A stretch of DNA of 64,000 nt. It comes from Kiritimatiellia bacterium (lineage in GTDB: Bacteria; Verrucomicrobiota; Kiritimatiellia; UBA8416; JAWODU01). The notes below the pieces were generated by a model. That model made no database searches and was not told where the DNA came from. It saw only the letters and a program-made list of their open reading frames with translations. Below, piece after piece: positions 1 to 64,000 of the stretch. The DNA lies in assembly GCA_046483125.1 (NCBI GenBank), contig JAWODU010000019.1, forward strand, positions 1,911 to 65,910, written 5' to 3'. Positions within the stretch are counted from its first letter, which is position 1. Every line of letters starts with the position of its first letter. The position numbers were made by a program, and so were the translations under genes.

Positions 1-716
1 GCCATGATATCCGAGCCTTTTGTCACGGCGGATTCCATGTCCTCGACAAGCACCGCCCCGGCGCCCTCGCTGAACAGCGTCCCCGAACGGTCCGCGTCAA
101 AGGGGCGGATTTCGTCACGGGTCATCGTGCGCAGGGAACTGAGCCCGCTCCACGCGAAACGGCTCAGGGCGTCAAAGCCCACGGTAAGAACGGCCTTCGC
201 CTTTCCCGACGCGATCATTTCGGCCGCTGTCGCCAGGGCCGCGGTGCCGGATGCGCACGACAGGGACACGACGGAGCGATGACCCCTGAAACCGAGTTCC
301 GAGGCCATCCGGTCCGCGCAACTCTGAAAATTCAGTCCGTCAAAGCCCTCCGGAATATCGTCTTTTTCGCCGCACGCGTAAGCGAGAAAATCCCCGGCCG
401 CATCAATGCCGCCGAAATTCGTGGCCAGAACCAGCGCGGTATCTTCGCCGGAACCGCGCCCGTTCCGGGCCTCAAGAGCGGCTGTAACCCCGAAAGACTC
501 CGCCCGGCTTAATCCGGAGTTTTTCACCCCGTCCGGGAGCTCGAAACCGGTGACTTCCCCGGCGCGTTTGAATTTATATTCACTTGTATCGAAACAGGTA
601 ATATCCCTGATTCCCGACCGGCCGGAACACAGCGCTTCCCAGAGCTTATCCGCCCCCGCGCCGAAAGGTGAAACCGCGCCCATTCCGGTAACGGCTATTC
701 GGGGTGCCGCTTTCAC
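1..716 (-). CDS. fabF: 3-oxoacyl-ACP synthase II (FabF), 3' partial (runs off window start)
   Basis: Reverse-complement translation from a GTG at 716 gives MKAAPRIAVTGMGAVSPFGAGADKLWEALCSGRSGIRDITCFDTSEYKFKRAGEVTGFE, a classic KAS II N-terminus. The GTG overlaps the fabG stop codon. The gene is absent from the ORF track because no stop codon falls inside the window. Confidence 0.8.
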   Translation of the reverse strand, partial: MKAAPRIAVTGMGAVSPFGAGADKLWEALCSGRSGIRDITCFDTSEYKFKRAGEVTGFELPDGVKNSGLSRAESFGVTAALEARNGRGSGEDTALVLATNFGGIDAAGDFLAYACGEKDDIPEGFDGLNFQSCADRMASELGFRGHRSVVSLSCASGTAALATAAEMIASGKAKAVLTVGFDALSRFAWSGLSSLRTMTRDEIRPFDADRSGTLFSEGAGAVLVEDMESAVTKGSDIM

Positions 717-1456
717 ATGCACATCCCTCCGTCAACGCGCAGTACCTGGCCGGTTATATAGGCGGCGTCATCTGAAACCAGGAACAGGACCGCCGCGGCA
801 ACCTCGCCCGGCAGACCTGCCCTTGCCATGGGCACCGTTTCAAGTTGTTTACATTTTCTGGATTCGGGAAGAGAAGCGGTGAGGTCAGTGTCTATAAACC
901 CGGGCGCCACGGCGTTGACGCGAATTCCGGAACCCGCCAGTTCGCGCGCCGCGGTCCTGGTGAGACCCAGCATGCCCGCCTTGGCGGAGGAATAATTGGC
1001 GCGCATTACATCTCCCGCCAGTGCCGCGTCCGAAGATATGTTCACTATACAGCCGCGGCGGCGGCGCGCCATTTCGCGGGCCGCCGTTTTGGTGCAGTAA
1101 AACGCGCCCGTAAGGTCCGTGTCTATTACCTCCTGCCACTGTTCGCGTTTCATGAACGTCAGCAGGTTGTCGCTCGTGAAACCGGCGTTGTTCACCAGGA
1201 CGTCAACCGGTCCCAGTTCTTCTTCGGTTTCGGCGAACATGGCTTTTACTTCTTCAAACCGGGAGACGTCGGCTTTACACGCAAGGGCCTTTACTCCAGG
1301 TTTACGGGCTTCGTAGACAGTCTCTTTCGCGGCGTCTTCATTGCGCAGGTAGTTGACGGCCACGTCCATGCCCTTTCCGGCCAGGGCAAGCGCGACCGCC
1401 CTGCCGATGCCGCGCGATCCGCCGGTTACCAGAGCCGTTTTACCGCTGAATTCCAT
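713..1456 (-). CDS. fabG: 3-oxoacyl-ACP reductase, SDR family
   Basis: 247 aa with TGGSRGIGRAVA Rossmann motif, NNAG and S...YSSAKAG catalytic tetrad. Sits immediately upstream of fabF on the same strand. Confidence 0.9.
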   Translation of the reverse strand: MEFSGKTALVTGGSRGIGRAVALALAGKGMDVAVNYLRNEDAAKETVYEARKPGVKALACKADVSRFEEVKAMFAETEEELGPVDVLVNNAGFTSDNLLTFMKREQWQEVIDTDLTGAFYCTKTAAREMARRRRGCIVNISSDAALAGDVMRANYSSAKAGMLGLTRTAARELAGSGIRVNAVAPGFIDTDLTASLPESRKCKQLETVPMARAGLPGEVAAAVLFLVSDDAAYITGQVLRVDGGMCM

Positions 1457-1462
1457 GTTTAT

Positions 1463-1975
1463 TCAGTGCCTCCCGGGCGGTTCAGCTCTCCCCGCGCCAC
1501 GCATTTCGTTCGCAAACCGTTTCACATCCTCTTCCGTAATCGTTTCAGACTCCGTTTGCTTCCTGACGTCTTTCAGATCCACTCCCATCTCCGCCGCCAG
1601 CCTCCTTGCCGCGGGGGTAGCCCTGATTCTTTCTCTCAGGCGGGACCGTTGCCGGCGCGGTTTCCTTTCCACGGCCGCGGAACGGTGTTTTTCCATAAGT
1701 TTCCGGTTTGATCCGGAAACATCGGGCAGTTTATCGCCGAGCGGTCCGATCAACGCGACTATGTAGCCGGTCGGAACAACCGATTTTTCGGCCGCGAGAA
1801 CCGAACGGAGCACGCCGGAGCACGGCGCTTCAAGTTCAAAAGCCGCTTTCTCTGTTGTCAGCTCGGCTATGGCGTCGCCCTTGCGGACCTTTTCCCCTTC
1901 CCCGGCCAGCCATGAAGTGACCGTAACTTCGTTAACGTTCGCGCTCAGCTTCGGTATTTTCACCTTCTTTATCAT
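1463..1975 (-). CDS. Lipoyl-attachment domain plus E3-binding (PSBD) domain protein with no acyltransferase catalytic domain
   Basis: 170 aa. N-terminal lipoyl-type domain (AIAELTTEKAAFELEAPCSGVL) followed by a PSBD-like segment (ATPAARRLAAEMGVDLKDV). The start overlaps the 3' end of the upstream giant gene by 44 nt. Confidence 0.65.
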   Translation of the reverse strand: MIKKVKIPKLSANVNEVTVTSWLAGEGEKVRKGDAIAELTTEKAAFELEAPCSGVLRSVLAAEKSVVPTGYIVALIGPLGDKLPDVSGSNRKLMEKHRSAAVERKPRRQRSRLRERIRATPAARRLAAEMGVDLKDVRKQTESETITEEDVKRFANEMRGAGRAEPPGRH

Positions 1976-4900
1976 CTGCTTTCACTTCCGTTGTTTCCGT
2001 TTCTTTCAACACGAAAGGTATTCTGACCGGGACTGAAGTATTACCCGCTTTATCAAGCGCCGTCATGAGCATCCACCCCGAGGAGCCGCTTCCGGCAATA
2101 GGGCCCGCAGGGCTCATTTCCACCGCTTGCGATTCCGTTTCGTACCGTACCTCCGTCCCCGCTATGCCGCTGGCGTCGTACGCGTCGAGTTTCACCTTGT
2201 CGGCCCGGGACCACGGGGCATAAACGGCCATTCCCTGCAGGTGCAGGGGTTCCTTCTTGCGCGTGTTCTTCCTGTAGAAAATCAGGTCATCCACCAGCGG
2301 TTTCTCAAGAAGTTCGGCGGCTTCCTCTTCTTCCTTTTCCGAAAGTATCGAGGATACAAGTTCCCGCGCGTTCAGCGTGACCGTATGCCAGCGGTTCGAT
2401 TCCCATTCCACCGGCTCGGGCAGATAAACTTCGCCGTCTTTCCGTCCCGGGGAAGCCAGCAAGACCGCGCACTTTGTCTTCTTCCCCATTGAAAAGATCA
2501 TCTGTATCCTGGTTTTATCCTCCGGCTTCAGGTCGGGGCGCCTGATTCGAAACGAGAGATAAGGGTACTTGCGAAGATCCCATTTTTCCTTGCCGAAACT
2601 CCGCCATATCTTTGCTTTCTTACCGTGGGCCAGTGTGCAGAGATACGGTTCCCCGTCATCCGACACGACATACGTATCATTCCCCCCGTGGTGTTTGAGA
2701 CCCGTTTCGCCTCGACCGGCGGTCTCCCAGCCGGCATGCCACAGGACGTTGGCGGGATACTCGGCTTCCAGAAGGGTCGGCGGAAGATCATCGCTTTCGT
2801 AATCGACAGTCATGGCGACCCTGTAATCGGGCGAACTGTTTCCGGCCCCGTCCCTGATGTTTGAAACCACGATTTCAAAACTCATGTGATTGGTTGATTC
2901 ATTCAGTGCCTCGCGGAAAATATACGGCCAGTTCAGGTGCAGGACGTCGCTTTCAGGAGAATGCCCGCACGAAGAGCCCAGCTTTTCCGGTTTCACCGGG
3001 CAATCGCCCCAACCCAGGGTCAGGGCGCTGAAGTCAAGGGGTGAGCCGCCGTCATTGGCGAAAGAAACCCTGAGCAGTGACCCGTTGCATTCCCGGGAAT
3101 CCGTGCTGACGATTTCATGCTCTATTTCGAGGGGTTTGCGGTCAAGCAGGAAAGGAAGCTCCGTCACCGCCGATCCGGCGCCGCTGTTGTCTTCCGCGCG
3201 GAGACACAGGCGGTACAGACCGTCATTCAGACCCGAAAGATCCGGAATGGACCCGGATCCGTTTCGCATCGGGCTCCAGTCCGCCGTCTGAATATCCGCG
3301 TTCCCGGGCAGGATCGCAAAGCGTACGTTCTTTACGCCGTCCGGGTCGTAATACTCCGGAGTGAAAGCCAGATCAGGCCCGGCGGACACGGCGGGACCGA
3401 CACTGATATCGTCCACGTTCCATTCCGTAAACCTGCCCGTCTGGTCGACCCTTGCATAGGAACCGAGCCCGAATTTTCCGGATTTGAACAGACCGAAATT
3501 CAGCCGCCCGTTCCCTCTTACCGCGTCGCTTACCATGCCGCGCCACGTATGCCACGAATCGTCCGCTGTGAATTCCGGGGAGTATCTGACCTTTGCTGCC
3601 CCGCGGCGCGTTTCGCTGAGGTGGGCGAAGTGGTGCCGGTCGGCCATGAAAGAAACGTTCACCATGCCCTCGCCGCGGTAACGGAACTGGAACAGGGGGT
3701 GCGTTGAAAAATCGACGCGACTGCGAAAAACGGCCTTCAGGCGCTCCTTCCCGCCGGAGTTGCAGACATTCAGGCTCGTGCCCTGCAGGGGGTCGAAGTG
3801 CTCGAGGGTCATCGTCTTCCGGGAAGATTCAAGCGATTCCGGAAAGGCCCGTGTTTCAAAATTCTCGAACAGGCACCACGGGCCGCTCAATCCGACGAGA
3901 ACGGGCGGCTCGTTAATGCTCCTGTCACGCCAGGAGAGCCGGAATTCACGTTTGCCCCCTCCCCTGTATTCCGCGTCCACGCAAAGGTCGTTGGTTGCCG
4001 TGAATTTTTCACCGCGCGGAAGCGGCAAACGAAGCCTGCCTTTACCGGTCTTCAACGGTTCAACGTCAAGGCCTTCGATCGAATACGCGGCAAAGGCGAA
4101 CCTGCGGTCCGGGTAGGGAAAACTCGAGACCAGGTCCACGGCCCCCGGCTTGTCGGCGGACCACGAACAGGCAACTTCCGGCTCCGCCGGCGGAACAATC
4201 CATTCCAGCGGAATGGAAAGGGACCCGCTGGAACCGCGTATTGTCAGTTCAGCTTCCAGGAGGCCCGTACCGTCCGTTGCGTTTATCCACGCCTGCAGTG
4301 GAGCCGGAACGGGAGCGGACACGACGGCGTCCCCGGCGTCTCCGCTTTTAATACTCAGCGAGTCCGGCCGGGCCGCATCGCCTGAAAATGACAGAAGAGG
4401 CCTGCCGTACCCGATTCGCCTGAAACCGGCCACGGCGTATGCCTCGCCAGGACCGTTTCCCTCGACCCCCTGCAGAACACGGCTGGGCTGAAGGTTGCCG
4501 AAACCCTCTACCCTCACCAGGAGACCCGTATTGCCGGCGGATTCCCGGAGATCAAAAGACGGCAGTATTACGCGGACCGTCCGCCAGTCATCACTTTTAA
4601 ACCATTTTTCAGACGGTTCGCCTGCCGCTGTGATTTCCGTCCAACCGTGCTCCCGCCTTCGCCCCCTGCCGAAATCCGTTCCGCTTATCCGGTGAAAATA
4701 ACGCCTCGATTCCCTGTACTCCCCCTTATCGTCCCGCGTGCCCAGCGAATAATGAAAGTTGAATTTCGCCCCGGAGGTCCTCTTTATATCAAACTCCCAG
4801 CCGGCTGTCCGTGCGTAGGGGGTCGGCTCGGCCCGGCACCGGGTCAGCATCCTTCCGCTTCCCAGCACGTTCCTGAATTCGAAAAAAGGCCCGCGAGCGC

Positions 4901-7895
4901 CTTCATGCCACAGCAGGCGGCCGCGGCCCACCGGATCATGCGCTTCCCACAGCTCAGCCGTATTCATGTTGACCCTGCTCCCATTGTTCAGAAGCGAAAA
5001 GTACTCCGCCTTCCGTGCGCTGGCCGGAGGTTCGGGTGCCGGGACGATCCCGGGCTCCGCCTTGAAGAACTCCGGTTCCCGGCGCCTGATTTCCTCCGCG
5101 GCCATCTTGATTCTCGCCACGACCATGGAGTTCATGAACGTCCAGATACCGACGGAGCCGCTTTCGAGGGGATCGGGATCGACGACTTCAAAGACCTTCT
5201 GATTGTCGAAAAAATACTCCAGCTTGCCGTTGATTCGCCGTATTTTGATATAGTACCAGGCGCCGTGCATATCGCGCCCGCCCTTGATCCACGGTGTATA
5301 GCCGCGGCGCTTCCGCCCTTCCCTGTCGCGCGGAATGAGGTACCTGTCCGAACGGGCCATGGTTTCCCCGTTTCTGTAAAGAGTGGTGTAAAGCTCTGAA
5401 TGATCGGGGTCCCACTCCGTGCACGTTACCGTGTAGCCGCGGCTGGGCGTCGTTTTGTCGTTCATAACCGTAACGTTCAAATCACCCGACCGTCCGTACC
5501 AGCCGTGTCTTATGCCTGCGTACATTTCCACGCAGAAATCGCCGCCGAACCTGTACTTGCTCCATATGGCGGCCAGGTTGTCGTCCGACTGGCCGTTCAT
5601 GTGCGACCACCGCGGCTGGCATTGAAACCTGTTTACCACTTCCCACCTGCCCCCGTTTACCGTCCACTCGTGGAGGGATTCCTCGAAGAGCACGTCTTTC
5701 ACGTTGTAACGCCGCACCCGGGTCAGGCTCAAATCTTCGACTTCAAAACCTTCGAGCCGTATTCTGGTGCCCTGCATGGGCCTTTCCAGGGGACTCTTCA
5801 GCAGGATGTCTTCGCCGCTGGTAAGCCAGATCCACAGCCCTTCATAGTGAATTGTAAACAGCTTCCGGCTTTCGGTTTCCTCGTCTTCATCTTCTTCGTC
5901 TCCCACCTCGAATTCCTTCAGCAGGTCCGTTTCGACAGCGGCGAGGACCTCCGGTTCTTTGCCGTCCCGGGCCGGTTCAAGGAGACTTATCTCATTTGTA
6001 CCTGCCGCCACGGCCAGAAAACCGTTGGTGCGGCCTTCTTCAACACCGAGGTGTATTTCCGTGCCCGGCGCGTAAGGCATGCGGAGGCTGAACCTGCCGA
6101 AAAAATCGCTTTTGTGCCAGACTAGCGAATTTGTCGTCTCCAGCCACTGTCCTTCCGGAGAGGCCCAGTGGCGCATAAAGGGGTCCTCTATGAACTTCGT
6201 GTTGCCGACAGCCTGGTTGTGATGTACGCCTTCACGCTCGAAAACGTACTCGGGATCGCTGATCTTCACGCTGGTATCCGGTCCCACGTACAGTCCCGAG
6301 GCCCCGCGGGTTTCGCGGCCGGGATGATGTATCAGCACCATCTGCCCGTTCGCGTAAAGGCGCATTTCGCCTTCCCCGGCGGTGTCGCACATCATCTTCA
6401 GTCCTTTCGCTTGCCGGTCTTCCCGGAAGGGCAGGCGAAGCTGTTCCAGGACCTTCGCCGAATCGCCCTTAACGTCTTCAAGCACGTATATTTCGGACCC
6501 GGAAGAACGCCGGCAGGTAAAACGGTAATAAGGGTCTTCTTCGCTTTTGTAACCGGACAGCAGTCCAACCTCAAAGGTTTCTCTTTCCGGAACAAACGAC
6601 GCCGAAAATACGTGGCCTCCGTGCAGACTGGAACCCAGGACAAGCCACTGCCCTTCGTCCGAAACGTACGGCTCCAGCTCGTTGCCTATTCTGCGCGGAG
6701 GAAAAATATGGAAGAAGCGGCGCCTGGGAAAGAAGCGGCCGTGTTCCTCAAGTGTACAGCGGCGCAGTTCGCTTACTCCCTTGAAATCCAGGTCATGGTT
6801 CGTCCGCGCCGAAACGTCGTCAAACCTCACCCCCTCGCCGCCGTCGGCGTAAAGGCCGAACCTGCCGCCGACCGGCAACTCCGTCGTAACGTCTATTGCC
6901 TTTACCCCGTCAACCCGGCATTCCATTCTGTTCTGGAAAGATTTGACTCCGAGTCTTATCCACTGTCCCCTCGTCAACGGCGCCCGCACGGCCCCCAGGA
7001 CCTGATTCTTCCCGCGCCCGACCCTGCGCAGTCTGAACAGGCCGGTAGGGGAACCTTCGTCCAGGGTGACGGTGAAAACGTAATAACGCTCCGCATCCAC
7101 GAAGTGACTGACTACTCCCATTTCTCCTTCGGTTGTTTCGAGGCTGACCTCCACGACGTAAGAATCGTAAAAGCTTCTCCCGGAAGTCATGACCGCGTTT
7201 GTCCCCGAGCCTTTCACGCTGTAGAAATTGGGACTGAAAGCCGGTTCGGGAGCGCGTTTCTTGTCGGGCTTTATGTCTCCCCATTCAACCGCGCTGTCGG
7301 CGGCAGTGTGCAGGACCCACTTTCCCGATTCGATCTTCCAGCGCGGCAGGTCCGTCTCCGCTTCTTCGGGTCTCAGAAAATCGTCTTCAAACGTGAAATC
7401 GTCGACGTTCTGAAAATAAGCTTCGCGTTCATCGGAAGGAAGCGTTTCACTTTCCGGGGCCGAGACGGTTACCGGCGGCACAAACGGGGCGGGAAACAGC
7501 GCCACGGGAGAACCTTCAACGTAAACCGCCCAGGTCTCGGGCCGGAACTTGAGGACAGCCGCCGCGTTCTCGACTTCCCCGTCCGGAAGCGCCGGGAGAT
7601 CGAACTGACTGCCGGAAAGTACCGAGAGAGGAAAATCCTCCTCGGGTTCAAGCGTCAATTCGCCGTCTTCAGGCGTAAGCGACAGTTTTACGCAGGAACG
7701 GGAGCCGACAGGCACCATTTTGAGATGGAGGCCGCGCGCCGGGGACCATCTGAATTGGAACTCAAGGTTGCCGGACCTGTGTTCCGTGGTAAGGCTTTTC
7801 TTTTCGATCCGGTATACCTCTGTATACTTCACCTCGCCCGCCGCCGCCCCTGCAAGCACAAACCAGGCAATTACGATATACCTCAAGTTTTTCAT
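1932..7895 (-). CDS. Giant secreted protein (about 1990 aa) with repeated LamG/DUF1080-like jelly-roll modules
   Basis: The ORF track extends to a GTG at 7970. The likely true start is the ATG at 7895 (MKNLRYIVIAWFVLAGAAAG signal peptide). Several modules resemble DUF1080 (concanavalin-like) domains. A long antisense shadow ORF lies on the plus strand. Confidence 0.7.
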   Translation of the reverse strand: MKNLRYIVIAWFVLAGAAAGEVKYTEVYRIEKKSLTTEHRSGNLEFQFRWSPARGLHLKMVPVGSRSCVKLSLTPEDGELTLEPEEDFPLSVLSGSQFDLPALPDGEVENAAAVLKFRPETWAVYVEGSPVALFPAPFVPPVTVSAPESETLPSDEREAYFQNVDDFTFEDDFLRPEEAETDLPRWKIESGKWVLHTAADSAVEWGDIKPDKKRAPEPAFSPNFYSVKGSGTNAVMTSGRSFYDSYVVEVSLETTEGEMGVVSHFVDAERYYVFTVTLDEGSPTGLFRLRRVGRGKNQVLGAVRAPLTRGQWIRLGVKSFQNRMECRVDGVKAIDVTTELPVGGRFGLYADGGEGVRFDDVSARTNHDLDFKGVSELRRCTLEEHGRFFPRRRFFHIFPPRRIGNELEPYVSDEGQWLVLGSSLHGGHVFSASFVPERETFEVGLLSGYKSEEDPYYRFTCRRSSGSEIYVLEDVKGDSAKVLEQLRLPFREDRQAKGLKMMCDTAGEGEMRLYANGQMVLIHHPGRETRGASGLYVGPDTSVKISDPEYVFEREGVHHNQAVGNTKFIEDPFMRHWASPEGQWLETTNSLVWHKSDFFGRFSLRMPYAPGTEIHLGVEEGRTNGFLAVAAGTNEISLLEPARDGKEPEVLAAVETDLLKEFEVGDEEDEDEETESRKLFTIHYEGLWIWLTSGEDILLKSPLERPMQGTRIRLEGFEVEDLSLTRVRRYNVKDVLFEESLHEWTVNGGRWEVVNRFQCQPRWSHMNGQSDDNLAAIWSKYRFGGDFCVEMYAGIRHGWYGRSGDLNVTVMNDKTTPSRGYTVTCTEWDPDHSELYTTLYRNGETMARSDRYLIPRDREGRKRRGYTPWIKGGRDMHGAWYYIKIRRINGKLEYFFDNQKVFEVVDPDPLESGSVGIWTFMNSMVVARIKMAAEEIRRREPEFFKAEPGIVPAPEPPASARKAEYFSLLNNGSRVNMNTAELWEAHDPVGRGRLLWHEGARGPFFEFRNVLGSGRMLTRCRAEPTPYARTAGWEFDIKRTSGAKFNFHYSLGTRDDKGEYRESRRYFHRISGTDFGRGRRREHGWTEITAAGEPSEKWFKSDDWRTVRVILPSFDLRESAGNTGLLVRVEGFGNLQPSRVLQGVEGNGPGEAYAVAGFRRIGYGRPLLSFSGDAARPDSLSIKSGDAGDAVVSAPVPAPLQAWINATDGTGLLEAELTIRGSSGSLSIPLEWIVPPAEPEVACSWSADKPGAVDLVSSFPYPDRRFAFAAYSIEGLDVEPLKTGKGRLRLPLPRGEKFTATNDLCVDAEYRGGGKREFRLSWRDRSINEPPVLVGLSGPWCLFENFETRAFPESLESSRKTMTLEHFDPLQGTSLNVCNSGGKERLKAVFRSRVDFSTHPLFQFRYRGEGMVNVSFMADRHHFAHLSETRRGAAKVRYSPEFTADDSWHTWRGMVSDAVRGNGRLNFGLFKSGKFGLGSYARVDQTGRFTEWNVDDISVGPAVSAGPDLAFTPEYYDPDGVKNVRFAILPGNADIQTADWSPMRNGSGSIPDLSGLNDGLYRLCLRAEDNSGAGSAVTELPFLLDRKPLEIEHEIVSTDSRECNGSLLRVSFANDGGSPLDFSALTLGWGDCPVKPEKLGSSCGHSPESDVLHLNWPYIFREALNESTNHMSFEIVVSNIRDGAGNSSPDYRVAMTVDYESDDLPPTLLEAEYPANVLWHAGWETAGRGETGLKHHGGNDTYVVSDDGEPYLCTLAHGKKAKIWRSFGKEKWDLRKYPYLSFRIRRPDLKPEDKTRIQMIFSMGKKTKCAVLLASPGRKDGEVYLPEPVEWESNRWHTVTLNARELVSSILSEKEEEEAAELLEKPLVDDLIFYRKNTRKKEPLHLQGMAVYAPWSRADKVKLDAYDASGIAGTEVRYETESQAVEMSPAGPIAGSGSSGWMLMTALDKAGNTSVPVRIPFVLKETETTEVKADDKEGENTEAERER

Positions 7896-7924
7896 TCTAC
7901 TGTTACCCCTGCACTTACCCCGTC

Positions 7925-8006
7925 GTAGCTCTCTGGGCTCTTTGTGTACCCTTTCCCCCGCGTCATGCACTAAAAATCCTGTTGATCCCGCTGATCCTGC
8001 CTGAAA
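7925..8006. repeat. Partial copy of the GC-rich intergenic repeat family plus three 9-bp tandem repeats (ATCCTGTTGATCCCGCTGATCCTGCCTGAAA at 7976-8006)
   Basis: ctctgggctctttgtgtaccctttcccccgcgtc matches the element at 13921-13960. The tandem TGATCCTGT-like units are shared with 15651-15676 and 54031-54052. Confidence 0.6.
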
Positions 8007-8077
8007 GCTTCTCTTCTTCCCGTCCTTCCCGCGCTTCCTGTAAATCTCCCTCCCTTTTGTGCCTTTTTGCGGCCATT

Positions 8078-9949
8078 CTACTCCCCAACATACATCAATT
8101 CAGGGCTCAATTCCCAGTTCGCGTCAAAAAACCCCGCGCAAAGCGCCGTATTGGACCCGTCTTCATCCCTTTCGTCCGAATACACCATGTAATCGGGAAG
8201 AAAATCGTACTTGTGATTGTTCGAAAGGCCCGCCCCCCACTGCAGTCCCGACTGCACAACAACGAGCATTGACCTGTTCCACGGACTCGGCCGTGTCAGC
8301 CACAGTCCGTTTCCCCGCCTGGCAAACCGGCGTTTCCCGACCACGTAATTGTCCTGCGTGATCCTTACGGGTGACCCTTCAAGCGCCTTCTGCATCAAAA
8401 CACTATCCTCAGGCTCTCCGAATACAAAAACGTTGTAATCGACGAGCTCCTTTTTCGTAATGCTTCCTTCCGAAGCCACGCGCGGGAGGGCGTCCGCGTA
8501 CCAGTACCAGTCCGCCACGCTGCCTATGAATCTCCGGCGGCTGTCCGGTGAGTCCGCCGAGGCCCGGACAAAAACAAACGGAGACAGAAACGCCTCGTTC
8601 ACCGGTCCCCTGGCCTTCCGCGGCCCGTACCTGCCGCTTTCTCCCAGCCGGTACCTGATGTTGAAACGGCCGGCCGCGTTGACGGGCACATTACGGAGCC
8701 GTTCCGGCATCAGGTCCGGATATATTGCAAGCGTATCGGCGCCTTCCACCGAAGCGGCGATTGCGTTCCCTCCGGCTTCAAGCGTAAGGACGGCCGCTTT
8801 TCTTCTCCTGCGAAAGTCCGACATGCGCGCCCACCGGTATCCCCTGTACCTGGGATGATATGAAATATACCTGAAGCGCGCGGGGTCCGGCCTGCGCCTT
8901 TTCTTCATCCAGTCCCTGAGCCCGCGCATGGCAAATGCCTTTTCGTATATCCAGTGGTCTCCTTCCTCGATTTCAACGTATTCGACACTGGAGTTGATTT
9001 GCTCCAGCGCCTTTATGAAATGCCTGGCTTCTTCAACCGGTATCAATGAATCCGCGGTTCCATGAACGCAGAAGGCGGGCAGGTTCGAAAGGTTCGGCAG
9101 AAGCGAGTAACCGAAGTGCGTGTCCACGAACATCCGTTTGTAAAACGGCACTTCGTCGCGCTCCACTCCGTGCCAGAAATAGTAATCTCCGCGACCCGCC
9201 ACAACCGCCAGCCCCGCGAACATGTCCGGATAATGAGCGCCCACCGTCCATACGCCCATGCCCCCCATGGAAATACCCGCCAGTACAATGCGATCTTCGT
9301 CTATATTGTATCTTCTAGTCATCTCGGCCATAACATTCAAGACGTCCTGTTCGCCTATTCCCTGGAAATCGGTGTTTCCCCGGCCGTATGGAACAGCGAC
9401 GCAGAAACCTTCCGTCTCCGCGAATTCGATAAGGGAAGAGGGTATATACTCCCAGTTGATGATGTTGAGGTCCGGAGAATAGCCGTGCAGGTAGACTACC
9501 ATCGGGTATCCGTCGGCAGGGGCGCCTCGAGACGGTAAAAATCGCACGAACGGCTGAAAAGAACCGTCGTTTTCCGCGAGATATCCCTCCTCTCGCAAAC
9601 CCGCAACAAGCGGGGGCGCCTCGCCCTGTCTCACGGCCCGGGCCGATGCTTCCGCTTTTCGTTTTTCCCGGGCTATTACCGTCGCGGCGTTGGTCGGCCC
9701 GTAAACCCGCTGGGCGTACGCCGCCTTGCGCAGGTAAAGGTGCATGTTCTGCCATTCGAACCGCAGTACGGGGTCATCCGGCTCGGACGGGATGCCGCCG
9801 GAACCCGCCGCTTCAGGCTGGTCCTCCAGAGACGGGTTCGGCTTTTGGGGACCTGTCGTCCGGCAGGACAGCGCGAGAAAAAAAAAGAGCGCCGACATCC
9901 GCGTAATCGAGATAAGAAAGCCGGATTTCCTGTTGCGAAGTGATCTCAT
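8078..9949 (-). CDS. Alpha/beta-hydrolase (esterase/S9-like) lipoprotein
   Basis: 623 aa. Signal peptide with a LALSC lipobox and a GISMGG nucleophile-elbow motif inside an alpha/beta-hydrolase core. The start overlaps the purL stop codon (ATGA). Confidence 0.7.
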
Positions 9950-12900
9950 CCCGCGTACTCGCGCGCGTTTTCGAACAGCCTGAGCCAGGGCCCTTCCTCG
10001 CCTTCACAGAAACCCTCAGGGCGATAGGACATCTGCACCGACCTGAACACCCGTTCCGGGTGAGGCATCATTATAGTCACACTTCCGTCCGGAGTGGTTA
10101 GCCCCGTGAGTCCCTCCGGGGAACCGTTGGGGTTATAAGGATACCTCCGGGTCGATTTGCCGTAATTGTCCACGAAACGGACGCAGGCCAGCCGCTTCTT
10201 ACGCAGGTCCTTTTCCGAACCGGTGACCCCGAAGTCCGCCCGGCCCTCCCCATGCGCCACAGGAACCCCGATTCTCGAACCCTCCATGCCTTTCAGAAGC
10301 ACCGAAGGGCTCTTTTCAATCCGGACCGTTATGTACCTGGCCTCGAACTGCTCGGAAAGATTGCCCGTAAAGGCCGGCCAGTGTTCGGCGCCGGGTATAA
10401 TCTCCTTCAACTGTGACATCATCTGGCACCCGTTGCACACTCCCAGGGCAAAGGTGTCTTCCCGCGCGAAGAACTCCGCGAATATCTCCTTGAGGCGCGG
10501 GTTGAAAAGTATCGATCTGGCCCACCCGGAGCCGGCTCCCAGCACGTCCCCGTAGGAAAACCCTCCGCAGACAGCCAGTCCGGCGAAACCGCACAGGTCC
10601 CCGCCGCCGAGAAGGTCCGTCATGTGAACATCAACGCAGGAGAAGCCCGCCCGGTCAAACGCCGCGGCCATTTCGAAGTGACCGTTTACGCCCTGTTCCC
10701 TCAGGATGGCAACCTTCGGCGCGGGACCCGGACGGAATGTCTCGCGTTTTGACGGATCGAACGACAGGGCGAAATTCATGCCGGGATCCTTTTCGTCGAG
10801 AAAGTTGTCGTACTCTTCCCCGGCGCATTGCGGGTTGTCGCGAAGCTTCTGCATCCGGCTTGTCAGCTCGGACCATGACCTGTGCATTTGCGTAAGGCTT
10901 CGTTTCAGAACCGGCCGGTCTTCCCTGAGGAAGGTTATTTCCCGTTGCCGAACGGGAGACCCCGCGACAAAACTGTGCTTTGCCAGGCCGTGCTCATCGA
11001 GGATTTCTCTCGCCCGCCCGGCCGCGTTTTCCGGGATCTGGAGCACCGCCCCCAGTTCCTCCGAAAACAGGACGGCCAGATCATCGTCCCCGAGTTCGTC
11101 CATATGCATCTTCGCGCCCGTTCCCCCGCCGAAACACATCTCGGCAACCGTCACCAGCAGTCCGCCGTCCGAACGGTCGTGATACGCAAGGAGTATTCCT
11201 TCATCCCTTAGACGTCCGACGGCGCTGAAAAAGGCCTTCAGCGTATCCGGGTCCTCCAGATCGGGACAATCCGCGCCCATCCGGTTGTAGACCCTGGCCA
11301 GCGCGGAACAGCCGAGCCTGTTTTTCCCAAGCCCAAGGTCTACCACGAACAGCAAGGAAGCTTCTCCCGTTTTAAGGTCGGGGGTCACGGTCCTGCGGAC
11401 GTCCTTCACCGGAGCAAACGCGCTTACAACAAGGCTCATCGGGGCGGTGATTTTCCGGCTCTCGCCGGCGGACGTCTGCCATACCGTCCGCATGGAAAGG
11501 GAATCCTTGCCCACCGGGATCGAGATTCCCAGGGCCGGACAGAGGTCCTCTCCGAGGGCCTTGACCGTGTCGTACAGGTTGGCGTCCTCGCCCTCCTCGC
11601 CGCACGGGCACATCCAGTTCGCGGACAATTTCACATCCCCGATATTGCGCACATCCGCCGATAGTATGTTCGTAATCGCCTCCCCTACTGCCATCCTTCC
11701 GGAGGCCGGAGCCGAAACTACGGCAATGTGAGTGCGTTCGCCCATGGCCATGGCCTCTCCCGTTACCGAGCCGCACGATGTGGAGGTCACGGCGGCGTCC
11801 GAGATCGGAACCTGGTAAGGACCGGCCATCTGGTCCCGGCACACGGTCCCGGTAATGGACCTGTCGGCAATCGTTATGAGAAAAGTCTTGTCCGCCACTG
11901 CCGGCAGTCTCAGCACCCTGTCCACGGCTTCGTCCACTTCCACATCCGACAGGTCAAGGGGAGCGTGCTTCTCCTCGAGGTGAGAGACATTCCTGACCAT
12001 CCGGGGCGGTTTACCGAACAGTACCTGCATATCCAGGTCTATGGGTTTATTATCAAAATGCCCGTCATGCAGTACAAGCCGCGCATCACCCGTGGCCTCT
12101 CCGATCAGCGACACCGGGCACCTCTCGCGTCTGCACAGTGCCAGGAAAGTCTCCAGCTCCGCGGACTTTACGGCCATAACGTACCTTTCCTGCGCCTCAC
12201 AGCACCATATCTCCATGGGGCTCATTGAAGAATCCTCGCTGTAAACCCTGCGTAATTCAAAACGCGCGCCCGTTTCCCGGACCAGTTCGGGACAGCCGTT
12301 GGAAAGGCCTCCCGCCCCCAGGTCGTGAATGCTCAATACCGGGTTCTGTTCTCCCGCCGCCATGCACGCGTCTATAACGCCCTGGCATCTTCTCTGCATT
12401 TCCGCGTTGTCGCGCTGTACGGAATCATAATCCAGGTCGGCCACGTTGCTCCCCGAGGCCATGGACGAAGCCGTTCCCCCTCCGAGCCCGATGCGCAGTG
12501 CGGGGCCGCCGATCTGGACAATATGCGCCTCGGGCGGAATGTCTTCCTTGTTTACGTGCTCGCGCCTGATGTTTCCCATGCCTCCCGCCACCATTATCGG
12601 TTTGTGATAGCCCCGGTAACGCCCGTTGTAGAATTCCTCGAATGTTTTAAATATACCTACAAGCTGTGGACGGCCGAACTCATTGCCGAAACGCGCCCCG
12701 CCAATGGGACCCTCGGTCATTATTTCAAGCGGGGTCGAAAGGCGCCCGGGAAACTCCGCGTAGTCTTTTTCCCAGGGCATGATGAAATCGGGAACCCGCA
12801 GGTTGGAAACCATGAACGCGCTGAGCCCGGCCTTGCTCCTCCCGCACCTTCCGGTAGCCGCCTCGTCCCTGATTTCGCCGCCCACTCCCGTGGCCGCTCC

Positions 12901-13815
12901 GGGATAGGGACATATGCCGGTGGGATGGTTGTGAGTTTCAACTTTCATTACGATATCCAGAATTGCCGGGACCCGGCGGTATTCGCGTCCGCCACTGCCG
13001 GACTGCCACCATCTGTCTTCGAAACCTTCAAGGATCGCGGCGTTGTCGCTGTAGGCGAGCAGTGTCCCTTCCGGATGTTTTTGGTGCGTGTTCCTGATCA
13101 TGGAAAAAAGGGATTTCTCCGCCTCTTTTCCGTCCAGAATCCAGTCGGCGTTGAATATCTTGTGCCTGCAGTGTTCGGAATTCACCTGCCCGAACATTAC
13201 CAGCTCCACGTCCGTGGGATTGCGCTTCATGGCGCGGTAAGATTCGTACAGGTAGTCTATTTCATCTTCGCTGAGCGCCAGTCCCATACTCGCGTTGGCC
13301 TCGGCAAGGGCCGGGCGGCCCCGCCCTGTCACGTCAACCTCCACAAGCGGAGCCGGCTCCATGCGGTCGAATATGTCCGACACATCCCTGTAAACGCCCT
13401 CGGTCATGCGGTCGTGCAGGAGCGGCAAAACCGGTTTGAGGGAATCAGCGCCGGGCTCCCTGCCCGAGCCGTCGATCAGGGAATACCTTATACCGCGCTC
13501 GACTCTCAGAATTTCCTTCAGACCGCAGTTCCTGAAAATATCGGTCGCCTTGGAGGACCAGGGCGAAATGGTCCCCTTCCTCGGCGTTACCAGCACTCCC
13601 CCGCCCTCACCGTCTCCTTCCCGTGCGCCCAGCAGTAAGCGCGCTTTCTCGAGGACATCGTCCGGCGGAGCGGATTCACAGCCCAGGAAGTAGACATACC
13701 CGGCGCGAATATTGCGGATATCGAGGCCGGGAGCCGCAGTGCGGATGCTGTTAAGCAGGGCGGCCTCCCTGAAGCCGGAAAGAGCGGCCCTGCCGTTGAG
13801 AATGATCGGTTTCAA
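9946..13815 (-). CDS. purL: Phosphoribosylformylglycinamidine synthase, large single-chain form
   Basis: Roughly 1290 aa with an FGAM synthase core and a C-terminal class I glutamine amidotransferase (GVCNGCQMM). A PurL-like N-terminus ([17 protein letters not shown]) begins at a TTG at 13815, preceded by a GGAGGAG RBS. The track ORF reaching 14148 is a spurious N-terminal extension through a repeat element. Confidence 0.9.
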
Positions 13816-13879
13816 AGGTTGCGCTCCTCCGTGTGTTGTGAGACGGGTCCTTAATACCACGGAGCGCCCGAGAACGTCA

Positions 13880-14160
13880 ACGCCCCTCGTCACGCAGGCC
13901 GGGGTGCGGGAGGGGTTCGGGTTCTCTGGGTTCTGCTTGTGCCCTTTCCCCCGCGTCGCGGGCGGCGTACTGGAGGTACTGTAGCGCCGCTTGTCCACGA
14001 TGCAAGGGGAGTGGAGCAGTAGGGACGTTGTCGGTTTTCCCATACATCCGTGAAATCTGTGGTTGCTCCCCTCCCCTCCCATCTTAATCGTAATCATAAT
14101 CCCAATCTTAATCTCTCCCTCCGTCCTCCGTCCTCTGCCATCTGCCATCTGTCGTCTTTT
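13880..14160. repeat. GC-rich mosaic intergenic repeat element (copy A) with a hairpin-capable core and a CT-rich tract
   Basis: gcgggaggggttcggg...ccctttcccccgcgtcgcgggcggcgtactggaggtactgtagcgccgc...gatgcaagggga recurs at 15481-15660 in the same orientation and at 27400-27450 in reverse orientation. The CT-rich tract ctccctccgtcctccgtcc is shared with 54061-54090. Confidence 0.75.
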
Positions 14161-14174
14161 GTCCCTCTTTGCGG

Positions 14175-14840
14175 CTATCCTCCGGATTGTCTGCGAATTT
14201 CCTCCAGCAATTCGGCCGCCGCCGCCGCCGGATCCGGCGCCGCGGTCACGGCGCTTACCACCGCAATGGTGCGCGCCCCCGCCGCGAGCAGTGAGGGCAC
14301 GTGTTCCTTTCGTATGCCGCCCATGACCGTAAACGGAATTTTCACGTGGCTTGATATTTCCCTCAGTCCCTCCATTCCCAGACAGCGGCCGGCGTACTCC
14401 TTGGTGGCCGTGGGGAAAAGCGGCCCGATGTTCACGTACGAAGCACCGTCTTCCTGCGCCCTGACGGCTTCGTCGACGGAATGAGTTGAAGCCCCTATTA
14501 CTAAATCGGGCGCGAGCCGTCGCGCTTCTTTCACCGGAAGATCATCGGTACCCAGGTGTACTCCGTCGGCCTCAGCGGCCAGGGCCGCGTCAAGCCTGTC
14601 GTTCACGATCAGAAGCGCACCCGACCTCCGGGTCATCTTTCTTATCCGGCGGGAAAGGTCCGTAAGCTCGCGCGCCGTCATCTCCTTTTCCCTGACCTGC
14701 AGGAGTCTGACGCCGGAGGCCAGGACTGCTTCGGCAATTTCTTCCGTGCTCCTGCCCCTGGACGCCGGCGACGACGTCACAACATACAGCCCGGCGCGGC
14801 CGAACAGTTTCATTCTGCGGTCATGAAGCGAAATGTTCAT
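14175..14840 (-). CDS. thiE: Thiamine-phosphate synthase
   Basis: 221 aa with the ThiE TIM-barrel pattern ([19 protein letters not shown]). An alternative start exists at the ATG at 14813 ([13 protein letters not shown]). Confidence 0.85.
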
Positions 14841-14876
14841 AAATACAAGCGAAGCGGAAGGAGGGGGATCTGCCGG

Positions 14877-15455
14877 TCAGTTTCCGGCATGCGGACCCGA
14901 AAGGCGGTCTATTTCGTCCCTGAGCTTCGCCGCTTCTTCGTAGCGTTCCTCTTTAACCGCCTTTTTCAGCTCCGCCTGCAGTTCTTCCAGCGGTGTCAGG
15001 GCTTCTTTTTTCTTTTCTCCGCCGGTTTTTTTGCTTTCGTTTTTTTGTGCCTGAAGGTTTTCCAGAACGCGCGCCGCCCTGTCCATAACGTGCTCAGCCA
15101 CGTAAATCGGCGCCGAGGTCCTCAGCGCCAGCGCTATGGCGTCGCTGGGCCGGGAATCCATCTCCATTTCACTGCCGTCGCGTTCCAGGATAAGGCGGGC
15201 GTAGAATGTATTGTCCTTCAGGTCGCTGACTTCGACCCTGTGAAGGCGGCATTCCAGGAAATCCAGCGCATTTTTCAGAAGATCGTGCGTGAGGGGGCGG
15301 GGCAGATCGACGCCTTTCATTTTCAATGCTATCGCCTGGGCTTCGGAAGCGCCTATGAATATGGGGAGTACGCGCTCCTCGCCTTCTTTCCGGAGCATTA
15401 AAACGAAGTTCTTGTTTGCCAGGAGAAGAAGCTGGTCTACTTTAACGGGTATCAT
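14877..15455 (-). CDS. Bifunctional nuclease (DUF151/BFN) domain protein with C-terminal UVR motif
   Basis: 192 aa. LPIFIGASEAQAIALKMKGVDLPRPLTHDLL matches the BFN family. The C-terminal EERYEEAAKLRDEI is a UvrB/UvrC-type motif. Confidence 0.7.
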   Translation of the reverse strand: MIPVKVDQLLLLANKNFVLMLRKEGEERVLPIFIGASEAQAIALKMKGVDLPRPLTHDLLKNALDFLECRLHRVEVSDLKDNTFYARLILERDGSEMEMDSRPSDAIALALRTSAPIYVAEHVMDRAARVLENLQAQKNESKKTGGEKKKEALTPLEELQAELKKAVKEERYEEAAKLRDEIDRLSGPHAGN

Positions 15456-15480
15456 GTCTCTTTCTTAGCATATGATCCCA

Positions 15481-15760
15481 CATCGCGCAACCCGTTTGCG
15501 CCCCTCCCCGCGTCACGCAGGTCGCGGCTTGGAGCGCGGGAGGGGTTCGGGGTCTCCGGGTTGTGCTTGCGCCCTTCCCCCCGCATCGCCGGCGGCCACT
15601 GGAAGATGATAGCGCCGCCGGACGCGATGCAAGGGAAACAGACCTCCCCCCATCCTGTAGATCCTGTTGATCCTGTCAAAAAATCCCCATGAGAATCCTG
15701 CGGAAGCGAAATGCGTGACGCAACAGCCCGCATCGCCGGCGGCTATTCCCCGGCGAAAAG
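15481..15760. repeat. GC-rich intergenic repeat element (copy B, about 1.5 tandem units) containing three 9-bp tandem repeats at 15651-15676
   Basis: High identity to 13880-13990. The core cgcatcgccggcggc occurs twice (about 15591 and 15728). gaagcgaaatgcgtgacgcaacagcc is the reverse complement of 27443-27468. Spurious ORFs on both strands share the peptide AEAKCVTQQPAS because of this repeat. Confidence 0.75.
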
Positions 15761-17356
15761 GCTCCGGACGAACTCCGATTCAAGGGAATCCATGCCCTTC
15801 GTATTCTGCGCCTTGTCAAGCAGATCCTTCAATTCAACTATTTCCTCCAGCAGGATCATCCGGGCGAGGTGGGAATTCTTCCTTGCGGTATTCAGAACCA
15901 GTTTGGATTGTTCTTCGGTCAGTGTGATAACTATGTCTTCCTTGCGCATCTGGCACATTGGCCGGTCCATGTCCAGCCGGTGCACAAAAAACTCCTCGTT
16001 GCGGAAAGCCTGCTCCACGCGCAAACGCATGAAATGGCACACCTCGCGGGACGGAAAATCCATCACGATTGTATCCGTCTCTTCCTGTTTCCTTCCGGCA
16101 AGCTCGCCCCTGACACCCGTGCCGCCGCTGAAAGTGCCGCTGATAAGCCCCGGCGCGATAATACTTGATATGAAAAGGGCCATTACCGCCACGCCGAAAA
16201 GATCTCTTCCGATTATGCCGGACGAAAGCCCGATCCCGGCCACGATCATTGTCACTTCGCCCCTGGGAAGCATTCCCGCGCCTATCCGGGCCGCGCCCCT
16301 CGCGTTGAATCCAAGCGCCAGCGCCGGCAGTCCACAGCCGAAAAACTTCCCGGCTACGGCCGCGGCGGTATAGACGCACCCGAACAGCAAAACGGGCATC
16401 AGGGCGCTGAAATCCACCATCATGCCCATAACGCAGAAGAAAACCGGAACAAAGAACTGGTACACCCCGCTCAGTCTCTCGTGGATTTCGTGCACAACAT
16501 CCGTACGTGCCAGCGAAAAGCCCGCCACGTAAGCGCCGATTATCATGGCCAGCCCCGCGAGTTCGAACAGTCCCGCCAGGAACAGGGCAACGCCGAAAGC
16601 AGTGGCCGCTATCACGTCGTTGGATTTGAACCATTTCAGCAGGCGCGTCAGCCTCGGCGCCAGCAGAATCCCTAACAGCGAACAGCCGATCCACAGTCCC
16701 AGGGCCTTACCGGCCACCCCCGCAGCATTTCGCCAGCCGGGACCTCCCGACGAACCTGCCCGCTGGGAAACGCTTACGACTACCGCAAGAACCACCATTC
16801 CCAGCACGTCATCCAGAACGGCGCCGGACAGTATTGTCACACCCTCCGGTGAAGACATTTTCCTGTTTTCCGAAAGTATACGCGCGGTAATGCCCACGGA
16901 AGTTGCCGTGGAAACGGTTCCCAGGAAGAGCGCCGGAGGGTCCAGAAACGAATCGGCGACCCCCCACCACACTGCTATGAGATCGCCAAGCGCGAACGAC
17001 ACAACCACACCCCCCACGCCTATACCCGTGCCGACCAGCGAGTACTTCGCGAACAGTGAAAGATCCGTTTCCAGGCCAGCGCGGAAAAGCAGAACAACCG
17101 ACGCTATCGCCGCCAGGCTGTAAAGCTCCATGCTGACCGGCAGTGTTCCGTGGCTTCCGTTAAGCGGAAAAAGAGCTTTGCCGATCAGCGGAATGCTCAT
17201 GCCCCCCAGGGCGTACGGTCCTATCACCATGCCCGCTATCACTTCGCCCAGGACCCGCGGCTGTTTCAGGTAACGCGTAAACAGGCATCCGAAAGTTTTG
17301 GCGACAATCAGGATGACGGCGAGCTGGAAAACAAGCCGTATTATTGAACTGAGCAT
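15743..17356 (-). CDS. Cation:proton antiporter (CPA/NhaP-Kef type) with C-terminal soluble domain
   Basis: 537 aa, polytopic, with a VIAGMVIGPYALGG N-terminal motif typical of the Na_H_exchanger family. Confidence 0.8.
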   Translation of the reverse strand: MLSSIIRLVFQLAVILIVAKTFGCLFTRYLKQPRVLGEVIAGMVIGPYALGGMSIPLIGKALFPLNGSHGTLPVSMELYSLAAIASVVLLFRAGLETDLSLFAKYSLVGTGIGVGGVVVSFALGDLIAVWWGVADSFLDPPALFLGTVSTATSVGITARILSENRKMSSPEGVTILSGAVLDDVLGMVVLAVVVSVSQRAGSSGGPGWRNAAGVAGKALGLWIGCSLLGILLAPRLTRLLKWFKSNDVIAATAFGVALFLAGLFELAGLAMIIGAYVAGFSLARTDVVHEIHERLSGVYQFFVPVFFCVMGMMVDFSALMPVLLFGCVYTAAAVAGKFFGCGLPALALGFNARGAARIGAGMLPRGEVTMIVAGIGLSSGIIGRDLFGVAVMALFISSIIAPGLISGTFSGGTGVRGELAGRKQEETDTIVMDFPSREVCHFMRLRVEQAFRNEEFFVHRLDMDRPMCQMRKEDIVITLTEEQSKLVLNTARKNSHLARMILLEEIVELKDLLDKAQNTKGMDSLESEFVRSLFAGE

Positions 17357-17362
17357 CTGTGA

Positions 17363-17809
17363 TCACCCCGCAAGGATTCTGATAATTTCCGCGGCGGATT
17401 CGGCCTGCAGGATACGTTCGCGGATTTTCGGGTTGCTGAGCAGTTTGCTGATCTCCGACAGGTACTGAATATGCGGTCCGCTGTGATCGACCGGCGAAAG
17501 CGTCATCACGAAAATCCTCGACGGTTTTCCGTCCATGGCCTCGAAATCGACGCCTTCTTTTTTGAGGCCAATGGCAGTCGCGAGTTTTTTTACCGCCGAA
17601 GTCTTGCCGTGGGGTATGGCAACGCCGCACTGCATCCCGGTCGACATCTTTCTCTCGCGGGACATTACGGATTCAAGCGCCTCAACGCGATCCCTTATAA
17701 GCCCCGCGGATTCCAGCATGCCGATCATCTCCTCGATTATGGCTTCTTTGGTCTCACCTTTCAGGTGGGCCGTACAGCATCCTTCCTTGAGAGCTTTCTT
17801 GAAATTCAT
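17363..17809 (-). CDS. PTS EIIA type-2 (PtsN/fructose-like) domain protein
   Basis: AIPHGKT phosphorylatable-His motif and the EIIA-2 fold pattern. The track ORF starts at 17845; the ATG at 17809 (MNFKKALKEG) is the more plausible start. Ends 6 nt before the antiporter gene. Confidence 0.75.
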   Translation of the reverse strand: MNFKKALKEGCCTAHLKGETKEAIIEEMIGMLESAGLIRDRVEALESVMSRERKMSTGMQCGVAIPHGKTSAVKKLATAIGLKKEGVDFEAMDGKPSRIFVMTLSPVDHSGPHIQYLSEISKLLSNPKIRERILQAESAAEIIRILAG

Positions 17810-17948
17810 ATCACGTTTCCGATGCGGCAAAAAACAAGTTGCCAACGTATCACCGCCGCACGGCTTTGGCTATGGAAAATTTCGCGGCGTCCTGGTGCCG
17901 GCTTTCGGCCCTTTACCGCGTTCCATCAGGGGGCGGCTCACCCGCAAC

Positions 17949-18926
17949 TCATTCAAACACCGCCGTCCGCATTGAACTGTTGGAGCGGATATCACGCCTG
18001 AGAAGCCCGCTCAACTGCGAATGGATTTTCCCCGGCTGACCCGCGCCGATCGTCTCACCGTCAAATTCCTTCACCGCCACCACGTCAAGGGTCGTGCCGA
18101 CGACCAGCATTTCATCCGCTTCCTTCATGTCTTTTTTTGTGATATCCGAATATTCCGCGGCGGCAAGCCTGCCGGAACACACCAGCTCCTGCGCCAGTTC
18201 CAGTACCCTTACCATGGTTGTGCCCCTGAGAATACCGTCCAGGCGCGGGAAAAGAAGCCGTCCGTCCTTCGTGACGATGCCCATGTTCTCCGTGGCTCCC
18301 TCGGCCAGCAATCCTTCGTCGTCAAATCCGGCGGCAAAATCGGCTTCCCTTTCAAGGGCCTCTTTCTTCATCAGCACATTCGGAAGGTAATTACAGCATT
18401 TCACGCGGGCGTATTCCGGGCGCTTCACCGGTATGGAACTGGAGATAACCCGCGCCCCTTCCGGGTGTGTATTCATGAAAGGCTCTTTCAGAACGGCCGC
18501 GACCACGTACAGGCCGGTCTGCGGACAGTCCGCCGGACTCACACCAAGACTGCCCGGCCCCCGGGAAACCAGGACGCGAATAGAGCAGTTCCGTCTTCCG
18601 CCGGCACGCGCGGTTTCCAGTACCAGAGCGCCGATTTCATCCATGTTCCCGGCCGGCTCAAGGTCAAGGGCCTCCGCCGACCGGCCTAGCCTCTCCAGAT
18701 GCGCATTCATGTTGTACACCGCGCCGTTTACGCATTTCAGGCTTTCAAACACGCCGTCGCCGCGATGAACCACGTGATCGTCGAAGGGGACAGTCATCAG
18801 CACGGGATCGGTTACTATCCCGTCCCACGCGTTTGAATACATGGCCAGGTACCGGTCGTGAAAAGGCCGCCTGGCTTTTTCGGCCAGGAGAAAGAAGGAA
18901 TCGAGATCAAACCGCCTGATTTTCAA
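17949..18926 (-). CDS. Class IV (fold type IV PLP) aminotransferase, BCAT/ADC-lyase-like
   Basis: 325 aa. HRGDGVFESL and ERLGRSAEAL motifs are typical of IlvE/PabC/Dat-family enzymes. Confidence 0.75.
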   Translation of the reverse strand: MKIRRFDLDSFFLLAEKARRPFHDRYLAMYSNAWDGIVTDPVLMTVPFDDHVVHRGDGVFESLKCVNGAVYNMNAHLERLGRSAEALDLEPAGNMDEIGALVLETARAGGRRNCSIRVLVSRGPGSLGVSPADCPQTGLYVVAAVLKEPFMNTHPEGARVISSSIPVKRPEYARVKCCNYLPNVLMKKEALEREADFAAGFDDEGLLAEGATENMGIVTKDGRLLFPRLDGILRGTTMVRVLELAQELVCSGRLAAAEYSDITKKDMKEADEMLVVGTTLDVVAVKEFDGETIGAGQPGKIHSQLSGLLRRDIRSNSSMRTAVFE

Positions 18927-19797
18927 TTTTCGCTTTTGCCCTTTCCGCCGTGTACGACGCCTGCTCTTCGGAGTAGTAGGAACTCCTTATCAGGGGCCCG
19001 GACACAACAACTTCCAGTCCCTTCGCGAGCCCGGACTTTTTGAGCCCTTCGAATTCCTCCGGCGTCACGTAACGGCTCACCGGAAGGTGCAAAGCCGTCG
19101 GCTGAAGGTACTGCCCGGCGTAGAATATCCCGCATCCCGCCCCGGCCGCGTCCTCCATCAACCCGTCCACTTCCTCCATTGTTTCGCCGAGTCCCAGCAT
19201 TACAGCCGTTTTCGTAACCAGCCCGTATTCGCGTGCCGCCCTGATTACGTCAAGGGACCTGTCGTAATCCGCCTGCGGCCTTGCCGCCGGATACAGCGAA
19301 CGGACCGTTTCGAGATTGTGGCCGAACACATCCGGCTCCGCCTCGAACACCGCGCCGAGCGCTTCATCCGATCCGCGGAAATCCGGCACCAGCACTTCAA
19401 CGGTAATGTCCGGTGAAATCTCCCGGACACGCCTTATGGTTTCGGCCCATATCGCGGCCCCGCCGTCGGGCATATCGTCCCGGGTCACGGAAGTCAGGAC
19501 CACGTTTTGCAGTCCCGCTCTGCGAATCGCCTCGGCCGCCCGCCGCGGCTCGTCCGGGTCGGCCTTTTCCGGCTTTCCCGAGCCGACGCCGCAGAAGGCG
19601 CAGTTGCGGGTGCAGGTATCGCCCAGGATCATCAAAGTGGCATGGCCGTGTTCCCAGCATTCTCCGATGTTGGGGCACATCGCTTCCCGGCAGACCGTGT
19701 GCAGGCCCAGCGAATCCACGATGTTCCTGAGGCGCGAGTACTCCGGGCCCGTCGGGATCTTCGCCCTCAGCCACTCCGGCTTCTTGAGTTTCTGCAT
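18907..19797 (-). CDS. lipA: Lipoyl synthase
   Basis: 296 aa. CPNIGECW and CTRNCAFC radical-SAM and auxiliary cluster motifs, plus a conserved LipA C-terminus. Confidence 0.9.
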   Translation of the reverse strand: MQKLKKPEWLRAKIPTGPEYSRLRNIVDSLGLHTVCREAMCPNIGECWEHGHATLMILGDTCTRNCAFCGVGSGKPEKADPDEPRRAAEAIRRAGLQNVVLTSVTRDDMPDGGAAIWAETIRRVREISPDITVEVLVPDFRGSDEALGAVFEAEPDVFGHNLETVRSLYPAARPQADYDRSLDVIRAAREYGLVTKTAVMLGLGETMEEVDGLMEDAAGAGCGIFYAGQYLQPTALHLPVSRYVTPEEFEGLKKSGLAKGLEVVVSGPLIRSSYYSEEQASYTAERAKAKIENQAV

Positions 19798-19853
19798 ACC
19801 AACCGCCGCACTTCTCCATCCTGCCGATCCGGGAAAATCCTGACTGCTGAATA

Positions 19854-19929
19854 TGGAGCCAGCTGTCAGATTCGAACTGACGACCTAGTGATTACAAATC
19901 ACTTGCTCTGCCGACTGAGCTAAGCTGGC
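19854..19929 (-). tRNA. tRNA-Thr (anticodon UGU), 76 nt, CCA encoded
   Basis: The reverse complement folds as a cloverleaf: acceptor GCCAGCT/AGCTGGC, D-arm GCTC..GAGC, anticodon stem AGTGA/TCACT with loop TTTGTAA, T-arm GTCAG-TTCGAAT-CTGAC, discriminator T, CCA. Confidence 0.85.
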
Positions 19930-20160
19930 CCCGGTCCAGTATCATGCCTGCACCAAAAACATAATACGCGAGCGCCCCCTGCGCAATACACAAAAGAGAG
20001 AAGGAAAAGTGCACCTGTGCGGCCGGATAAGTGTCTACAGCCGCTCGTCGACATTATTTCTCAAAAACGTTACCGTTAAACGAAATTGTACCTTGCAAAC
20101 CGGTAAGACAATGCTCTAGCATGATACATGTGAAGCGTGTGATTATCACAACAGCAGGAG

Positions 20161-20589
20161 ATGACATCCGTGTCGACTAAAGCACGTGCACCGATGGGAG
20201 TTGCCCTGGTTATTTGCGATCAGGTGATGACAGAGGCAGGCACAAACAAGAAGAGCCTGATCGGGATCTTCAACCAAATCTCTGCGAAGCAATTTCCATG
20301 TCGCCACCCTCGATTATGTATCTTTGTATCGTTAACCGGTGGTCACGGCAAAGGAAAAGCTAAGGTCCGGTGTGTCAACGAAAACAACGAAGACGAAGAA
20401 CTATTCGGCGCAGAGGGAGAAATCAACTTTCAGAGTCCCCTTCATGTAGTGGAGATAAACTTTGAGTTCAACAACGCACCTTTTCGAGCTCCCGGCAAAC
20501 ACCGAATTGACTTTTTATATGAGGGGGCCCCGGTATTGCAGAGGCCGTTTCGTGTAACGCAAACCAAAACCAGGGGGAACCAGACATGA
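20161..20589 (+). CDS. Hypothetical protein, first gene of a three-gene operon ending in a MazF-like toxin
   Basis: 142 aa with no recognisable family. The stop overlaps the next start (ATGA). Lies in lower-GC DNA. Confidence 0.4.
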   Translation: MTSVSTKARAPMGVALVICDQVMTEAGTNKKSLIGIFNQISAKQFPCRHPRLCIFVSLTGGHGKGKAKVRCVNENNEDEELFGAEGEINFQSPLHVVEINFEFNNAPFRAPGKHRIDFLYEGAPVLQRPFRVTQTKTRGNQT

Positions 20590-20810
20590 GTATCCTTGTC
20601 AAAGAAAAACCCGCTGTTCGTATCGAGGGTAGCCCACGGGATGCAGATCAAGTGTTTTTCGATGATGATTTCGCATCATCGTTCTTCGAATTCAAGATTT
20701 TTATGGCACAGGAACTCTCGGACGATGAGGTTATCAGATCTGCCGTGGAGTCCGGCGCTTACCAGTTCCTGGATTCACCAGAAGAAGACCTGTATTCCAG
20801 TACGGATTGA
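20586..20810 (+). CDS. Small acidic protein, putative antitoxin of the downstream MazF-like toxin
   Basis: 74 aa, D/E-rich. Overlaps both neighbours by 4 nt, the typical position of an antitoxin upstream of a PemK/MazF gene. Confidence 0.4.
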   Translation: MSILVKEKPAVRIEGSPRDADQVFFDDDFASSFFEFKIFMAQELSDDEVIRSAVESGAYQFLDSPEEDLYSSTD

Positions 20811-21160
20811 TAAGGATGAAGAAATGGGACGTCGTTCTTCTTTCATATCCATTCACTGACCTAACTGGTACTAAGGTGCGGCCCGCTGTAGTCCTGTCGC
20901 CTGACTCCGAAAATTCTGCGCAGGATGACGGGCTTTTCCTTTTGGTGACTTCAAACACCGCACGTATTTCAAGATATGATCTAGTGGTGGATTCAGGCCA
21001 TAAGGAATTCACTAAAACGGGCCTCAGAAAATCATCGGCCCTTAGAATTAACAAGCTGGTAACACTTAAGCAGACCCTGATCAGGAGGACGCTGGGCAAG
21101 ATTGGCCCAGAACTGCGGAAAGATATTACGTCTAGGCTTAGGGGCTACCTTGATCTCTAA
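20807..21160 (+). CDS. MazF/PemK-family type II toxin (endoribonuclease)
   Basis: 117 aa. WDVVLLSYPFTDLTGTKVRPAVVLS followed by LLVTSNT matches the PemK/MazF signature. Confidence 0.75.
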   Translation: MIRMKKWDVVLLSYPFTDLTGTKVRPAVVLSPDSENSAQDDGLFLLVTSNTARISRYDLVVDSGHKEFTKTGLRKSSALRINKLVTLKQTLIRRTLGKIGPELRKDITSRLRGYLDL

Positions 21161-21237
21161 GACAGACGTCTTACTTGAAGCGACAGCGGAAGTGGGCGGG
21201 CGGCGAGGACTACGACTAAGCCCAATTTCGTCGTTCG

Positions 21238-21492
21238 CTATCTGTAGACTTCTTTTCGATCTCCGATCGCGACCACCAAGACTACAAGCCTGTCATCATG
21301 GATTTCGTAAATCACGCGGTATGAACCGATGCGAATACGCCAAGCAGGCCGGCCCGAAAGCTTCTTGCAGCCGGGAGGGCGAGGATTCTCCGCAAGGGAT
21401 TCAATGGCTGCAATGATGCGTGCGTGGTCCTGACGGTTGATTTTCGCGAGTTGCCGTTGAGCCCGACGCAGAATATCGACTGCGTACGTCAC
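21238..21492 (-). CDS. RelE/ParE-family type II toxin
   Basis: 84 aa. LAENP..GCKKLSGRPAWRIRIGSYRVIYEIHDDRLVVLVVAIGDRKEVY is a canonical RelE/ParE core. Confidence 0.85.
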   Translation of the reverse strand: MTYAVDILRRAQRQLAKINRQDHARIIAAIESLAENPRPPGCKKLSGRPAWRIRIGSYRVIYEIHDDRLVVLVVAIGDRKEVYR

Positions 21493-21695
21493 GTATCATA
21501 TCCCTCTCGAATCTCTCGCACGGCTTGCTCGAAAGGGATGGCGTCCTGAGGGCCGGCTTTCGCCTTGTCGTAGGTTCTGATATCGTCGAGTTCCTCGAGA
21601 TCCTCGACAACGCGTTGCCACTCGGAAACAGGAAGGATGACAGATTTGGGGTTCTGTTTTTCGTCAACCACGTATTCTGGATGGACTTTAATCAT
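21489..21695 (-). CDS. Phd/YefM-type antitoxin paired with the RelE-like toxin
   Basis: 68 aa. Overlaps the toxin start by 4 nt and carries a GGAGGAAATAAT RBS. The acidic C-terminus is typical of these antitoxins. Confidence 0.65.
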   Translation of the reverse strand: MIKVHPEYVVDEKQNPKSVILPVSEWQRVVEDLEELDDIRTYDKAKAGPQDAIPFEQAVREIREGYDT

Positions 21696-21749
21696 ATTAT
21701 TTCCTCCAACTGACAGGCTTCTCGATCTTGCAGATCAATTCTTTTCGCT

Positions 21750-21942
21750 TCATGCGATTTGAAGCTCCGCCACCTTGCGGACACCAGGGATGTGCCCGCC
21801 TGTGAGGTCGTCATAAAGATCCTTAAGATTTTCCTGAAGGTTCCTCAAGGGTTTCTCCTTGAGTCATGTAATCGGGATAATCCTCCAGATATCCCAACCA
21901 CATATTTTCATATTGCCAGTGGACATATCGTATTGTTTTCAT
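21750..21942 (-). pseudogene. HicB-like (HicB_lk_antitox-type) antitoxin gene with an apparent +1 frameshift
   Basis: Frame A gives MKTIRYVHWQYENMWLGYLEDYPDYMTQGETLEEPSGKS*. Shifting one nucleotide at about 21835 continues the family-conserved ...TLEELQENLKDLYDDLTGGHIPGVRKVAELQIA*. This is consistent with an extra C in a CC run. Confidence 0.5.
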
Positions 21943-22009
21943 GTTATTAATATACACCTTGTTTGGATTTTTAGCAATCTTCTCTTTTGACACAACGCAA
22001 TCGGGGGAT

Positions 22010-22204
22010 TCATACCCGGCGTAGGCCGCATCTGCCATACCCGCCGGTCTGCCCCAGCTGCCTCCAGCCACTGACCCGGTACGCCGTGCCTCGAAAAAAC
22101 TGCCCGTCAACAAAGCTCTCGGCCACCAGGATCGGATGTTTATACCGCTGTTGCCAGTCGTTACTCAGACGCTGCAGGCACAACTTCATCGTCCGGCTGG
22201 CCAA
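22010..22204 (-). mobile_element. Possible IS/transposase-associated remnant (DUF4338-like C-terminal fragment)
   Basis: The 64-aa ORF VAESFVDGQFFRGTAYRVSGWRQLGQTGGYGR resembles the conserved C-terminus of IS-associated proteins. No intact transposase or terminal inverted repeats were recognised. Confidence 0.25.
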
Positions 22205-22390
22205 GTTCGCATAGTGACAGTCCGGCAGGAGCTTATGTGTTTTTTAAGGGACGCTGACCCCGTGGCCCCGTCGCTGATTTGTCTTCTTCGCAAGGCAGAA
22301 TAATGCTTAAATACTAATTCAAGGGTTGGCCCCACGGTCCACCACGGTCCATCTTAAAACGAGCATTTCCTTCCGTTTGTCCAAGTAAGT

Positions 22391-23908
22391 TCAGCGGATA
22401 ACACGCCGGTCGGAGATTTTCAGCAATTCTTCGGCCATGGCGTCCGAGCGCGCCACCCGCGGCACCTTGTGCTGGCCGCCCAGCTTGCCTTTTTCCTTCA
22501 TCCACTCGTAAAACGTGCCGGGAGACACCGTTATCATGACCGGCGGCCTGAGCCCGTAATCGCCGCGGCGATGGGTGTCGTAGTCCTCGCTCCGCGCGCG
22601 GATTTCGGAGTCCACGGTTTTCATGAATTCGCTTTCGTTTCCGGGCGGCGAGTCGAATTCAAATATCCACCTGTGAACCGGAACGGGTTCTTCAACAGAA
22701 GGATAACGCGGCCACACGGTGTAGTCGCTGAGAACCGCCCCGGTTTTTTCGCAGGCTTTTCCCACGGCTTTTTCCATCATCTCAAGGGTCACGTGTTCTC
22801 CGAAAGCGCTCAAGCCGATCCTGGTGCGCCCCGCGAATCTCACCCGCGGCGGCTGTACGCTTTCGAAACGTATCACGTCGCCAAGAGGATAGGCCCAGAT
22901 GCCGCCGTTTGTGGAAACGACTAAAGCGTAGTCCCTGCCCGTTTCCACCTCGCCGAAATGCAGGCGCGGCGCTTTCGCGTCTCCGGCCCGCTCCGCGGGA
23001 ATGAATTCGTAGTAGACACCGTTGTCCACGAGCATCCGCAACGGCCCGCCCGGTTCTTCCTGTATGGCCGTCATTCCCGCTTCGGAGGATGAATACGTGT
23101 CCATGTAAGCTATTCGGCGGCCTATGTATTCTTCAAAGGACTTCCCATAGGGTTCAAAGGCCATGCCGTATGACACGAAACACGCAAAGTCCGGCCACAG
23201 GGTCCCCGCGTTGCCGCCTCCCGAAGCAATCATTTCCTTAAACAGAAGCGCCGCCCAGGAAGGACAGGCGGACAGCACGCGGACCCTGGAGGTCAGGTAA
23301 CGTTCCACGATCATACGAATCTTCCGCTCCCAGTCGGCAACACACGCTATGTCCGCCTCCGGCAGATACCTGCCGTGCGCGTAAAACGGTATGTGTCTGC
23401 CCATTATTCCGGAGGCGTCGCCGTAGAGGCTTCTGCCCCGTTTCCTCAGGGAAGTCGAACCGCCGAGGTAAAAGAATTTCCCGTCCAGAATCGTCTCCGC
23501 GCCGACCCGCCGCGCCATAAAGGCGAGAAGCGCCGCGCCGGACCTCTTGTTGGAAGCGATGGCTTCTCTGGTAACAGGCAGGAGCTTGTTGCCGGCGGTA
23601 GTGCCCGAAGAAAGGGCAAAATAGCGGACGTGTCCCGGCCAGGTCACGTCGCGGGCGCCTTCAAACGCCTCGTGCCATTCGGGGGAGGCGGTTTCGTAGT
23701 CGGCAAGGGGCACGGCCGAGCGGTATTCTTCGGGGGTACGGATCTTCGAAAAACCGTGTTTACGGCCCAGGCGCGTAGCAGCCGCGCGCCCAAGCAGGCC
23801 GCGCAGAAGACGCGACTGGGAAGCGGCCGGATCGCGGCCGGATTCTTCCAGCTGTGCCGTGCGGCGCCGTATTGCCGCCTCTACCGCCAGTACCGCGAGT
23901 TTTTTCAC
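22391..23908 (-). CDS. GH3-family acyl-acid amido synthetase (adenylate-forming)
   Basis: 505 aa. SSGTTAGNKLLPVT AMP-binding motif and overall GH3-like architecture. Confidence 0.8.
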   Translation of the reverse strand: MKKLAVLAVEAAIRRRTAQLEESGRDPAASQSRLLRGLLGRAAATRLGRKHGFSKIRTPEEYRSAVPLADYETASPEWHEAFEGARDVTWPGHVRYFALSSGTTAGNKLLPVTREAIASNKRSGAALLAFMARRVGAETILDGKFFYLGGSTSLRKRGRSLYGDASGIMGRHIPFYAHGRYLPEADIACVADWERKIRMIVERYLTSRVRVLSACPSWAALLFKEMIASGGGNAGTLWPDFACFVSYGMAFEPYGKSFEEYIGRRIAYMDTYSSSEAGMTAIQEEPGGPLRMLVDNGVYYEFIPAERAGDAKAPRLHFGEVETGRDYALVVSTNGGIWAYPLGDVIRFESVQPPRVRFAGRTRIGLSAFGEHVTLEMMEKAVGKACEKTGAVLSDYTVWPRYPSVEEPVPVHRWIFEFDSPPGNESEFMKTVDSEIRARSEDYDTHRRGDYGLRPPVMITVSPGTFYEWMKEKGKLGGQHKVPRVARSDAMAEELLKISDRRVIR

Positions 23909-24028
23909 GGAGGCAGGATACCAGAGCGGCGGTGCGGAATGCCAAAGGAAATTCCTTGCGTTTTATTCTCAAATAACATCTACTTCCCACACTGTCGGCA
24001 GTGGCGGGTGAACGGAAAGAAGGAAGTT

Positions 24029-25261
24029 ATGGCCGATATTTTCGACAAATGCGTGAAGTTCCATAAGGAGTCGCGGATAGTAAGACAGGAAGACAGGGCC
24101 ATGGCGGAAAGTACCCTGTTCCGCCGCTCCCCCTTGAACAACGCGGGCCCCTGGATCAACCTGAACGGACGCCGCGTCCTGCAGTTCAGCACCAACGACT
24201 ATCTGGGCCTTGCCAGCCACGCCAAAGTGCGGAAAGCCGCCGTTGAAATAGTAAAAAAATACGGTGTGAGCGCTCCGATGGGTGCCCGGCCCCTGACGGG
24301 TACCATAGATCTGCACCTGGAACTGGAACAGCAGATCGCGGAATTCAAGCGCACCGAAAGATCCCTTGTCTTCAGTAACGGCGCCCATACCATGATGGGA
24401 ACCATAGCGGCCCTTGCCAGTCCGAGAGACCTGCTGATTCTTGACCGTTACGCTCACGCCAGCCTGCTGGCGGGCGCGAAAATGTCGGGGGCCCGGGTGC
24501 GTTTCTTCCGGCACAACGATCTGGAGCATCTCGAGGCGATACTTCTTGAAATCCCCTCCTCACAGGCCCGCATGGTGGTAGTTGACGGTGTGTACTCCAT
24601 GCAGGGGGACGTTGCGCCCCTGCCGGAACTGTGCGACCTGTGCGAGAAATACGGAGCAAGGCTTCTGGTCGACGACGCGCACGGAACGGGGGTCTGCGGT
24701 GAAAACGGCCGAGGCACGGCCGAAATGCTGGGCGTGGAAGACCGCGTGGACCTTCACCTAGGTACTTTCAGCAAGGCCGTTGCCACAACCGGCGGTTTCG
24801 CGGCTGGAGAAGCATCAGTCATAGAGTATCTCAAATACACCGCTCCCACGATTCTCTTTACCAAGGCCATGCCCGCGTGCGTGGCCGCCGCTACCCTTGA
24901 ATCCCTTCAGCTTCTGCGAAAGGCCAAGCGGCGACGGAAAGCGCTGTGGCGCAACGCACAGCATCTGCAGGAAGGCCTCCGCAAGGCAGGCTACGACATC
25001 GGCAGTACTCAATCCCCGATAACGCCGATAACCGGAAATGGAATCGATGCCGTTCACATGTCCACCGCTCTTTTTAACGAGCACAACATATGGGCCAGCG
25101 CCGTGCTCTACCCGGCCGTCCCGATGGGCACTTCCATTCTTCGCGTTATTCCCACCGCCGCTCACGCGCGCCACGACGTGAATGTCTTTCTTAAAGCAAT
25201 GAACAGGCTTAGGCATCCGCACTTGAACGTCTCTGAAAACACCGCTTATTCGGCCGCATGA
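24029..25261 (+). CDS. Alpha-oxoamine synthase (BioF/Kbl/SPT-family PLP enzyme)
   Basis: Roughly 410 aa from the ATG at 24029 (MADIFDK). GTFSKA PLP-lysine motif and the DDAHGTG motif. The track ORF starts at 23375, which is a spurious extension overlapping the GH3 gene. Confidence 0.85.
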   Translation: MADIFDKCVKFHKESRIVRQEDRAMAESTLFRRSPLNNAGPWINLNGRRVLQFSTNDYLGLASHAKVRKAAVEIVKKYGVSAPMGARPLTGTIDLHLELEQQIAEFKRTERSLVFSNGAHTMMGTIAALASPRDLLILDRYAHASLLAGAKMSGARVRFFRHNDLEHLEAILLEIPSSQARMVVVDGVYSMQGDVAPLPELCDLCEKYGARLLVDDAHGTGVCGENGRGTAEMLGVEDRVDLHLGTFSKAVATTGGFAAGEASVIEYLKYTAPTILFTKAMPACVAAATLESLQLLRKAKRRRKALWRNAQHLQEGLRKAGYDIGSTQSPITPITGNGIDAVHMSTALFNEHNIWASAVLYPAVPMGTSILRVIPTAAHARHDVNVFLKAMNRLRHPHLNVSENTAYSAA

Positions 25262-26403
25262 GTCCGGACCTGGAAATCGTTTCCGCCGGCAAACGGGCTG
25301 AACTTGAAGATTTTCTCGATCTGCCTTTCCGCCTTTACAGAGGCAATCCGAACTGGGTTCCCCCTCTGCGGAGTTCCCGGATGCGGACCCTGAAAGGGAA
25401 AACTGCCTTTTTCGAACACGGTGAAATGAAGCTCTTCCTCGCCGTGCGCGGCGGACAACCCGTCGGCAGAATCGCGGCCATAAAGAATGACGCTCACAAC
25501 CGCCGCTACAGCGACCGTACCGGGTTTTTCGGTTTTTTCGAATGCGACACCGAAGACGCCGAGGCCGCGGTAGAACTGTTCCGGCGCGCCGAGCGCTGGC
25601 TGAAGGAGAAGGGCATGGATACCGCTCGCGGACCCGTGAACCCTTCAATGAACTCGGAATGCGGACTGCTGATCCAGGGCTTTGACCACCCGCCGATGGT
25701 TCTGATGCCGTACAATCCGCCCGGGTATGAGGTTTTTTTTGAAAACGCCGGTTACGGGAAATGCAGGGATCTTTACGCTTATCTTGTAAAGGCCGAAGCG
25801 CTCATGCCTGAAAGCTCCCTGCACCGCCGCCTTCAGAAAATAGCCGACGGGCTGAAGCGCCGGCATCCCGAGATCTCCGTCAGGCCGCTCGACATGAAAA
25901 ACTACACCGCGGACATAATAAACGTGATGAACGTGTTCGAAGAGGCCAGGAAATCGAACTGGGGCTACGTGCCCGTTGCGCGGCGTGAAGTCCTTGAAAC
26001 AGCTTCGGATTTGAAACGGGTAGTTGATCCGGAAATAGTGCTTCTGGCGGAAGTAAACGGCGAACAGGCCGGAGTGTCCCTGGCCCTGCCCAACGTCAAC
26101 AGGGGGCTACTGAAAGCCCGGGGCCGCCTCTTTCCCGCCGGTTACTTAAGGTTCAGGCGGGAGATGAAAAAGAACCGGGAGGTCAGGATATTCGGCATAG
26201 CCGCTCTGCCGAAATACCGCCACATGGGAATTGCGGCCCTGCTGACCCTGGAAACCGTAAAGAGGGGATCGGCGCGCGGCTATAACCGGGGAGAGGCTTC
26301 CTGGGTGCTCGAAGATAACGACCTGTCAAACAGGACCATCACGCACGCGCTGGATCCCGATCACTACAAAACCTACCGTATATACGATAAAAAGCTCGCG
26401 TGA
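25258..26403 (+). CDS. GNAT-fold N-acyltransferase (FemAB/BioF2-like family)
   Basis: 381 aa. C-terminal GNAT-like motif RIFGIAALPKYRHMGIAALL. The start overlaps the upstream alpha-oxoamine synthase stop by 4 nt. Confidence 0.5.
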   Translation: MSPDLEIVSAGKRAELEDFLDLPFRLYRGNPNWVPPLRSSRMRTLKGKTAFFEHGEMKLFLAVRGGQPVGRIAAIKNDAHNRRYSDRTGFFGFFECDTEDAEAAVELFRRAERWLKEKGMDTARGPVNPSMNSECGLLIQGFDHPPMVLMPYNPPGYEVFFENAGYGKCRDLYAYLVKAEALMPESSLHRRLQKIADGLKRRHPEISVRPLDMKNYTADIINVMNVFEEARKSNWGYVPVARREVLETASDLKRVVDPEIVLLAEVNGEQAGVSLALPNVNRGLLKARGRLFPAGYLRFRREMKKNREVRIFGIAALPKYRHMGIAALLTLETVKRGSARGYNRGEASWVLEDNDLSNRTITHALDPDHYKTYRIYDKKLA

Positions 26404-26506
26404 AGGGACAATTTAAAAAATCTATTTTCCCCCTTCCCACCCCCGTATGATTCTGATAAGAATTCCGCCGATTGGTTAAAGAGTTTGAATAAGGAGGTGA
26501 ATTATC

Positions 26507-26719
26507 GTGCAGGTTAAAGTCACTGAAGACTGCATCGCGTGCGGACTCTGTGTGGAATTGTGCCCGGACGTTTTTCAGATCGGCGACCAGTACGCGGAAG
26601 TCCAGTTGGATCCGGTTCCACAGGAGTTCGCCAACGATGTTGAGCACACCGCCGATGAATGCCCGGTTTCCGCAATTGTAATCGACGAAGATCTGATAGG
26701 CGAAGAAAACGGCAACTGA
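26507..26719 (+). CDS. Small ferredoxin (single CxxCxxC...CP cluster)
   Basis: 70 aa. CIACGLCVELCP plus a distal CP. GTG start preceded by an AAGGAGGTG RBS. Confidence 0.8.
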   Translation: MQVKVTEDCIACGLCVELCPDVFQIGDQYAEVQLDPVPQEFANDVEHTADECPVSAIVIDEDLIGEENGN

Positions 26720-26725
26720 AACCGT

Positions 26726-27313
26726 CTACCAGCCGCCTCTTACTATGGGAAGCATTCGCCAGTGATACCGGTCGGTTATCACATTGGCCAGGCCGATTTG
26801 AAATCCTTTCAGGTAGCCGGTTATATTAACTACCCCGATCTGGGTCCCGGTTACCCGCCAGGCGTAATTGTATCCTCCAATCTGGAAACCTCTCAGCGTA
26901 TCGCACAGGTTGAGCAAGCCGATCTGGCAACCCATGATTTCCATGCCCATGGTGTTGAGCAGGCCTATCTGGGCGCCCTTGGCGTCATACTCCACAGCGT
27001 TCCACGGGGATATGGTCATGCCCCGCATTCCGTCCCGACAGCTGTTCATCAGGACACCTATACCTAAACCTTCGAAGTATCCTTCCGCACGATTGACAAA
27101 CCCTAAATCCAGGCCTCTTACGTTGCGGTTGCGGGAGTAAGGCAGGCTCAGACGCAGGCCTTCTATCGAGGCGTACTCATTGACTATTTGTCTCTTGGGA
27201 CTCAAGGATATCTGGAAATGCCCGATTTCCTCCTTGTCCTGCGCCCGGCCCGCGGCCGGGATCAGAAACATGATACTCGCGAGAAAAAGAATAAAACGGG
27301 ATGGTTTCATCAT
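26726..27313 (-). CDS. Secreted protein with about 7 tandem G-x-Q-I-G-L-x-N type repeats
   Basis: 195 aa. Signal peptide MMKPSRFILFLASIMFLIPAAGRAQ. Repeats include GAQIGLLN, GCQIGLLN, GFQIGGYN, GTQIGVVN and GFQIGLAN. Confidence 0.6.
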   Translation of the reverse strand: MMKPSRFILFLASIMFLIPAAGRAQDKEEIGHFQISLSPKRQIVNEYASIEGLRLSLPYSRNRNVRGLDLGFVNRAEGYFEGLGIGVLMNSCRDGMRGMTISPWNAVEYDAKGAQIGLLNTMGMEIMGCQIGLLNLCDTLRGFQIGGYNYAWRVTGTQIGVVNITGYLKGFQIGLANVITDRYHWRMLPIVRGGW

Positions 27314-27399
27314 TAATGTCCTCCTGATTGATTCCGCATACTATAAACTGCCGCCCTGTTATGCAAACATTTTAACTTGCGGTTTTTCATTTTTGCATC

Positions 27400-27600
27400 G
27401 CGGATAAGCGGCGCTACAGTACCTCCAGTACGCCGCCAGCGATGCAGGCTGTTGCGTCACGCATTTCGCTTCCGGAGGATTCGCAAATCGGATCGCAAGC
27501 CTGCCGCTTCTGCAAGGCCCCGCGCTCCGGGCTCCAACCCGCGTGTGGCGCGGGGGAGTGGCCGTACCGAACCTGCCCGGCATGCCCCTTGCCTCAATCC
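27400..27600. repeat. GC-rich intergenic repeat element (copy C, reverse orientation) in the nadA 5' leader
   Basis: aagcggcgctacagtacctccagtacgccgcc is the reverse complement of 13951-13995. ggctgttgcgtcacgcatttcgcttc is the reverse complement of 15706-15731. Its orientation relative to the downstream gene matches copies A and B. Confidence 0.7.
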
Positions 27601-27640
27601 ACAAAGAAATGTACATTACACCAAACAAGGAGGAATCACC

Positions 27641-28570
27641 GTGTCTTCTTCAGCTTCAGCAGAACCCGCACCGCTCATCGCGGAGATAAACAGCCTCCGC
27701 AGGTCCGCAAACGCCGTCATACTGGCCCACAATTACCAGATCCCCGAAATCCAGGACATAGCCGACTTCACCGGCGATTCCCTCCAGCTCAGCCGCCGCG
27801 CGGCCGGCACCGACGCGGATGTCATTGTCTTCTGCGGCGTTCACTTCATGGCTGAAACCGCCGCCATCCTCTGCCCCGGGAAAAAAGTCCTGATCCCCGA
27901 CCCGGAGGCGGGCTGTCCCATGGCGGACATGATCACGGCCGAAGAACTGCGCAGGATGAAATCGGAACACCCGGGGGCGAAGACGGTCTGTTACGTCAAC
28001 AGTACGGCCGAAGTCAAAGCGGAAAGCGACGTCTGCTGTACGTCGTCAAACGCGACAGCGGTTGTAGAATCGCTGTCTGAAAGCGAAGAAATAATTTTCG
28101 TTCCCGACGGAAATCTCGGAGAACACGTCCGGGATAAAACCGGGCGGCCTCTCCTGCTGTGGCCCGGCTATTGCCCCACCCACGTTGCCATTACCCCCGG
28201 GGCAATACTCGCCGTTAGGAACGCGCACCCGGACGCCGTGGTCATAGTGCATCCCGAGTGCCCGGCTCCCGTTCGGAAGACAGCCGATGAGATACTGTCC
28301 ACCGGCGGCATGCTCAAGTTCGCGCGCTCATCGCCCAAGAAGGAATTCATAGTCGGCACCGAATCGGGTCTTCTTTACACGCTGGAAAAAGCAAATCCCG
28401 GCAAGCTCTTTTACGGAATGCCCGAGCCGGCGGTATGCGCGGATATGAAACGTATAACCCTGGAAAAAGTGCGGGCCTCTCTCGCGGAAAAACGCTGTGA
28501 GGTAAACGTTCCCGAACACACGGCCCGGGGCGCCCGTAAAGCCGTGGAGCGCATGCTTTCAGTTGCGTAA
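27641..28570 (+). CDS. nadA: Quinolinate synthase
   Basis: 309 aa from a GTG at 27641 (RBS AGGAGG). NadA motifs VILAHNYQ and FCGVHFMAE with the three-fold pseudo-repeat architecture. The track ORF from 27377 is a spurious extension through the repeat. Confidence 0.9.
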   Translation: MSSSASAEPAPLIAEINSLRRSANAVILAHNYQIPEIQDIADFTGDSLQLSRRAAGTDADVIVFCGVHFMAETAAILCPGKKVLIPDPEAGCPMADMITAEELRRMKSEHPGAKTVCYVNSTAEVKAESDVCCTSSNATAVVESLSESEEIIFVPDGNLGEHVRDKTGRPLLLWPGYCPTHVAITPGAILAVRNAHPDAVVIVHPECPAPVRKTADEILSTGGMLKFARSSPKKEFIVGTESGLLYTLEKANPGKLFYGMPEPAVCADMKRITLEKVRASLAEKRCEVNVPEHTARGARKAVERMLSVA

Positions 28571-28586
28571 TGAAGCACTCACGCCT

Positions 28587-29636
28587 ATGCCGAACGCACC
28601 GACAACAAAAATAATCGCCACACTGGGGCCGGCCAGCGATACATACGGCGTAATTCGCCGCATGGTCAGACAGGGCCTCGACATTGTCCGTCTTAACTTT
28701 TCCCACGGCAGTCACGCCTCGCATCTGCGTCTTCTTCAGACCGTCCGGAAAATCAACGCTAAATACCGCCGCCGCGTAAAAATAATGCAGGATCTCGAAG
28801 GCTTCCGCATACGCGTGGGACGGATTGAAAGCGAGGAGGGAATGGAACTGGCCAAGGGCAGGCGGATTGTCCTTAACAGGTCCGCGAAGGCATCAGGGGC
28901 TTCAACCGTACCCTTCGATTATTCAGGCGACCTGAACCGGATACCGAAAGGACAGCTTATATTCATAGACGACGGCAACCTGGTCCTGAGAGCCGATTCC
29001 AGAACCGCTCATACCGTGAGAACCACCGTTATCGAAGGCGGAAGGCTCTTCAGCCGCAAAGGGGTGAACATGCCCGGCGTAAAGCTGGACTTCCCGGTGC
29101 CCACGGAAAAGGACCGCGAGGACATCGAATTCGGAGTTGAGCACGAAGTTGATTTCATCGCGCTTTCCTTTGTGCGGACCGGCGCGGACGTGGCGGCCGT
29201 ACGCGACTTGGTGAAAAAACGTCATCCCGACTGCGGCATAATAGCCAAGATAGAATCGCGTGACGCCGTCAGAAACCTGGAATCTATCATAAAAGCGTCC
29301 GACGGCATTATGATCGCCCGGGGAGACATGGGCATAGCCATGCCCGTCTACAAGGTGCCCATGATTCAGAAGGACATTATCCGCAGATGCAATGAGTGCG
29401 GTAAACTCGTGATAACCGCCACTCAGATGCTCGAGAGCATGGCCCGGAGGAAACGCCCCAGCCGCGCGGAAGCGGCCGACGTGGCAAACGCGGTTCTGGA
29501 CGGCACCGACTGCGCCATGCTTTCGGGTGAAACGGCTTCGGGCAAATACCCTGTGGAATCGGTGAAAATGATGAACGATATCATAAAATACACGGAATCG
29601 CGGAGGTCTTCGGCCGGTGAAGGATACCGGAGATAA
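28587..29636 (+). CDS. pyk: Pyruvate kinase, short form lacking the C-terminal domain
   Basis: TKIIATLGP, the NFSHG motif, MIARGDLG-like MIARGDMG and TQMLESM. The protein ends after the A domain (about 350 aa). Confidence 0.8.
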   Translation: MPNAPTTKIIATLGPASDTYGVIRRMVRQGLDIVRLNFSHGSHASHLRLLQTVRKINAKYRRRVKIMQDLEGFRIRVGRIESEEGMELAKGRRIVLNRSAKASGASTVPFDYSGDLNRIPKGQLIFIDDGNLVLRADSRTAHTVRTTVIEGGRLFSRKGVNMPGVKLDFPVPTEKDREDIEFGVEHEVDFIALSFVRTGADVAAVRDLVKKRHPDCGIIAKIESRDAVRNLESIIKASDGIMIARGDMGIAMPVYKVPMIQKDIIRRCNECGKLVITATQMLESMARRKRPSRAEAADVANAVLDGTDCAMLSGETASGKYPVESVKMMNDIIKYTESRRSSAGEGYRR

Positions 29637-30549
29637 GAAACCGTCCACCAAGCGCTTCAGGCGCGCGGCGCTCGCGCTTATCGCCGCGGCGGTAATTGCC
29701 GCCTGCTGGTTCGGGGGGCCCGCCGGTATCCTGCTCAGGAAAATCCTTTCCGGATATCTGCCTTACGAAACCCGTGAAGTAACCGTCACAGCCATCAGGC
29801 GCCGGAAAGCGTCCGAAAGCCTCAAAAGGGGCCTGTCTCTCCGGATAGAGCCTGAGCGGCTTATGGAAATAATCACCGCCGCGTATCCGGCCGCGGCGGC
29901 TCTGCCCCGGAAACTGGTCGAAAAAGGACTGTGCGTCGACGGTTACTGGCGGCCCGGGGAGTTCTCCCTGCCCGGAGGCGAATCGATACCGCTGAAACTC
30001 ATCCTGGAAGACACCCGTAACGGACCGGTGCTCGAAGGCAGGCTTCCGGTTGAGGAGGTCAACAGATCGCTGGAAACGGAACTTGTCGAGAAACTGAGGC
30101 GGAAGAAGAAATGGTTTCTTGGACATTATGAAGTAGTTTATGAGCCCGAATTCGTAACGTTCGCGCTGAGGTCACAGTCCGGTCCAGTTCTTACTCCCGT
30201 CACGAGCCGTAAATTCTTTTTCGAGGCCTCCGGACGCGTGAAAATATGGTTTGAGGACAGCCTGATTGCCGCCCGCAAAACCGCCGACGTAAAGAACCTC
30301 TTCGGGACAATAAACGTGAAAGTCGTCCGCGAAGACTCCCGGACGCGTCTTTCGTACGAAGCAGTCGTCGACATTCTGGAAGCCGATCTGCACGACACGC
30401 CGCCGTGGCTGGAAAGAGACCTGATTGACGACCTTCGGGAATCCCTGGAAAAATCACTGAACCGCGACAAGAACAGGAAACGCGTGGAAAGTCTCCCGAT
30501 TCCGGAATGGGCGCCCATGGATCTCGCAGTGAATCTAAGATTCGACTGA
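29617..30549 (+). CDS. Membrane-anchored hypothetical protein
   Basis: 310 aa with one N-terminal TM helix (AALALIAAAVIAACWF) and no recognisable family. Confidence 0.45.
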   Translation: MKDTGDKKPSTKRFRRAALALIAAAVIAACWFGGPAGILLRKILSGYLPYETREVTVTAIRRRKASESLKRGLSLRIEPERLMEIITAAYPAAAALPRKLVEKGLCVDGYWRPGEFSLPGGESIPLKLILEDTRNGPVLEGRLPVEEVNRSLETELVEKLRRKKKWFLGHYEVVYEPEFVTFALRSQSGPVLTPVTSRKFFFEASGRVKIWFEDSLIAARKTADVKNLFGTINVKVVREDSRTRLSYEAVVDILEADLHDTPPWLERDLIDDLRESLEKSLNRDKNRKRVESLPIPEWAPMDLAVNLRFD

Positions 30550-33500
30550 ACCATCTGCGGCGAGATACACGGTGATCTCGCTGACGTCGCCTTCGCGGAT
30601 GCGGCGGGCAAGCGGGTCATCGACGGAGCATCCGCTTGCCTCCGCTGAACCGCCGTCTTCGAACCGGAGCACGTAACGCGCGGGAGAGACCCCGTCTTCG
30701 CCGAAGGTGTTCTTCTTCCCGGGGTTCACGTAAACCACCAGGGTCCTGTTGAAAAGCACGAAGGCGTAGTGATCGGCGGGCAGAACGGATTCTCTTGTTT
30801 CTCCATCCCTGAGCCAGTTGACCTTCCGTTCCGCGCGGGCGAACAGCCACGCGGGCAGTACGGGCCGGAGACGGAAACGAAGGCGGCCCCCGCCGTCCGT
30901 CTCAAAAGGCGCGTTGCCGCAGTTGGCGTGTATCCACATGTCGTGAAACTCCGCAGTGGCCCCGCTGAGACGCGCATAGAAACCCCGGCCGTGCCACTCC
31001 CGGCACGGATGCGCGGAAGTGACCAGGAAGGAGGAATTCTCCAGGACCGAGCGGCCGTAGCGTTCCGGGGGCTGGAAGGGAATGAGGGCTTTTCGCATGT
31101 CCCGCCAGAACTCGGAATGCAGTCCGGATTTCAGGACCTCCAGCAGGAACTTGTACTCCATGTGCAGCCATATGGACGCGTTTTCGAGATACCCCGGCGG
31201 CCAGGCGCATGCCGCTCCCATCTGTTCGTAAACTCTGCCGAGGGGCTCGCTGACCCGGTACATTTCAAGCTCGGTATCGTAAAGCGGGGAGTTGCGCACC
31301 GCCAGATACTGGCTCCGGGCTTCATCCTCATCCCGGGAGGACCTGAGGTAATGCATCGGCCCTTCCAGAAAGTCCGTCAGGCCGTGCTGTTCAAATCGTC
31401 CGGGCACCACCACGACGCGGCCGTCTTTTTTCACGGTCTCGTACTCGACAAGCCGGTGATAGAAGTAGCTCGTAATAAGACCGGTTTTCCCGTCAATGGC
31501 GCGTTCAATGCCGCTGTCCAGTTTTTCGCGGCACGCCTTCAGAAAAGCCGCGGCCGCGTTCGCCCCAAGTGTCTTTTCCTCCCCGTCTATGCCGTCACGT
31601 GTTGAAGCACGGAAGGTTTCCTTGGCGGTGTTCGTGCGGTCCCAGTATTCAAACAGCGAATCCGGATCGTCGCCCGCCGTATCCCGGAGCGCCGCGCTCA
31701 CCGCGTCCACGAGGTCCGCGACTTCCCCGGGCAGTCGTATTTCAGCCGACCCGGCGTCCGGGAGGACGTCCGTCAACAGGTCCACAAGCCTTCGAAGCTC
31801 TATAGTTTCGTTTATGCTGGACCCGAAGTGGCGGGACATATCGTGCAGAGCGTCGTTCCAGTTGGCTTTTCCCGCTTCGAATTCAATGCCCATTCCGAAG
31901 GGATCCAGCGTGGCCATTTTCACCGGCACCAGCGCGAAGAGCCTCTCGAACAGAGACGTTTCGTAGACTTCTCCGGCGCCGCGGCCGATCCTTACTCCCT
32001 GGACCGGAAGCGGCAGAGGCGGCCAGGGCTCGCGGTTCGTATCCAGGAAATTCTTTTGTACCGGTATGCCGTCTTCAATCACTACGCGTTCTGAACGCGG
32101 TCTGACAAACGCTTCGCCGCGGCAGAAACGGTAAGTCCTGTCGTCGAAGAAAAGTTCTTTCCTGCAGTCGGGATAGAGGGAGAGAAAGCTGTCTATGAAA
32201 TCCAGGTTGTAGTGGAAATGGTCCGTCCAGAAACCGCTGATGGTGTCGGCTTTGTGCACGGCAAAGCTTTTCGCCATTACCCGGCCGAGAAATTCCAGCG
32301 GCTGTACGGCGGTTTTAATTCTGTTTTCGGCAACGGCCGTAAGAAGCCCTCCCGGGGTGAATTCTCTTTTCAGTATCTCCGTCAACACGGCCGTACCTTC
32401 ACCTCCCGCCCCGGCTTCGGCAGCGGCTTCGCCCGGAACGACGCCCTCTTCAAGCCTGAACACAGTTCCGAAAAGGTAATGCGGATTGTAACCGTCCAGG
32501 AAAATCATATCTGTATAGGTCCGGATATTGCTCTCGAGGACGTCGGGGTTCACGTAAATGGCGTTGCGCTGGTTCTGCGCTATATCCCGGTACCCGCCGT
32601 TGCCCTGGGACCAGAAACACGGTTCCACTTCGAAATGATTGTAGTCGCGCTCAAGGTCCCCGTGAATTCTGGAATAGACGTAAAAGACCCGTTTGCGGCC
32701 CGAAGCATCCGGAAGGTTAACCGGCAATCCGCCCCGCAGTACGTTATCCAGAAAAGTCGCCCGGCAGTAGTTGTCGTACGTAACGTCCGCGGAGAAAACG
32801 GCGCAGGGATTGGTAATCTCACTGATCAGGCGGCGGTTTTCCTCCCGCTTCTGCTTAAACCAGCCCGGGGTACACGCGGAGGCGGAGATACTCTCCAGTT
32901 TTGCCCGCCCGTTGACGTGCCCGTAAAGCGCGTGAATTGCGACGGTTTCGCCGGGGGGGATTTCCACGGATTTTGCCATCATCGCGGTGAAGAGAAGCCC
33001 TTCGCAAAGCTGGCCGCGCGGCACACTGAAAGGCGCGTCGAGAAAAGCGCGGGGAAGGTCAAGGCCGGTGTCCGGCCCGAACACGCATGCGGGATCCACA
33101 ATCGGCGGCATCAGCCCCTCTTCGTCACAGTGAAGGGCGAAATGTCCGCCGCCTTCCGCGCCCTGCGCCGACAGTTTGCGGGTCTGGAAGACGGGCGCGC
33201 GGTTTTCCAGGTTGGCCGCCACCGCCGTGCCCGAACGCGTGTTCATCATGTGCTTGATGTCCATGTGGTCAAGGCCGAACGGCAGGACCCTTGGAAGACC
33301 GTCGATCCATTCAATTGAGACTGTTTCACTGCCGGTATTGGTGACGCTGACGCGGCGGGCAAGAGCAGGGTACAGTTCCCGCGGGACAGTCATGAAGGTA
33401 ACGTTGACTTCAACGTTGAGACGCGGGTTTATTTCTTTCAGGTTCAGCTCGGCAGGATTAAAGGAAAGAGTAGATACACAGCCGTACTCGCGGGGACCCC

Positions 33501-33792
33501 TTCCGGGCCGGAACGGTTCGTAATACTGCCCCGCGACTTTCAGGAACGTGCGGAAACCGCCCAGGGGCGTCAACCGGTAAGCGTCCACCGCCGGTGAAAA
33601 ATCCAGCATGGCTCCGGACTTGTTGCGCACGCCGAATGAACTCACGCACTGTCCGCGGTTGACGAAGAAACACCAGAGCGGCACGCCGTCCAGGCCGGCC
33701 ACTCCCGGAAAGAAATTCGCGAAAGGCGCGGCGTTGTTGTAGTTCTCGATGGTTGTGGAACCATCTTCGGAGATATCATAGCTCACTTTCAA
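30535..33792 (-). CDS. Large (1085 aa) uncharacterised protein, possibly (alpha/alpha)6-barrel glycoside hydrolase/phosphorylase-like
   Basis: Long ORF with a soluble composition and weak resemblance to toroid glycosidase/phosphorylase families. Last gene of a co-directional array. Confidence 0.5.
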   Translation of the reverse strand: MKVSYDISEDGSTTIENYNNAAPFANFFPGVAGLDGVPLWCFFVNRGQCVSSFGVRNKSGAMLDFSPAVDAYRLTPLGGFRTFLKVAGQYYEPFRPGRGPREYGCVSTLSFNPAELNLKEINPRLNVEVNVTFMTVPRELYPALARRVSVTNTGSETVSIEWIDGLPRVLPFGLDHMDIKHMMNTRSGTAVAANLENRAPVFQTRKLSAQGAEGGGHFALHCDEEGLMPPIVDPACVFGPDTGLDLPRAFLDAPFSVPRGQLCEGLLFTAMMAKSVEIPPGETVAIHALYGHVNGRAKLESISASACTPGWFKQKREENRRLISEITNPCAVFSADVTYDNYCRATFLDNVLRGGLPVNLPDASGRKRVFYVYSRIHGDLERDYNHFEVEPCFWSQGNGGYRDIAQNQRNAIYVNPDVLESNIRTYTDMIFLDGYNPHYLFGTVFRLEEGVVPGEAAAEAGAGGEGTAVLTEILKREFTPGGLLTAVAENRIKTAVQPLEFLGRVMAKSFAVHKADTISGFWTDHFHYNLDFIDSFLSLYPDCRKELFFDDRTYRFCRGEAFVRPRSERVVIEDGIPVQKNFLDTNREPWPPLPLPVQGVRIGRGAGEVYETSLFERLFALVPVKMATLDPFGMGIEFEAGKANWNDALHDMSRHFGSSINETIELRRLVDLLTDVLPDAGSAEIRLPGEVADLVDAVSAALRDTAGDDPDSLFEYWDRTNTAKETFRASTRDGIDGEEKTLGANAAAAFLKACREKLDSGIERAIDGKTGLITSYFYHRLVEYETVKKDGRVVVVPGRFEQHGLTDFLEGPMHYLRSSRDEDEARSQYLAVRNSPLYDTELEMYRVSEPLGRVYEQMGAACAWPPGYLENASIWLHMEYKFLLEVLKSGLHSEFWRDMRKALIPFQPPERYGRSVLENSSFLVTSAHPCREWHGRGFYARLSGATAEFHDMWIHANCGNAPFETDGGGRLRFRLRPVLPAWLFARAERKVNWLRDGETRESVLPADHYAFVLFNRTLVVYVNPGKKNTFGEDGVSPARYVLRFEDGGSAEASGCSVDDPLARRIREGDVSEITVYLAADGSVES

Positions 33793-33810
33793 GGGTACGA
33801 TGCTTTCCTG

Positions 33811-34326
33811 TTACCTGATCTCGCGGCCCGGCTTTTCGATACGCGACTCTATCACGGGAAGAACGTCGTACATGCGTATCAGCATCTGCTCTTCGGTTGC
33901 GTCGGGCGAAACCACGAATATAACATTGCCCCGGACGAAGTACCTTAACCCCGCCATTTCCGTAACGACATCAAGAGTTTCTCCCAGCTTCAGTCCCCTG
34001 GCCCTGAGGGTGAGCGCGGGCAGGGTGATTTTTTCTCCGGCGCGCGGTTTCAGGGCCAGCACTATGTTGACGCCCTTCATATTTCCCGCGCCGGGATCGA
34101 GGTCCGCGCTTTTTGCCGTGAGAAAATCAAGGATATCCCGAACATCCGCCTGCCTGAAATCGATCTTCGGTATGGTTATATTTTCAAGTTTCCAGTTTGT
34201 GAGCCGGGTTCTTGCGGCTTCGCTGTTTTCACCCTCGCCGCACATGCCGGAAAGAGCGGAAGCGCATAGAACAAGAACAAATAAACCGCAAAACGGAAAA
34301 CGGTCACTGGATCTAAATAAACTCAT
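33811..34326 (-). CDS. Small secreted protein or lipoprotein with a single secretin-N/STN-like domain
   Basis: 171 aa. The signal peptide is followed by IDFRQADVRDILDFLTAKSADLD...NIVLAL...ITL...LGLRYFVRGNVIFV, which fits the secretin N-domain pattern. Confidence 0.5.
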   Translation of the reverse strand: MSLFRSSDRFPFCGLFVLVLCASALSGMCGEGENSEAARTRLTNWKLENITIPKIDFRQADVRDILDFLTAKSADLDPGAGNMKGVNIVLALKPRAGEKITLPALTLRARGLKLGETLDVVTEMAGLRYFVRGNVIFVVSPDATEEQMLIRMYDVLPVIESRIEKPGREIR

Positions 34327-34327
34327 C

Positions 34328-35791
34328 CTATTTGCCGGGGTCCCACCTGCCTACGAGCTTCTCGAAGGCAGGGCCGGGAAAGTTCTCCTTGAAAATCCTG
34401 TAATACCACATTTCCTTCGGAGAATTGAGCCTGTAACCGCCTTCCGTGTTCCGGCTCTCTTCCGTGAATGCGTCCTTTTCGAGCTTCCTGCCGGCTATTT
34501 CGTCCATCAGGTCGTCCGTTCCCGTACCGGCGGAAAATCTCAGTTTGACCCTCCTGTATATTCTGTCGGGCAGAAGGTCTCTGAAAGCTTCGCGAAGTAT
34601 CCATTTTTCCACGAGCGTACCGTTCCCGGACGGATGAATTTTCCATTGCACAGGCGCTGAGTCCGCGAAAGCTATCACGTGCGGATCGATGAAAGGAGTC
34701 CTGTAATTTATGCCGTTACCCATCATCGCCCTGTCTAGCCGCTGTACGGCAGTGTTGTAAGCTATGGCCACGAGCTTGTGCATCATATGCAGGCGGTCGA
34801 GATCCGTGGGCAGTTCCTTCAGAAGATGATATCCTCCGAAAAGCTCGTCTCCCCCTTCCCCGCTCAAGATGCAGTTTGTGAATCCGCTTGCCAGCCTGGA
34901 AGCGAACAGATTTGATATCGCCCCGCTGACGCAATCCTCGTCGAATGATTCCAGGATCCGGACCGCTTCCGGCACCATTGTCTCTATTTCCGAAGCGTCG
35001 AAAATGTGGACCTCGTGTTTCATGTTAAGGTGTTTAGCCATCAGTTCCGCGTTCTCCAGGTCCTGCGCCCCTTCCACCCCAACGGTCACCGCGGGCACTT
35101 CCGCTCCAATCTCTCTTGCCGCGGCGGCTATTACCGAACTGTCCAGGCCGCCGCTCAGAAGGCAGGCGCCGACGGCCCCGTCCTCTATGCGGCGTTTCAC
35201 CGATTCGCTGAGAATTACGCGCAGTTTTTCAGCGGCTTCCCCCGCTTCGGCCGGCATGGTTATGTCCGGCTGGCGCGCCACGTACCCGCCGGTTCCGTGC
35301 CTCGCCGAATACGTAGTTGAAGGATGCATTTCCCACACGTCCTCAACCAGCCCGGACAGCGCCTTCATTTCGGAAGCGAAACACAGCGCGCCGTTCTTAG
35401 CCGTTCCAGCGTACAGGGGACGCACACCGACGGGATCCCTGGCAAGAACCACGTCTTTGCCGTCGTAAACCGCGCTGGCGAATACCCCCTCCAGATAGGC
35501 GGGAAAAGCCAGTCCGTGTTTCTCAAACTCATCCATCACAACATCCGCGTCGGACTGTCCCCGCGGCCGGTCGTTGTAAATTTCCCCATCCAGCAAAACA
35601 GCAATGTTGTCCTTTTGGGTAAACCCGTTCCCCCGCGCCGGAGAAAGACGCCCGGCGCAGACACCCAGGGCCGCCTGTTCGTACTGCCTGATTTCACGGC
35701 TGTCGGCTCCCCGGTGCCGCATGGTTTCGATCATACCGGCTGCACGTTCTTTATCGCTTCCCGCCCCGAACATTCCCGCTATTCCCGCCAT
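34328..35791 (-). CDS. Asparagine-synthase-family amidotransferase homologue lacking the N-terminal Cys nucleophile
   Basis: 487 aa. Starts MAGIAG rather than MCGI. SGGLDSS PP-loop ATP pyrophosphatase motif. Its stop overlaps the downstream start by 1 nt. Confidence 0.8.
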   Translation of the reverse strand: MAGIAGMFGAGSDKERAAGMIETMRHRGADSREIRQYEQAALGVCAGRLSPARGNGFTQKDNIAVLLDGEIYNDRPRGQSDADVVMDEFEKHGLAFPAYLEGVFASAVYDGKDVVLARDPVGVRPLYAGTAKNGALCFASEMKALSGLVEDVWEMHPSTTYSARHGTGGYVARQPDITMPAEAGEAAEKLRVILSESVKRRIEDGAVGACLLSGGLDSSVIAAAAREIGAEVPAVTVGVEGAQDLENAELMAKHLNMKHEVHIFDASEIETMVPEAVRILESFDEDCVSGAISNLFASRLASGFTNCILSGEGGDELFGGYHLLKELPTDLDRLHMMHKLVAIAYNTAVQRLDRAMMGNGINYRTPFIDPHVIAFADSAPVQWKIHPSGNGTLVEKWILREAFRDLLPDRIYRRVKLRFSAGTGTDDLMDEIAGRKLEKDAFTEESRNTEGGYRLNSPKEMWYYRIFKENFPGPAFEKLVGRWDPGK

Positions 35792-35821
35792 AGTCCAACT
35801 CCCTTCTTTTTTTCTCCCTGT

Positions 35822-36715
35822 TCAGAGCAGGCCCTGCTCTTTCAGAAACTGTTCCGCCACTTCTTCCGGTTCGCGTTTTTTTTCATCGACCTGGTAGTTG
35901 AGCTTTCTCATCGTCTTATCGTCAATCAAACCGCCGAGACGTTCCAGGGCATCGACCGCGTCCGGATACTTCTCTTTAAATTCAATGCGAATTACCGGGG
36001 CCGCGAAATACGGCGGGAAGAACTGCTTGTCGTCTTTCAGTTTTTGCAGATTGTAAGCGGCAATGCGTCCGTCGGTGGCAAAGGCGCAGATTACGTCCAC
36101 GTTGCCCTGCTCCGCCGCTTCATACATGATCCCGGGGTCCATGTCCATGGTGTTCCCGAAATCAAGCCCGTAGCGGTTCTTGAGACCGGGGTACCCGTCC
36201 TCACGTTCCATGAATTCGGCCGTGAATCCGGCCGTCAGGGTATCGCCAATGGCCCCGAGGTCGCTTATGGTGTCCAGGTTTTTTTCTTCGGCGAAGCTTT
36301 CGCGGACCGTTATGGCGTAAGTGTTGTTGAAGCCGAAGGGTTCCAGCCAGTCGCATTGATAGCGCTCCCTGTAAGCCCGGTCCACAGCCTCGTACGCTTC
36401 TTCGGGGTCCCGTATCACGTCTTTTTTCAGAATGGCCGTCAGGGCGGTTCCTGTGTATTCGGCGTACACGTCAAGGCTTCCGGATTCCAGCCCTCCGTGG
36501 CAGATCATTGTGCCTCCGAGGTTGAACACTCTCTTAACGTCCATGTCTGTTTCCGCCTCGATCACAAGGGCCATCAGTTCGCCCAGTATCAGCTGTTCGG
36601 TAAAGTTTTTCGACCCTACCCGGATAACGCCTTCCGTGTTGCCGCCGCCGCATCCGGATCCGGCTAGAATCGCGGCCGCCGCCGCGCACGCCGTTATGTT
36701 TTTTATTATATGCAT
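35822..36715 (-). CDS. Glycine betaine/quaternary-amine ABC transporter substrate-binding lipoprotein (OpuAC/ProX-like)
   Basis: 297 aa with a LAGSGC lipobox and IRVGSKNFTEQLILGEL typical of OpuAC. Confidence 0.85.
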   Translation of the reverse strand: MHIIKNITACAAAAAILAGSGCGGGNTEGVIRVGSKNFTEQLILGELMALVIEAETDMDVKRVFNLGGTMICHGGLESGSLDVYAEYTGTALTAILKKDVIRDPEEAYEAVDRAYRERYQCDWLEPFGFNNTYAITVRESFAEEKNLDTISDLGAIGDTLTAGFTAEFMEREDGYPGLKNRYGLDFGNTMDMDPGIMYEAAEQGNVDVICAFATDGRIAAYNLQKLKDDKQFFPPYFAAPVIRIEFKEKYPDAVDALERLGGLIDDKTMRKLNYQVDEKKREPEEVAEQFLKEQGLL

Positions 36716-36728
36716 AACTTAACTCCCG

Positions 36729-37370
36729 TTATTCCGACTGCCTCAGTTTCTTTTTCAGTGCTTTCTCCGCGAGATGGAGCAGAAAATCGACCAGCAACGC
36801 CAGTATCGAAGCCCCGACGACTCCCAGCAGTATGAGGTCGCGACTGCGTATGCTGAGTCCGCGGTTAATGAAATCGCCCAGGCCTCCGGCGCCGATAAGC
36901 GTGGAAAGTGTCGCGATACCGATATTGATCACGGTCGCCGTGCGGATGCCGGCCATGATAATGGGTGAAGCAAGCGGCAGTTCCACCTTCCATAACCTCT
37001 GTGTACGGGTATATCCCAGGCCGTTGGCGGCTTCCAGAATGGCCGGGCCCACATTCTGAAGCCCAGCATAGGTGTTGCGCACAATAGGCAGAAGCGCGTA
37101 TAGCACCAGCGCCGTAAAGGCGGGAAGAAAGCCCATCGCGTTCATCCATACCTGCAGGAGGGCCAGCATGGCCAGACTGGGGATGGTCTGCACGACCCCC
37201 GCGATCCCCATCACCGGGCCGGCAAGCTTTTGATGCCGCCCCACCAGCATGCCAAGCGGCACGCCCACGGCCACGGCGAGCCCGCAGGCCGAACCCACCA
37301 GCAGTACATGCTCCAGTGTTTTACTCAGCAACATCGTGTGCCGTTCGGCGATAAGGTTCAGGAATTCCAT
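36729..37370 (-). CDS. ABC transporter permease (OpuAB/ProW-like)
   Basis: 213 aa with 5-6 TM helices and a BPD-transporter EAA-like loop. Confidence 0.85.
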   Translation of the reverse strand: MEFLNLIAERHTMLLSKTLEHVLLVGSACGLAVAVGVPLGMLVGRHQKLAGPVMGIAGVVQTIPSLAMLALLQVWMNAMGFLPAFTALVLYALLPIVRNTYAGLQNVGPAILEAANGLGYTRTQRLWKVELPLASPIIMAGIRTATVINIGIATLSTLIGAGGLGDFINRGLSIRSRDLILLGVVGASILALLVDFLLHLAEKALKKKLRQSE

Positions 37371-38128
37371 GACGCTTCCCGGTTAAGCTGTTTCAGTTGA
37401 TTCGCCGGTTTTTCAAACAGGCTTTTTACAAAATCGGAGGCGGGGCGCTGAAGGATGTCATCTTTTGTCCCTACCTGTTCCAGCCGGCCCTCATGCATCA
37501 CCGCCACGCGGTCGGCCAGTGTCAGCGCTTCGAAAATATCGTGGGTAACGAAAATAATCGATTTGCTGATTTCCCTCTTCAGCGAAAGGAATTCCTGCTG
37601 AAGCTCGTCCCTGGTCAGCGCGTCCAGGGCGCCGAAAGGCTCGTCCATCAGGAGGTATTTCGGATCGGCCGCCAGACCCCGCGCAACTCCCACCCGCTGT
37701 TTCTGTCCCCCGGAAAGCTGATCGGGGTATTGAGAGCCGTACCGGTCGGGGGGCAGTTTAACCAGCTCCATAAGCTTCCGTGAACGATCACGGCGTTTCT
37801 GCCGGTCCCAGCCAAGAAGGCGCGGCACGGTTTCAATGTTTTCCTCAACGGTCATGTGAGGAAACAGGCCGATGCCCTGGAAAACATATCCGATGGACCT
37901 GCGAAGTTCTACCTCGTCGCGGTCCATGATATTCCGGCCGTCCACCGTAATGATACCGCCCGAAAGTTCAATCAGGCGGTTGATCATCTTGAGCGTGGTG
38001 GTCTTGCCGCATCCGGAGGACCCCAGCAGAACGAGCGTTTCATCCTCTTCAACGGTCAGGGAAACGCCGTCCACCGCGTATGTACTGCCGCCGTCAAAGG
38101 ACTTTCTGACTTCCTCGAGCTCAATCAT
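37358..38128 (-). CDS. ABC transporter ATP-binding protein (OpuAA/ProV-like, no CBS domains)
   Basis: 256 aa. Walker A GSSGCGKTT, signature LSGGQKQRV and Walker B LLMDEP. Confidence 0.9.
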   Translation of the reverse strand: MIELEEVRKSFDGGSTYAVDGVSLTVEEDETLVLLGSSGCGKTTTLKMINRLIELSGGIITVDGRNIMDRDEVELRRSIGYVFQGIGLFPHMTVEENIETVPRLLGWDRQKRRDRSRKLMELVKLPPDRYGSQYPDQLSGGQKQRVGVARGLAADPKYLLMDEPFGALDALTRDELQQEFLSLKREISKSIIFVTHDIFEALTLADRVAVMHEGRLEQVGTKDDILQRPASDFVKSLFEKPANQLKQLNREASWNS

Positions 38129-38976
38129 GTCCGGGATTCCGTCGAAGGCGTTTTGAGGGTGAAGTCCTCGGGAATTTCTCCGAACCTGACGAGACCTTCG
38201 ATAATTCCCGAAACATAGTAACCATTCAATTCGCCCATTCCCTCCGCCACCCGCAGGAGATGCTCCATGCCGTTTGAACGCATTGCCTCTTTCACGGCGG
38301 TTTTTACTTCGGGAATGGCGTTTCGCACTACTATGGCCCTGTACCCCGCCGTCAGGGGAAGCAGATCGTTCCCGCTGTCTCCGCAGTAAATAATTTCCTC
38401 TTTTTGAACTTTCATGGATCCCCGCAGGTATTCCAGAGCTTCAAGTTTACTGGCGGCGCGAGGCAGTACGTCCAGAAGACCCCGGCCCCTTGTTTCGTCG
38501 ACGCTGTAGATAACGCGGAAATCCGGACAGATCTCTCCAATAGCTTTCTTTACCGCTTCGACAGTATCGGACCCCTTTTCCGGATGGTCCAGGTAATAGC
38601 TCAATTTGAACTCGTTCTGATTCCGCGCTTCCTGGAGCCGGAGATCCGCCAGCGAGGCCAGGGCGTTTTTGAAAGCTTCGACGTCCCAGTTGCGCGTCGA
38701 TTCCTCGATTAAACGGATGTACCCTTTGTCTTCGGTGAACTCCCTTCCGTCCAGGTCGTATATTTTCGTGCCCACCTCCGCCACCGCGTACAGCGGCAGG
38801 GGAGGATCGTATTTTTCCATGCCTTCGAGTATCTGGTCGCGGTTGCGGCCGGTTACGTAAATCAGCGGAATTTCCCGTTTGCGGACGATTTCGCCGAACA
38901 GCCGCATGGAGTTATCGTATTCCTGTTTCCCGTTGGGGAAAAGGGTCCGGTCCAGGTCGGTGGCAATCACCGTCAT
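38125..38976 (-). CDS. HAD-IIB phosphatase, sucrose-6-phosphate-phosphatase-like
   Basis: 283 aa. DLDRTL (DxDxT) motif and an SPP-like cap. Translationally coupled to the flanking genes. Confidence 0.7.
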   Translation of the reverse strand: MTVIATDLDRTLFPNGKQEYDNSMRLFGEIVRKREIPLIYVTGRNRDQILEGMEKYDPPLPLYAVAEVGTKIYDLDGREFTEDKGYIRLIEESTRNWDVEAFKNALASLADLRLQEARNQNEFKLSYYLDHPEKGSDTVEAVKKAIGEICPDFRVIYSVDETRGRGLLDVLPRAASKLEALEYLRGSMKVQKEEIIYCGDSGNDLLPLTAGYRAIVVRNAIPEVKTAVKEAMRSNGMEHLLRVAEGMGELNGYYVSGIIEGLVRFGEIPEDFTLKTPSTESRT

Positions 38977-38991
38977 GGTTCGTTCCTCCGG

Positions 38992-41508
38992 TTACTCTTC
39001 AAGGATTTCCTTGATGTCTCTTGTGCACATCCCGGGCGAAGCCTGGCAGATGTAAAGGCCGATCTGTTCGTACCCCCCGCATTCCTGGCTGTACGGCAGG
39101 AACTCGAAGAAGAGACCCGCGCCCGGACCGTTGGCCGTCGTAACGTTGAAAGCGACTTCCCGGCCCAGCATAAGCAGTATTCTGTGCATCGCCCTTGAAG
39201 CATCGTGCCAGCCCTGGGCCACGGCCTCCAGTTCCTGGTCGTTCAGCTCGAAAATGTGGGACTTCTCCGTGTCTTTCACCAACAGCATCATGTCGTAGGG
39301 ACGGCGCATGAAGTAAGGCACGGCCAGGACTGCCGGGCCGTAGTCACGCAGGGTGAATTCCGGAGGATTTGTCTCCTGCATGTAAGCGGAAAAGAATTTG
39401 CCTTCCTTTTCCCGGAATTTCACCAGGTCGTCGTTTCTCCGCGGCATGACGTTGGCGTAGACTATCTGCTGATGGCCGTGGGCTATCGATCCGCCCACCA
39501 GCCGCCCGTGATTTTTGATAATTGAAACGTACCTGTCTTCCCGCCCTCCGTTATCCCCGGAAAGCAGAACTTTTTCCAGCTTCCCCAGTCTCCGCATAAC
39601 TATTTTACAGTCCGATACCGGCATATTGTGCCAGTCCCTGTCCTGGTAGGAAGAAGTCCACTGCAGAAAATGACAGCCGGACACTTCTTTTCCCTCCGGA
39701 CCGCCGCCGGTCTTCGAGCCCTTCTGTTTCCGGCTTTCCTTTCCGTCGGGACAGACCACGGGAAACAGGTTGAAGTTTATGAACGTGAAACCCTGGCTCA
39801 GATCCGCGACGTCCACAGCCCCGGTGGTCTTTCCCTTGGAAATAATGGAAGGGGCCCTGTTGGGATCCTCCTGGGGCGCTTCTTCCACGTTCCCCGATTC
39901 GTGGGGCCGGCGGGCCCTTGCCAGACTGTACAGGATGCGGTCGCCGTTACGCGGGTCGACCTGGTATCTTTTTTCGGGCCGGTAATCCCCGATATCGGGC
40001 TCTTCCTTCGCCAGTTTTATAATCCCGTCCCGGTCCAGTCTTTCGATGTTTTCGTTGCGGAGTATGCCCTTCAGTTTGTCGCGGGAAAAAGAAAAGCGAA
40101 TCTGCAGTTCAACCGGCTTCAGTTCTATCCCGATGCTTTTCAGGAACTGGGTGCTCAGGTTCTCCCATGTAAAATGAGGTATCGTGATATTGTAGGCTTT
40201 TCTGCCCATCTCCCTGCGCAGTGAATCGTCGCTCAGCAGTATTTCCAGCGCGCCGGCGAAGCCTTCAACGCTGTTGGCCGGCACCACAATGACCCCGTCT
40301 CCCCGCCGCACCTTTTCTCCGCCGTCTACAGGCACCTCTTCGGCTTCCCTGCCCAGGAGATGCTCCACGGCGAACGGAACAAGGTCGCTCGCCACGGCCG
40401 GAACGCCCGTGGCCGCCGCCTCCTCAACCGACATTCCGAAGCCTTCCATTACCGAAGGCGTGCAGTACACACTGCTTGCCGCGTATATCTTCGGAAGAAC
40501 GTCCCATACCGAACCGACGACTATGACGTCGTCCTCCACTTTCAGCTCCGAAATCAGCCCTCGAAGTTTCTGGGCCAGTTCCCTCTTGTTGTCGTCTATG
40601 GAGACTACAAGGAGGCTGTCTTCCGCCTTTTCATGCATCCGGGCGAAGGCGCGAATCAGAATGTCCTTCTTCTTGGTGTCGTCGGTCCTGCTGATCTCGG
40701 TTATGATCCTGCGCTTCTTTATTTCTTCGGGCTTCAGGCGGCTGTGCTCGCTGAAGAAGCACCATATCTCGCTGTCGTGAGAGAGGTCCGCGGGGTGAAA
40801 ACGCCTGGGATTGACGCAGGGCGGCAGAAAGAGATCGGTGTCGTATTCGTAATCGTTTTTCAGCGAATCTCTGATAACCGATGACGTGGCGGCGATATCG
40901 TCCACGGTTTTGACGATGCCTTTTTCTTCCTCTATGCGTTCGTCGATGCGCAGGGATTCCCATGTGGACCGGTCTACGTTGCGTTTCTTCAGCGCTCCCA
41001 GGGAATGGGGTATCCAGATGTGCTTCTGATTGTACGGCAGGCGCTGATTCAGCAGAAGGCCCAGCTTCGCCCCGTCCCAGTAATGGGAAATGATCAGATC
41101 TACCTGCGTGTCCTCCTGTATCACGTACTGTTCCAGGTTTTCCGCCAGTTTCGGAAGCTGTTCATTCATGTCTTCCTTGCGGACGAATTCCTTTTTGTCG
41201 TCCTCGACGTATAGAATCCTCTGGAGTTCGTCCTGATAATCGAGTCCCCTCCGCAGAAGCCCCGTGTTGGGATGCAGATAACCTCCCCTGTTTACTATGG
41301 TGACCTTGAACCCGGCCCTGACCAGGGCGTGTGTCATCTGGTTGACGAAAACGTTCTGCCCTCCCGTGTCGGGAAGTCCCGGTATGACGTCCCACTGATG
41401 AATACCGTGATTGGTTATCATCAGCAGATGGGGGCGTTTTGAAGCCAGAAAATCCTTGTGAAATCTTCTCCTGCGAATCTGCCTTTCGGACTGCGGAATA
41501 TCCAGCAC
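38992..41508 (-). CDS. Fusion protein: sucrose-phosphate-synthase-like GT4 glycosyltransferase plus C-terminal GalT-like (HIT superfamily) nucleotidyltransferase domain
   Basis: 838 aa. The N-terminal HGIHQWDVIPGLPDTGGQNVFV is the SPS/GT4 hallmark. The C-terminal KNHGRLVGGSIAHGHQQIVYANVMPRRNDDL aligns with the GalT active-site region (NPHPHGQIWAN) and an upstream Cys pair. Confidence 0.7.
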   Translation of the reverse strand: MLDIPQSERQIRRRRFHKDFLASKRPHLLMITNHGIHQWDVIPGLPDTGGQNVFVNQMTHALVRAGFKVTIVNRGGYLHPNTGLLRRGLDYQDELQRILYVEDDKKEFVRKEDMNEQLPKLAENLEQYVIQEDTQVDLIISHYWDGAKLGLLLNQRLPYNQKHIWIPHSLGALKKRNVDRSTWESLRIDERIEEEKGIVKTVDDIAATSSVIRDSLKNDYEYDTDLFLPPCVNPRRFHPADLSHDSEIWCFFSEHSRLKPEEIKKRRIITEISRTDDTKKKDILIRAFARMHEKAEDSLLVVSIDDNKRELAQKLRGLISELKVEDDVIVVGSVWDVLPKIYAASSVYCTPSVMEGFGMSVEEAAATGVPAVASDLVPFAVEHLLGREAEEVPVDGGEKVRRGDGVIVVPANSVEGFAGALEILLSDDSLRREMGRKAYNITIPHFTWENLSTQFLKSIGIELKPVELQIRFSFSRDKLKGILRNENIERLDRDGIIKLAKEEPDIGDYRPEKRYQVDPRNGDRILYSLARARRPHESGNVEEAPQEDPNRAPSIISKGKTTGAVDVADLSQGFTFINFNLFPVVCPDGKESRKQKGSKTGGGPEGKEVSGCHFLQWTSSYQDRDWHNMPVSDCKIVMRRLGKLEKVLLSGDNGGREDRYVSIIKNHGRLVGGSIAHGHQQIVYANVMPRRNDDLVKFREKEGKFFSAYMQETNPPEFTLRDYGPAVLAVPYFMRRPYDMMLLVKDTEKSHIFELNDQELEAVAQGWHDASRAMHRILLMLGREVAFNVTTANGPGAGLFFEFLPYSQECGGYEQIGLYICQASPGMCTRDIKEILEE

Positions 41509-41541
41509 TGTAACTGTGCTCCTTTCTGTTATCTCGTTTAC

Positions 41542-42993
41542 TTACTCAAAAACCGATACCGCCGGGGTAAGCCTTCCCTCCACCAGGCGCAATAGCTGTT
41601 GGGCTATGCCCGTCCACGTGAACAGACTGCGGACCTTTCGCGCTCCGTGCATGGAAAGCCTCTGCCTGATGTCCGCGAACTGCAGGATTTTCGTTACGGC
41701 TATGCCGAAATCCTCCGAGTCCAGCGGGTCCGCGTAAAGAGCTTCTATCCCGTAGGCTATTGTTCTGTACAGCCCGCCCCGCGTGGTGACTACCGTGGGC
41801 GTGCCGCAGGCCATGGCCTCCACCGCCGTCATGCCGAAAGGTTCGTACCTGCTTGGAACCGCGAATACGTCCGCGGCCCTGTAATAATCCGCCATGGCCT
41901 CGTCCGGCAGGGAGCCGGATATCCGCACTCTGTCTTCGAGCCTGTACTTCCTCACCAGCCCGTGCAGTTCCTCGCACATCGGATCTTCGGTGCTCTTGTC
42001 GTCCTCTTTGCCCACCGCCAGTCTTAAACGTGCCTTGGGTATGCGTTTGGCCGTCACCGCGAAGGCGTCTATAAGAAGATCGAACCCCTTGTTGCGGCTC
42101 AATCGACCTATTGAAGCCACCACTGGTCCCTCGTAGCCGAAGTCGCCGCGAATACGCCGTCTCATGGGTTCACCCACAGGGTAAAACCGGCTGTCGTCGT
42201 AGCCGGGCGGAATCATGCGCACTCCGTCCCGCGGCACCTCGTAATCTTTTTTCAGCATGTCTATCTGCATCGGAGAAGTGGCGATCACCATATCGGCGTC
42301 GCGGTAAAGAAGGCGTTCGTTATGAATGCGCTCGGTGAAATTGTAAGTCTTGTCCAGTTCCTCTTCCGACGCCGAACCGTCCGCCTGCATCTGCCTCTTT
42401 TTCCACAAGCCCAGCGAATGCGGCGTGTGCACGTGCGGAATATCAAGCGCCGCGGCCATCTTCTGCCCTGCCATGCCGCCGTCCCAGTAGTGACTGTTCA
42501 CGAACTGGTAAGTCAGGCCGTTGTCCCTGATATATCTCAGGGCGCGCTCTCCCCACTCGCCCAGTTCCCTGTACAGGTGCTCTTTGGGTATGAAATCACG
42601 GCCGCCGCAGGGTATTCGAATAATACGTACGTTCTCGGCGACTTCCTCGGTTTCGGGCTGGTCCTCGAACCGCCTGGTCCAGATATCCACCCTGTATCCC
42701 AGCTCGGCGAGTTTTACGGACAGCTCCAGGAGATAAACCACCTGTCCCCCCGTATCCGGTGCGCCCAGCGGCGGCTCGGCGGCCACGTACCCGTGAGTCG
42801 ACACCATTGCTATCCCCTCGCGGGCCTCTCCGGGTTCGTCGTGTTTCCTTATCGGTGTGAATTCTTCTCTTTCCACGGACATCCCTTCTCCTTCCCCATT
42901 GTCTCCGCTTACCGTTTCCGGTTCCATGGAATGCTCAATTGCGGCTTCCTCGTCTTCTTTCATGACAACTGCGCTTTCCGCCCCGCCGGCCAC
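41542..42993 (-). CDS. Sucrose-phosphate-synthase-like GT4 glycosyltransferase (catalytic domain only)
   Basis: 483 aa. APDTGGQVVY motif and a GT-B retaining-GT pattern (EPFGMTAVEAMACG). Confidence 0.8.
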   Translation of the reverse strand: MAGGAESAVVMKEDEEAAIEHSMEPETVSGDNGEGEGMSVEREEFTPIRKHDEPGEAREGIAMVSTHGYVAAEPPLGAPDTGGQVVYLLELSVKLAELGYRVDIWTRRFEDQPETEEVAENVRIIRIPCGGRDFIPKEHLYRELGEWGERALRYIRDNGLTYQFVNSHYWDGGMAGQKMAAALDIPHVHTPHSLGLWKKRQMQADGSASEEELDKTYNFTERIHNERLLYRDADMVIATSPMQIDMLKKDYEVPRDGVRMIPPGYDDSRFYPVGEPMRRRIRGDFGYEGPVVASIGRLSRNKGFDLLIDAFAVTAKRIPKARLRLAVGKEDDKSTEDPMCEELHGLVRKYRLEDRVRISGSLPDEAMADYYRAADVFAVPSRYEPFGMTAVEAMACGTPTVVTTRGGLYRTIAYGIEALYADPLDSEDFGIAVTKILQFADIRQRLSMHGARKVRSLFTWTGIAQQLLRLVEGRLTPAVSVFE

Positions 42994-43003
42994 GGCGGGA
43001 CTG

Positions 43004-44293
43004 CTACCGTTTGTCTATTTCCAGTATACCCACCAGTCCATGCGCGCATCCCTGACCCTGTTGAAGTTTTGTGGCCACGTGCCTCAGCGCGTAACCGAGC
43101 TGAGGTTCGATAATATTTTCCCTCGGAAGACCCATACCCAGCCACCCCGTGCCCTGAATGACTCTCTGCATTCTCCTCAGCATGTCGCGTACCGGCTCCG
43201 GGGCCGCGGGCAGAGGTTCCGGCAGGGGGCCCCCGAACCTTTCGCTTTCCTCGTCGAACAGTTCAAGCAGTTCGGCCGTGTAGCTTATCAGGTAGTTCCA
43301 GCAGGCCTGCATATTCTCGAAATACCTGTTCAGAAAGTCAAAACCCTGCCTGGGGACGTAATCAATCTTAACATTCTGCAGGTCGGTCCGCACATTCACC
43401 TCGTGAAGCGAGTTGATGCCGCTCCGGATAGGCTGTGCGTACGGGTTGTAGTCGCCGGTGTCCATATGGCGCCCGGTAAAAATGGACCTGTCGTAAAAAC
43501 ATACGGGGTTGATCTTCACGCGGGCACGGCGGCTTGCTTCAGTTATGATATTCTCCGCTTCCGCGCGGCTCATTAATCTCAGCGTCAGGTGTTCCAGCTC
43601 GCTTCGCCTCGCTTCCCGCTCATCCTCGTCATAGATATAGGACACCACGTAGTCCATGTTCTTCAGTTCCGAGGGCTCTTTTTTCCACAAACTCTGCCAC
43701 TCGTACGAATACCGCCCTATCCAGTCGCAGTGCACAATAGTGTAATTCCTCGCCTGCGAAGCGATATCGCATAAAAGCTGGATCATCGTCTCATCGTCAT
43801 TGAGATGCGAACAGGTCCCGAATGACGAAAAATAAAGATCATACGGATCCTCGCCGTCCACCGCGGGCAGTCCTTGTGTGAAATCGCCTTGTTCAAACAT
43901 CACTTTCGGCTCGTTCCCGTAGATTCCAGCGGCCTGGTCCAGCAGGTCCCTGTTGAGATCGACGCCCTTGTAAAGTCCAAGGACATCGGGCGAAAGCAGG
44001 TCCGTTTCCACCTGCTGTAGATCGGCGTCACGCTGACGTACACCCGCCAGGAGCTCGTAACCGTCCGCGCTCCCACAGCCAAGGTCCAGGATTCTCACCC
44101 TTCTCAGGTCCCGCCTGCAGTTCTTTATCAGCTTCAACAGATACGGGCGGAGATAATGACGCGTGATTTCGTCCTCCCAGAACCGCCGCACGTTGTCGTA
44201 TTTGCCTACAAGCCCGGATTTCTTCGCGTAAAGCCCGCTTTTCACCGCTTCGGTATAAGCAGACATCTGGTCGTTTTCGGGGTTTTCGCTCAC
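43004..44293 (-). CDS. Class I SAM-dependent methyltransferase
   Basis: 429 aa with motif I ILDLGCGSADG. The substrate is unknown. Confidence 0.65.
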   Translation of the reverse strand: MSENPENDQMSAYTEAVKSGLYAKKSGLVGKYDNVRRFWEDEITRHYLRPYLLKLIKNCRRDLRRVRILDLGCGSADGYELLAGVRQRDADLQQVETDLLSPDVLGLYKGVDLNRDLLDQAAGIYGNEPKVMFEQGDFTQGLPAVDGEDPYDLYFSSFGTCSHLNDDETMIQLLCDIASQARNYTIVHCDWIGRYSYEWQSLWKKEPSELKNMDYVVSYIYDEDEREARRSELEHLTLRLMSRAEAENIITEASRRARVKINPVCFYDRSIFTGRHMDTGDYNPYAQPIRSGINSLHEVNVRTDLQNVKIDYVPRQGFDFLNRYFENMQACWNYLISYTAELLELFDEESERFGGPLPEPLPAAPEPVRDMLRRMQRVIQGTGWLGMGLPRENIIEPQLGYALRHVATKLQQGQGCAHGLVGILEIDKR

Positions 44294-44302
44294 GATATAC
44301 TC

Positions 44303-45778
44303 CTATTTCAGTGTCTGCGGCAGTATGCCCGGTATTTCTCTTCTGATGTGCTCCGCCACTTCATCGGGCAGAGGATTGCGTTCCTGCTCCATGATCTGCT
44401 CGTACTGCCGGTGCGCGGCCCAGAGTGCTCCATGCTCTTCGTCTTCCAGCGGGTACTTTACGTAAACGGACTCACGGGACGGGAGCGGAAGGTGGTAGAT
44501 AAAGGTTTTCTGGTCTTCCGCCATTACTTCCCTGATCGTGGAAAGGACTTCTTCGGTCCCGTCCTCGGAAAAGCCGGGCTCCTTGAGCATATGCTTAATG
44601 AACCCTATGTGGGCGTCGTCCATGACCGCCTGTTCCGGGCAGAAAATGTTGGTCCTTTCCAGGAGACCGAAGGCGTAATGAATGTACTGGGCGCCCCCGC
44701 GCGGCACCGAAGCCAGCGTCAGGATCTTTTCAGCCGTCGCCTGTATGCCCGGAGCGGGCGCATCCGCCACACCCGCCGTGGAATAACACGGAATGCCGTA
44801 GAAGCGCGCCATCTGCGCGCAGTCGATATTGTAGTGGCTGAATTCGGGCGCGCCGTACATGTCGTTCAGGTTGTCGAGCCTCGTGCGCACGGGAACGGCG
44901 CCGTAGAGTATGGAACTGCCGGGCTGGACCATCTGGTTGAGTGTTATGCCGGCGAGCAGTTCCGCGTTTATCAGCGCCGTCATGCCGAATTCGTCGAACG
45001 GTCCCGTGGCCCCTCCCATGGGACAGCTCGATATGACAACGGGCTGGCGCCGCCTGGCTATTTCCATAAACGTCTCCGCCGTGTCCTCCACCAGCTGTAA
45101 AGGGCTCTTGACCGCACAGCAGATAAACGAAATCACCGGATTGGTCTTGAAAGCTTCCTTCCCGCCGGCCACTATTTCGGCCATTTTCAAGACTTCGTCG
45201 AGCGAGTCGATATCCGTCAGTCCGGCCTGAACGTGCTTCGTTATGTTGTTAAGGCTGGCCAGGAACTTGTTCACGTCCTTGTTGCGTGCGGTAACTTCCT
45301 CATCCTGAATGTTGACACAGCGGATGAAGAAGTCGAGATTGGGCAGATGATCGCACAGATGGGCGGCCCTGCACAGCCGTTGGATGGAACCGTTCTCTCT
45401 GCTGAATACCGGCTTGCCGTCTTCAAAAGAGACGTCCAGCCATATGTTCGTCTCCGACCCGCTCCCGAACCGCACGCGCGGCTCCCCGGCATTCAGGATA
45501 AGCCGGTTGTCCGGGTTTCTCGCGCCCAGCACCACCGTGGAAGGCGCCGATTCCACCGCCCTGCTTACCATGTCGGACGGAATGCGGACACGACTGCAGT
45601 CTTTGGCGTCTTCAACCGCCGCGCCGGCCTTTTGGAATACCTTCGCGGCCTTTTCGTTGTAACACAGAAGCCCGGGATCCTGGAGCATCTCCCTGGATGC
45701 CGCGTCTACCTGGGCAATCTGCTTCTCCGAGAGTCGCAGGTAGGGTTTTACGAGCACTCCCTCACGCTGTTTCTTCAT
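44303..45778 (-). CDS. MttB-superfamily (non-pyrrolysine) quaternary-amine:corrinoid methyltransferase homologue 1
   Basis: Roughly 490 aa from the ATG at 45778 (MKKQREG...). TIM-barrel MttB-family similarity and no in-frame amber codon. The track ORF extends to 45859. Confidence 0.8.
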   Translation of the reverse strand: MKKQREGVLVKPYLRLSEKQIAQVDAASREMLQDPGLLCYNEKAAKVFQKAGAAVEDAKDCSRVRIPSDMVSRAVESAPSTVVLGARNPDNRLILNAGEPRVRFGSGSETNIWLDVSFEDGKPVFSRENGSIQRLCRAAHLCDHLPNLDFFIRCVNIQDEEVTARNKDVNKFLASLNNITKHVQAGLTDIDSLDEVLKMAEIVAGGKEAFKTNPVISFICCAVKSPLQLVEDTAETFMEIARRRQPVVISSCPMGGATGPFDEFGMTALINAELLAGITLNQMVQPGSSILYGAVPVRTRLDNLNDMYGAPEFSHYNIDCAQMARFYGIPCYSTAGVADAPAPGIQATAEKILTLASVPRGGAQYIHYAFGLLERTNIFCPEQAVMDDAHIGFIKHMLKEPGFSEDGTEEVLSTIREVMAEDQKTFIYHLPLPSRESVYVKYPLEDEEHGALWAAHRQYEQIMEQERNPLPDEVAEHIRREIPGILPQTLK

Positions 45779-45866
45779 GACTTCCCTTCTGTTTTCTTTT
45801 TTCGGAATAGGTCCCACGGTTGCCACAGCAGTTGCCATGCGCCCCGGCCGCGGAGACACGATCGCC

Positions 45867-47333
45867 TCATTCTACACCGGGTGTACGGATCTCCGGGCAG
45901 GTTTTCAGAATATCGCTCCGCAGAGACGGCTCTATCAGTTCGGGCGCCTGCCCCTTGCGCACCTCGGCCACGAAGGCCCTTGCCCTGGACAGGGCGTCGT
46001 CATCCGGCCCCATGCTTTCGCGCCTGTCCCGGTTGGAGAGTTTCGGCTCGAAAAATTCGCCGCGCATATATCTGATCGTGTGCTCCTCCGCGAGGTAATC
46101 TTTCCCCGGCCCCTTTTTGATCATTACGTCGGTTGCCAGGGTGCCCCTGTCCACCTCGATTCCCCTGAGTACTCTCTGGCACATCCCCAGTATTTCGTTG
46201 TCCATCGCAAGCTTTTCGTAGGAGACCGTAAGGTCCGTTTCCATCAGCCCGGCAATATCGTGAATATAATTCGCCCCGCTCATGGCCACCAGCAGACTGG
46301 ACATTGCGCTCTCGTACGCCGCCTGGATATCCACTTCTTTGGCGTCGGTCGTTCCGCCGGTCGAATACAGAGGTATCTCGAAATACTGGGCCATTTGAGA
46401 AACCGCGGCGTTTATCATGGCCCTTTCTATGGCGCCGCCCACGTGGTTCATGGTGCGGAGATTCGTGACCGATCCCACGCTCCCGCATATGCCGGGAGCC
46501 CCCCTGCGCACCGACTGAACCAGCGCTATCCCGCCGAGTGTTTCGGCAATGTGGGTCAGGACGTTCCCGGCCAGTGTTATCGGAGATGTGGTTCCGCATA
46601 TCGGCTCGGTAGGCATTACAACCGGCAGGCCCTTCCCCGCAAGGTAACAGCTTATTTCGCCGTAGTGGTCGTCTATTTTAAAAGGGCTGATAACCAGCGT
46701 AATGAAAGATACAAATGGCTTCTCGGCCAGCGCCTCGGCGCCGCCGGCCAGTTTTTCCGCGATTTCAACGGCCCGACGGCATCCGTTCATGGTGTATATA
46801 CCGCCCATCACGTGCTTGGTGGTGTTGTCAAAGGCATGAAAGAACCGGTTGGCGTCGATTTCCTCCCTCTCTTCTATGTCGTTGGGAAACACGTTAATGG
46901 TAAAAAGATGGATATTCTCAAGAGCCTGCACCATACGGGCGTTAAGTATGACGTCGGTAACCGTCGAAGGCCGCCTTTCCCCGGTGTCAGGGTCCAGTAC
47001 GTATATCGCCGTTCCCCCGGTGCCGTAATGGACGCGGTTTTTTTCGAGCACGCAGTCGGTTTTTCCGTCACGCGAGTAAAGAGTTACGCTTGAAGGGTTG
47101 GAGGAAACCGCGTCTTCAACCAGGCTCCGGGACAGCTTGACCGTGGACGTTTCCTCGTCAACTTCGGCTCCCGCATTCCTGAAGGCCTCCCTTGCGGCCT
47201 TTGAATAGACCAGCATGCCCGCCTTTTCCAGAATCTCGAAAGCCGATTCGGCTATTTCCTTTACATCCCGGTCCGAAAGGGGCCTGTACAGCGATGACCT
47301 GAGCCCGTGTTTTTCATGTTTCAATTCAGTCAT
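45867..47333 (-). CDS. MttB-superfamily (non-pyrrolysine) methyltransferase homologue 2
   Basis: 488 aa, paralogue of the downstream gene. No adjacent corrinoid-protein gene is visible. Confidence 0.8.
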   Translation of the reverse strand: MTELKHEKHGLRSSLYRPLSDRDVKEIAESAFEILEKAGMLVYSKAAREAFRNAGAEVDEETSTVKLSRSLVEDAVSSNPSSVTLYSRDGKTDCVLEKNRVHYGTGGTAIYVLDPDTGERRPSTVTDVILNARMVQALENIHLFTINVFPNDIEEREEIDANRFFHAFDNTTKHVMGGIYTMNGCRRAVEIAEKLAGGAEALAEKPFVSFITLVISPFKIDDHYGEISCYLAGKGLPVVMPTEPICGTTSPITLAGNVLTHIAETLGGIALVQSVRRGAPGICGSVGSVTNLRTMNHVGGAIERAMINAAVSQMAQYFEIPLYSTGGTTDAKEVDIQAAYESAMSSLLVAMSGANYIHDIAGLMETDLTVSYEKLAMDNEILGMCQRVLRGIEVDRGTLATDVMIKKGPGKDYLAEEHTIRYMRGEFFEPKLSNRDRRESMGPDDDALSRARAFVAEVRKGQAPELIEPSLRSDILKTCPEIRTPGVE

Positions 47334-47600
47334 AATACCTTTTCCCTTCTCAATCGGCCCCTACGCCACACGGCCGGCCGGGCTTTTCGGCCCGCCGGTC
47401 GCTGTACCGTCCGGTACGCGGATTTTCGAGCAATATAACCCCCGACCCGCCTGCCGGTTAAAACCTGTAGCGTCTACAGTACCCGCGGGCGCCGGTGAAT
47501 TCAAGCCTAAATACGCGGGCGTACGAAGTGCTCGTCGTAAAATTACATGACATGATGGCCCGTTGGCTGATATTCTTACATTTGAAACAGGAGCAAAGAT

Positions 47601-47777
47601 ATGAGGGAAAACCTGATATTGGCCTTCGTTTTGACTGCTTTGGCCGCCGGCCTGGCCACCGGTATAGGCAGTATTCTGGATCTTTTCGCGAAAAATACAA
47701 ATCACCGCTATTTATCGGTGTCCCTGGGTTTTTCGGCGGGAGTAATGATCTACGTGTCTTTCGCGGGAACCGGTTGA
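47601..47777 (+). pseudogene. N-terminal fragment of a ZIP-family (ZupT-like) metal transporter
   Basis: The 58-codon ORF MRENLILAFVLTALAAGLATGIGSILDLFAKNTNHRYLSVSLGFSAGVMIYVSFAGTG* matches the first two TM helices of ZIP transporters and then stops. An inverted repeat follows (acgattacgg...ccgtaatcgt). Confidence 0.35.
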
Positions 47778-47874
47778 CGACTGCGGGCGACGATTACGGA
47801 TTACGAGAAAAACGCTCTCAATCGTCCGCCGTAGTCGTCGCCGTAATCGTTAACCGGAAGGGAAGAGGAATAAC

Positions 47875-48036
47875 ATGAAAAAATACGTATGCGATGTCTG
47901 CGGTTATATCTACGATCCGGAAAAAGGCGATCCCGAAAACGGCATACAGCCCGGCACCGCTTTTGAGGAAGTGCCCGGCGACTGGGTATGCCCGGAATGC
48001 GGTGTGGGAAAGGAAGATTTCTCGCCCGCGGAATAA
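47875..48036 (+). CDS. Rubredoxin
   Basis: 53 aa: [53 protein letters not shown]. Two CxxCG knuckles and a GGAAGAGGAATAAC RBS. Too short to appear in the ORF track. Confidence 0.85.
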
Positions 48037-48061
48037 GTTCCCCCGGCGGCAAACCGTTTTC

Positions 48062-48814
48062 ATGGCAAAAGTAACAAAAGCGGAACTGGAACGGATTTAC
48101 CGGAAGTATAACCGCAGGAAATACGTAATCCCGGACCCTCTGCAGTTTTTGTACGCCTATTCCGAAGTTCGCGACCGTGAAATAGCCGCGCTTATAGCCT
48201 CTTCACTCGCCTACGGCCGCGTAACCCAGATAGTAAACAGCGTGCAAAAAGCACTGGCCGTTGCCGGGCCCTCCCCGCGGAAGTTTATTGAGGAAACAGC
48301 CCCCCGCGAAATTGACCGGCGCCTGGCGCATTTTACCCACCGCTTCACGACCGGTGTGCACCTTGCCGGTATGCTCAAGCGAGTCAGAAAAGTTCTCCGC
48401 CGTTACGGTTCGCTCAACCGCTGTTTCCTGGAGGGACTTGACACCTCCGAAGAAACCGTCCTGCCCGCCCTTGCCGAATTTGTTCGGCGGCTGGACTGCA
48501 GAGACAATTATCTACTTCCCGATCCCCGGCGGGGAAGCGCCTGCAAGCGCCTGAACCTTTTTCTCAGGTGGATGGTCCGAAAGGACACGGTGGACCCCGG
48601 CGGCTGGCGCGGCGTTCCGGCGGCCATGCTGATTGTTCCGCTCGACACTCATATGGCCGCGAAGGGCCGTGAGCTTGAAATAACCGACAGGAAAGCTCCG
48701 GACATTAAAATGGCACTGGAAATGACCGCGTTCTTCCGGTCACTGTGCCCCGGGGACCCGGTGAAATACGATTTCGCCCTGACCCGGCCGGGAATCCGGC
48801 GCGAAAGCGAGTAG
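48062..48814 (+). CDS. DUF2400/TIGR02757-family protein
   Basis: 250 aa from the ATG at 48062 (MAKVTKAELE). DPLQFLY...DREIAALIASSLAYGRV matches the family pattern. The track ORF from 47894 is an in-frame extension. Confidence 0.5.
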   Translation: MAKVTKAELERIYRKYNRRKYVIPDPLQFLYAYSEVRDREIAALIASSLAYGRVTQIVNSVQKALAVAGPSPRKFIEETAPREIDRRLAHFTHRFTTGVHLAGMLKRVRKVLRRYGSLNRCFLEGLDTSEETVLPALAEFVRRLDCRDNYLLPDPRRGSACKRLNLFLRWMVRKDTVDPGGWRGVPAAMLIVPLDTHMAAKGRELEITDRKAPDIKMALEMTAFFRSLCPGDPVKYDFALTRPGIRRESE

Positions 48815-48819
48815 TCGCT

Positions 48820-49947
48820 TTACTTCTTTGCGGCTTCTTTTCTCGCCGCTTCCACTTCTCCCGCTATTTCCTTCAGCCGTTCCCGGATGGGCAGTTTCTG
48901 GGTGCATCTTTCCTCGCACTGCCCGCACTCGGTACAGCGGTCCAGGTAATCGTCTTCGAGCGATATTCCCCAGTGAAAACGCAGGCGGTTTAACGCCTGC
49001 CGCAGTTTGCCGCTCAGAATGTAATGATTGTACGCCTCCATGTACTTGGGTACCGGGATCCCTTCCGGGCAATCGTCGCAGTAACGACAGCTCGTGCACA
49101 TCGCGTCGAAAGAGTCGCTCAGGCTTCGGCGTATCCGGTCCACCTCCTTCTCCGGGATCGGGCGCATGCCTTCGACGGCGCTTACGGCCTCTTTGACCTG
49201 GTCCTCCGTGCTGAACCCGACCAGGGCCACGGTGATACGCGGATCGTTTATCAGGAATCTCAGGGCGCCTTCGACTACGCTCTCCTCTTCGCGCGTCTTG
49301 ACGAATGAAAACCGGTCCGCGTGCTCGGGAATAATGCCCCCGCCCAGCGGGTTCATCACCACCACGCCCATGCCGCGCTCCGCCGCGGCGGCGATTCCCG
49401 CTTCCCTGTAAGCGAAATTCATCGCGCAGTAACCGGCCAGCAGGCCGTCAAAAGGGTAATCGTTCACCATCTCAGTGATTTCGTTTCCCGACATGTGTGA
49501 AGAAACGCAGATATGCTTAATCAGGCCCTCGTCCCTGAACTTTTCCATTGCCTTCAGCACGCCCTTGTTTTTGCGGTTCGCGTAGTCTTCCGGCGTCAGC
49601 ACGCACCACACGTGATAGAAATCAATGTAGTCCAGGCCCATCCGTTCGAGCGAATTTTCAAGGTTGCGGCGCATTCCTTCCGCGTCCTTGGCCATTGTCT
49701 TCGTAGACACGTAAAACGGCTTTTCCCCGCGGGTCTTCTTCATTTCCTTGAACGCGGTGCCGTAAATATCCTCGGATTTCCCGTACCCCGGGGCGGTGTC
49801 GAAATAGTTGATTCCCGCGTCGTAAGCGGCCTTTACCACCGCCGCCCCCGCGTCCCAGTTGTCGTGGTCCGGAAAACGCATGCCCCCGAAACCTATGCTT
49901 GATACTTCCGGTCCGTTTGCCCCGTATTTACTGCATTTCATTGCCAT
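48820..49947 (-). CDS. Aldo/keto reductase with C-terminal Fe-S (ferredoxin-like) Cys cluster domain
   Basis: 375 aa with an AKR core (GINYFDTAPGYG) and C-terminal CTSCRYCDDCP...CTECGQCEERC. Confidence 0.8.
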   Translation of the reverse strand: MAMKCSKYGANGPEVSSIGFGGMRFPDHDNWDAGAAVVKAAYDAGINYFDTAPGYGKSEDIYGTAFKEMKKTRGEKPFYVSTKTMAKDAEGMRRNLENSLERMGLDYIDFYHVWCVLTPEDYANRKNKGVLKAMEKFRDEGLIKHICVSSHMSGNEITEMVNDYPFDGLLAGYCAMNFAYREAGIAAAAERGMGVVVMNPLGGGIIPEHADRFSFVKTREEESVVEGALRFLINDPRITVALVGFSTEDQVKEAVSAVEGMRPIPEKEVDRIRRSLSDSFDAMCTSCRYCDDCPEGIPVPKYMEAYNHYILSGKLRQALNRLRFHWGISLEDDYLDRCTECGQCEERCTQKLPIRERLKEIAGEVEAARKEAAKK

Positions 49948-50080
49948 ATCCCGCTTCTCCTTCCGGTATTTCGCGTTTCATCTGCCCCCTTACCGTAACA
50001 CCGGAAAGACGCAGTGTCGAGATGCGAAATGCGGAATGCGGGTGTTGTGTGTCTGGCGGAAAGTCGCTGTACCATCACAG

Positions 50081-50998
50081 CTACGCGTCGGGGAGGAAGC
50101 GCTTGAGCACCTGGAGGTCCTCTTCCTTCCTGTAGCTGAACGCCCACACGATGAGCTGGTTATTCTGCTTCTCGACCCTGCAGTGCACCTTCAGTTTGAA
50201 ACACCACCGGCTGATCTCGTCGCGGTGCGCTATCACATGCGGGGCCCTTCTCCGCCACAGTATCTCGCCGTTCTTCCCGGGCCTGAACACTATGCCGGGG
50301 AACCCGCGGAAGGTGTTGAGGTAGCCTGTTACCCACTCTTCCATTGATTTGTCCCCTTTAAGGAACCGGTCCGCGCAGGAGAAATGCCAGAGGTGGAACC
50401 GGCGCATCTTCCAGCGGAAAATCATGAGTTTCGAACCGATGTCGAACTTGGTGTTTTCGAGAAGAAAGTCATGGGGCACCTCAAAAGAAATGTCGTAAAG
50501 CTGCCACGGCACCAGCCCCGCCTCATTGTGCTTTATGAAGTCCGAAGAAAGCACCTTCATTATCTTAACGGGGCTTTCCCTGTCGCCAGGCATGAAATGC
50601 ACAAAGAAACAGCCCACCAGTGTTGATCGCGGGCAGAGATAAAAAGCAGTCACCAGGCTGTGTTCCACGGCGCTGAGCTCTTTTTTGTTACTTCGGGTGG
50701 GAAGGGTTTCGCGCATAATGTACTGCGTGGCGTGCCAGTCCGGAGGAAGTCCGGATATGCGTTTCGTGCGGCTGGCGCGCATCGTGAGCTTGCGCGTGGA
50801 TTTTTCGTAACGATCCAGAATCTGTTTGGGCGTGATTTTCCTGCCGGGCCTTATCCATTCCGCCTCCATGCGAACCGCGTACTCGTCTTCCAGCTCCAGG
50901 CGCGTAACTCCTTTTTTAAGGAACCTGTAGAGCGCGACTTCCCAGTTCTCCGGCACCAGAAAAGACACTCTGTCCCAGGAAATCCGGCGGGTATTCAT
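50081..50998 (-). CDS. Hypothetical soluble protein, last gene of the novel membrane-protein operon
   Basis: 305 aa with no TM helix and no recognisable family. Lies 15 nt downstream of the 985-aa membrane-protein gene. Confidence 0.5.
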   Translation of the reverse strand: MNTRRISWDRVSFLVPENWEVALYRFLKKGVTRLELEDEYAVRMEAEWIRPGRKITPKQILDRYEKSTRKLTMRASRTKRISGLPPDWHATQYIMRETLPTRSNKKELSAVEHSLVTAFYLCPRSTLVGCFFVHFMPGDRESPVKIMKVLSSDFIKHNEAGLVPWQLYDISFEVPHDFLLENTKFDIGSKLMIFRWKMRRFHLWHFSCADRFLKGDKSMEEWVTGYLNTFRGFPGIVFRPGKNGEILWRRRAPHVIAHRDEISRWCFKLKVHCRVEKQNNQLIVWAFSYRKEEDLQVLKRFLPDA

Positions 50999-51013
50999 CG
51001 GGTTTGCCGTTTG

Positions 51014-53971
51014 TCAGAACCTGTTGAGGGTCACGCCGAACAGGCACATGAAAAGTTCACCCAGTATCAATCCGATAAACATGGCGCGAAACTGGGCGTA
51101 GGTCCGGTTGTCGCCGTACTTGCTGACCATCGTCTTGAACAGCCAGCCCAGCAGAATGGAAAACCAGTACTGCCACATCAGCGGGTTGACCCACATTATC
51201 AGGCCGATAGGGTGCGGAAGCCAGAAAACGCGCTGGCGCAAGAATATCAGCGCCCCCATCACGATAACGCCGGTAAGAAGCCAGTACTTGCCGCCGGCCA
51301 CGTCCGTGGGCTCACTCTGGGCCATGTTTTTGATCTCGCTGAATATGTCCGTAAGGGCGGTGCTGTAGAACCACCCATGCATTCCGTCGGCCCCGTTTTT
51401 GTATCCCAGAATAATGTGAGTGGCAATGGCAACGACGGTGGCCGCCAGAATGCCGAATGCCACCGCGGTGTGGAACCTGAGGCGTCCCATTTTCACGTTG
51501 TCCCTCACCTTGAGCGCGTTGGCCATGGCCGGGGCTATGAAAGCCTTTATGTCCCAGAAGAAAATATACAGGTAGCACACCAGCGGAGCCAGAAGCGGAG
51601 CGGCGGTCCAGGCCTTGTTCATGCCGACAACGTGCCTGATAAGGTGAAACGGTCCGAAGAAACACTGGAATCCCAGCAGGCCCCCCTCCGTCACCGCCCT
51701 GACCAGCCCGATCGTGATAACCAGCACTACCAGGTAAACGAAAATGGAAAAGTAGATGTTGGCGCCCAGCCCCCAGGTCAGCACTCCTACCAGCCCCGCG
51801 GAACAGAAAACAAAGAGAAAGGACGAAATCCTGAGTTCCGTGCGCTCCGGCTTCTCCAGTTCGGAGACGGCCCCGGGCCTGAACGCGCAGAAAAGGTACT
51901 GGCGGCATTTCCACAATATCACCGCGGCGAACGCGGTGAGGGCGCCTCCGCCTATGGCGGTACGGAAATTCAGGAGCGAAGTCATGCCCTTGGGAAAGGA
52001 ATTCAGGTTTTCCCCGTAGCCCATCCACACCAGCACGAGCGTCAGGACCATGAAAACAAGATGAAAGAACCAGAGGGAAAAGGATATCTTTGCCGGAATC
52101 AGGAAGGTGAGACCTACCAGCGTAAAAATTATCTGATGGTGGGCGTTAGGTAAGAGCCCCGCAAACGGGCTGTTCTGAATGTACGGCGTCCAGTCATACC
52201 TGAGAGCTATATCACCCGCTCCGGGAATAATCTGCTTTGTGGCCAGCAGGTTCCACCCCATAACCCCTATGGATATCGCCGCACCCGTCCAGAACATTCC
52301 GTTTCTGTAAAGCGCCGGTACCCGTCCGCCGTTCTCGTCGTAGGCGCCGCTGAGATAAGTGGGCAGTTCCGCCAGAGGATAGATCAATTTCTCGTTATAG
52401 GCCCACTGGCGGAATATCAGGACGTTAAACGTCATGAGCACCGTATAGGTAAGGAGAATCACCACCGCCCACTTCGCGAGAGGGCCGACCCACTTTTTCC
52501 ACGGCACGTTACCGGCCGCGAAAGTGCGCAGGTCGCCGTCGAAAGTCCTGAACGCGGCCATTTCCGATTCGATCTTTTCGACAAGAGCGGGGCAACCCCC
52601 GGGCACCGCCGTTTCGGACTCGGCCGAAAGTTCCTCAAGGTTTTCCATGGTCTCGGCAACGACCCCGGCGGTCGCCAGGGACGGTTTCACTTTGCGGTCC
52701 AGTCTGGAGTTAAGCGATTCAAGATTTTTCTTCTTCTTGTCTACCCACTTCTGTACTTTCTTTATTCTCCTGGTAAGCTCTTCGGCAGTTTCGTCCATTG
52801 CGTACCGTCTCTGCTCCCTGAGCAGTCTCAAGTGCTTTTCTTCGTCCCCTATCTCCTCGCGCAGGTTGTTTATTTTCGCTTCCAGGTCCGCCTGGCGCTC
52901 TTCAAGTTCGGGAAGACCTGCCAATGGTTCAAGCATTCCGGCGGCTTCGGCAATCAATGCCGCCGCCTCTTTGCCCGTCCGGGGCCCTGAACTGTCTTCA
53001 AGCATGCTGCGGGCCTTTTCCAGCAACTCGAGCGAGTCGGTGCCGCGGCTGAAACGGCGTACGCGGTACATGTACGAGTGAAGTCCCTCTCCGGGATCGT
53101 ATATGAACCCGGGCACAGCCCGCAGTTCGCCCGGAAGGCCCCTGCGGAATTGCTCCACGGTTTCAAAAGTGCCGGCCTTTGCCTCGGCCAGTTCCCCGGC
53201 GCGTTCGTCCTTTGTCTCCTGAAGTAACCGGATTTTTTCCGGAAAAGTATCCAGGACTTTCCCGCGGTTGTACTCGCCTTCGTATTCTTTCCAGGCTTCG
53301 CGCGCCCTCTCCAGCGCCTGCCTGATTACCAAAACCTGGTGTCTCAGCGGCTCCGCCCGAAGCGTTCTTTCTTTCTCGTCGGGAATCTTCTCGAGTTCGT
53401 GAAGTTTCGCGGTGACTTCTTCGAGATTTTCCGCCGCCGCCTGCACGTTCGCGGCGGCGCGGTATACCTTCTTTGCCCTGTCCCACTTGAGTTCAGCGTC
53501 CCTTGCCTCGATGGCGGCCTCGCGGATCCCGTCCTCGGCCACGAAGAAGTCGTCGTTGACGTAAGGTTCCACGTAAAGGTCCCAGCGGGACTGCATATTG
53601 TTCCAGTCCGGGTTGAATAGGCCCGAGGTAAGCGGCACGAGCTGTGAAGCCAGCCCGAAAGTGGAAACCCCGCCCGAAACAGCCCCCATAACAAAAACTA
53701 TGAGGAGTTCGGTTGGTGTGAACCTGCGTATGAAGCGGACAAATTTCAGCAGTGGGTTAATCAGCACTACTCCAACGGCAAGCAATATGTAAGGCAGGAC
53801 CGCAATCTGAGTAGAGGTGATGATGTGGCCCGGCACGTTCTCCTGATACACGGTGTACCAGGCAAAAAGACCCGCGAAGATCATGCCCAGCAGAAAGGAC
53901 CGCAGTGTTATGCGGTTCCTCTTCGGCTCCTCGCCCCATTTCCCGGATTTATCTTTCACACCATTACTCAT
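51014..53971 (-). CDS. Large polytopic membrane protein (985 aa) with a roughly 350-aa coiled-coil insertion, paralogue of 54113-56122
   Basis: More than 12 predicted TM helices. The E/K/R-rich heptad-like insert lies between TM helices. The C-terminus VSKYGDNRTYAQFRAMFIGLILGELFMCLFG is homologous to the C-terminus of the upstream paralogue. Confidence 0.6.
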   Translation of the reverse strand: MSNGVKDKSGKWGEEPKRNRITLRSFLLGMIFAGLFAWYTVYQENVPGHIITSTQIAVLPYILLAVGVVLINPLLKFVRFIRRFTPTELLIVFVMGAVSGGVSTFGLASQLVPLTSGLFNPDWNNMQSRWDLYVEPYVNDDFFVAEDGIREAAIEARDAELKWDRAKKVYRAAANVQAAAENLEEVTAKLHELEKIPDEKERTLRAEPLRHQVLVIRQALERAREAWKEYEGEYNRGKVLDTFPEKIRLLQETKDERAGELAEAKAGTFETVEQFRRGLPGELRAVPGFIYDPGEGLHSYMYRVRRFSRGTDSLELLEKARSMLEDSSGPRTGKEAAALIAEAAGMLEPLAGLPELEERQADLEAKINNLREEIGDEEKHLRLLREQRRYAMDETAEELTRRIKKVQKWVDKKKKNLESLNSRLDRKVKPSLATAGVVAETMENLEELSAESETAVPGGCPALVEKIESEMAAFRTFDGDLRTFAAGNVPWKKWVGPLAKWAVVILLTYTVLMTFNVLIFRQWAYNEKLIYPLAELPTYLSGAYDENGGRVPALYRNGMFWTGAAISIGVMGWNLLATKQIIPGAGDIALRYDWTPYIQNSPFAGLLPNAHHQIIFTLVGLTFLIPAKISFSLWFFHLVFMVLTLVLVWMGYGENLNSFPKGMTSLLNFRTAIGGGALTAFAAVILWKCRQYLFCAFRPGAVSELEKPERTELRISSFLFVFCSAGLVGVLTWGLGANIYFSIFVYLVVLVITIGLVRAVTEGGLLGFQCFFGPFHLIRHVVGMNKAWTAAPLLAPLVCYLYIFFWDIKAFIAPAMANALKVRDNVKMGRLRFHTAVAFGILAATVVAIATHIILGYKNGADGMHGWFYSTALTDIFSEIKNMAQSEPTDVAGGKYWLLTGVIVMGALIFLRQRVFWLPHPIGLIMWVNPLMWQYWFSILLGWLFKTMVSKYGDNRTYAQFRAMFIGLILGELFMCLFGVTLNRF

Positions 53972-53984
53972 TGCAGTATTCAGT

Positions 53985-54110
53985 ACACGGTACCGTTCCC
54001 CTGAACCGCCCAGCCTCCCTCTTGCTCCCCATCCTGTTGATCCTGTCTGAAATTCCCCTCTTCTCTCTTCCTCTCCTCCGTGCCTCCGTGGTTCAATTCT
54101 CCCCTCCGCC
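53985..54110. repeat. Intergenic repeat element (copy E) with two 9-bp tandem repeats (54031-54052) and a CT-rich tract
   Basis: atcctgttgatcctgtctgaaa and cttcctctcctccgtgcctccgt match the elements at 7976-8006, 15651-15676 and 14101-14130. Confidence 0.6.
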
Positions 54111-54112
54111 GC

Positions 54113-56122
54113 CTACCACGGCGTCGGACTCAACATCCTGGATATCACGTTAAAAGACAACGCTATCATGGACGTCAGTCCCAACCCGCATCCAAACCCC
54201 GCCATGATCGCCGTCATGTACTTGAGCCACATGTCCTTGTACTTGCGCTTGAAATGAAAACGCGCCACGGCCGCGCCCAGCATCGTGCAGAAAACCGCAC
54301 CCGGGTTGCTCTGCGCCAGCCCCCATACCGCCCCGAATATAAGCATTATGGGCATTCCCACGGCCGAAAGGATCGCAAAAAGCGACGAACCCGATATGAA
54401 ACCCCATAGCGCGTAGTCCAGGTTCATGGCCTCCAGGAACTGCGATCCTCCCTCCTGCGTGGCGGTAATCATAACCGCCCAGTTTCTCAGCTTAAGCGGC
54501 CACATCTTCTGCGTGTACGGATACGCCCCGGAAGGCACCTCCGCCATCCGCCAGAGAATCTCGGAGGTCAGGAAAGAGGCTATAAGTATAATGGGAACCG
54601 TAAGAATAAGTGTCTTGACCTGGCTCTTGATCTTGGTCCCGGTCAGTTCCAGAACACGAAAACCCACCGTTTCAGAGCCGAGGTTCTGTATGGGCATGGG
54701 CACGAACCATATGTCCGTCCCCTTGTATCCGGTGAGTATAATGGTCAACTCCTTCAGGTACGGTATGTTTACCGCCCGCCCGCATATGCCTTCCAGCTTG
54801 GCGGTGGCATACGAGATAAGAGGCGTGTACAGAAGGGCGTAGAACGTCATGATCTTCCACGGATAGCTGTTGCCTATCAGGAAGACGCCCAGCAACACCC
54901 AGGAAAAGGTACTGAACAGGTATATGAACAGGGCAACGAAAATTGAAAAATCACCCCTCGCGGCGTTGCCCATCACAAGCGTTCGCCAGGTTTCCCTGGC
55001 GCGCCGGCCGAAGCTCTTGGTGTGAGTCAGTTCCCTCGACCGGGGCCTCACGGCGTTTTTCACCGTTGTGGTCAGAAACACCACGAGCTGGCTGAATGTA
55101 ACCGCAAGGGTCAACCCGATACCGAAAGCGAGGTAAAAATCAATGTGGTTGGAAAACTGCGCGTTGACGAAACCCATCTCCGGACGCCAGGTCGTCAGTA
55201 TTCCGGCCTCGTAAAGCAGGGGATTCGCCACCCAGGTCATTACCAGCCCCACGAACGCCCCCACCACGCTCCAGAACGGCACTATCATGCCTACCATGAA
55301 AGCGGCAAAATCGAGTTTCAGGTTAAAGGGAACCGCGGGAAGCACGCGCCCGATCTGCTGTGTGTAATCTATGAAAATCATCGGGATGAGTTCTATGCGC
55401 TTGGGAAGCACCGCCTGGGTTATCATCGGAACGCAGATGTAAAGCAGGCCCCATATCATTCCCAGTACGCCCCCTATGGAGAAACACCGCCAGCGCCACG
55501 TCGTCTCTTCGCCCCTGTCGGTGGAAAGGGCCACTATTCCCGCGGCCCCCACGGGCGCGAACGGGAAAGGCAGTCTTTCCACGTCGTTTACCATCCGGTA
55601 CAGGACGTACCCGAGACCGTAGTTGTCTATCCGGGTTATGAAAATGCGGAACATGGTGATGCCGATAACCGGAAGCCAGGCCAGGCTGAAAAGCGTCCGT
55701 CCGGCGCTTTGTATATCGGCGGCACGCGGGAAAGCCCACGTCGGCAGATCAACCAGGCCCAGCCCCTGAATGTATTCGGACTGCGCGACGTACTGCTTGA
55801 ACAGGAAACCGGCGAAGGGATCGGCCAGCACCGCCCCGGCCATGAAATGAAGCGTATAGAGTTCCTGGCTCTTAAGCGTGGTGAACGAACGCTTGGCAAT
55901 CTCGGCGAAGAGAATCACAAGCACCCATTTCATGGCGTTTCCGATCTGGGCGTCGTTGCCTATCACGAGCACGAGGTAATCGGTGGCCGGGTTGACTATG
56001 AACCCGAGCAGGATGGCGCCCACTACCGTCTTCCAGCTGAAACCGTCCCGGAACTCCGTGATGTCCGGGGGTTTCATAATGTCCCGGTACTCGTTGAGTT
56101 CCTTGTCGTCAACCCATGACAT
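54113..56122 (-). CDS. Large polytopic membrane protein (669 aa), paralogue of 51014-53971
   Basis: About 14 predicted TM helices. N- and C-terminal blocks align with the 985-aa protein (FMAGAVLADPFAGFL versus MGAVSGGVSTFGL; KRKYKDMWLKYMTAIMAGFGCGLG versus VSKYGDNRTYAQFRAMFIGLILGE). Confidence 0.6.
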   Translation of the reverse strand: MSWVDDKELNEYRDIMKPPDITEFRDGFSWKTVVGAILLGFIVNPATDYLVLVIGNDAQIGNAMKWVLVILFAEIAKRSFTTLKSQELYTLHFMAGAVLADPFAGFLFKQYVAQSEYIQGLGLVDLPTWAFPRAADIQSAGRTLFSLAWLPVIGITMFRIFITRIDNYGLGYVLYRMVNDVERLPFPFAPVGAAGIVALSTDRGEETTWRWRCFSIGGVLGMIWGLLYICVPMITQAVLPKRIELIPMIFIDYTQQIGRVLPAVPFNLKLDFAAFMVGMIVPFWSVVGAFVGLVMTWVANPLLYEAGILTTWRPEMGFVNAQFSNHIDFYLAFGIGLTLAVTFSQLVVFLTTTVKNAVRPRSRELTHTKSFGRRARETWRTLVMGNAARGDFSIFVALFIYLFSTFSWVLLGVFLIGNSYPWKIMTFYALLYTPLISYATAKLEGICGRAVNIPYLKELTIILTGYKGTDIWFVPMPIQNLGSETVGFRVLELTGTKIKSQVKTLILTVPIILIASFLTSEILWRMAEVPSGAYPYTQKMWPLKLRNWAVMITATQEGGSQFLEAMNLDYALWGFISGSSLFAILSAVGMPIMLIFGAVWGLAQSNPGAVFCTMLGAAVARFHFKRKYKDMWLKYMTAIMAGFGCGLGLTSMIALSFNVISRMLSPTPW

Positions 56123-56126
56123 GGTC

Positions 56127-59100
56127 TTATTCCTCTTTTCCGGAGAAAAGCTTTTCGCTTTCCTTAACGTACCAGCTGTGCTGTGTGGGGTCTATATTCC
56201 GCCACCGCATCAGGGCTTTTCTCATCCTCTGCAGGAACGGTCTGTTCGTGGTGGCCCAGTTGGTGTCCTGGCCGGAAACACGGTAAATGTCCATATACAG
56301 CCTGTAGCTTTCCACCGTTTCGTCGTAGCGGGCGTTGAATATGACCTTCTGGGTCACGCCAAGGTCAAAAGGCGCCAGCGCTACCGAGTATTCCAGGGTG
56401 TAGGCAGGACGTCCTGAATCATCCTTACTTTTATGTATTCTTTTACATGAAGCTATAAGATCGCCTATGGACTGCTCGGTAAAGTCGGAAAAATACTCGT
56501 AAAGGTAATACACGACGCCCGCGGCCAGCTCCAGCTGGTAAATAAAGGGAAACGCAACGTGCATTTTCTCTCCGTCGTTGTCGGGGAGCGACCACTTCCG
56601 GCGTCCCGAAGGCACCGCCGTGCGCGTCGCGACGTAAGCGGGGTACACCGTCGAAAGCAGAACCAGTCCCACGGTAAACAGAATGGCCCACACCACGATA
56701 AGCGAGGAGAAGTTTATGTTTATTCCCTGAATAAGACCCGCGGACTTCACCGCTATCGCCCCGATCTGGCCTATAAGGTACCCGCCTATGGCGCCGATGA
56801 AACTGTACACAAGGGCCTCGGCCAGGAAAAACGTGAAAATGTGCAGGGGGTTCAGGCCTATGGCGTTGTAAACGGCTATCTCCGAACGCCGCTCATACAC
56901 GGTCCCCAGCATCGTGTTGAAAATAATCAGCCCCGCTATCAGAAGGGGTATTACAAGTCTTGATACCCCGCCTATGGTGGTCCTGTAACTGCTCCCCACG
57001 TAGTAAACCCCCTGGTCCGTGTCCTGCTCGGCGTCTTCCCCGAGCCTGAACGGTTCCCGGCTCCCCAAGAAGAACTTCGCCCCGGTTATGCCCAGCAGAA
57101 AGTCCGCGGCCTCCCACAGCGCGGTGTCGCTACGTTCCTCTTTTCTTGTCCGGAGCCTTATGGAAACCGTGTAGGGGTCCGCGTCCATGTCTTCGGCAAG
57201 TTCCGCGGGCAGGAGTACCAGCGAAGCCATATCTATTGTGGACATCCCAACGTAGTCGGTATCGGATTCTTCAACCCCCTGGGATTTCTGCTGTGCCTCG
57301 GCTGCCTTTTCCTGAAACGGAACCAGGGGAAGCTTCGGATCCAGGTCCCGCAGAGCGCGGTACCTGCTGTCGTCAAGGATACCCGCCACCTTCAGGTCCC
57401 GGCCAAGGAACCGGACGTACGTTTCCCCGGCGTCATCCGGATGGAGCCCCAGCGCCTCGGCCATGGCCGCGGTTATTATGATTTCCTCCGCGCACGGCCC
57501 CGAAAAGAACTCACCGCCCAGAAGAGGAAACGGGCCCAGGAAATACCTGTCTTCCTGAGGCAGGCCCACTACCGCTTTCACGTCGACATTCTGCGCTTCT
57601 TCGCCCGCGAGATCGAGCCTCCAAGTAATGCGCGCATCCTTGGCGCCCCTCGGCGGCAGTTTGATCCTGCGGACAAGTACCTGGGCTTTCCCGGTAAAGA
57701 GCGTGTTAAAAACTTCCGCGGTGGCCTCGTCCATGGATTTACCGCCGGGAGCGCGGTAAAAGAGTCCCGTATAGGGGCTGTTTTCGGACTTCGATATGAG
57801 GGTCGGCTTCGCCTTCCTGGATACGCTGGAAAATGCCAGCATGGTGAATACCACCAGCACGATGGTTCCCGTGGTCAGCGAGGTGCGCACCCTGCGGCGC
57901 TTCATGTTGTTTACGCCGATAATCATCGCCGTCTGTCCCACGGTTCCGTAAGCCACGTCGAATTCCATACTGCCGGAGGTCTTGAACAGAAGTTCCATTT
58001 CGGTCTGGAACCGCTTCTTCAGAACCCAGGCTATAAACAATCCCATGGCTCCCAGAACGAAGGCTATGAATATGGCCTCTGCGTTCATTGCTATGGCAAA
58101 CGCCGGGTGGATAAAGCGGAACCCGACGTATGTGACCAGAAACAGGAGTGTAAATGCCCCCAGTTCGTGCTGAAGCTTGGTGAAATTGAAAATCAGCTTC
58201 TGAAGAAAATAACAGAACGGCACCATCATCGCCATGTACAGCATGATCGCCTTGAGCATGTCCGCGTTCATGCCCCTTATCTGGGAGTACGCCTTCACTT
58301 CCGCGCCCAGCGCCCCGTAAAGCGCGAGAAGGTATCCGGTGTGGTCCCGCTGGGCTTTTTCGGCTTCCATTCGATTGAGGGCGGATTTTCCCTTTTCAAG
58401 AAAAGTATCCAGGAGTTCGTTGGCGACGCCCTTCATTTCGTTCTTGCGGTAACGGTTGAGTTTGTCCATGTCCCGCGCCGCGACGGCGAAGAAATCCGCT
58501 CCAAGCTCTTCGGCGTTTTTATATCCGTAACCCCCCGGCTCCTTTTCCTTGGGATTGAGCGCGCACCTTTTATTTCCGGTAAGCAGGAGCAGGCGGTCTT
58601 CATGGAATCCCTCCTGCTTTTTCTTCCACAGGTAAACCGCCACCGGCCCCGTGGAAACATGGCTTTTCGCGGGCGAAAGTGAAATCGCCCCGTGCACCCC
58701 GTATTCCTCCGGCTCCGACTGCATCTGGGCGCTCTTGGGCCACCATTGATCAACTTTAACCTGGGAGCTTCCCGCCAGGGTCGGATCCTTGCGGGTATAA
58801 ACCGGGAACTCCCTGCATGGGAACATGGGCAGGGTGGTACTCGGCCCGGGCACTATGTTGCTGGTAATTTCTTCGGATTCCTGGACCCGTCCCTTGTCGA
58901 TGGTGTGGGTGACTTTTCTGAAACCTTCGCCCATGCGGTATGCCGTGGAACAAAGCTGGCCGTCATTGAGGCCGTAAATGTACGTGGAGCCGCTTATGTC
59001 GGTAATAGCCGGGTAGCAGTTGACGACGTCACCGTCAACAAGCGGAGGAACAAGCGTGTTCCCGCCGGGATAAAGGGTCACCATACAGCCGGGCACCGGA

Positions 59101-61511
59101 AGATCCGGACTGCCCTGCGAAGAGAACTCGTCGATGGCGTAGGTGCGGACCAGCGTTGACCACAGCCAGTACTGGTGCTTTCGTTCGACCTTTCCGATGG
59201 TGTCCGGAGAAGCCAGTACGGGCTCGTCTATCAGCCGGGGAAGGTAGCGGCTCAGCCATTCCATGTTCCGTTCCGCCGTGTCTGAATCCAGTCTTTCGGC
59301 CGTGTCCGCCGGGCTGAATGCGGCCCCCTCGTTCACAAACACTCCTTTAAGGGCCATCGCCGGTGTCCGGCCCGAATGGAACACCGCCGAGGGTGATTCC
59401 CATCCCGGGAAAAAACGTTTCTGGCTCTTGCCCGCGGCTCCGCCCAGGGTTTCCAGGAACGGACTTTTCTCTGTTCCCGTTTCTTCGTCTATCTCGCCGG
59501 CGACACGCAGGCACAGGTTCCCCAGCCCCCTTTCCCAGTCGGTGGTAACGTTGGGGTCCAGGGAACAGAAACCCGCCTGCTCCGCGCGCCAGTTCATGTC
59601 CAGGTTTATAACCAGGGCCACCTGCCGCATCTGGAGGGCTTCGCGCAGATTGTCATTCGATGTATCAAGCGACAGCACCTCTTCTTTTTTCCGCTCGAAC
59701 TCCCCGAACCTCTCGACCAGCGTGTCCCGGTAATCCTTCAGAATGTTCCTGTGGATATCGCTGAGCGCGATTTCACGGTAGCGCACCTTGCTTCGTCCGA
59801 TGCCCACGTCAATTTTGTTGAAAAGCCTCAATACTTTTGCCAGATCATCTTTTCTTTTTATGGCTTTTTTCCGCAGATCTTCCAGGCGCTCATCATCCAT
59901 ATCTTCCACGCGGGCTAAATCAAGAAGGCGCAGTTTCGACATGTTGAGTTCACGCTTGGCCTTTGTCTGGAGCTTGTCCTTGACCGGAAGCCTTTTCCCC
60001 GTGCTGGCGTCCATCTCGCTGCGCCATTCCTCCAGGAGTTTTTCGTCGTCGAACACCGTCTTCGCCCGCCTGAGAAGGATGAATATTTTCTCGGCGGGCC
60101 ATTGCTTCATTTCCTCGACGTGACGCCGGTCCTTTTTGAGCATCCGGATCGCCTCGCTGTCCGTGGAAAACATGGCCAGAAATCCGCCGGCTTCTTTGGA
60201 CAGTTCCTCGACTACACGGTCTATTGCGGCATAAACGTCTTCGGCGTCGAACTCGGAAAGATCAAGCTTCCAGTCTATTTCCGGCACCGGCTGAAGTTCG
60301 ATCTCCGAGGTGTCTTTTTCCTGATCCTCCAGCCGCTCAAGTTCGTTTCTTCTTTCCTCGAGCAGTTTCTCGTGCTCGGCTTCGCGTTTTTCCTGCTGGA
60401 TCTCGTCAAGTCTGCCCATGATTTCCACGGCGGCGTAAAGGTCCGAAGCCGGTATGTCCACCGGTTCGAGCTTGAGCAGGCTGTACTTATCGTGAAAAAG
60501 CCTGGCTATCCGCATTTCCGTGCCGATGGAGTCTCTGAATTTGGCGATATCTTTCATACCGGCCAGAAGGTGCCATGCCAGGACGCGCTCTCCCCGGAAG
60601 TTCTGAGTATGGGCGTTCACGGCGCAGAGCAGGACCGTCCGGGCCGGCGGCTCCCGGCGAAGTTTTTCGAGAATCTCCAGCAGAAGGCAGAGGTTTCCCG
60701 CCCCCTGGGCGCCCCAGGACCTGTCGGGCACCGCGGAGGCGGCGTCCAGCGGGGCGGTAATCACCACCACTTCCCGTCCGAGGTCAGGGTCGTTTCCCGG
60801 TATCAATACCCAGGGGCTTTCGAGCACGCTGTTGGTCCAGATCGATGGAGAAGAATGGACCCGGCATTCGAGTTCGCCGCCGCCTTCCCCGCACAGTTCC
60901 CGGAGCACAAGCCCGTCCGAATGCGTAAGGAAAAACCGGGGAAATCCGACTTCGGTATTGTAAATCTTGGACAGGGAATCTTTGTACTGGTACCTGCCCT
61001 CGCCCAGCCCCATGAAGATAACACCCGCCGGATTAAACCTCAGAAGGTCCAGCCACGCGCCGCCGCAGTCGTAATCCATAAGGAAAAAAGCCCGGTCCAG
61101 TTCAATTCCGTTCACCGCCTTCAGGTCCCGGTACCCGCCCTTACGAAGGTCCACGAGACGGGTTGTTACGGTATCGCGAGGCAGGTTCCCGGGCCGCATG
61201 AGAGTGGGATGCATTACCGACAGGTTCACAGGGAGGGCGCCTTCGGCTTCAAGCCGCCCGCTCCCCGGCTCAAAGACCGGGGCTGTGAACCGGATTACCC
61301 CGTTGGTGAACCCGGAATCCGCGAAAACGCCCGCGACTTCCCGCTGAAGAGCGAGATTCCCCTTCATTCCCGGAGCGCGGGGCTGTGCGGAAATGCTCTC
61401 CATGTCGGCGGAGAACCCCGCAAAAGCCGCGGAGACGCCCTGCAGAAGTGCAATGGAACACAACCATGAAAAACAGCGGACCACCGCTGATCCTGCCCGG
61501 CCTGAATGCAC
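56127..61511 (-). CDS. Giant (1794 aa) MacB/FtsX-type permease fusion with a roughly 1000-aa N-terminal PA/M28-like ectodomain (catalytic residues not conserved) and a coiled-coil region
   Basis: N-terminal signal anchor. PA-like (GIELDRAFFLMDYDCGGAWLDLLRFNPAGVIFMG) and M28-like (VVVITAPLDAAS...GAQGAGN) segments lack the His/Asp/Glu zinc ligands. The C-terminal half holds TM clusters and the FtsX hallmark ERRSEIAVYNAIGL followed by three TM helices, with a MacB-like periplasmic domain between TM helices. Confidence 0.65.
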   Translation of the reverse strand: MHSGRAGSAVVRCFSWLCSIALLQGVSAAFAGFSADMESISAQPRAPGMKGNLALQREVAGVFADSGFTNGVIRFTAPVFEPGSGRLEAEGALPVNLSVMHPTLMRPGNLPRDTVTTRLVDLRKGGYRDLKAVNGIELDRAFFLMDYDCGGAWLDLLRFNPAGVIFMGLGEGRYQYKDSLSKIYNTEVGFPRFFLTHSDGLVLRELCGEGGGELECRVHSSPSIWTNSVLESPWVLIPGNDPDLGREVVVITAPLDAASAVPDRSWGAQGAGNLCLLLEILEKLRREPPARTVLLCAVNAHTQNFRGERVLAWHLLAGMKDIAKFRDSIGTEMRIARLFHDKYSLLKLEPVDIPASDLYAAVEIMGRLDEIQQEKREAEHEKLLEERRNELERLEDQEKDTSEIELQPVPEIDWKLDLSEFDAEDVYAAIDRVVEELSKEAGGFLAMFSTDSEAIRMLKKDRRHVEEMKQWPAEKIFILLRRAKTVFDDEKLLEEWRSEMDASTGKRLPVKDKLQTKAKRELNMSKLRLLDLARVEDMDDERLEDLRKKAIKRKDDLAKVLRLFNKIDVGIGRSKVRYREIALSDIHRNILKDYRDTLVERFGEFERKKEEVLSLDTSNDNLREALQMRQVALVINLDMNWRAEQAGFCSLDPNVTTDWERGLGNLCLRVAGEIDEETGTEKSPFLETLGGAAGKSQKRFFPGWESPSAVFHSGRTPAMALKGVFVNEGAAFSPADTAERLDSDTAERNMEWLSRYLPRLIDEPVLASPDTIGKVERKHQYWLWSTLVRTYAIDEFSSQGSPDLPVPGCMVTLYPGGNTLVPPLVDGDVVNCYPAITDISGSTYIYGLNDGQLCSTAYRMGEGFRKVTHTIDKGRVQESEEITSNIVPGPSTTLPMFPCREFPVYTRKDPTLAGSSQVKVDQWWPKSAQMQSEPEEYGVHGAISLSPAKSHVSTGPVAVYLWKKKQEGFHEDRLLLLTGNKRCALNPKEKEPGGYGYKNAEELGADFFAVAARDMDKLNRYRKNEMKGVANELLDTFLEKGKSALNRMEAEKAQRDHTGYLLALYGALGAEVKAYSQIRGMNADMLKAIMLYMAMMVPFCYFLQKLIFNFTKLQHELGAFTLLFLVTYVGFRFIHPAFAIAMNAEAIFIAFVLGAMGLFIAWVLKKRFQTEMELLFKTSGSMEFDVAYGTVGQTAMIIGVNNMKRRRVRTSLTTGTIVLVVFTMLAFSSVSRKAKPTLISKSENSPYTGLFYRAPGGKSMDEATAEVFNTLFTGKAQVLVRRIKLPPRGAKDARITWRLDLAGEEAQNVDVKAVVGLPQEDRYFLGPFPLLGGEFFSGPCAEEIIITAAMAEALGLHPDDAGETYVRFLGRDLKVAGILDDSRYRALRDLDPKLPLVPFQEKAAEAQQKSQGVEESDTDYVGMSTIDMASLVLLPAELAEDMDADPYTVSIRLRTRKEERSDTALWEAADFLLGITGAKFFLGSREPFRLGEDAEQDTDQGVYYVGSSYRTTIGGVSRLVIPLLIAGLIIFNTMLGTVYERRSEIAVYNAIGLNPLHIFTFFLAEALVYSFIGAIGGYLIGQIGAIAVKSAGLIQGININFSSLIVVWAILFTVGLVLLSTVYPAYVATRTAVPSGRRKWSLPDNDGEKMHVAFPFIYQLELAAGVVYYLYEYFSDFTEQSIGDLIASCKRIHKSKDDSGRPAYTLEYSVALAPFDLGVTQKVIFNARYDETVESYRLYMDIYRVSGQDTNWATTNRPFLQRMRKALMRWRNIDPTQHSWYVKESEKLFSGKEE

Positions 61512-61553
61512 TGTGCCCCCTATCCGATTTACGCCCGGCGGCGCGTCCCCTGC

Positions 61554-61943
61554 TTATCCGGCAGCCGTTTCTTCCCGTTTCAGCATGACGCTCACCAGAT
61601 TGCGTTTCATGAGTATTTTTATGAAGGCCACGACCCCGAGTTCCGATTCCCGGTAGCTCATGCCGAACTGCTTCTGAAAAGCGCGGATTATCTCAAGAAC
61701 GGTTCGTTCGTGATCTATGTTATCCACTACAAAACTACCGAATTCATCCAGCTCAAACCGCTTGTTTATGACCCGCGGCCGGAATCTTTCGAGAAAATGG
61801 TTCCGCCTGGTTTCCCTGATTTTAACACTGGACAAGCCTGAATCGGCCTTCTCGATTTTGACATTGTCCGAAATCACGGGCACCCCGGCCAGGGCGGCGC
61901 GGCGATCGATGCTGTTTCTGTGCCTTTTCCAGAATAAAGACAT
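61554..61943 (-). CDS. PqqD-family (RiPP recognition element-like) small protein, first gene of the minus-strand operon
   Basis: 129 aa. The C-terminal segment LDEFGSFVVDNIDHERTVLEIIRAFQKQFGMSYRESELGVVAFIKILMKRNLV fits the PqqD/RRE winged-helix pattern. Ends 42 nt upstream of the giant permease gene. Confidence 0.5.
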   Translation of the reverse strand: MSLFWKRHRNSIDRRAALAGVPVISDNVKIEKADSGLSSVKIRETRRNHFLERFRPRVINKRFELDEFGSFVVDNIDHERTVLEIIRAFQKQFGMSYRESELGVVAFIKILMKRNLVSVMLKREETAAG

Positions 61944-62083
61944 TCTTTGAGTTCCCCCGGCCGCGGCTCCGGCGGTTTTTTCTTGCCGCCCTGTTGCCGG
62001 GGCCCTATTAGAAACTTGCCCGGTTGAGTAATTCCATGATATATGAAGTTTTCCTGGGTCAGGTCAAGACGGATTCGAGACTA

Positions 62084-62842
62084 ATGGAAACAGCGGCAAC
62101 AAAAGACATAGTAATTCGCGCCCTTGGCGTAAAGCGCTACTACGGTGAGGGGGAAAACCTCACCAAAGCCCTCGACGGCGTAAGTCTGAACATCTACAGG
62201 GGTGAATATCTTTCGATTATGGGGCCTTCGGGATCCGGTAAAAGCACGCTTTTCAACATGATCGGCGGCATAGATTCGCCCACCGAAGGCATGGTGTTCA
62301 TTGACGAAATCGACGTGGCACAGCTCGATTCCTTTGAACTTGCCTGGATGCGCTGTCACAAAATCGGCTACATATTCCAGACCTACAATATACTTCCGGT
62401 GCTGACAGCGCTGGAAAACGTTACTTTGCCCATGACGTTCGCGGGGCTTTCACCGGACGAAGCCAGGGAAAAAGGGCGTGAAATCCTGCGGATCGTCGGT
62501 CTCGGCGACAGGGTCTTTCACCGCCCCTTCGAGCTTTCGGGCGGTCAACAGCAGAGGGTAGCCGTGGCAAGGGCCATAGCCAACGATCCGGTCATCGTTC
62601 TTGCCGACGAACCGACCGCCAACCTGGACGTGGACACCGGCCAGGAAATCATTGATCTCCTGGCCAAACTCAAGGAAGAGCGGGGAATGACCGTGATTTC
62701 GGCGACTCACGACATGAAGATGCTCGATATCTCCGACCGGATACTCTGGATAAGAGACGGACGCGTCCAGAGGCTGGAGGACCGCAGGAATCTGGACATC
62801 AACGTGGGCGGCATCGGGGGCAGATCAAAGCAGGCAGTCTGA
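62084..62842 (+). CDS. ABC transporter ATP-binding protein (MacB/LolD-type)
   Basis: Walker A GPSGSGKST, signature LSGGQQQRV and Walker B LADEPT. Likely start at the ATG at 62084 (METAATKDIVIRALGV); the track ORF starts at 62024. Confidence 0.85.
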   Translation: METAATKDIVIRALGVKRYYGEGENLTKALDGVSLNIYRGEYLSIMGPSGSGKSTLFNMIGGIDSPTEGMVFIDEIDVAQLDSFELAWMRCHKIGYIFQTYNILPVLTALENVTLPMTFAGLSPDEAREKGREILRIVGLGDRVFHRPFELSGGQQQRVAVARAIANDPVIVLADEPTANLDVDTGQEIIDLLAKLKEERGMTVISATHDMKMLDISDRILWIRDGRVQRLEDRRNLDINVGGIGGRSKQAV

Positions 62843-62855
62843 AAGGAAAACCATC

Positions 62856-63557
62856 TTGGCCGACACAGCAACAGCCAGTCGCGCCGCCGCTCCCGCCGGC
62901 GGCCTCAAGGGAACCATTCCCGAACAGTCCCCTCTGCCGTGGAACATGATCTGCCGGGTGGCGTCCGCCGGAATGAAGCGCCGCATGACGCGCTCCGTTA
63001 TGAGCATATCCATTGTCGTTCTGGCAATCGCCTTCGTGGCCTACATGCTGATTATAGACAACATTACCGTGTCCCTCGTAGCCGTGCGCGACAGTCGTCT
63101 TGCCGTACTGCTCCAGGAGAAAGGGGTCGAGGTATACGGCCGCACCGGAACGGATGAGATGACGGTTCTGCTGATAAGTCTGGCACTGCTTACCTGTACC
63201 GTGGGGATAGTAAACTCCATGCTGATGTCGGTAACCGAGCGGGTCCGTGAAATAGGAACGCTCAAATGCCTCGGCGCCAGGGACCTGTTCATCGTGAAAA
63301 CCTATTTTGTGGAAGCCACACTGCAGGGCATATTCGGCTCCATCTGCGGGATGGTTCTAGGGGTGCTGGTCGCGGTACTCGTCTCCATGACCGATTACCC
63401 CGGTTACGTTCTGCCCAACCTGCCGTACGGGACCATAGGGCGCTCGCTCCTGCTGGCCTTTCTCGCGGGTCTTGTTATATCGGTGATAGCGGCCATAGCC
63501 CCGGCCTATGCCGCCGCCCGCAAACAGCCCGTTGACGCGCTCAGGGTTGAAGAATGA
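62856..63557 (+). CDS. Minimal FtsX-family ABC permease (233 aa, 4 TM, no large periplasmic domain)
   Basis: TERVREIGTLKCLGA FtsX hallmark, with one TM helix before it and three after it. Confidence 0.7.
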   Translation: MADTATASRAAAPAGGLKGTIPEQSPLPWNMICRVASAGMKRRMTRSVMSISIVVLAIAFVAYMLIIDNITVSLVAVRDSRLAVLLQEKGVEVYGRTGTDEMTVLLISLALLTCTVGIVNSMLMSVTERVREIGTLKCLGARDLFIVKTYFVEATLQGIFGSICGMVLGVLVAVLVSMTDYPGYVLPNLPYGTIGRSLLLAFLAGLVISVIAAIAPAYAAARKQPVDALRVEE

Positions 63558-64000
63558 CAGACAACGCTCTCATATCGGTACGCGACGTCGCCAAGGTTTA
63601 CCGCATGGGCGACGAGGAAGTGCACGCCCTGCGGAACATTACCGCCGACATAGCCCGCGGCGAATACGTATCCATCATGGGGCCTTCCGGCTCGGGAAAA
63701 TCCACTCTCTTCAACATGATCGGCGGTCTGGACACTCCAAGCGGCGGTGAAGTTGTCGTGGACGGATGGAAACTGGCGGACCTCAACTCCGACCAGCTCG
63801 CGTGGTTCAGGAACCGCAACATCGGCTTCATTTTTCAGAACTTCAACCTGGTGCCCACAATGACCGCCGCCGAAAACGTGGCCATTGCCAGGATGTTTAC
63901 CGGTGTTTCCGCTCACGAGGCCAACGAAGCCGCCGGCCGGGTCCTGGAAAAAGTCGGGCTGGGGCACCGTCTCCATCACCTTCCCGGGGAAGTGTCCGGA
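63554..64000 (+). CDS. Second ABC transporter ATP-binding protein (MacB-type), 3' partial at window end
   Basis: Its ATG overlaps the permease stop (ATGA). Walker A GPSGSGKST. The frame is open to the end of the window. Confidence 0.85.
   Translation, partial: MTDNALISVRDVAKVYRMGDEEVHALRNITADIARGEYVSIMGPSGSGKSTLFNMIGGLDTPSGGEVVVDGWKLADLNSDQLAWFRNRNIGFIFQNFNLVPTMTAAENVAIARMFTGVSAHEANEAAGRVLEKVGLGHRLHHLPGEVSG

What the first reader, a model, noticed from the sequence alone, without database searches (positions are those of the whole stretch)
61554..61943. Stand-alone PqqD/RRE-like protein not accompanied by any RiPP enzyme
The C-terminal 55 residues match the PqqD winged-helix pattern (D-x-x-R-T-V-x-E-I ... 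Y/F ... E ... G-V ... F-I ... L). Such proteins bind leader peptides. Its position as leader gene of an operon dominated by export machinery is unusual. It is easily dismissed as intergenic DNA because a plus-strand shadow ORF overlaps it.
Basis: partly seen in the sequence, partly recalled or inferred. Interest (0 to 1): 0.65.

Follow-up and report, generated by a model that had tools for sequence, protein, structure and literature searches.

The report
RRE-fold subunit of an ABC machine
The small gene is real and encodes a peptide-binding "PqqD/RRE" fold, but it is a fixed accessory part of a large, conserved and so far undescribed membrane transport machine of Kiritimatiellia and related bacteria, not a stray piece of a peptide-antibiotic pathway.

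Summary
ORF 61554..61943 (-) is a real 129-aa gene, passes Pfam PqqD (PF05402) and folds like lasso-peptide RRE proteins. The overlapping plus-strand ORF is a shadow. NCBI already names the protein "PqqD family protein".

It is not stand-alone. It belongs to an eight-gene cassette: two ABC ATPases, a small FtsX permease, a giant 1,794-aa FtsX permease, an OPT-like protein, a DUF6785/DUF6784 protein, a 305-aa tandem PsbP/Mog1-fold protein (p305) and the RRE. Twenty-eight of 31 non-redundant cassettes clearly carry the RRE, despite gene-order shuffling.

No RiPP enzyme or conserved small peptide gene accompanies it. In five MAGs the RRE is fused in frame to the N-terminus of the giant permease, just before its first membrane helix. 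In one contig it is fused to p305. In distant relatives p305 and the RRE genes are adjacent.

Best reading: a basic, cytoplasmic, membrane-proximal adaptor subunit that, with p305, clamps a short peptide segment of a partner or client through the conserved beta3/alpha3 groove. The ligand is unknown.

This is a new variant of a known kind and moderately interesting.

The parts
61554..61943 (-). PqqD/RRE-fold protein, 129 aa, pI 10.3. This is the finding.
   Evidence: PF05402 above the gathering cut-off. 26 of 26 homologues hit PF05402. AF2 model plus Foldseek give lasso B1 RREs and PqqD as best matches. Coding-type substitution pattern in this frame.
61506..61841 (+). Antisense shadow ORF (111 aa), not a gene.
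   Evidence: Listed. The conservation and codon-position pattern belong to the minus frame.
56127..61511 (-). Giant FtsX-type permease, 1,794 aa. Layout: TM0 at 13-31, about 1,050 aa outside the membrane, three TM helices at 1085-1164, FtsX TM1 at 1212-1230, a periplasmic domain of about 280 aa, TM2-4 at 1513-1622, and a cytoplasmic C-terminal domain.
   Evidence: Pfam FtsX E=2e-13 at residues 1521-1631. Hydropathy. Orthologues are present in all cassettes. In L016, L017, L018, L020 and L022 the RRE domain is fused at its N-terminus.
54113..56122 (-). OPT-like polytopic membrane protein, 669 aa, with a conserved acidic N-terminal cytoplasmic tail.
   Evidence: Pfam OPT E=2.5e-4 over profile 129-619 of 623, below the cut-off. 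62-73% identity within the window's clade (A2 and L008-L023); more distant cassettes fall to 32-60%. Tail alignment.
51014..53971 (-). DUF6785 + DUF6784 polytopic membrane protein, 985 aa, with a large insert outside the membrane.
   Evidence: Pfam E=4e-70 and 2e-18. Hydropathy. Present in most of the cassettes.
50081..50998 (-). p305: soluble protein made of two tandem PsbP/Mog1-like alpha/beta domains. It is the likely direct partner of the RRE.
   Evidence: No Pfam or NCBIfam hit. 72 other homologous clusters besides its own; every source name given is 'hypothetical protein'. AF2 pLDDT 91.6. Foldseek hits PsbP, Mog1, BT_1490, Tsi3 and SciW. It is adjacent to the RRE gene in distant relatives and fused to the RRE in P0224.
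61944..62023 (.). 80-bp divergent intergenic region between the RRE operon and the ABC operon.
   Evidence: No sigma-70-like promoter match and no convincing palindrome.
62024..62842 (+). ABC ATPase 1 (MacB/LolD-type nucleotide-binding domain), 272 aa.
   Evidence: Pfam ABC_tran E=4e-32. NCBIfam LolD, MacB and DevA-type hits. It is the gene most often next to the RRE in other loci.
62856..63557 (+). Small FtsX permease, 233 aa, four TM helices, no large periplasmic domain.
   Evidence: Pfam FtsX E=2e-21. Hydropathy.
63554..64000 (+). ABC ATPase 2, N-terminal part. The gene runs off the end of the window, and its ATG overlaps the FtsX stop codon.
   Evidence: Translation. Orthologues at 55-70% identity in the cassettes.

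Best explanation
The ORF encodes a small, strongly basic, cytoplasmic protein with the PqqD/RRE fold. It is a dedicated accessory subunit of a conserved, undescribed envelope machine and not part of a RiPP biosynthetic pathway.

The machine is built around a heteromeric FtsX/MacB-type ABC transporter: a giant 1,794-aa permease, a 233-aa permease and two different ATPases. It also contains two large polytopic membrane proteins (OPT-like and DUF6785/6784) and a soluble tandem PsbP/Mog1-fold protein (p305).

Shown here:
- The fold.
- Membership of the cassette.
- The fusions.
- The absence of RiPP enzymes and of a conserved precursor gene.

Inferred:
- The RRE sits at the inner face of the membrane, next to the first membrane helix of the giant permease.
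- It works as a pair with p305.
- It uses the canonical beta3/alpha3 groove to clamp a short linear peptide segment by beta-strand addition.
- This couples a partner subunit or a client polypeptide to the ATPase-driven permease.

The identity of the bound segment is unresolved. Candidates are the conserved acidic N-terminal tail of the OPT-like protein, the beta-like C-terminal tails of the ATPases, or a client.
For: Fold and family:
- PF05402 above the cut-off for the window protein and for 26 of 26 homologues.
- AF2 plus Foldseek give leader-bound lasso RREs and PqqD as the best matches.

Cassette:
- The same eight families occur together in the window and in loci from Kiritimatiellia, Lentisphaeria/Victivallales, Verrucomicrobiota, Planctomycetota, FCPU426 and Armatimonadota.
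- Gene order is rearranged, yet the RRE is retained. Of 31 non-redundant cassettes, 28 have it clearly, 1 weakly and 2 not at all.

Fusions:
- RRE, about 10 aa, then a TM helix and the giant permease lie in one reading frame in L016, L017, L018, L020 and L022, and in representatives P0101 and P0102.
- A p305-like domain is fused to the RRE in P0224, whose gene lies between ATPase1 and the giant gene.

Pairing with p305:
- A p305-family gene lies immediately upstream of the RRE gene in all nine distant contexts sampled.
- Gene starts and stops overlap in several loci, which suggests translational coupling.

Binding surface:
- Invariant residues cluster on beta3 and the start of alpha1 (L65 D66 F68 G69 F71 V72) and along ten consecutive positions of alpha3 (R98-F107).
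- Alpha2 keeps only its buried positions.
- According to PMC7470986, beta3 and alpha3 are the elements that line the RRE peptide cleft.

No enzyme and no precursor:
- No further gene family is co-conserved.
- No small ORF is conserved.
- p305 has a binding or chaperone-type fold, and its Cys/His residues are not conserved in distant relatives.
Against:
- Two cassettes lack a local RRE gene (L012, L019), so it may be dispensable or encoded elsewhere.
- All PqqD::giant fusions belong to one clade, so they probably reflect one fusion event. The p305::RRE fusion rests on a single 2.6-kb contig.
- In Desulfobacterota the p305-RRE pair travels with a different ABC exporter plus a cNMP-binding protein. 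The pair is therefore not exclusive to the FtsX machine.
- The very basic pI (family median 10.1) is atypical for RREs as I recall them. It would also fit nucleic-acid binding.
- The function of the whole machine is unknown.
Confidence: 0.6

Rival explanations
1. It is a genuine RiPP recognition element. Its precursor peptide and modifying enzymes are encoded elsewhere in the genome, and the neighbouring ABC machinery only exports the product. A variant is that the RRE serves as a leader-peptide receptor feeding an unmodified ribosomal peptide to the transporter.
For: - The RRE fold and PF05402 membership are established.
- RiPP clusters commonly include ABC exporters, and PqqD-like genes near transporters are taken as RiPP indicators (PMC7470986, read).
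- OPT-family proteins are peptide transporters by family name.
- One relative, L001, has a Peptidase_C39 gene 7 kb away.
Against: - No RiPP enzyme family and no small ORF is co-conserved in about 31 cassettes.
- The flanks differ between loci, and the C39 gene is not conserved.
- The RRE is fused to a permease and to a non-enzyme fold, not to an enzyme.
- By established knowledge of the MacB family, FtsX/MacB-type transporters are not thought to take substrates from the cytoplasm, where the RRE sits.
- The NCBIfam lasso and PQQ models score far below their cut-offs.
Confidence: 0.15
2. It is a winged-helix DNA-binding regulator of the divergent ABC and permease operons, and the Pfam PqqD model picks it up only because the folds are related.
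For: - pI is 10.3, and 89% of the broad family are above 9.
- In the window it is the first gene beside an 80-bp divergent intergenic region.
- RRE-Finder reports helix-turn-helix regulators as the main structural look-alikes. It also reports that lasso-type discrete RREs without lasso enzymes might be DNA binders (PMC7470986).
Against: - No HTH family hit at E<=1.
- The best structural matches are RREs, not regulators.
- In many loci the gene is internal to the operon, after ATPase genes or after p305, with overlapping stop and start codons.
- It is fused about 10 residues from a membrane helix of a giant permease, and in one contig is fused to p305.
- The invariant alpha3 carries two acidic residues (E99, E101) and a hydrophobic run, unlike a recognition helix.
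- No palindrome worth noting lies in the intergenic region.
Confidence: 0.1
3. The minus-strand ORF is not a gene. Either the plus-strand ORF 61506..61841 is the real one or the stretch is non-coding.
For: The plus-strand ORF exists and overlaps. Local GC3 of the minus ORF (0.62) is somewhat lower than in neighbouring genes (0.66-0.74).
Against: - 25 homologous protein clusters besides the window's own, at 48-60% identity, in the minus frame.
- 830 representative relatives.
- A Pfam hit above the cut-off.
- A position 3 > 1 > 2 substitution pattern in the minus frame.
- Conserved synteny.
Confidence: 0.01

Closest known systems
Discrete RiPP recognition elements: lasso-peptide B1/E proteins (TbiB1, TfuB1) and PqqD of PQQ biosynthesis
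   Same: - The same fold: a beta-sheet plus three helices.
- They are the best PDB matches.
- The same Pfam family, PF05402.
- Small and separately encoded, with conserved beta3 and alpha3 elements.
- Like B1 and PqqD, it is paired with a specific partner protein and is sometimes fused to it.
   Different: - No precursor peptide, protease, cyclase or radical-SAM partner is present.
- The partners are a giant FtsX permease and a PsbP/Mog1-fold protein.
- It carries an extra conserved basic N-terminal segment and an insertion before beta3.
- pI is about 10.
- It scores far below the NCBIfam lasso (22 against 80 bits) and PQQ (21 against 46 bits) cut-offs.
Discrete 'lasso-model' RREs lacking lasso enzymes, flagged by RRE-Finder (PMC7470986)
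   Same: The paper describes many PqqD-like proteins that do not co-occur with lasso machinery. It leaves them as possible false positives, DNA binders or unknown RiPP classes. The present family would fall into that unexplained set.
   Different: Here a specific, conserved non-RiPP context and domain fusions are documented. Whether this family was among the RRE-Finder hits was not checked.
MacB/LolCDE/FtsEX-type (type VII) ABC transporters
   Same: The cassette has FtsX-domain permeases with the four-helix layout and a large periplasmic domain between TM1 and TM2 in the giant subunit. It also has LolD/MacB-like ATPases.
   Different: - It is heteromeric, with one giant permease (an extra 1,050-aa outside region plus three extra TM helices) and one minimal permease.
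- It has two distinct ATPases.
- It has added OPT-like and DUF6785 membrane proteins.
- It has RRE and PsbP/Mog1-fold accessory proteins.
- None of these accessories is known to me for MacB, LolCDE or FtsEX.
Eag/DUF1795 chaperones of type VI secretion (SciW) and other PsbP/Mog1-fold binding proteins
   Same: The p305 partner is built from two domains of this fold. Eag chaperones hold hydrophobic N-terminal helices of client proteins, according to the PDB entry title for 6xrr.
   Different: The similarity is only at fold level (TM 0.4-0.56 on the target, about 10% identity). There is no type VI secretion context. The function of p305 is untested.

Membership tests
Pfam PqqD family (PF05402) | Whole-protein score at or above the curated gathering cut-off (23.4 bits). 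| tested here: met
   25.7 bits, E=1.4e-5, residues 62-117. All 26 homologues match, best E 7.6e-10.
RRE (RiPP recognition element) as a fold | Winged helix-turn-helix: a three-stranded antiparallel sheet plus three helices, with a cleft between beta3 and alpha3. | tested here: met
   The AF2 model has strands 21-24, 28-32, 38-45 and 58-64, then helices 67-74, 82-93 and 97-113. Foldseek top hits are TbiB1 with leader, 6jx3_B and PqqD 5sxy. Cleft geometry itself could not be inspected because no coordinates were available.
RRE as a function | Encoded with a RiPP precursor peptide and the modifying enzyme(s) it recruits. | tested here: not met
   No co-conserved extra gene family. No conserved small ORF. 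Window neighbours are transport, glycosyltransferase or housekeeping genes.
RRE as a function | Binds a leader peptide in the beta3/alpha3 cleft. | not testable with these tools
   Only indirect evidence: beta3 and alpha3 are the most conserved surface elements.
PqqD sensu stricto (PQQ biosynthesis, TIGR03859) | Equivalog score of at least 46 bits, and a pqqA/B/C/E neighbourhood. | tested here: not met
   20.6 bits. No pqq genes in the window or in related loci.
Lasso peptide B1 chaperone (NF033536) | Model score of at least 80 bits, and a neighbouring leader peptidase (B2) and lasso cyclase (C). | tested here: not met
   22.4 bits. No such neighbours.
Winged-helix transcription factors | Match to an HTH DNA-binding family, and a specific operator. 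| tested here: not met
   No HTH family at E<=1. No notable palindrome in the 80-bp intergenic region. DNA binding itself is not testable here.
Type VII (MacB/FtsX) ABC transporter, for the cassette | An FtsX four-helix permease with a periplasmic domain between TM1 and TM2, plus a cytoplasmic ABC ATPase. | tested here: met
   FtsX domains in the giant and small permeases and ABC_tran in two ATPases. Hydropathy layout. The small permease lacks the large periplasmic domain.
OPT oligopeptide transporter family (PF03169), for the 669-aa protein | Score at or above the gathering cut-off (25.8 bits). | tested here: inconclusive
   20.3 bits, E=2.5e-4, but aligned over profile 129-619 of 623. Precomputed hits in relatives are 'faint' or 'weak'.

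The most novel reading that the evidence does not exclude
The RRE fold has been recruited outside RiPP biosynthesis as the peptide-recognition module of an undescribed envelope-spanning machine: a giant FtsX permease, OPT-like and DUF6785 proteins, and a PsbP/Mog1-fold co-chaperone. It reads a leader-like linear motif on a client or partner polypeptide and hands it to, or gates, an ATP-driven permease. That would be leader-peptide-style recognition used for transport or assembly instead of for chemical modification. With 830 representative relatives at E<=1e-3, 119 of them at E<=1e-10, this would be a widespread second career for the fold.
Probability: 0.25. Interest if true: 0.8.

Novelty: new variant of a known kind. 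Interest (0 to 1): 0.55.

Why it matters
RRE and PqqD-like genes are used as beacons for mining peptide natural-product clusters. A large family sits in a transporter cassette with no enzyme and no precursor: 830 clusters at 50% identity with E<=1e-3, 119 of them at E<=1e-10. Part of the 'orphan RRE' signal is therefore not RiPP biosynthesis, and genome miners should filter it out.

It also gives a defined, testable entry point into an uncharacterised and very large membrane machine conserved in Kiritimatiellia, Lentisphaeria, Verrucomicrobiota, Planctomycetota and Armatimonadota. Two small soluble proteins, the RRE and p305, can be expressed and used as baits to find what the machine handles.

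Tried and rejected
- Small precursor gene. All start-to-stop ORFs of 20-120 aa in or within 1.5 kb of 31 cassettes and the window were clustered. Only low-complexity chance groups appeared. The window gaps (80 bp and 42 bp) hold no credible ORF.
- Extra co-conserved genes or enzymes. Clustering of all other ORFs of at least 100 aa found only the distant p305 homologues.
- p305 as a hidden enzyme. Its fold is of the PsbP/Mog1/Eag type, and the Cys/His residues conserved among close relatives are lost in distant ones. I rejected this as unlikely.
- ATPase C-terminal tails as the RRE ligand. Both ATPases carry a conserved 'L-D-I-x-V-G-x-I' tail, including in L019, which lacks the RRE. The result is uninformative.
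- OPT-like N-terminal tail as the ligand. It is strongly conserved and acidic, but it is also present in L012 and L019, which lack a local RRE. It remains a candidate only.
- Giant permease N-terminal region. No Pfam or PDB sequence hit. My impression of a PA/M28-like domain is from reading the sequence and is unverified.
- OPT-like against DUF6785. No pairwise similarity.
- Promoter, terminator and palindrome scans of the divergent region found nothing useful.
- PADLOC. No defence-system hit for the RRE, p305 or the OPT-like protein.
- Literature. No paper mentions DUF6785, PqqD together with FtsX, or PqqD together with Kiritimatiellae. A search for CARF with LolE was irrelevant.
- No multimer modelling was possible.

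Full report
**1. The observation**

The minus-strand ORF 61554..61943 (ATG start, 129 aa) is present as described, with the motif D77-HERTVLEI.

- Pfam PqqD (PF05402) matches residues 62-117 at E=1.4e-5 and 25.7 bits, above the curated cut-off of 23.4. No other family matches at E<=1.
- The NCBIfam models for the lasso B1 chaperone (22.4 against 80 bits) and for the PQQ PqqD equivalog (20.6 against 46 bits) are touched only weakly.
- The protein is in public databases as 'MAG: PqqD family protein [Kiritimatiellia bacterium]' on a 68.5-kb contig. So the domain call is not new.
- It has 25 homologous clusters at 48-60% identity. All 26 aligned sequences hit PF05402 and nothing else.
- Against four orthologues, substitutions per codon position in the minus frame are about 0.42, 0.25 and 0.66 (positions 1, 2, 3). 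This is the signature of a coding frame. The overlapping plus-strand ORF 61506..61841 is therefore a shadow.

**2. Fold**

An AlphaFold2 model built on the 26-sequence alignment has pLDDT 79.5 and pTM 0.71. It shows a short N-terminal strand and helix, then strands 21-24, 28-32, 38-45 and 58-64, then helices 67-74, 82-93 and 97-113, and a C-terminal strand 117-122.

- Foldseek against the PDB ranks the lasso-peptide RRE TbiB1 bound to its leader peptides (5v1u, 5v1v) and 6jx3_B near the top, followed by the NMR structure of PqqD (5sxy). Target TM-scores are 0.69-0.81.
- A sequence profile of the family finds a solved lasso 'PqqD family chaperone' (9x90_B) at E=0.0023.
- The fold is therefore that of an RRE.
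- Within the close family the invariant residues are R55, P56, L65, D66, F68, G69, F71, V72 (beta3 and the start of alpha1), V82, F89, and ten consecutive positions of alpha3 (R98-F107), plus L111, R114 and V119.
- Across 135 representatives that are at most 50% identical to one another, the same elements stand out.
- Beta3 and alpha3 are the two elements that line the peptide cleft of RREs (PMC7470986, read).
- Alpha2 keeps only positions that look buried. So the alpha3/beta3 surface appears to be under selection as a binding surface. This is an inference, because I could not inspect coordinates.
- The family is very basic. The window protein has pI 10.3, the family median is 10.1, and 89% are above 9.

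**3. Surroundings in the window**

Downstream on the minus strand lie four genes:

- A 1,794-aa protein with a C-terminal FtsX domain (56127..61511).
- A 669-aa polytopic protein with a sub-threshold but nearly full-length OPT match (54113..56122).
- A 985-aa DUF6785+DUF6784 protein (51014..53971).
- A 305-aa protein without any family hit (50081..50998).

Divergently on the plus strand lie a LolD/MacB-type ATPase (62024..62842), a 233-aa FtsX permease (62856..63557) and a second ATPase that starts at 63554 and runs off the window.

Hydropathy gives the following layout for the giant protein:

| Segment | Residues |
|---|---|
| TM0 | 13-31 |
| Outside the membrane | about 1,050 residues |
| Three TM helices | 1085-1164 |
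| Short cytoplasmic loop | 1165-1211 |
| FtsX TM1 | 1212-1230 |
| Periplasmic domain | about 280 residues |
| TM2-4 | 1513-1622 |
| Cytoplasmic tail | about 170 residues |

Nothing in the rest of the window resembles a RiPP enzyme. The other genes are glycosyltransferases, MTTB-family methyltransferases, PurL, a Na/H exchanger and similar.

**4. Related loci**

Contigs encoding three homologues already showed the same arrangement. I then scanned one genome per species with an alignment of the OPT-like protein, which returned 44 loci. I mapped all eight window proteins and an HMM of the RRE family onto them.

- The eight families travel together in MAGs of Kiritimatiellia, Lentisphaeria/Victivallales, Verrucomicrobiota, Planctomycetota, FCPU426 and Armatimonadota. 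At least five different gene orders occur. One search adds another, which ends ...ATPase-ATPase-p300-RRE.
- Of 31 non-redundant cassettes with the relevant DNA present, 28 clearly carry the RRE gene or domain, one weakly (L039), and two not locally (L012, L019).
- The flanks outside the cassette differ from locus to locus.
- Clustering of every other ORF of at least 100 aa found no further co-conserved family, except distant versions of the 305-aa protein.
- Clustering of all 20-120-aa ORFs in and around the cassettes found no conserved small gene.
- So there is neither a RiPP enzyme nor a detectable precursor gene.

**5. Fusions and pairing**

- In L016, L017, L018, L020 and L022, from five different MAGs of one clade, the RRE domain, a linker of about 10 residues, a membrane helix and the rest of the giant permease form a single reading frame.
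- The exhaustive representative search also returned a 1,923-aa fused protein (P0102) and a truncated one (P0101).
- The RRE has no signal sequence and precedes TM0. This places it in the cytoplasm against the membrane, at the N-terminus of the giant permease.
- A second architecture, P0224 (439 aa), joins a p305-like domain to the RRE. Residues 3-272 match the p305 profile (hhalign probability 92%, E=5.6e-7), and residues 314-430 are the RRE. Its gene lies between ATPase1 and the giant gene. This rests on one short contig.
- In every distant relative whose context I could read, the gene immediately upstream of the RRE gene belongs to the p305 family, with hmmsearch E from 5e-15 to 8e-8. These are L035/36, L041, L042, L045, L056, L057, L058 (partial) and L059.
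- Several junctions overlap by 1-4 nt or more.
- In Desulfobacterota the p305-RRE pair goes with a type-I ABC exporter and a cNMP-binding protein (L056). In L035-37 that module happens to lie beside the FtsX cassette. So the conserved core is the p305-RRE pair attached to an ABC system.

**6. The partner p305**

- It has 72 other homologous clusters; every name that a source gives is 'hypothetical protein'.
- The AF2 model is confident (pLDDT 91.6). It consists of two tandem alpha/beta domains.
- Their best PDB matches are PsbP, Mog1, BT_1490, the immunity protein Tsi3 and the type VI chaperone SciW.
- The Cys and His residues conserved among close relatives are not kept in distant family members.
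- I therefore see no catalytic site and regard p305 as a binding or scaffold protein.

**7. Most likely mechanism**

Shown:

- An RRE-fold protein.
- Fixed membership of an ABC-centred cassette.
- Fusion to the cytoplasmic N-terminus of the giant permease, and fusion to p305.
- No RiPP enzymes and no conserved precursor.

Inferred:

- The RRE and p305 form a cytoplasmic adaptor pair at the membrane face of a heteromeric FtsX/MacB-type transporter (giant plus small permease, two ATPases).
- The conserved beta3/alpha3 groove binds a short linear segment by beta-strand addition.
- This couples a partner subunit or a client to the ATP-driven permease.
- The basic surface would suit an acidic ligand or the anionic membrane face.

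One candidate ligand is the acidic, strikingly conserved N-terminal tail of the OPT-like protein (DDKELxEYRxIMxPP...DGFxWK). Others are the beta-like C-terminal tails of both ATPases. Neither is supported beyond plausibility. What the machine transports or assembles is unknown.

**8. Rivals**

- A RiPP pathway encoded in trans cannot be excluded from fragmentary MAG contigs. The fusions, the lack of any co-conserved enzyme or peptide, and the cytoplasmic position relative to a MacB-type permease all argue against it.
- A DNA-binding regulator is suggested by the basic pI and by the divergent position in this window. Against it stand the fusions, the internal operon positions with overlapping codons, the absence of HTH hits, the acidic invariant residues on alpha3, and the RRE-type structural matches.
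- The shadow-ORF alternative is refuted.

**9. Comparison with what is known, and novelty**

- The protein works like, and is a Pfam-level member of, the PqqD/RRE family.
- It fails the tested criteria for PQQ PqqD, for lasso B1 and for a RiPP-context RRE.
- RRE-Finder (PMC7470986) had already noted many discrete lasso-type RREs without lasso enzymes and left them unexplained. I found no paper describing this cassette, DUF6785, or a PqqD-FtsX link.
- I rate it a new variant of a known kind: a known fold and family in a new, conserved, non-RiPP role whose biochemical function remains to be shown.
- Interest is moderate (0.55).
- The domain call is already in public annotation. The cassette, the fusions and the p305 pairing are not in the searched literature and are testable.

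Noticed in passing
window 56127-61511 (residues 1501-1709 of the giant protein): The FtsX module and the start of the C-terminal cytoplasmic domain match PADLOC profiles named 'CARF_m8--CARF_LolE_TM' (E=7.5e-42) and 'CARF_m8--CARF_Beta-galactosidase_LolE_TM' (E=3.4e-24, a 1,791-position profile). These matches are far stronger than the Pfam FtsX match. I did not examine whether the C-terminal domain is CARF-like.
   Followed up: partly
window 54113-56122, N-terminal 30 residues; alignment over about 30 loci: The cytoplasmic N-terminal tail of the OPT-like protein (DDKELxEYRxIMxPPxxxxFxDGFxWK) is nearly identical from Kiritimatiellia to Desulfobacterales, although overall identity is only about 43%. 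It is acidic and diverges in Armatimonadota.
   Followed up: partly
window 62024-62842 and orthologues; ATPase2 orthologues in L001-L044: Both ATPases carry a conserved C-terminal extension beyond the usual end of LolD/MacB nucleotide-binding domains. The motifs are about 'R-x-D-L-D-I-x-V-G-G-I' in ATPase1 and 'L-x-I-x-V-G-x-I-D-G-E-T-V' in ATPase2.
   Followed up: partly
L012 and L023 (contigs of one Lentisphaerales MAG, CAYLNH01): This genome has two paralogous giant/OPT-like/DUF6785 cassettes. One has an RRE gene upstream. The other has no RRE or ABC genes upstream and instead follows a large ORF that looks like a glycoside hydrolase, identified only by reading the sequence.
   Followed up: partly
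L056 1-4859; L035 12028-17797: In Desulfobacterota the p305-like and RRE pair, plus a lipoprotein-like gene of about 200 aa, is linked to a type-I ABC exporter (ABC_membrane + ABC_tran) and a cNMP-binding protein. L035 also has STAS and HATPase-like genes, judged by reading the sequence.
   Followed up: partly
L001 17952-20399 (1,342-aa product): The DUF6785 protein of this Kiritimatiellae relative carries Laminin_G_3 and DUF2341 domains inserted between two DUF6785 halves. The extracytoplasmic insert of this subunit is therefore variable.
   Followed up: no
L001 1255-3069: A 604-aa protein with a Peptidase_C39 (bacteriocin-processing type) domain lies 7 kb from the RRE gene in this one relative, separated from it by kinase and FHA/cyclase genes. 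It is not conserved in other loci.
   Followed up: partly
window 43004-47333: Two adjacent MTTB-family (trimethylamine methyltransferase-like) paralogues (488 and 518 aa) lie next to a class I methyltransferase-like gene and two GT4 glycosyltransferases, one of 838 aa.
   Followed up: no
window 48820-49947 and 47894-48814: An aldo/keto reductase is fused to a 4Fe-4S dicluster domain (375 aa) directly downstream of p305 on the same strand. A DUF2400 gene lies on the opposite strand. An AKR-like gene also lies after the cassette in L031, but with weak similarity and on the opposite strand.
   Followed up: no
window 1932-7970 and 30535-33792: Two further very large ORFs (2,012 aa and 1,085 aa) have almost no family hits. 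The only one is a sub-threshold 3-keto-disaccharide hydrolase match in the first.
   Followed up: no
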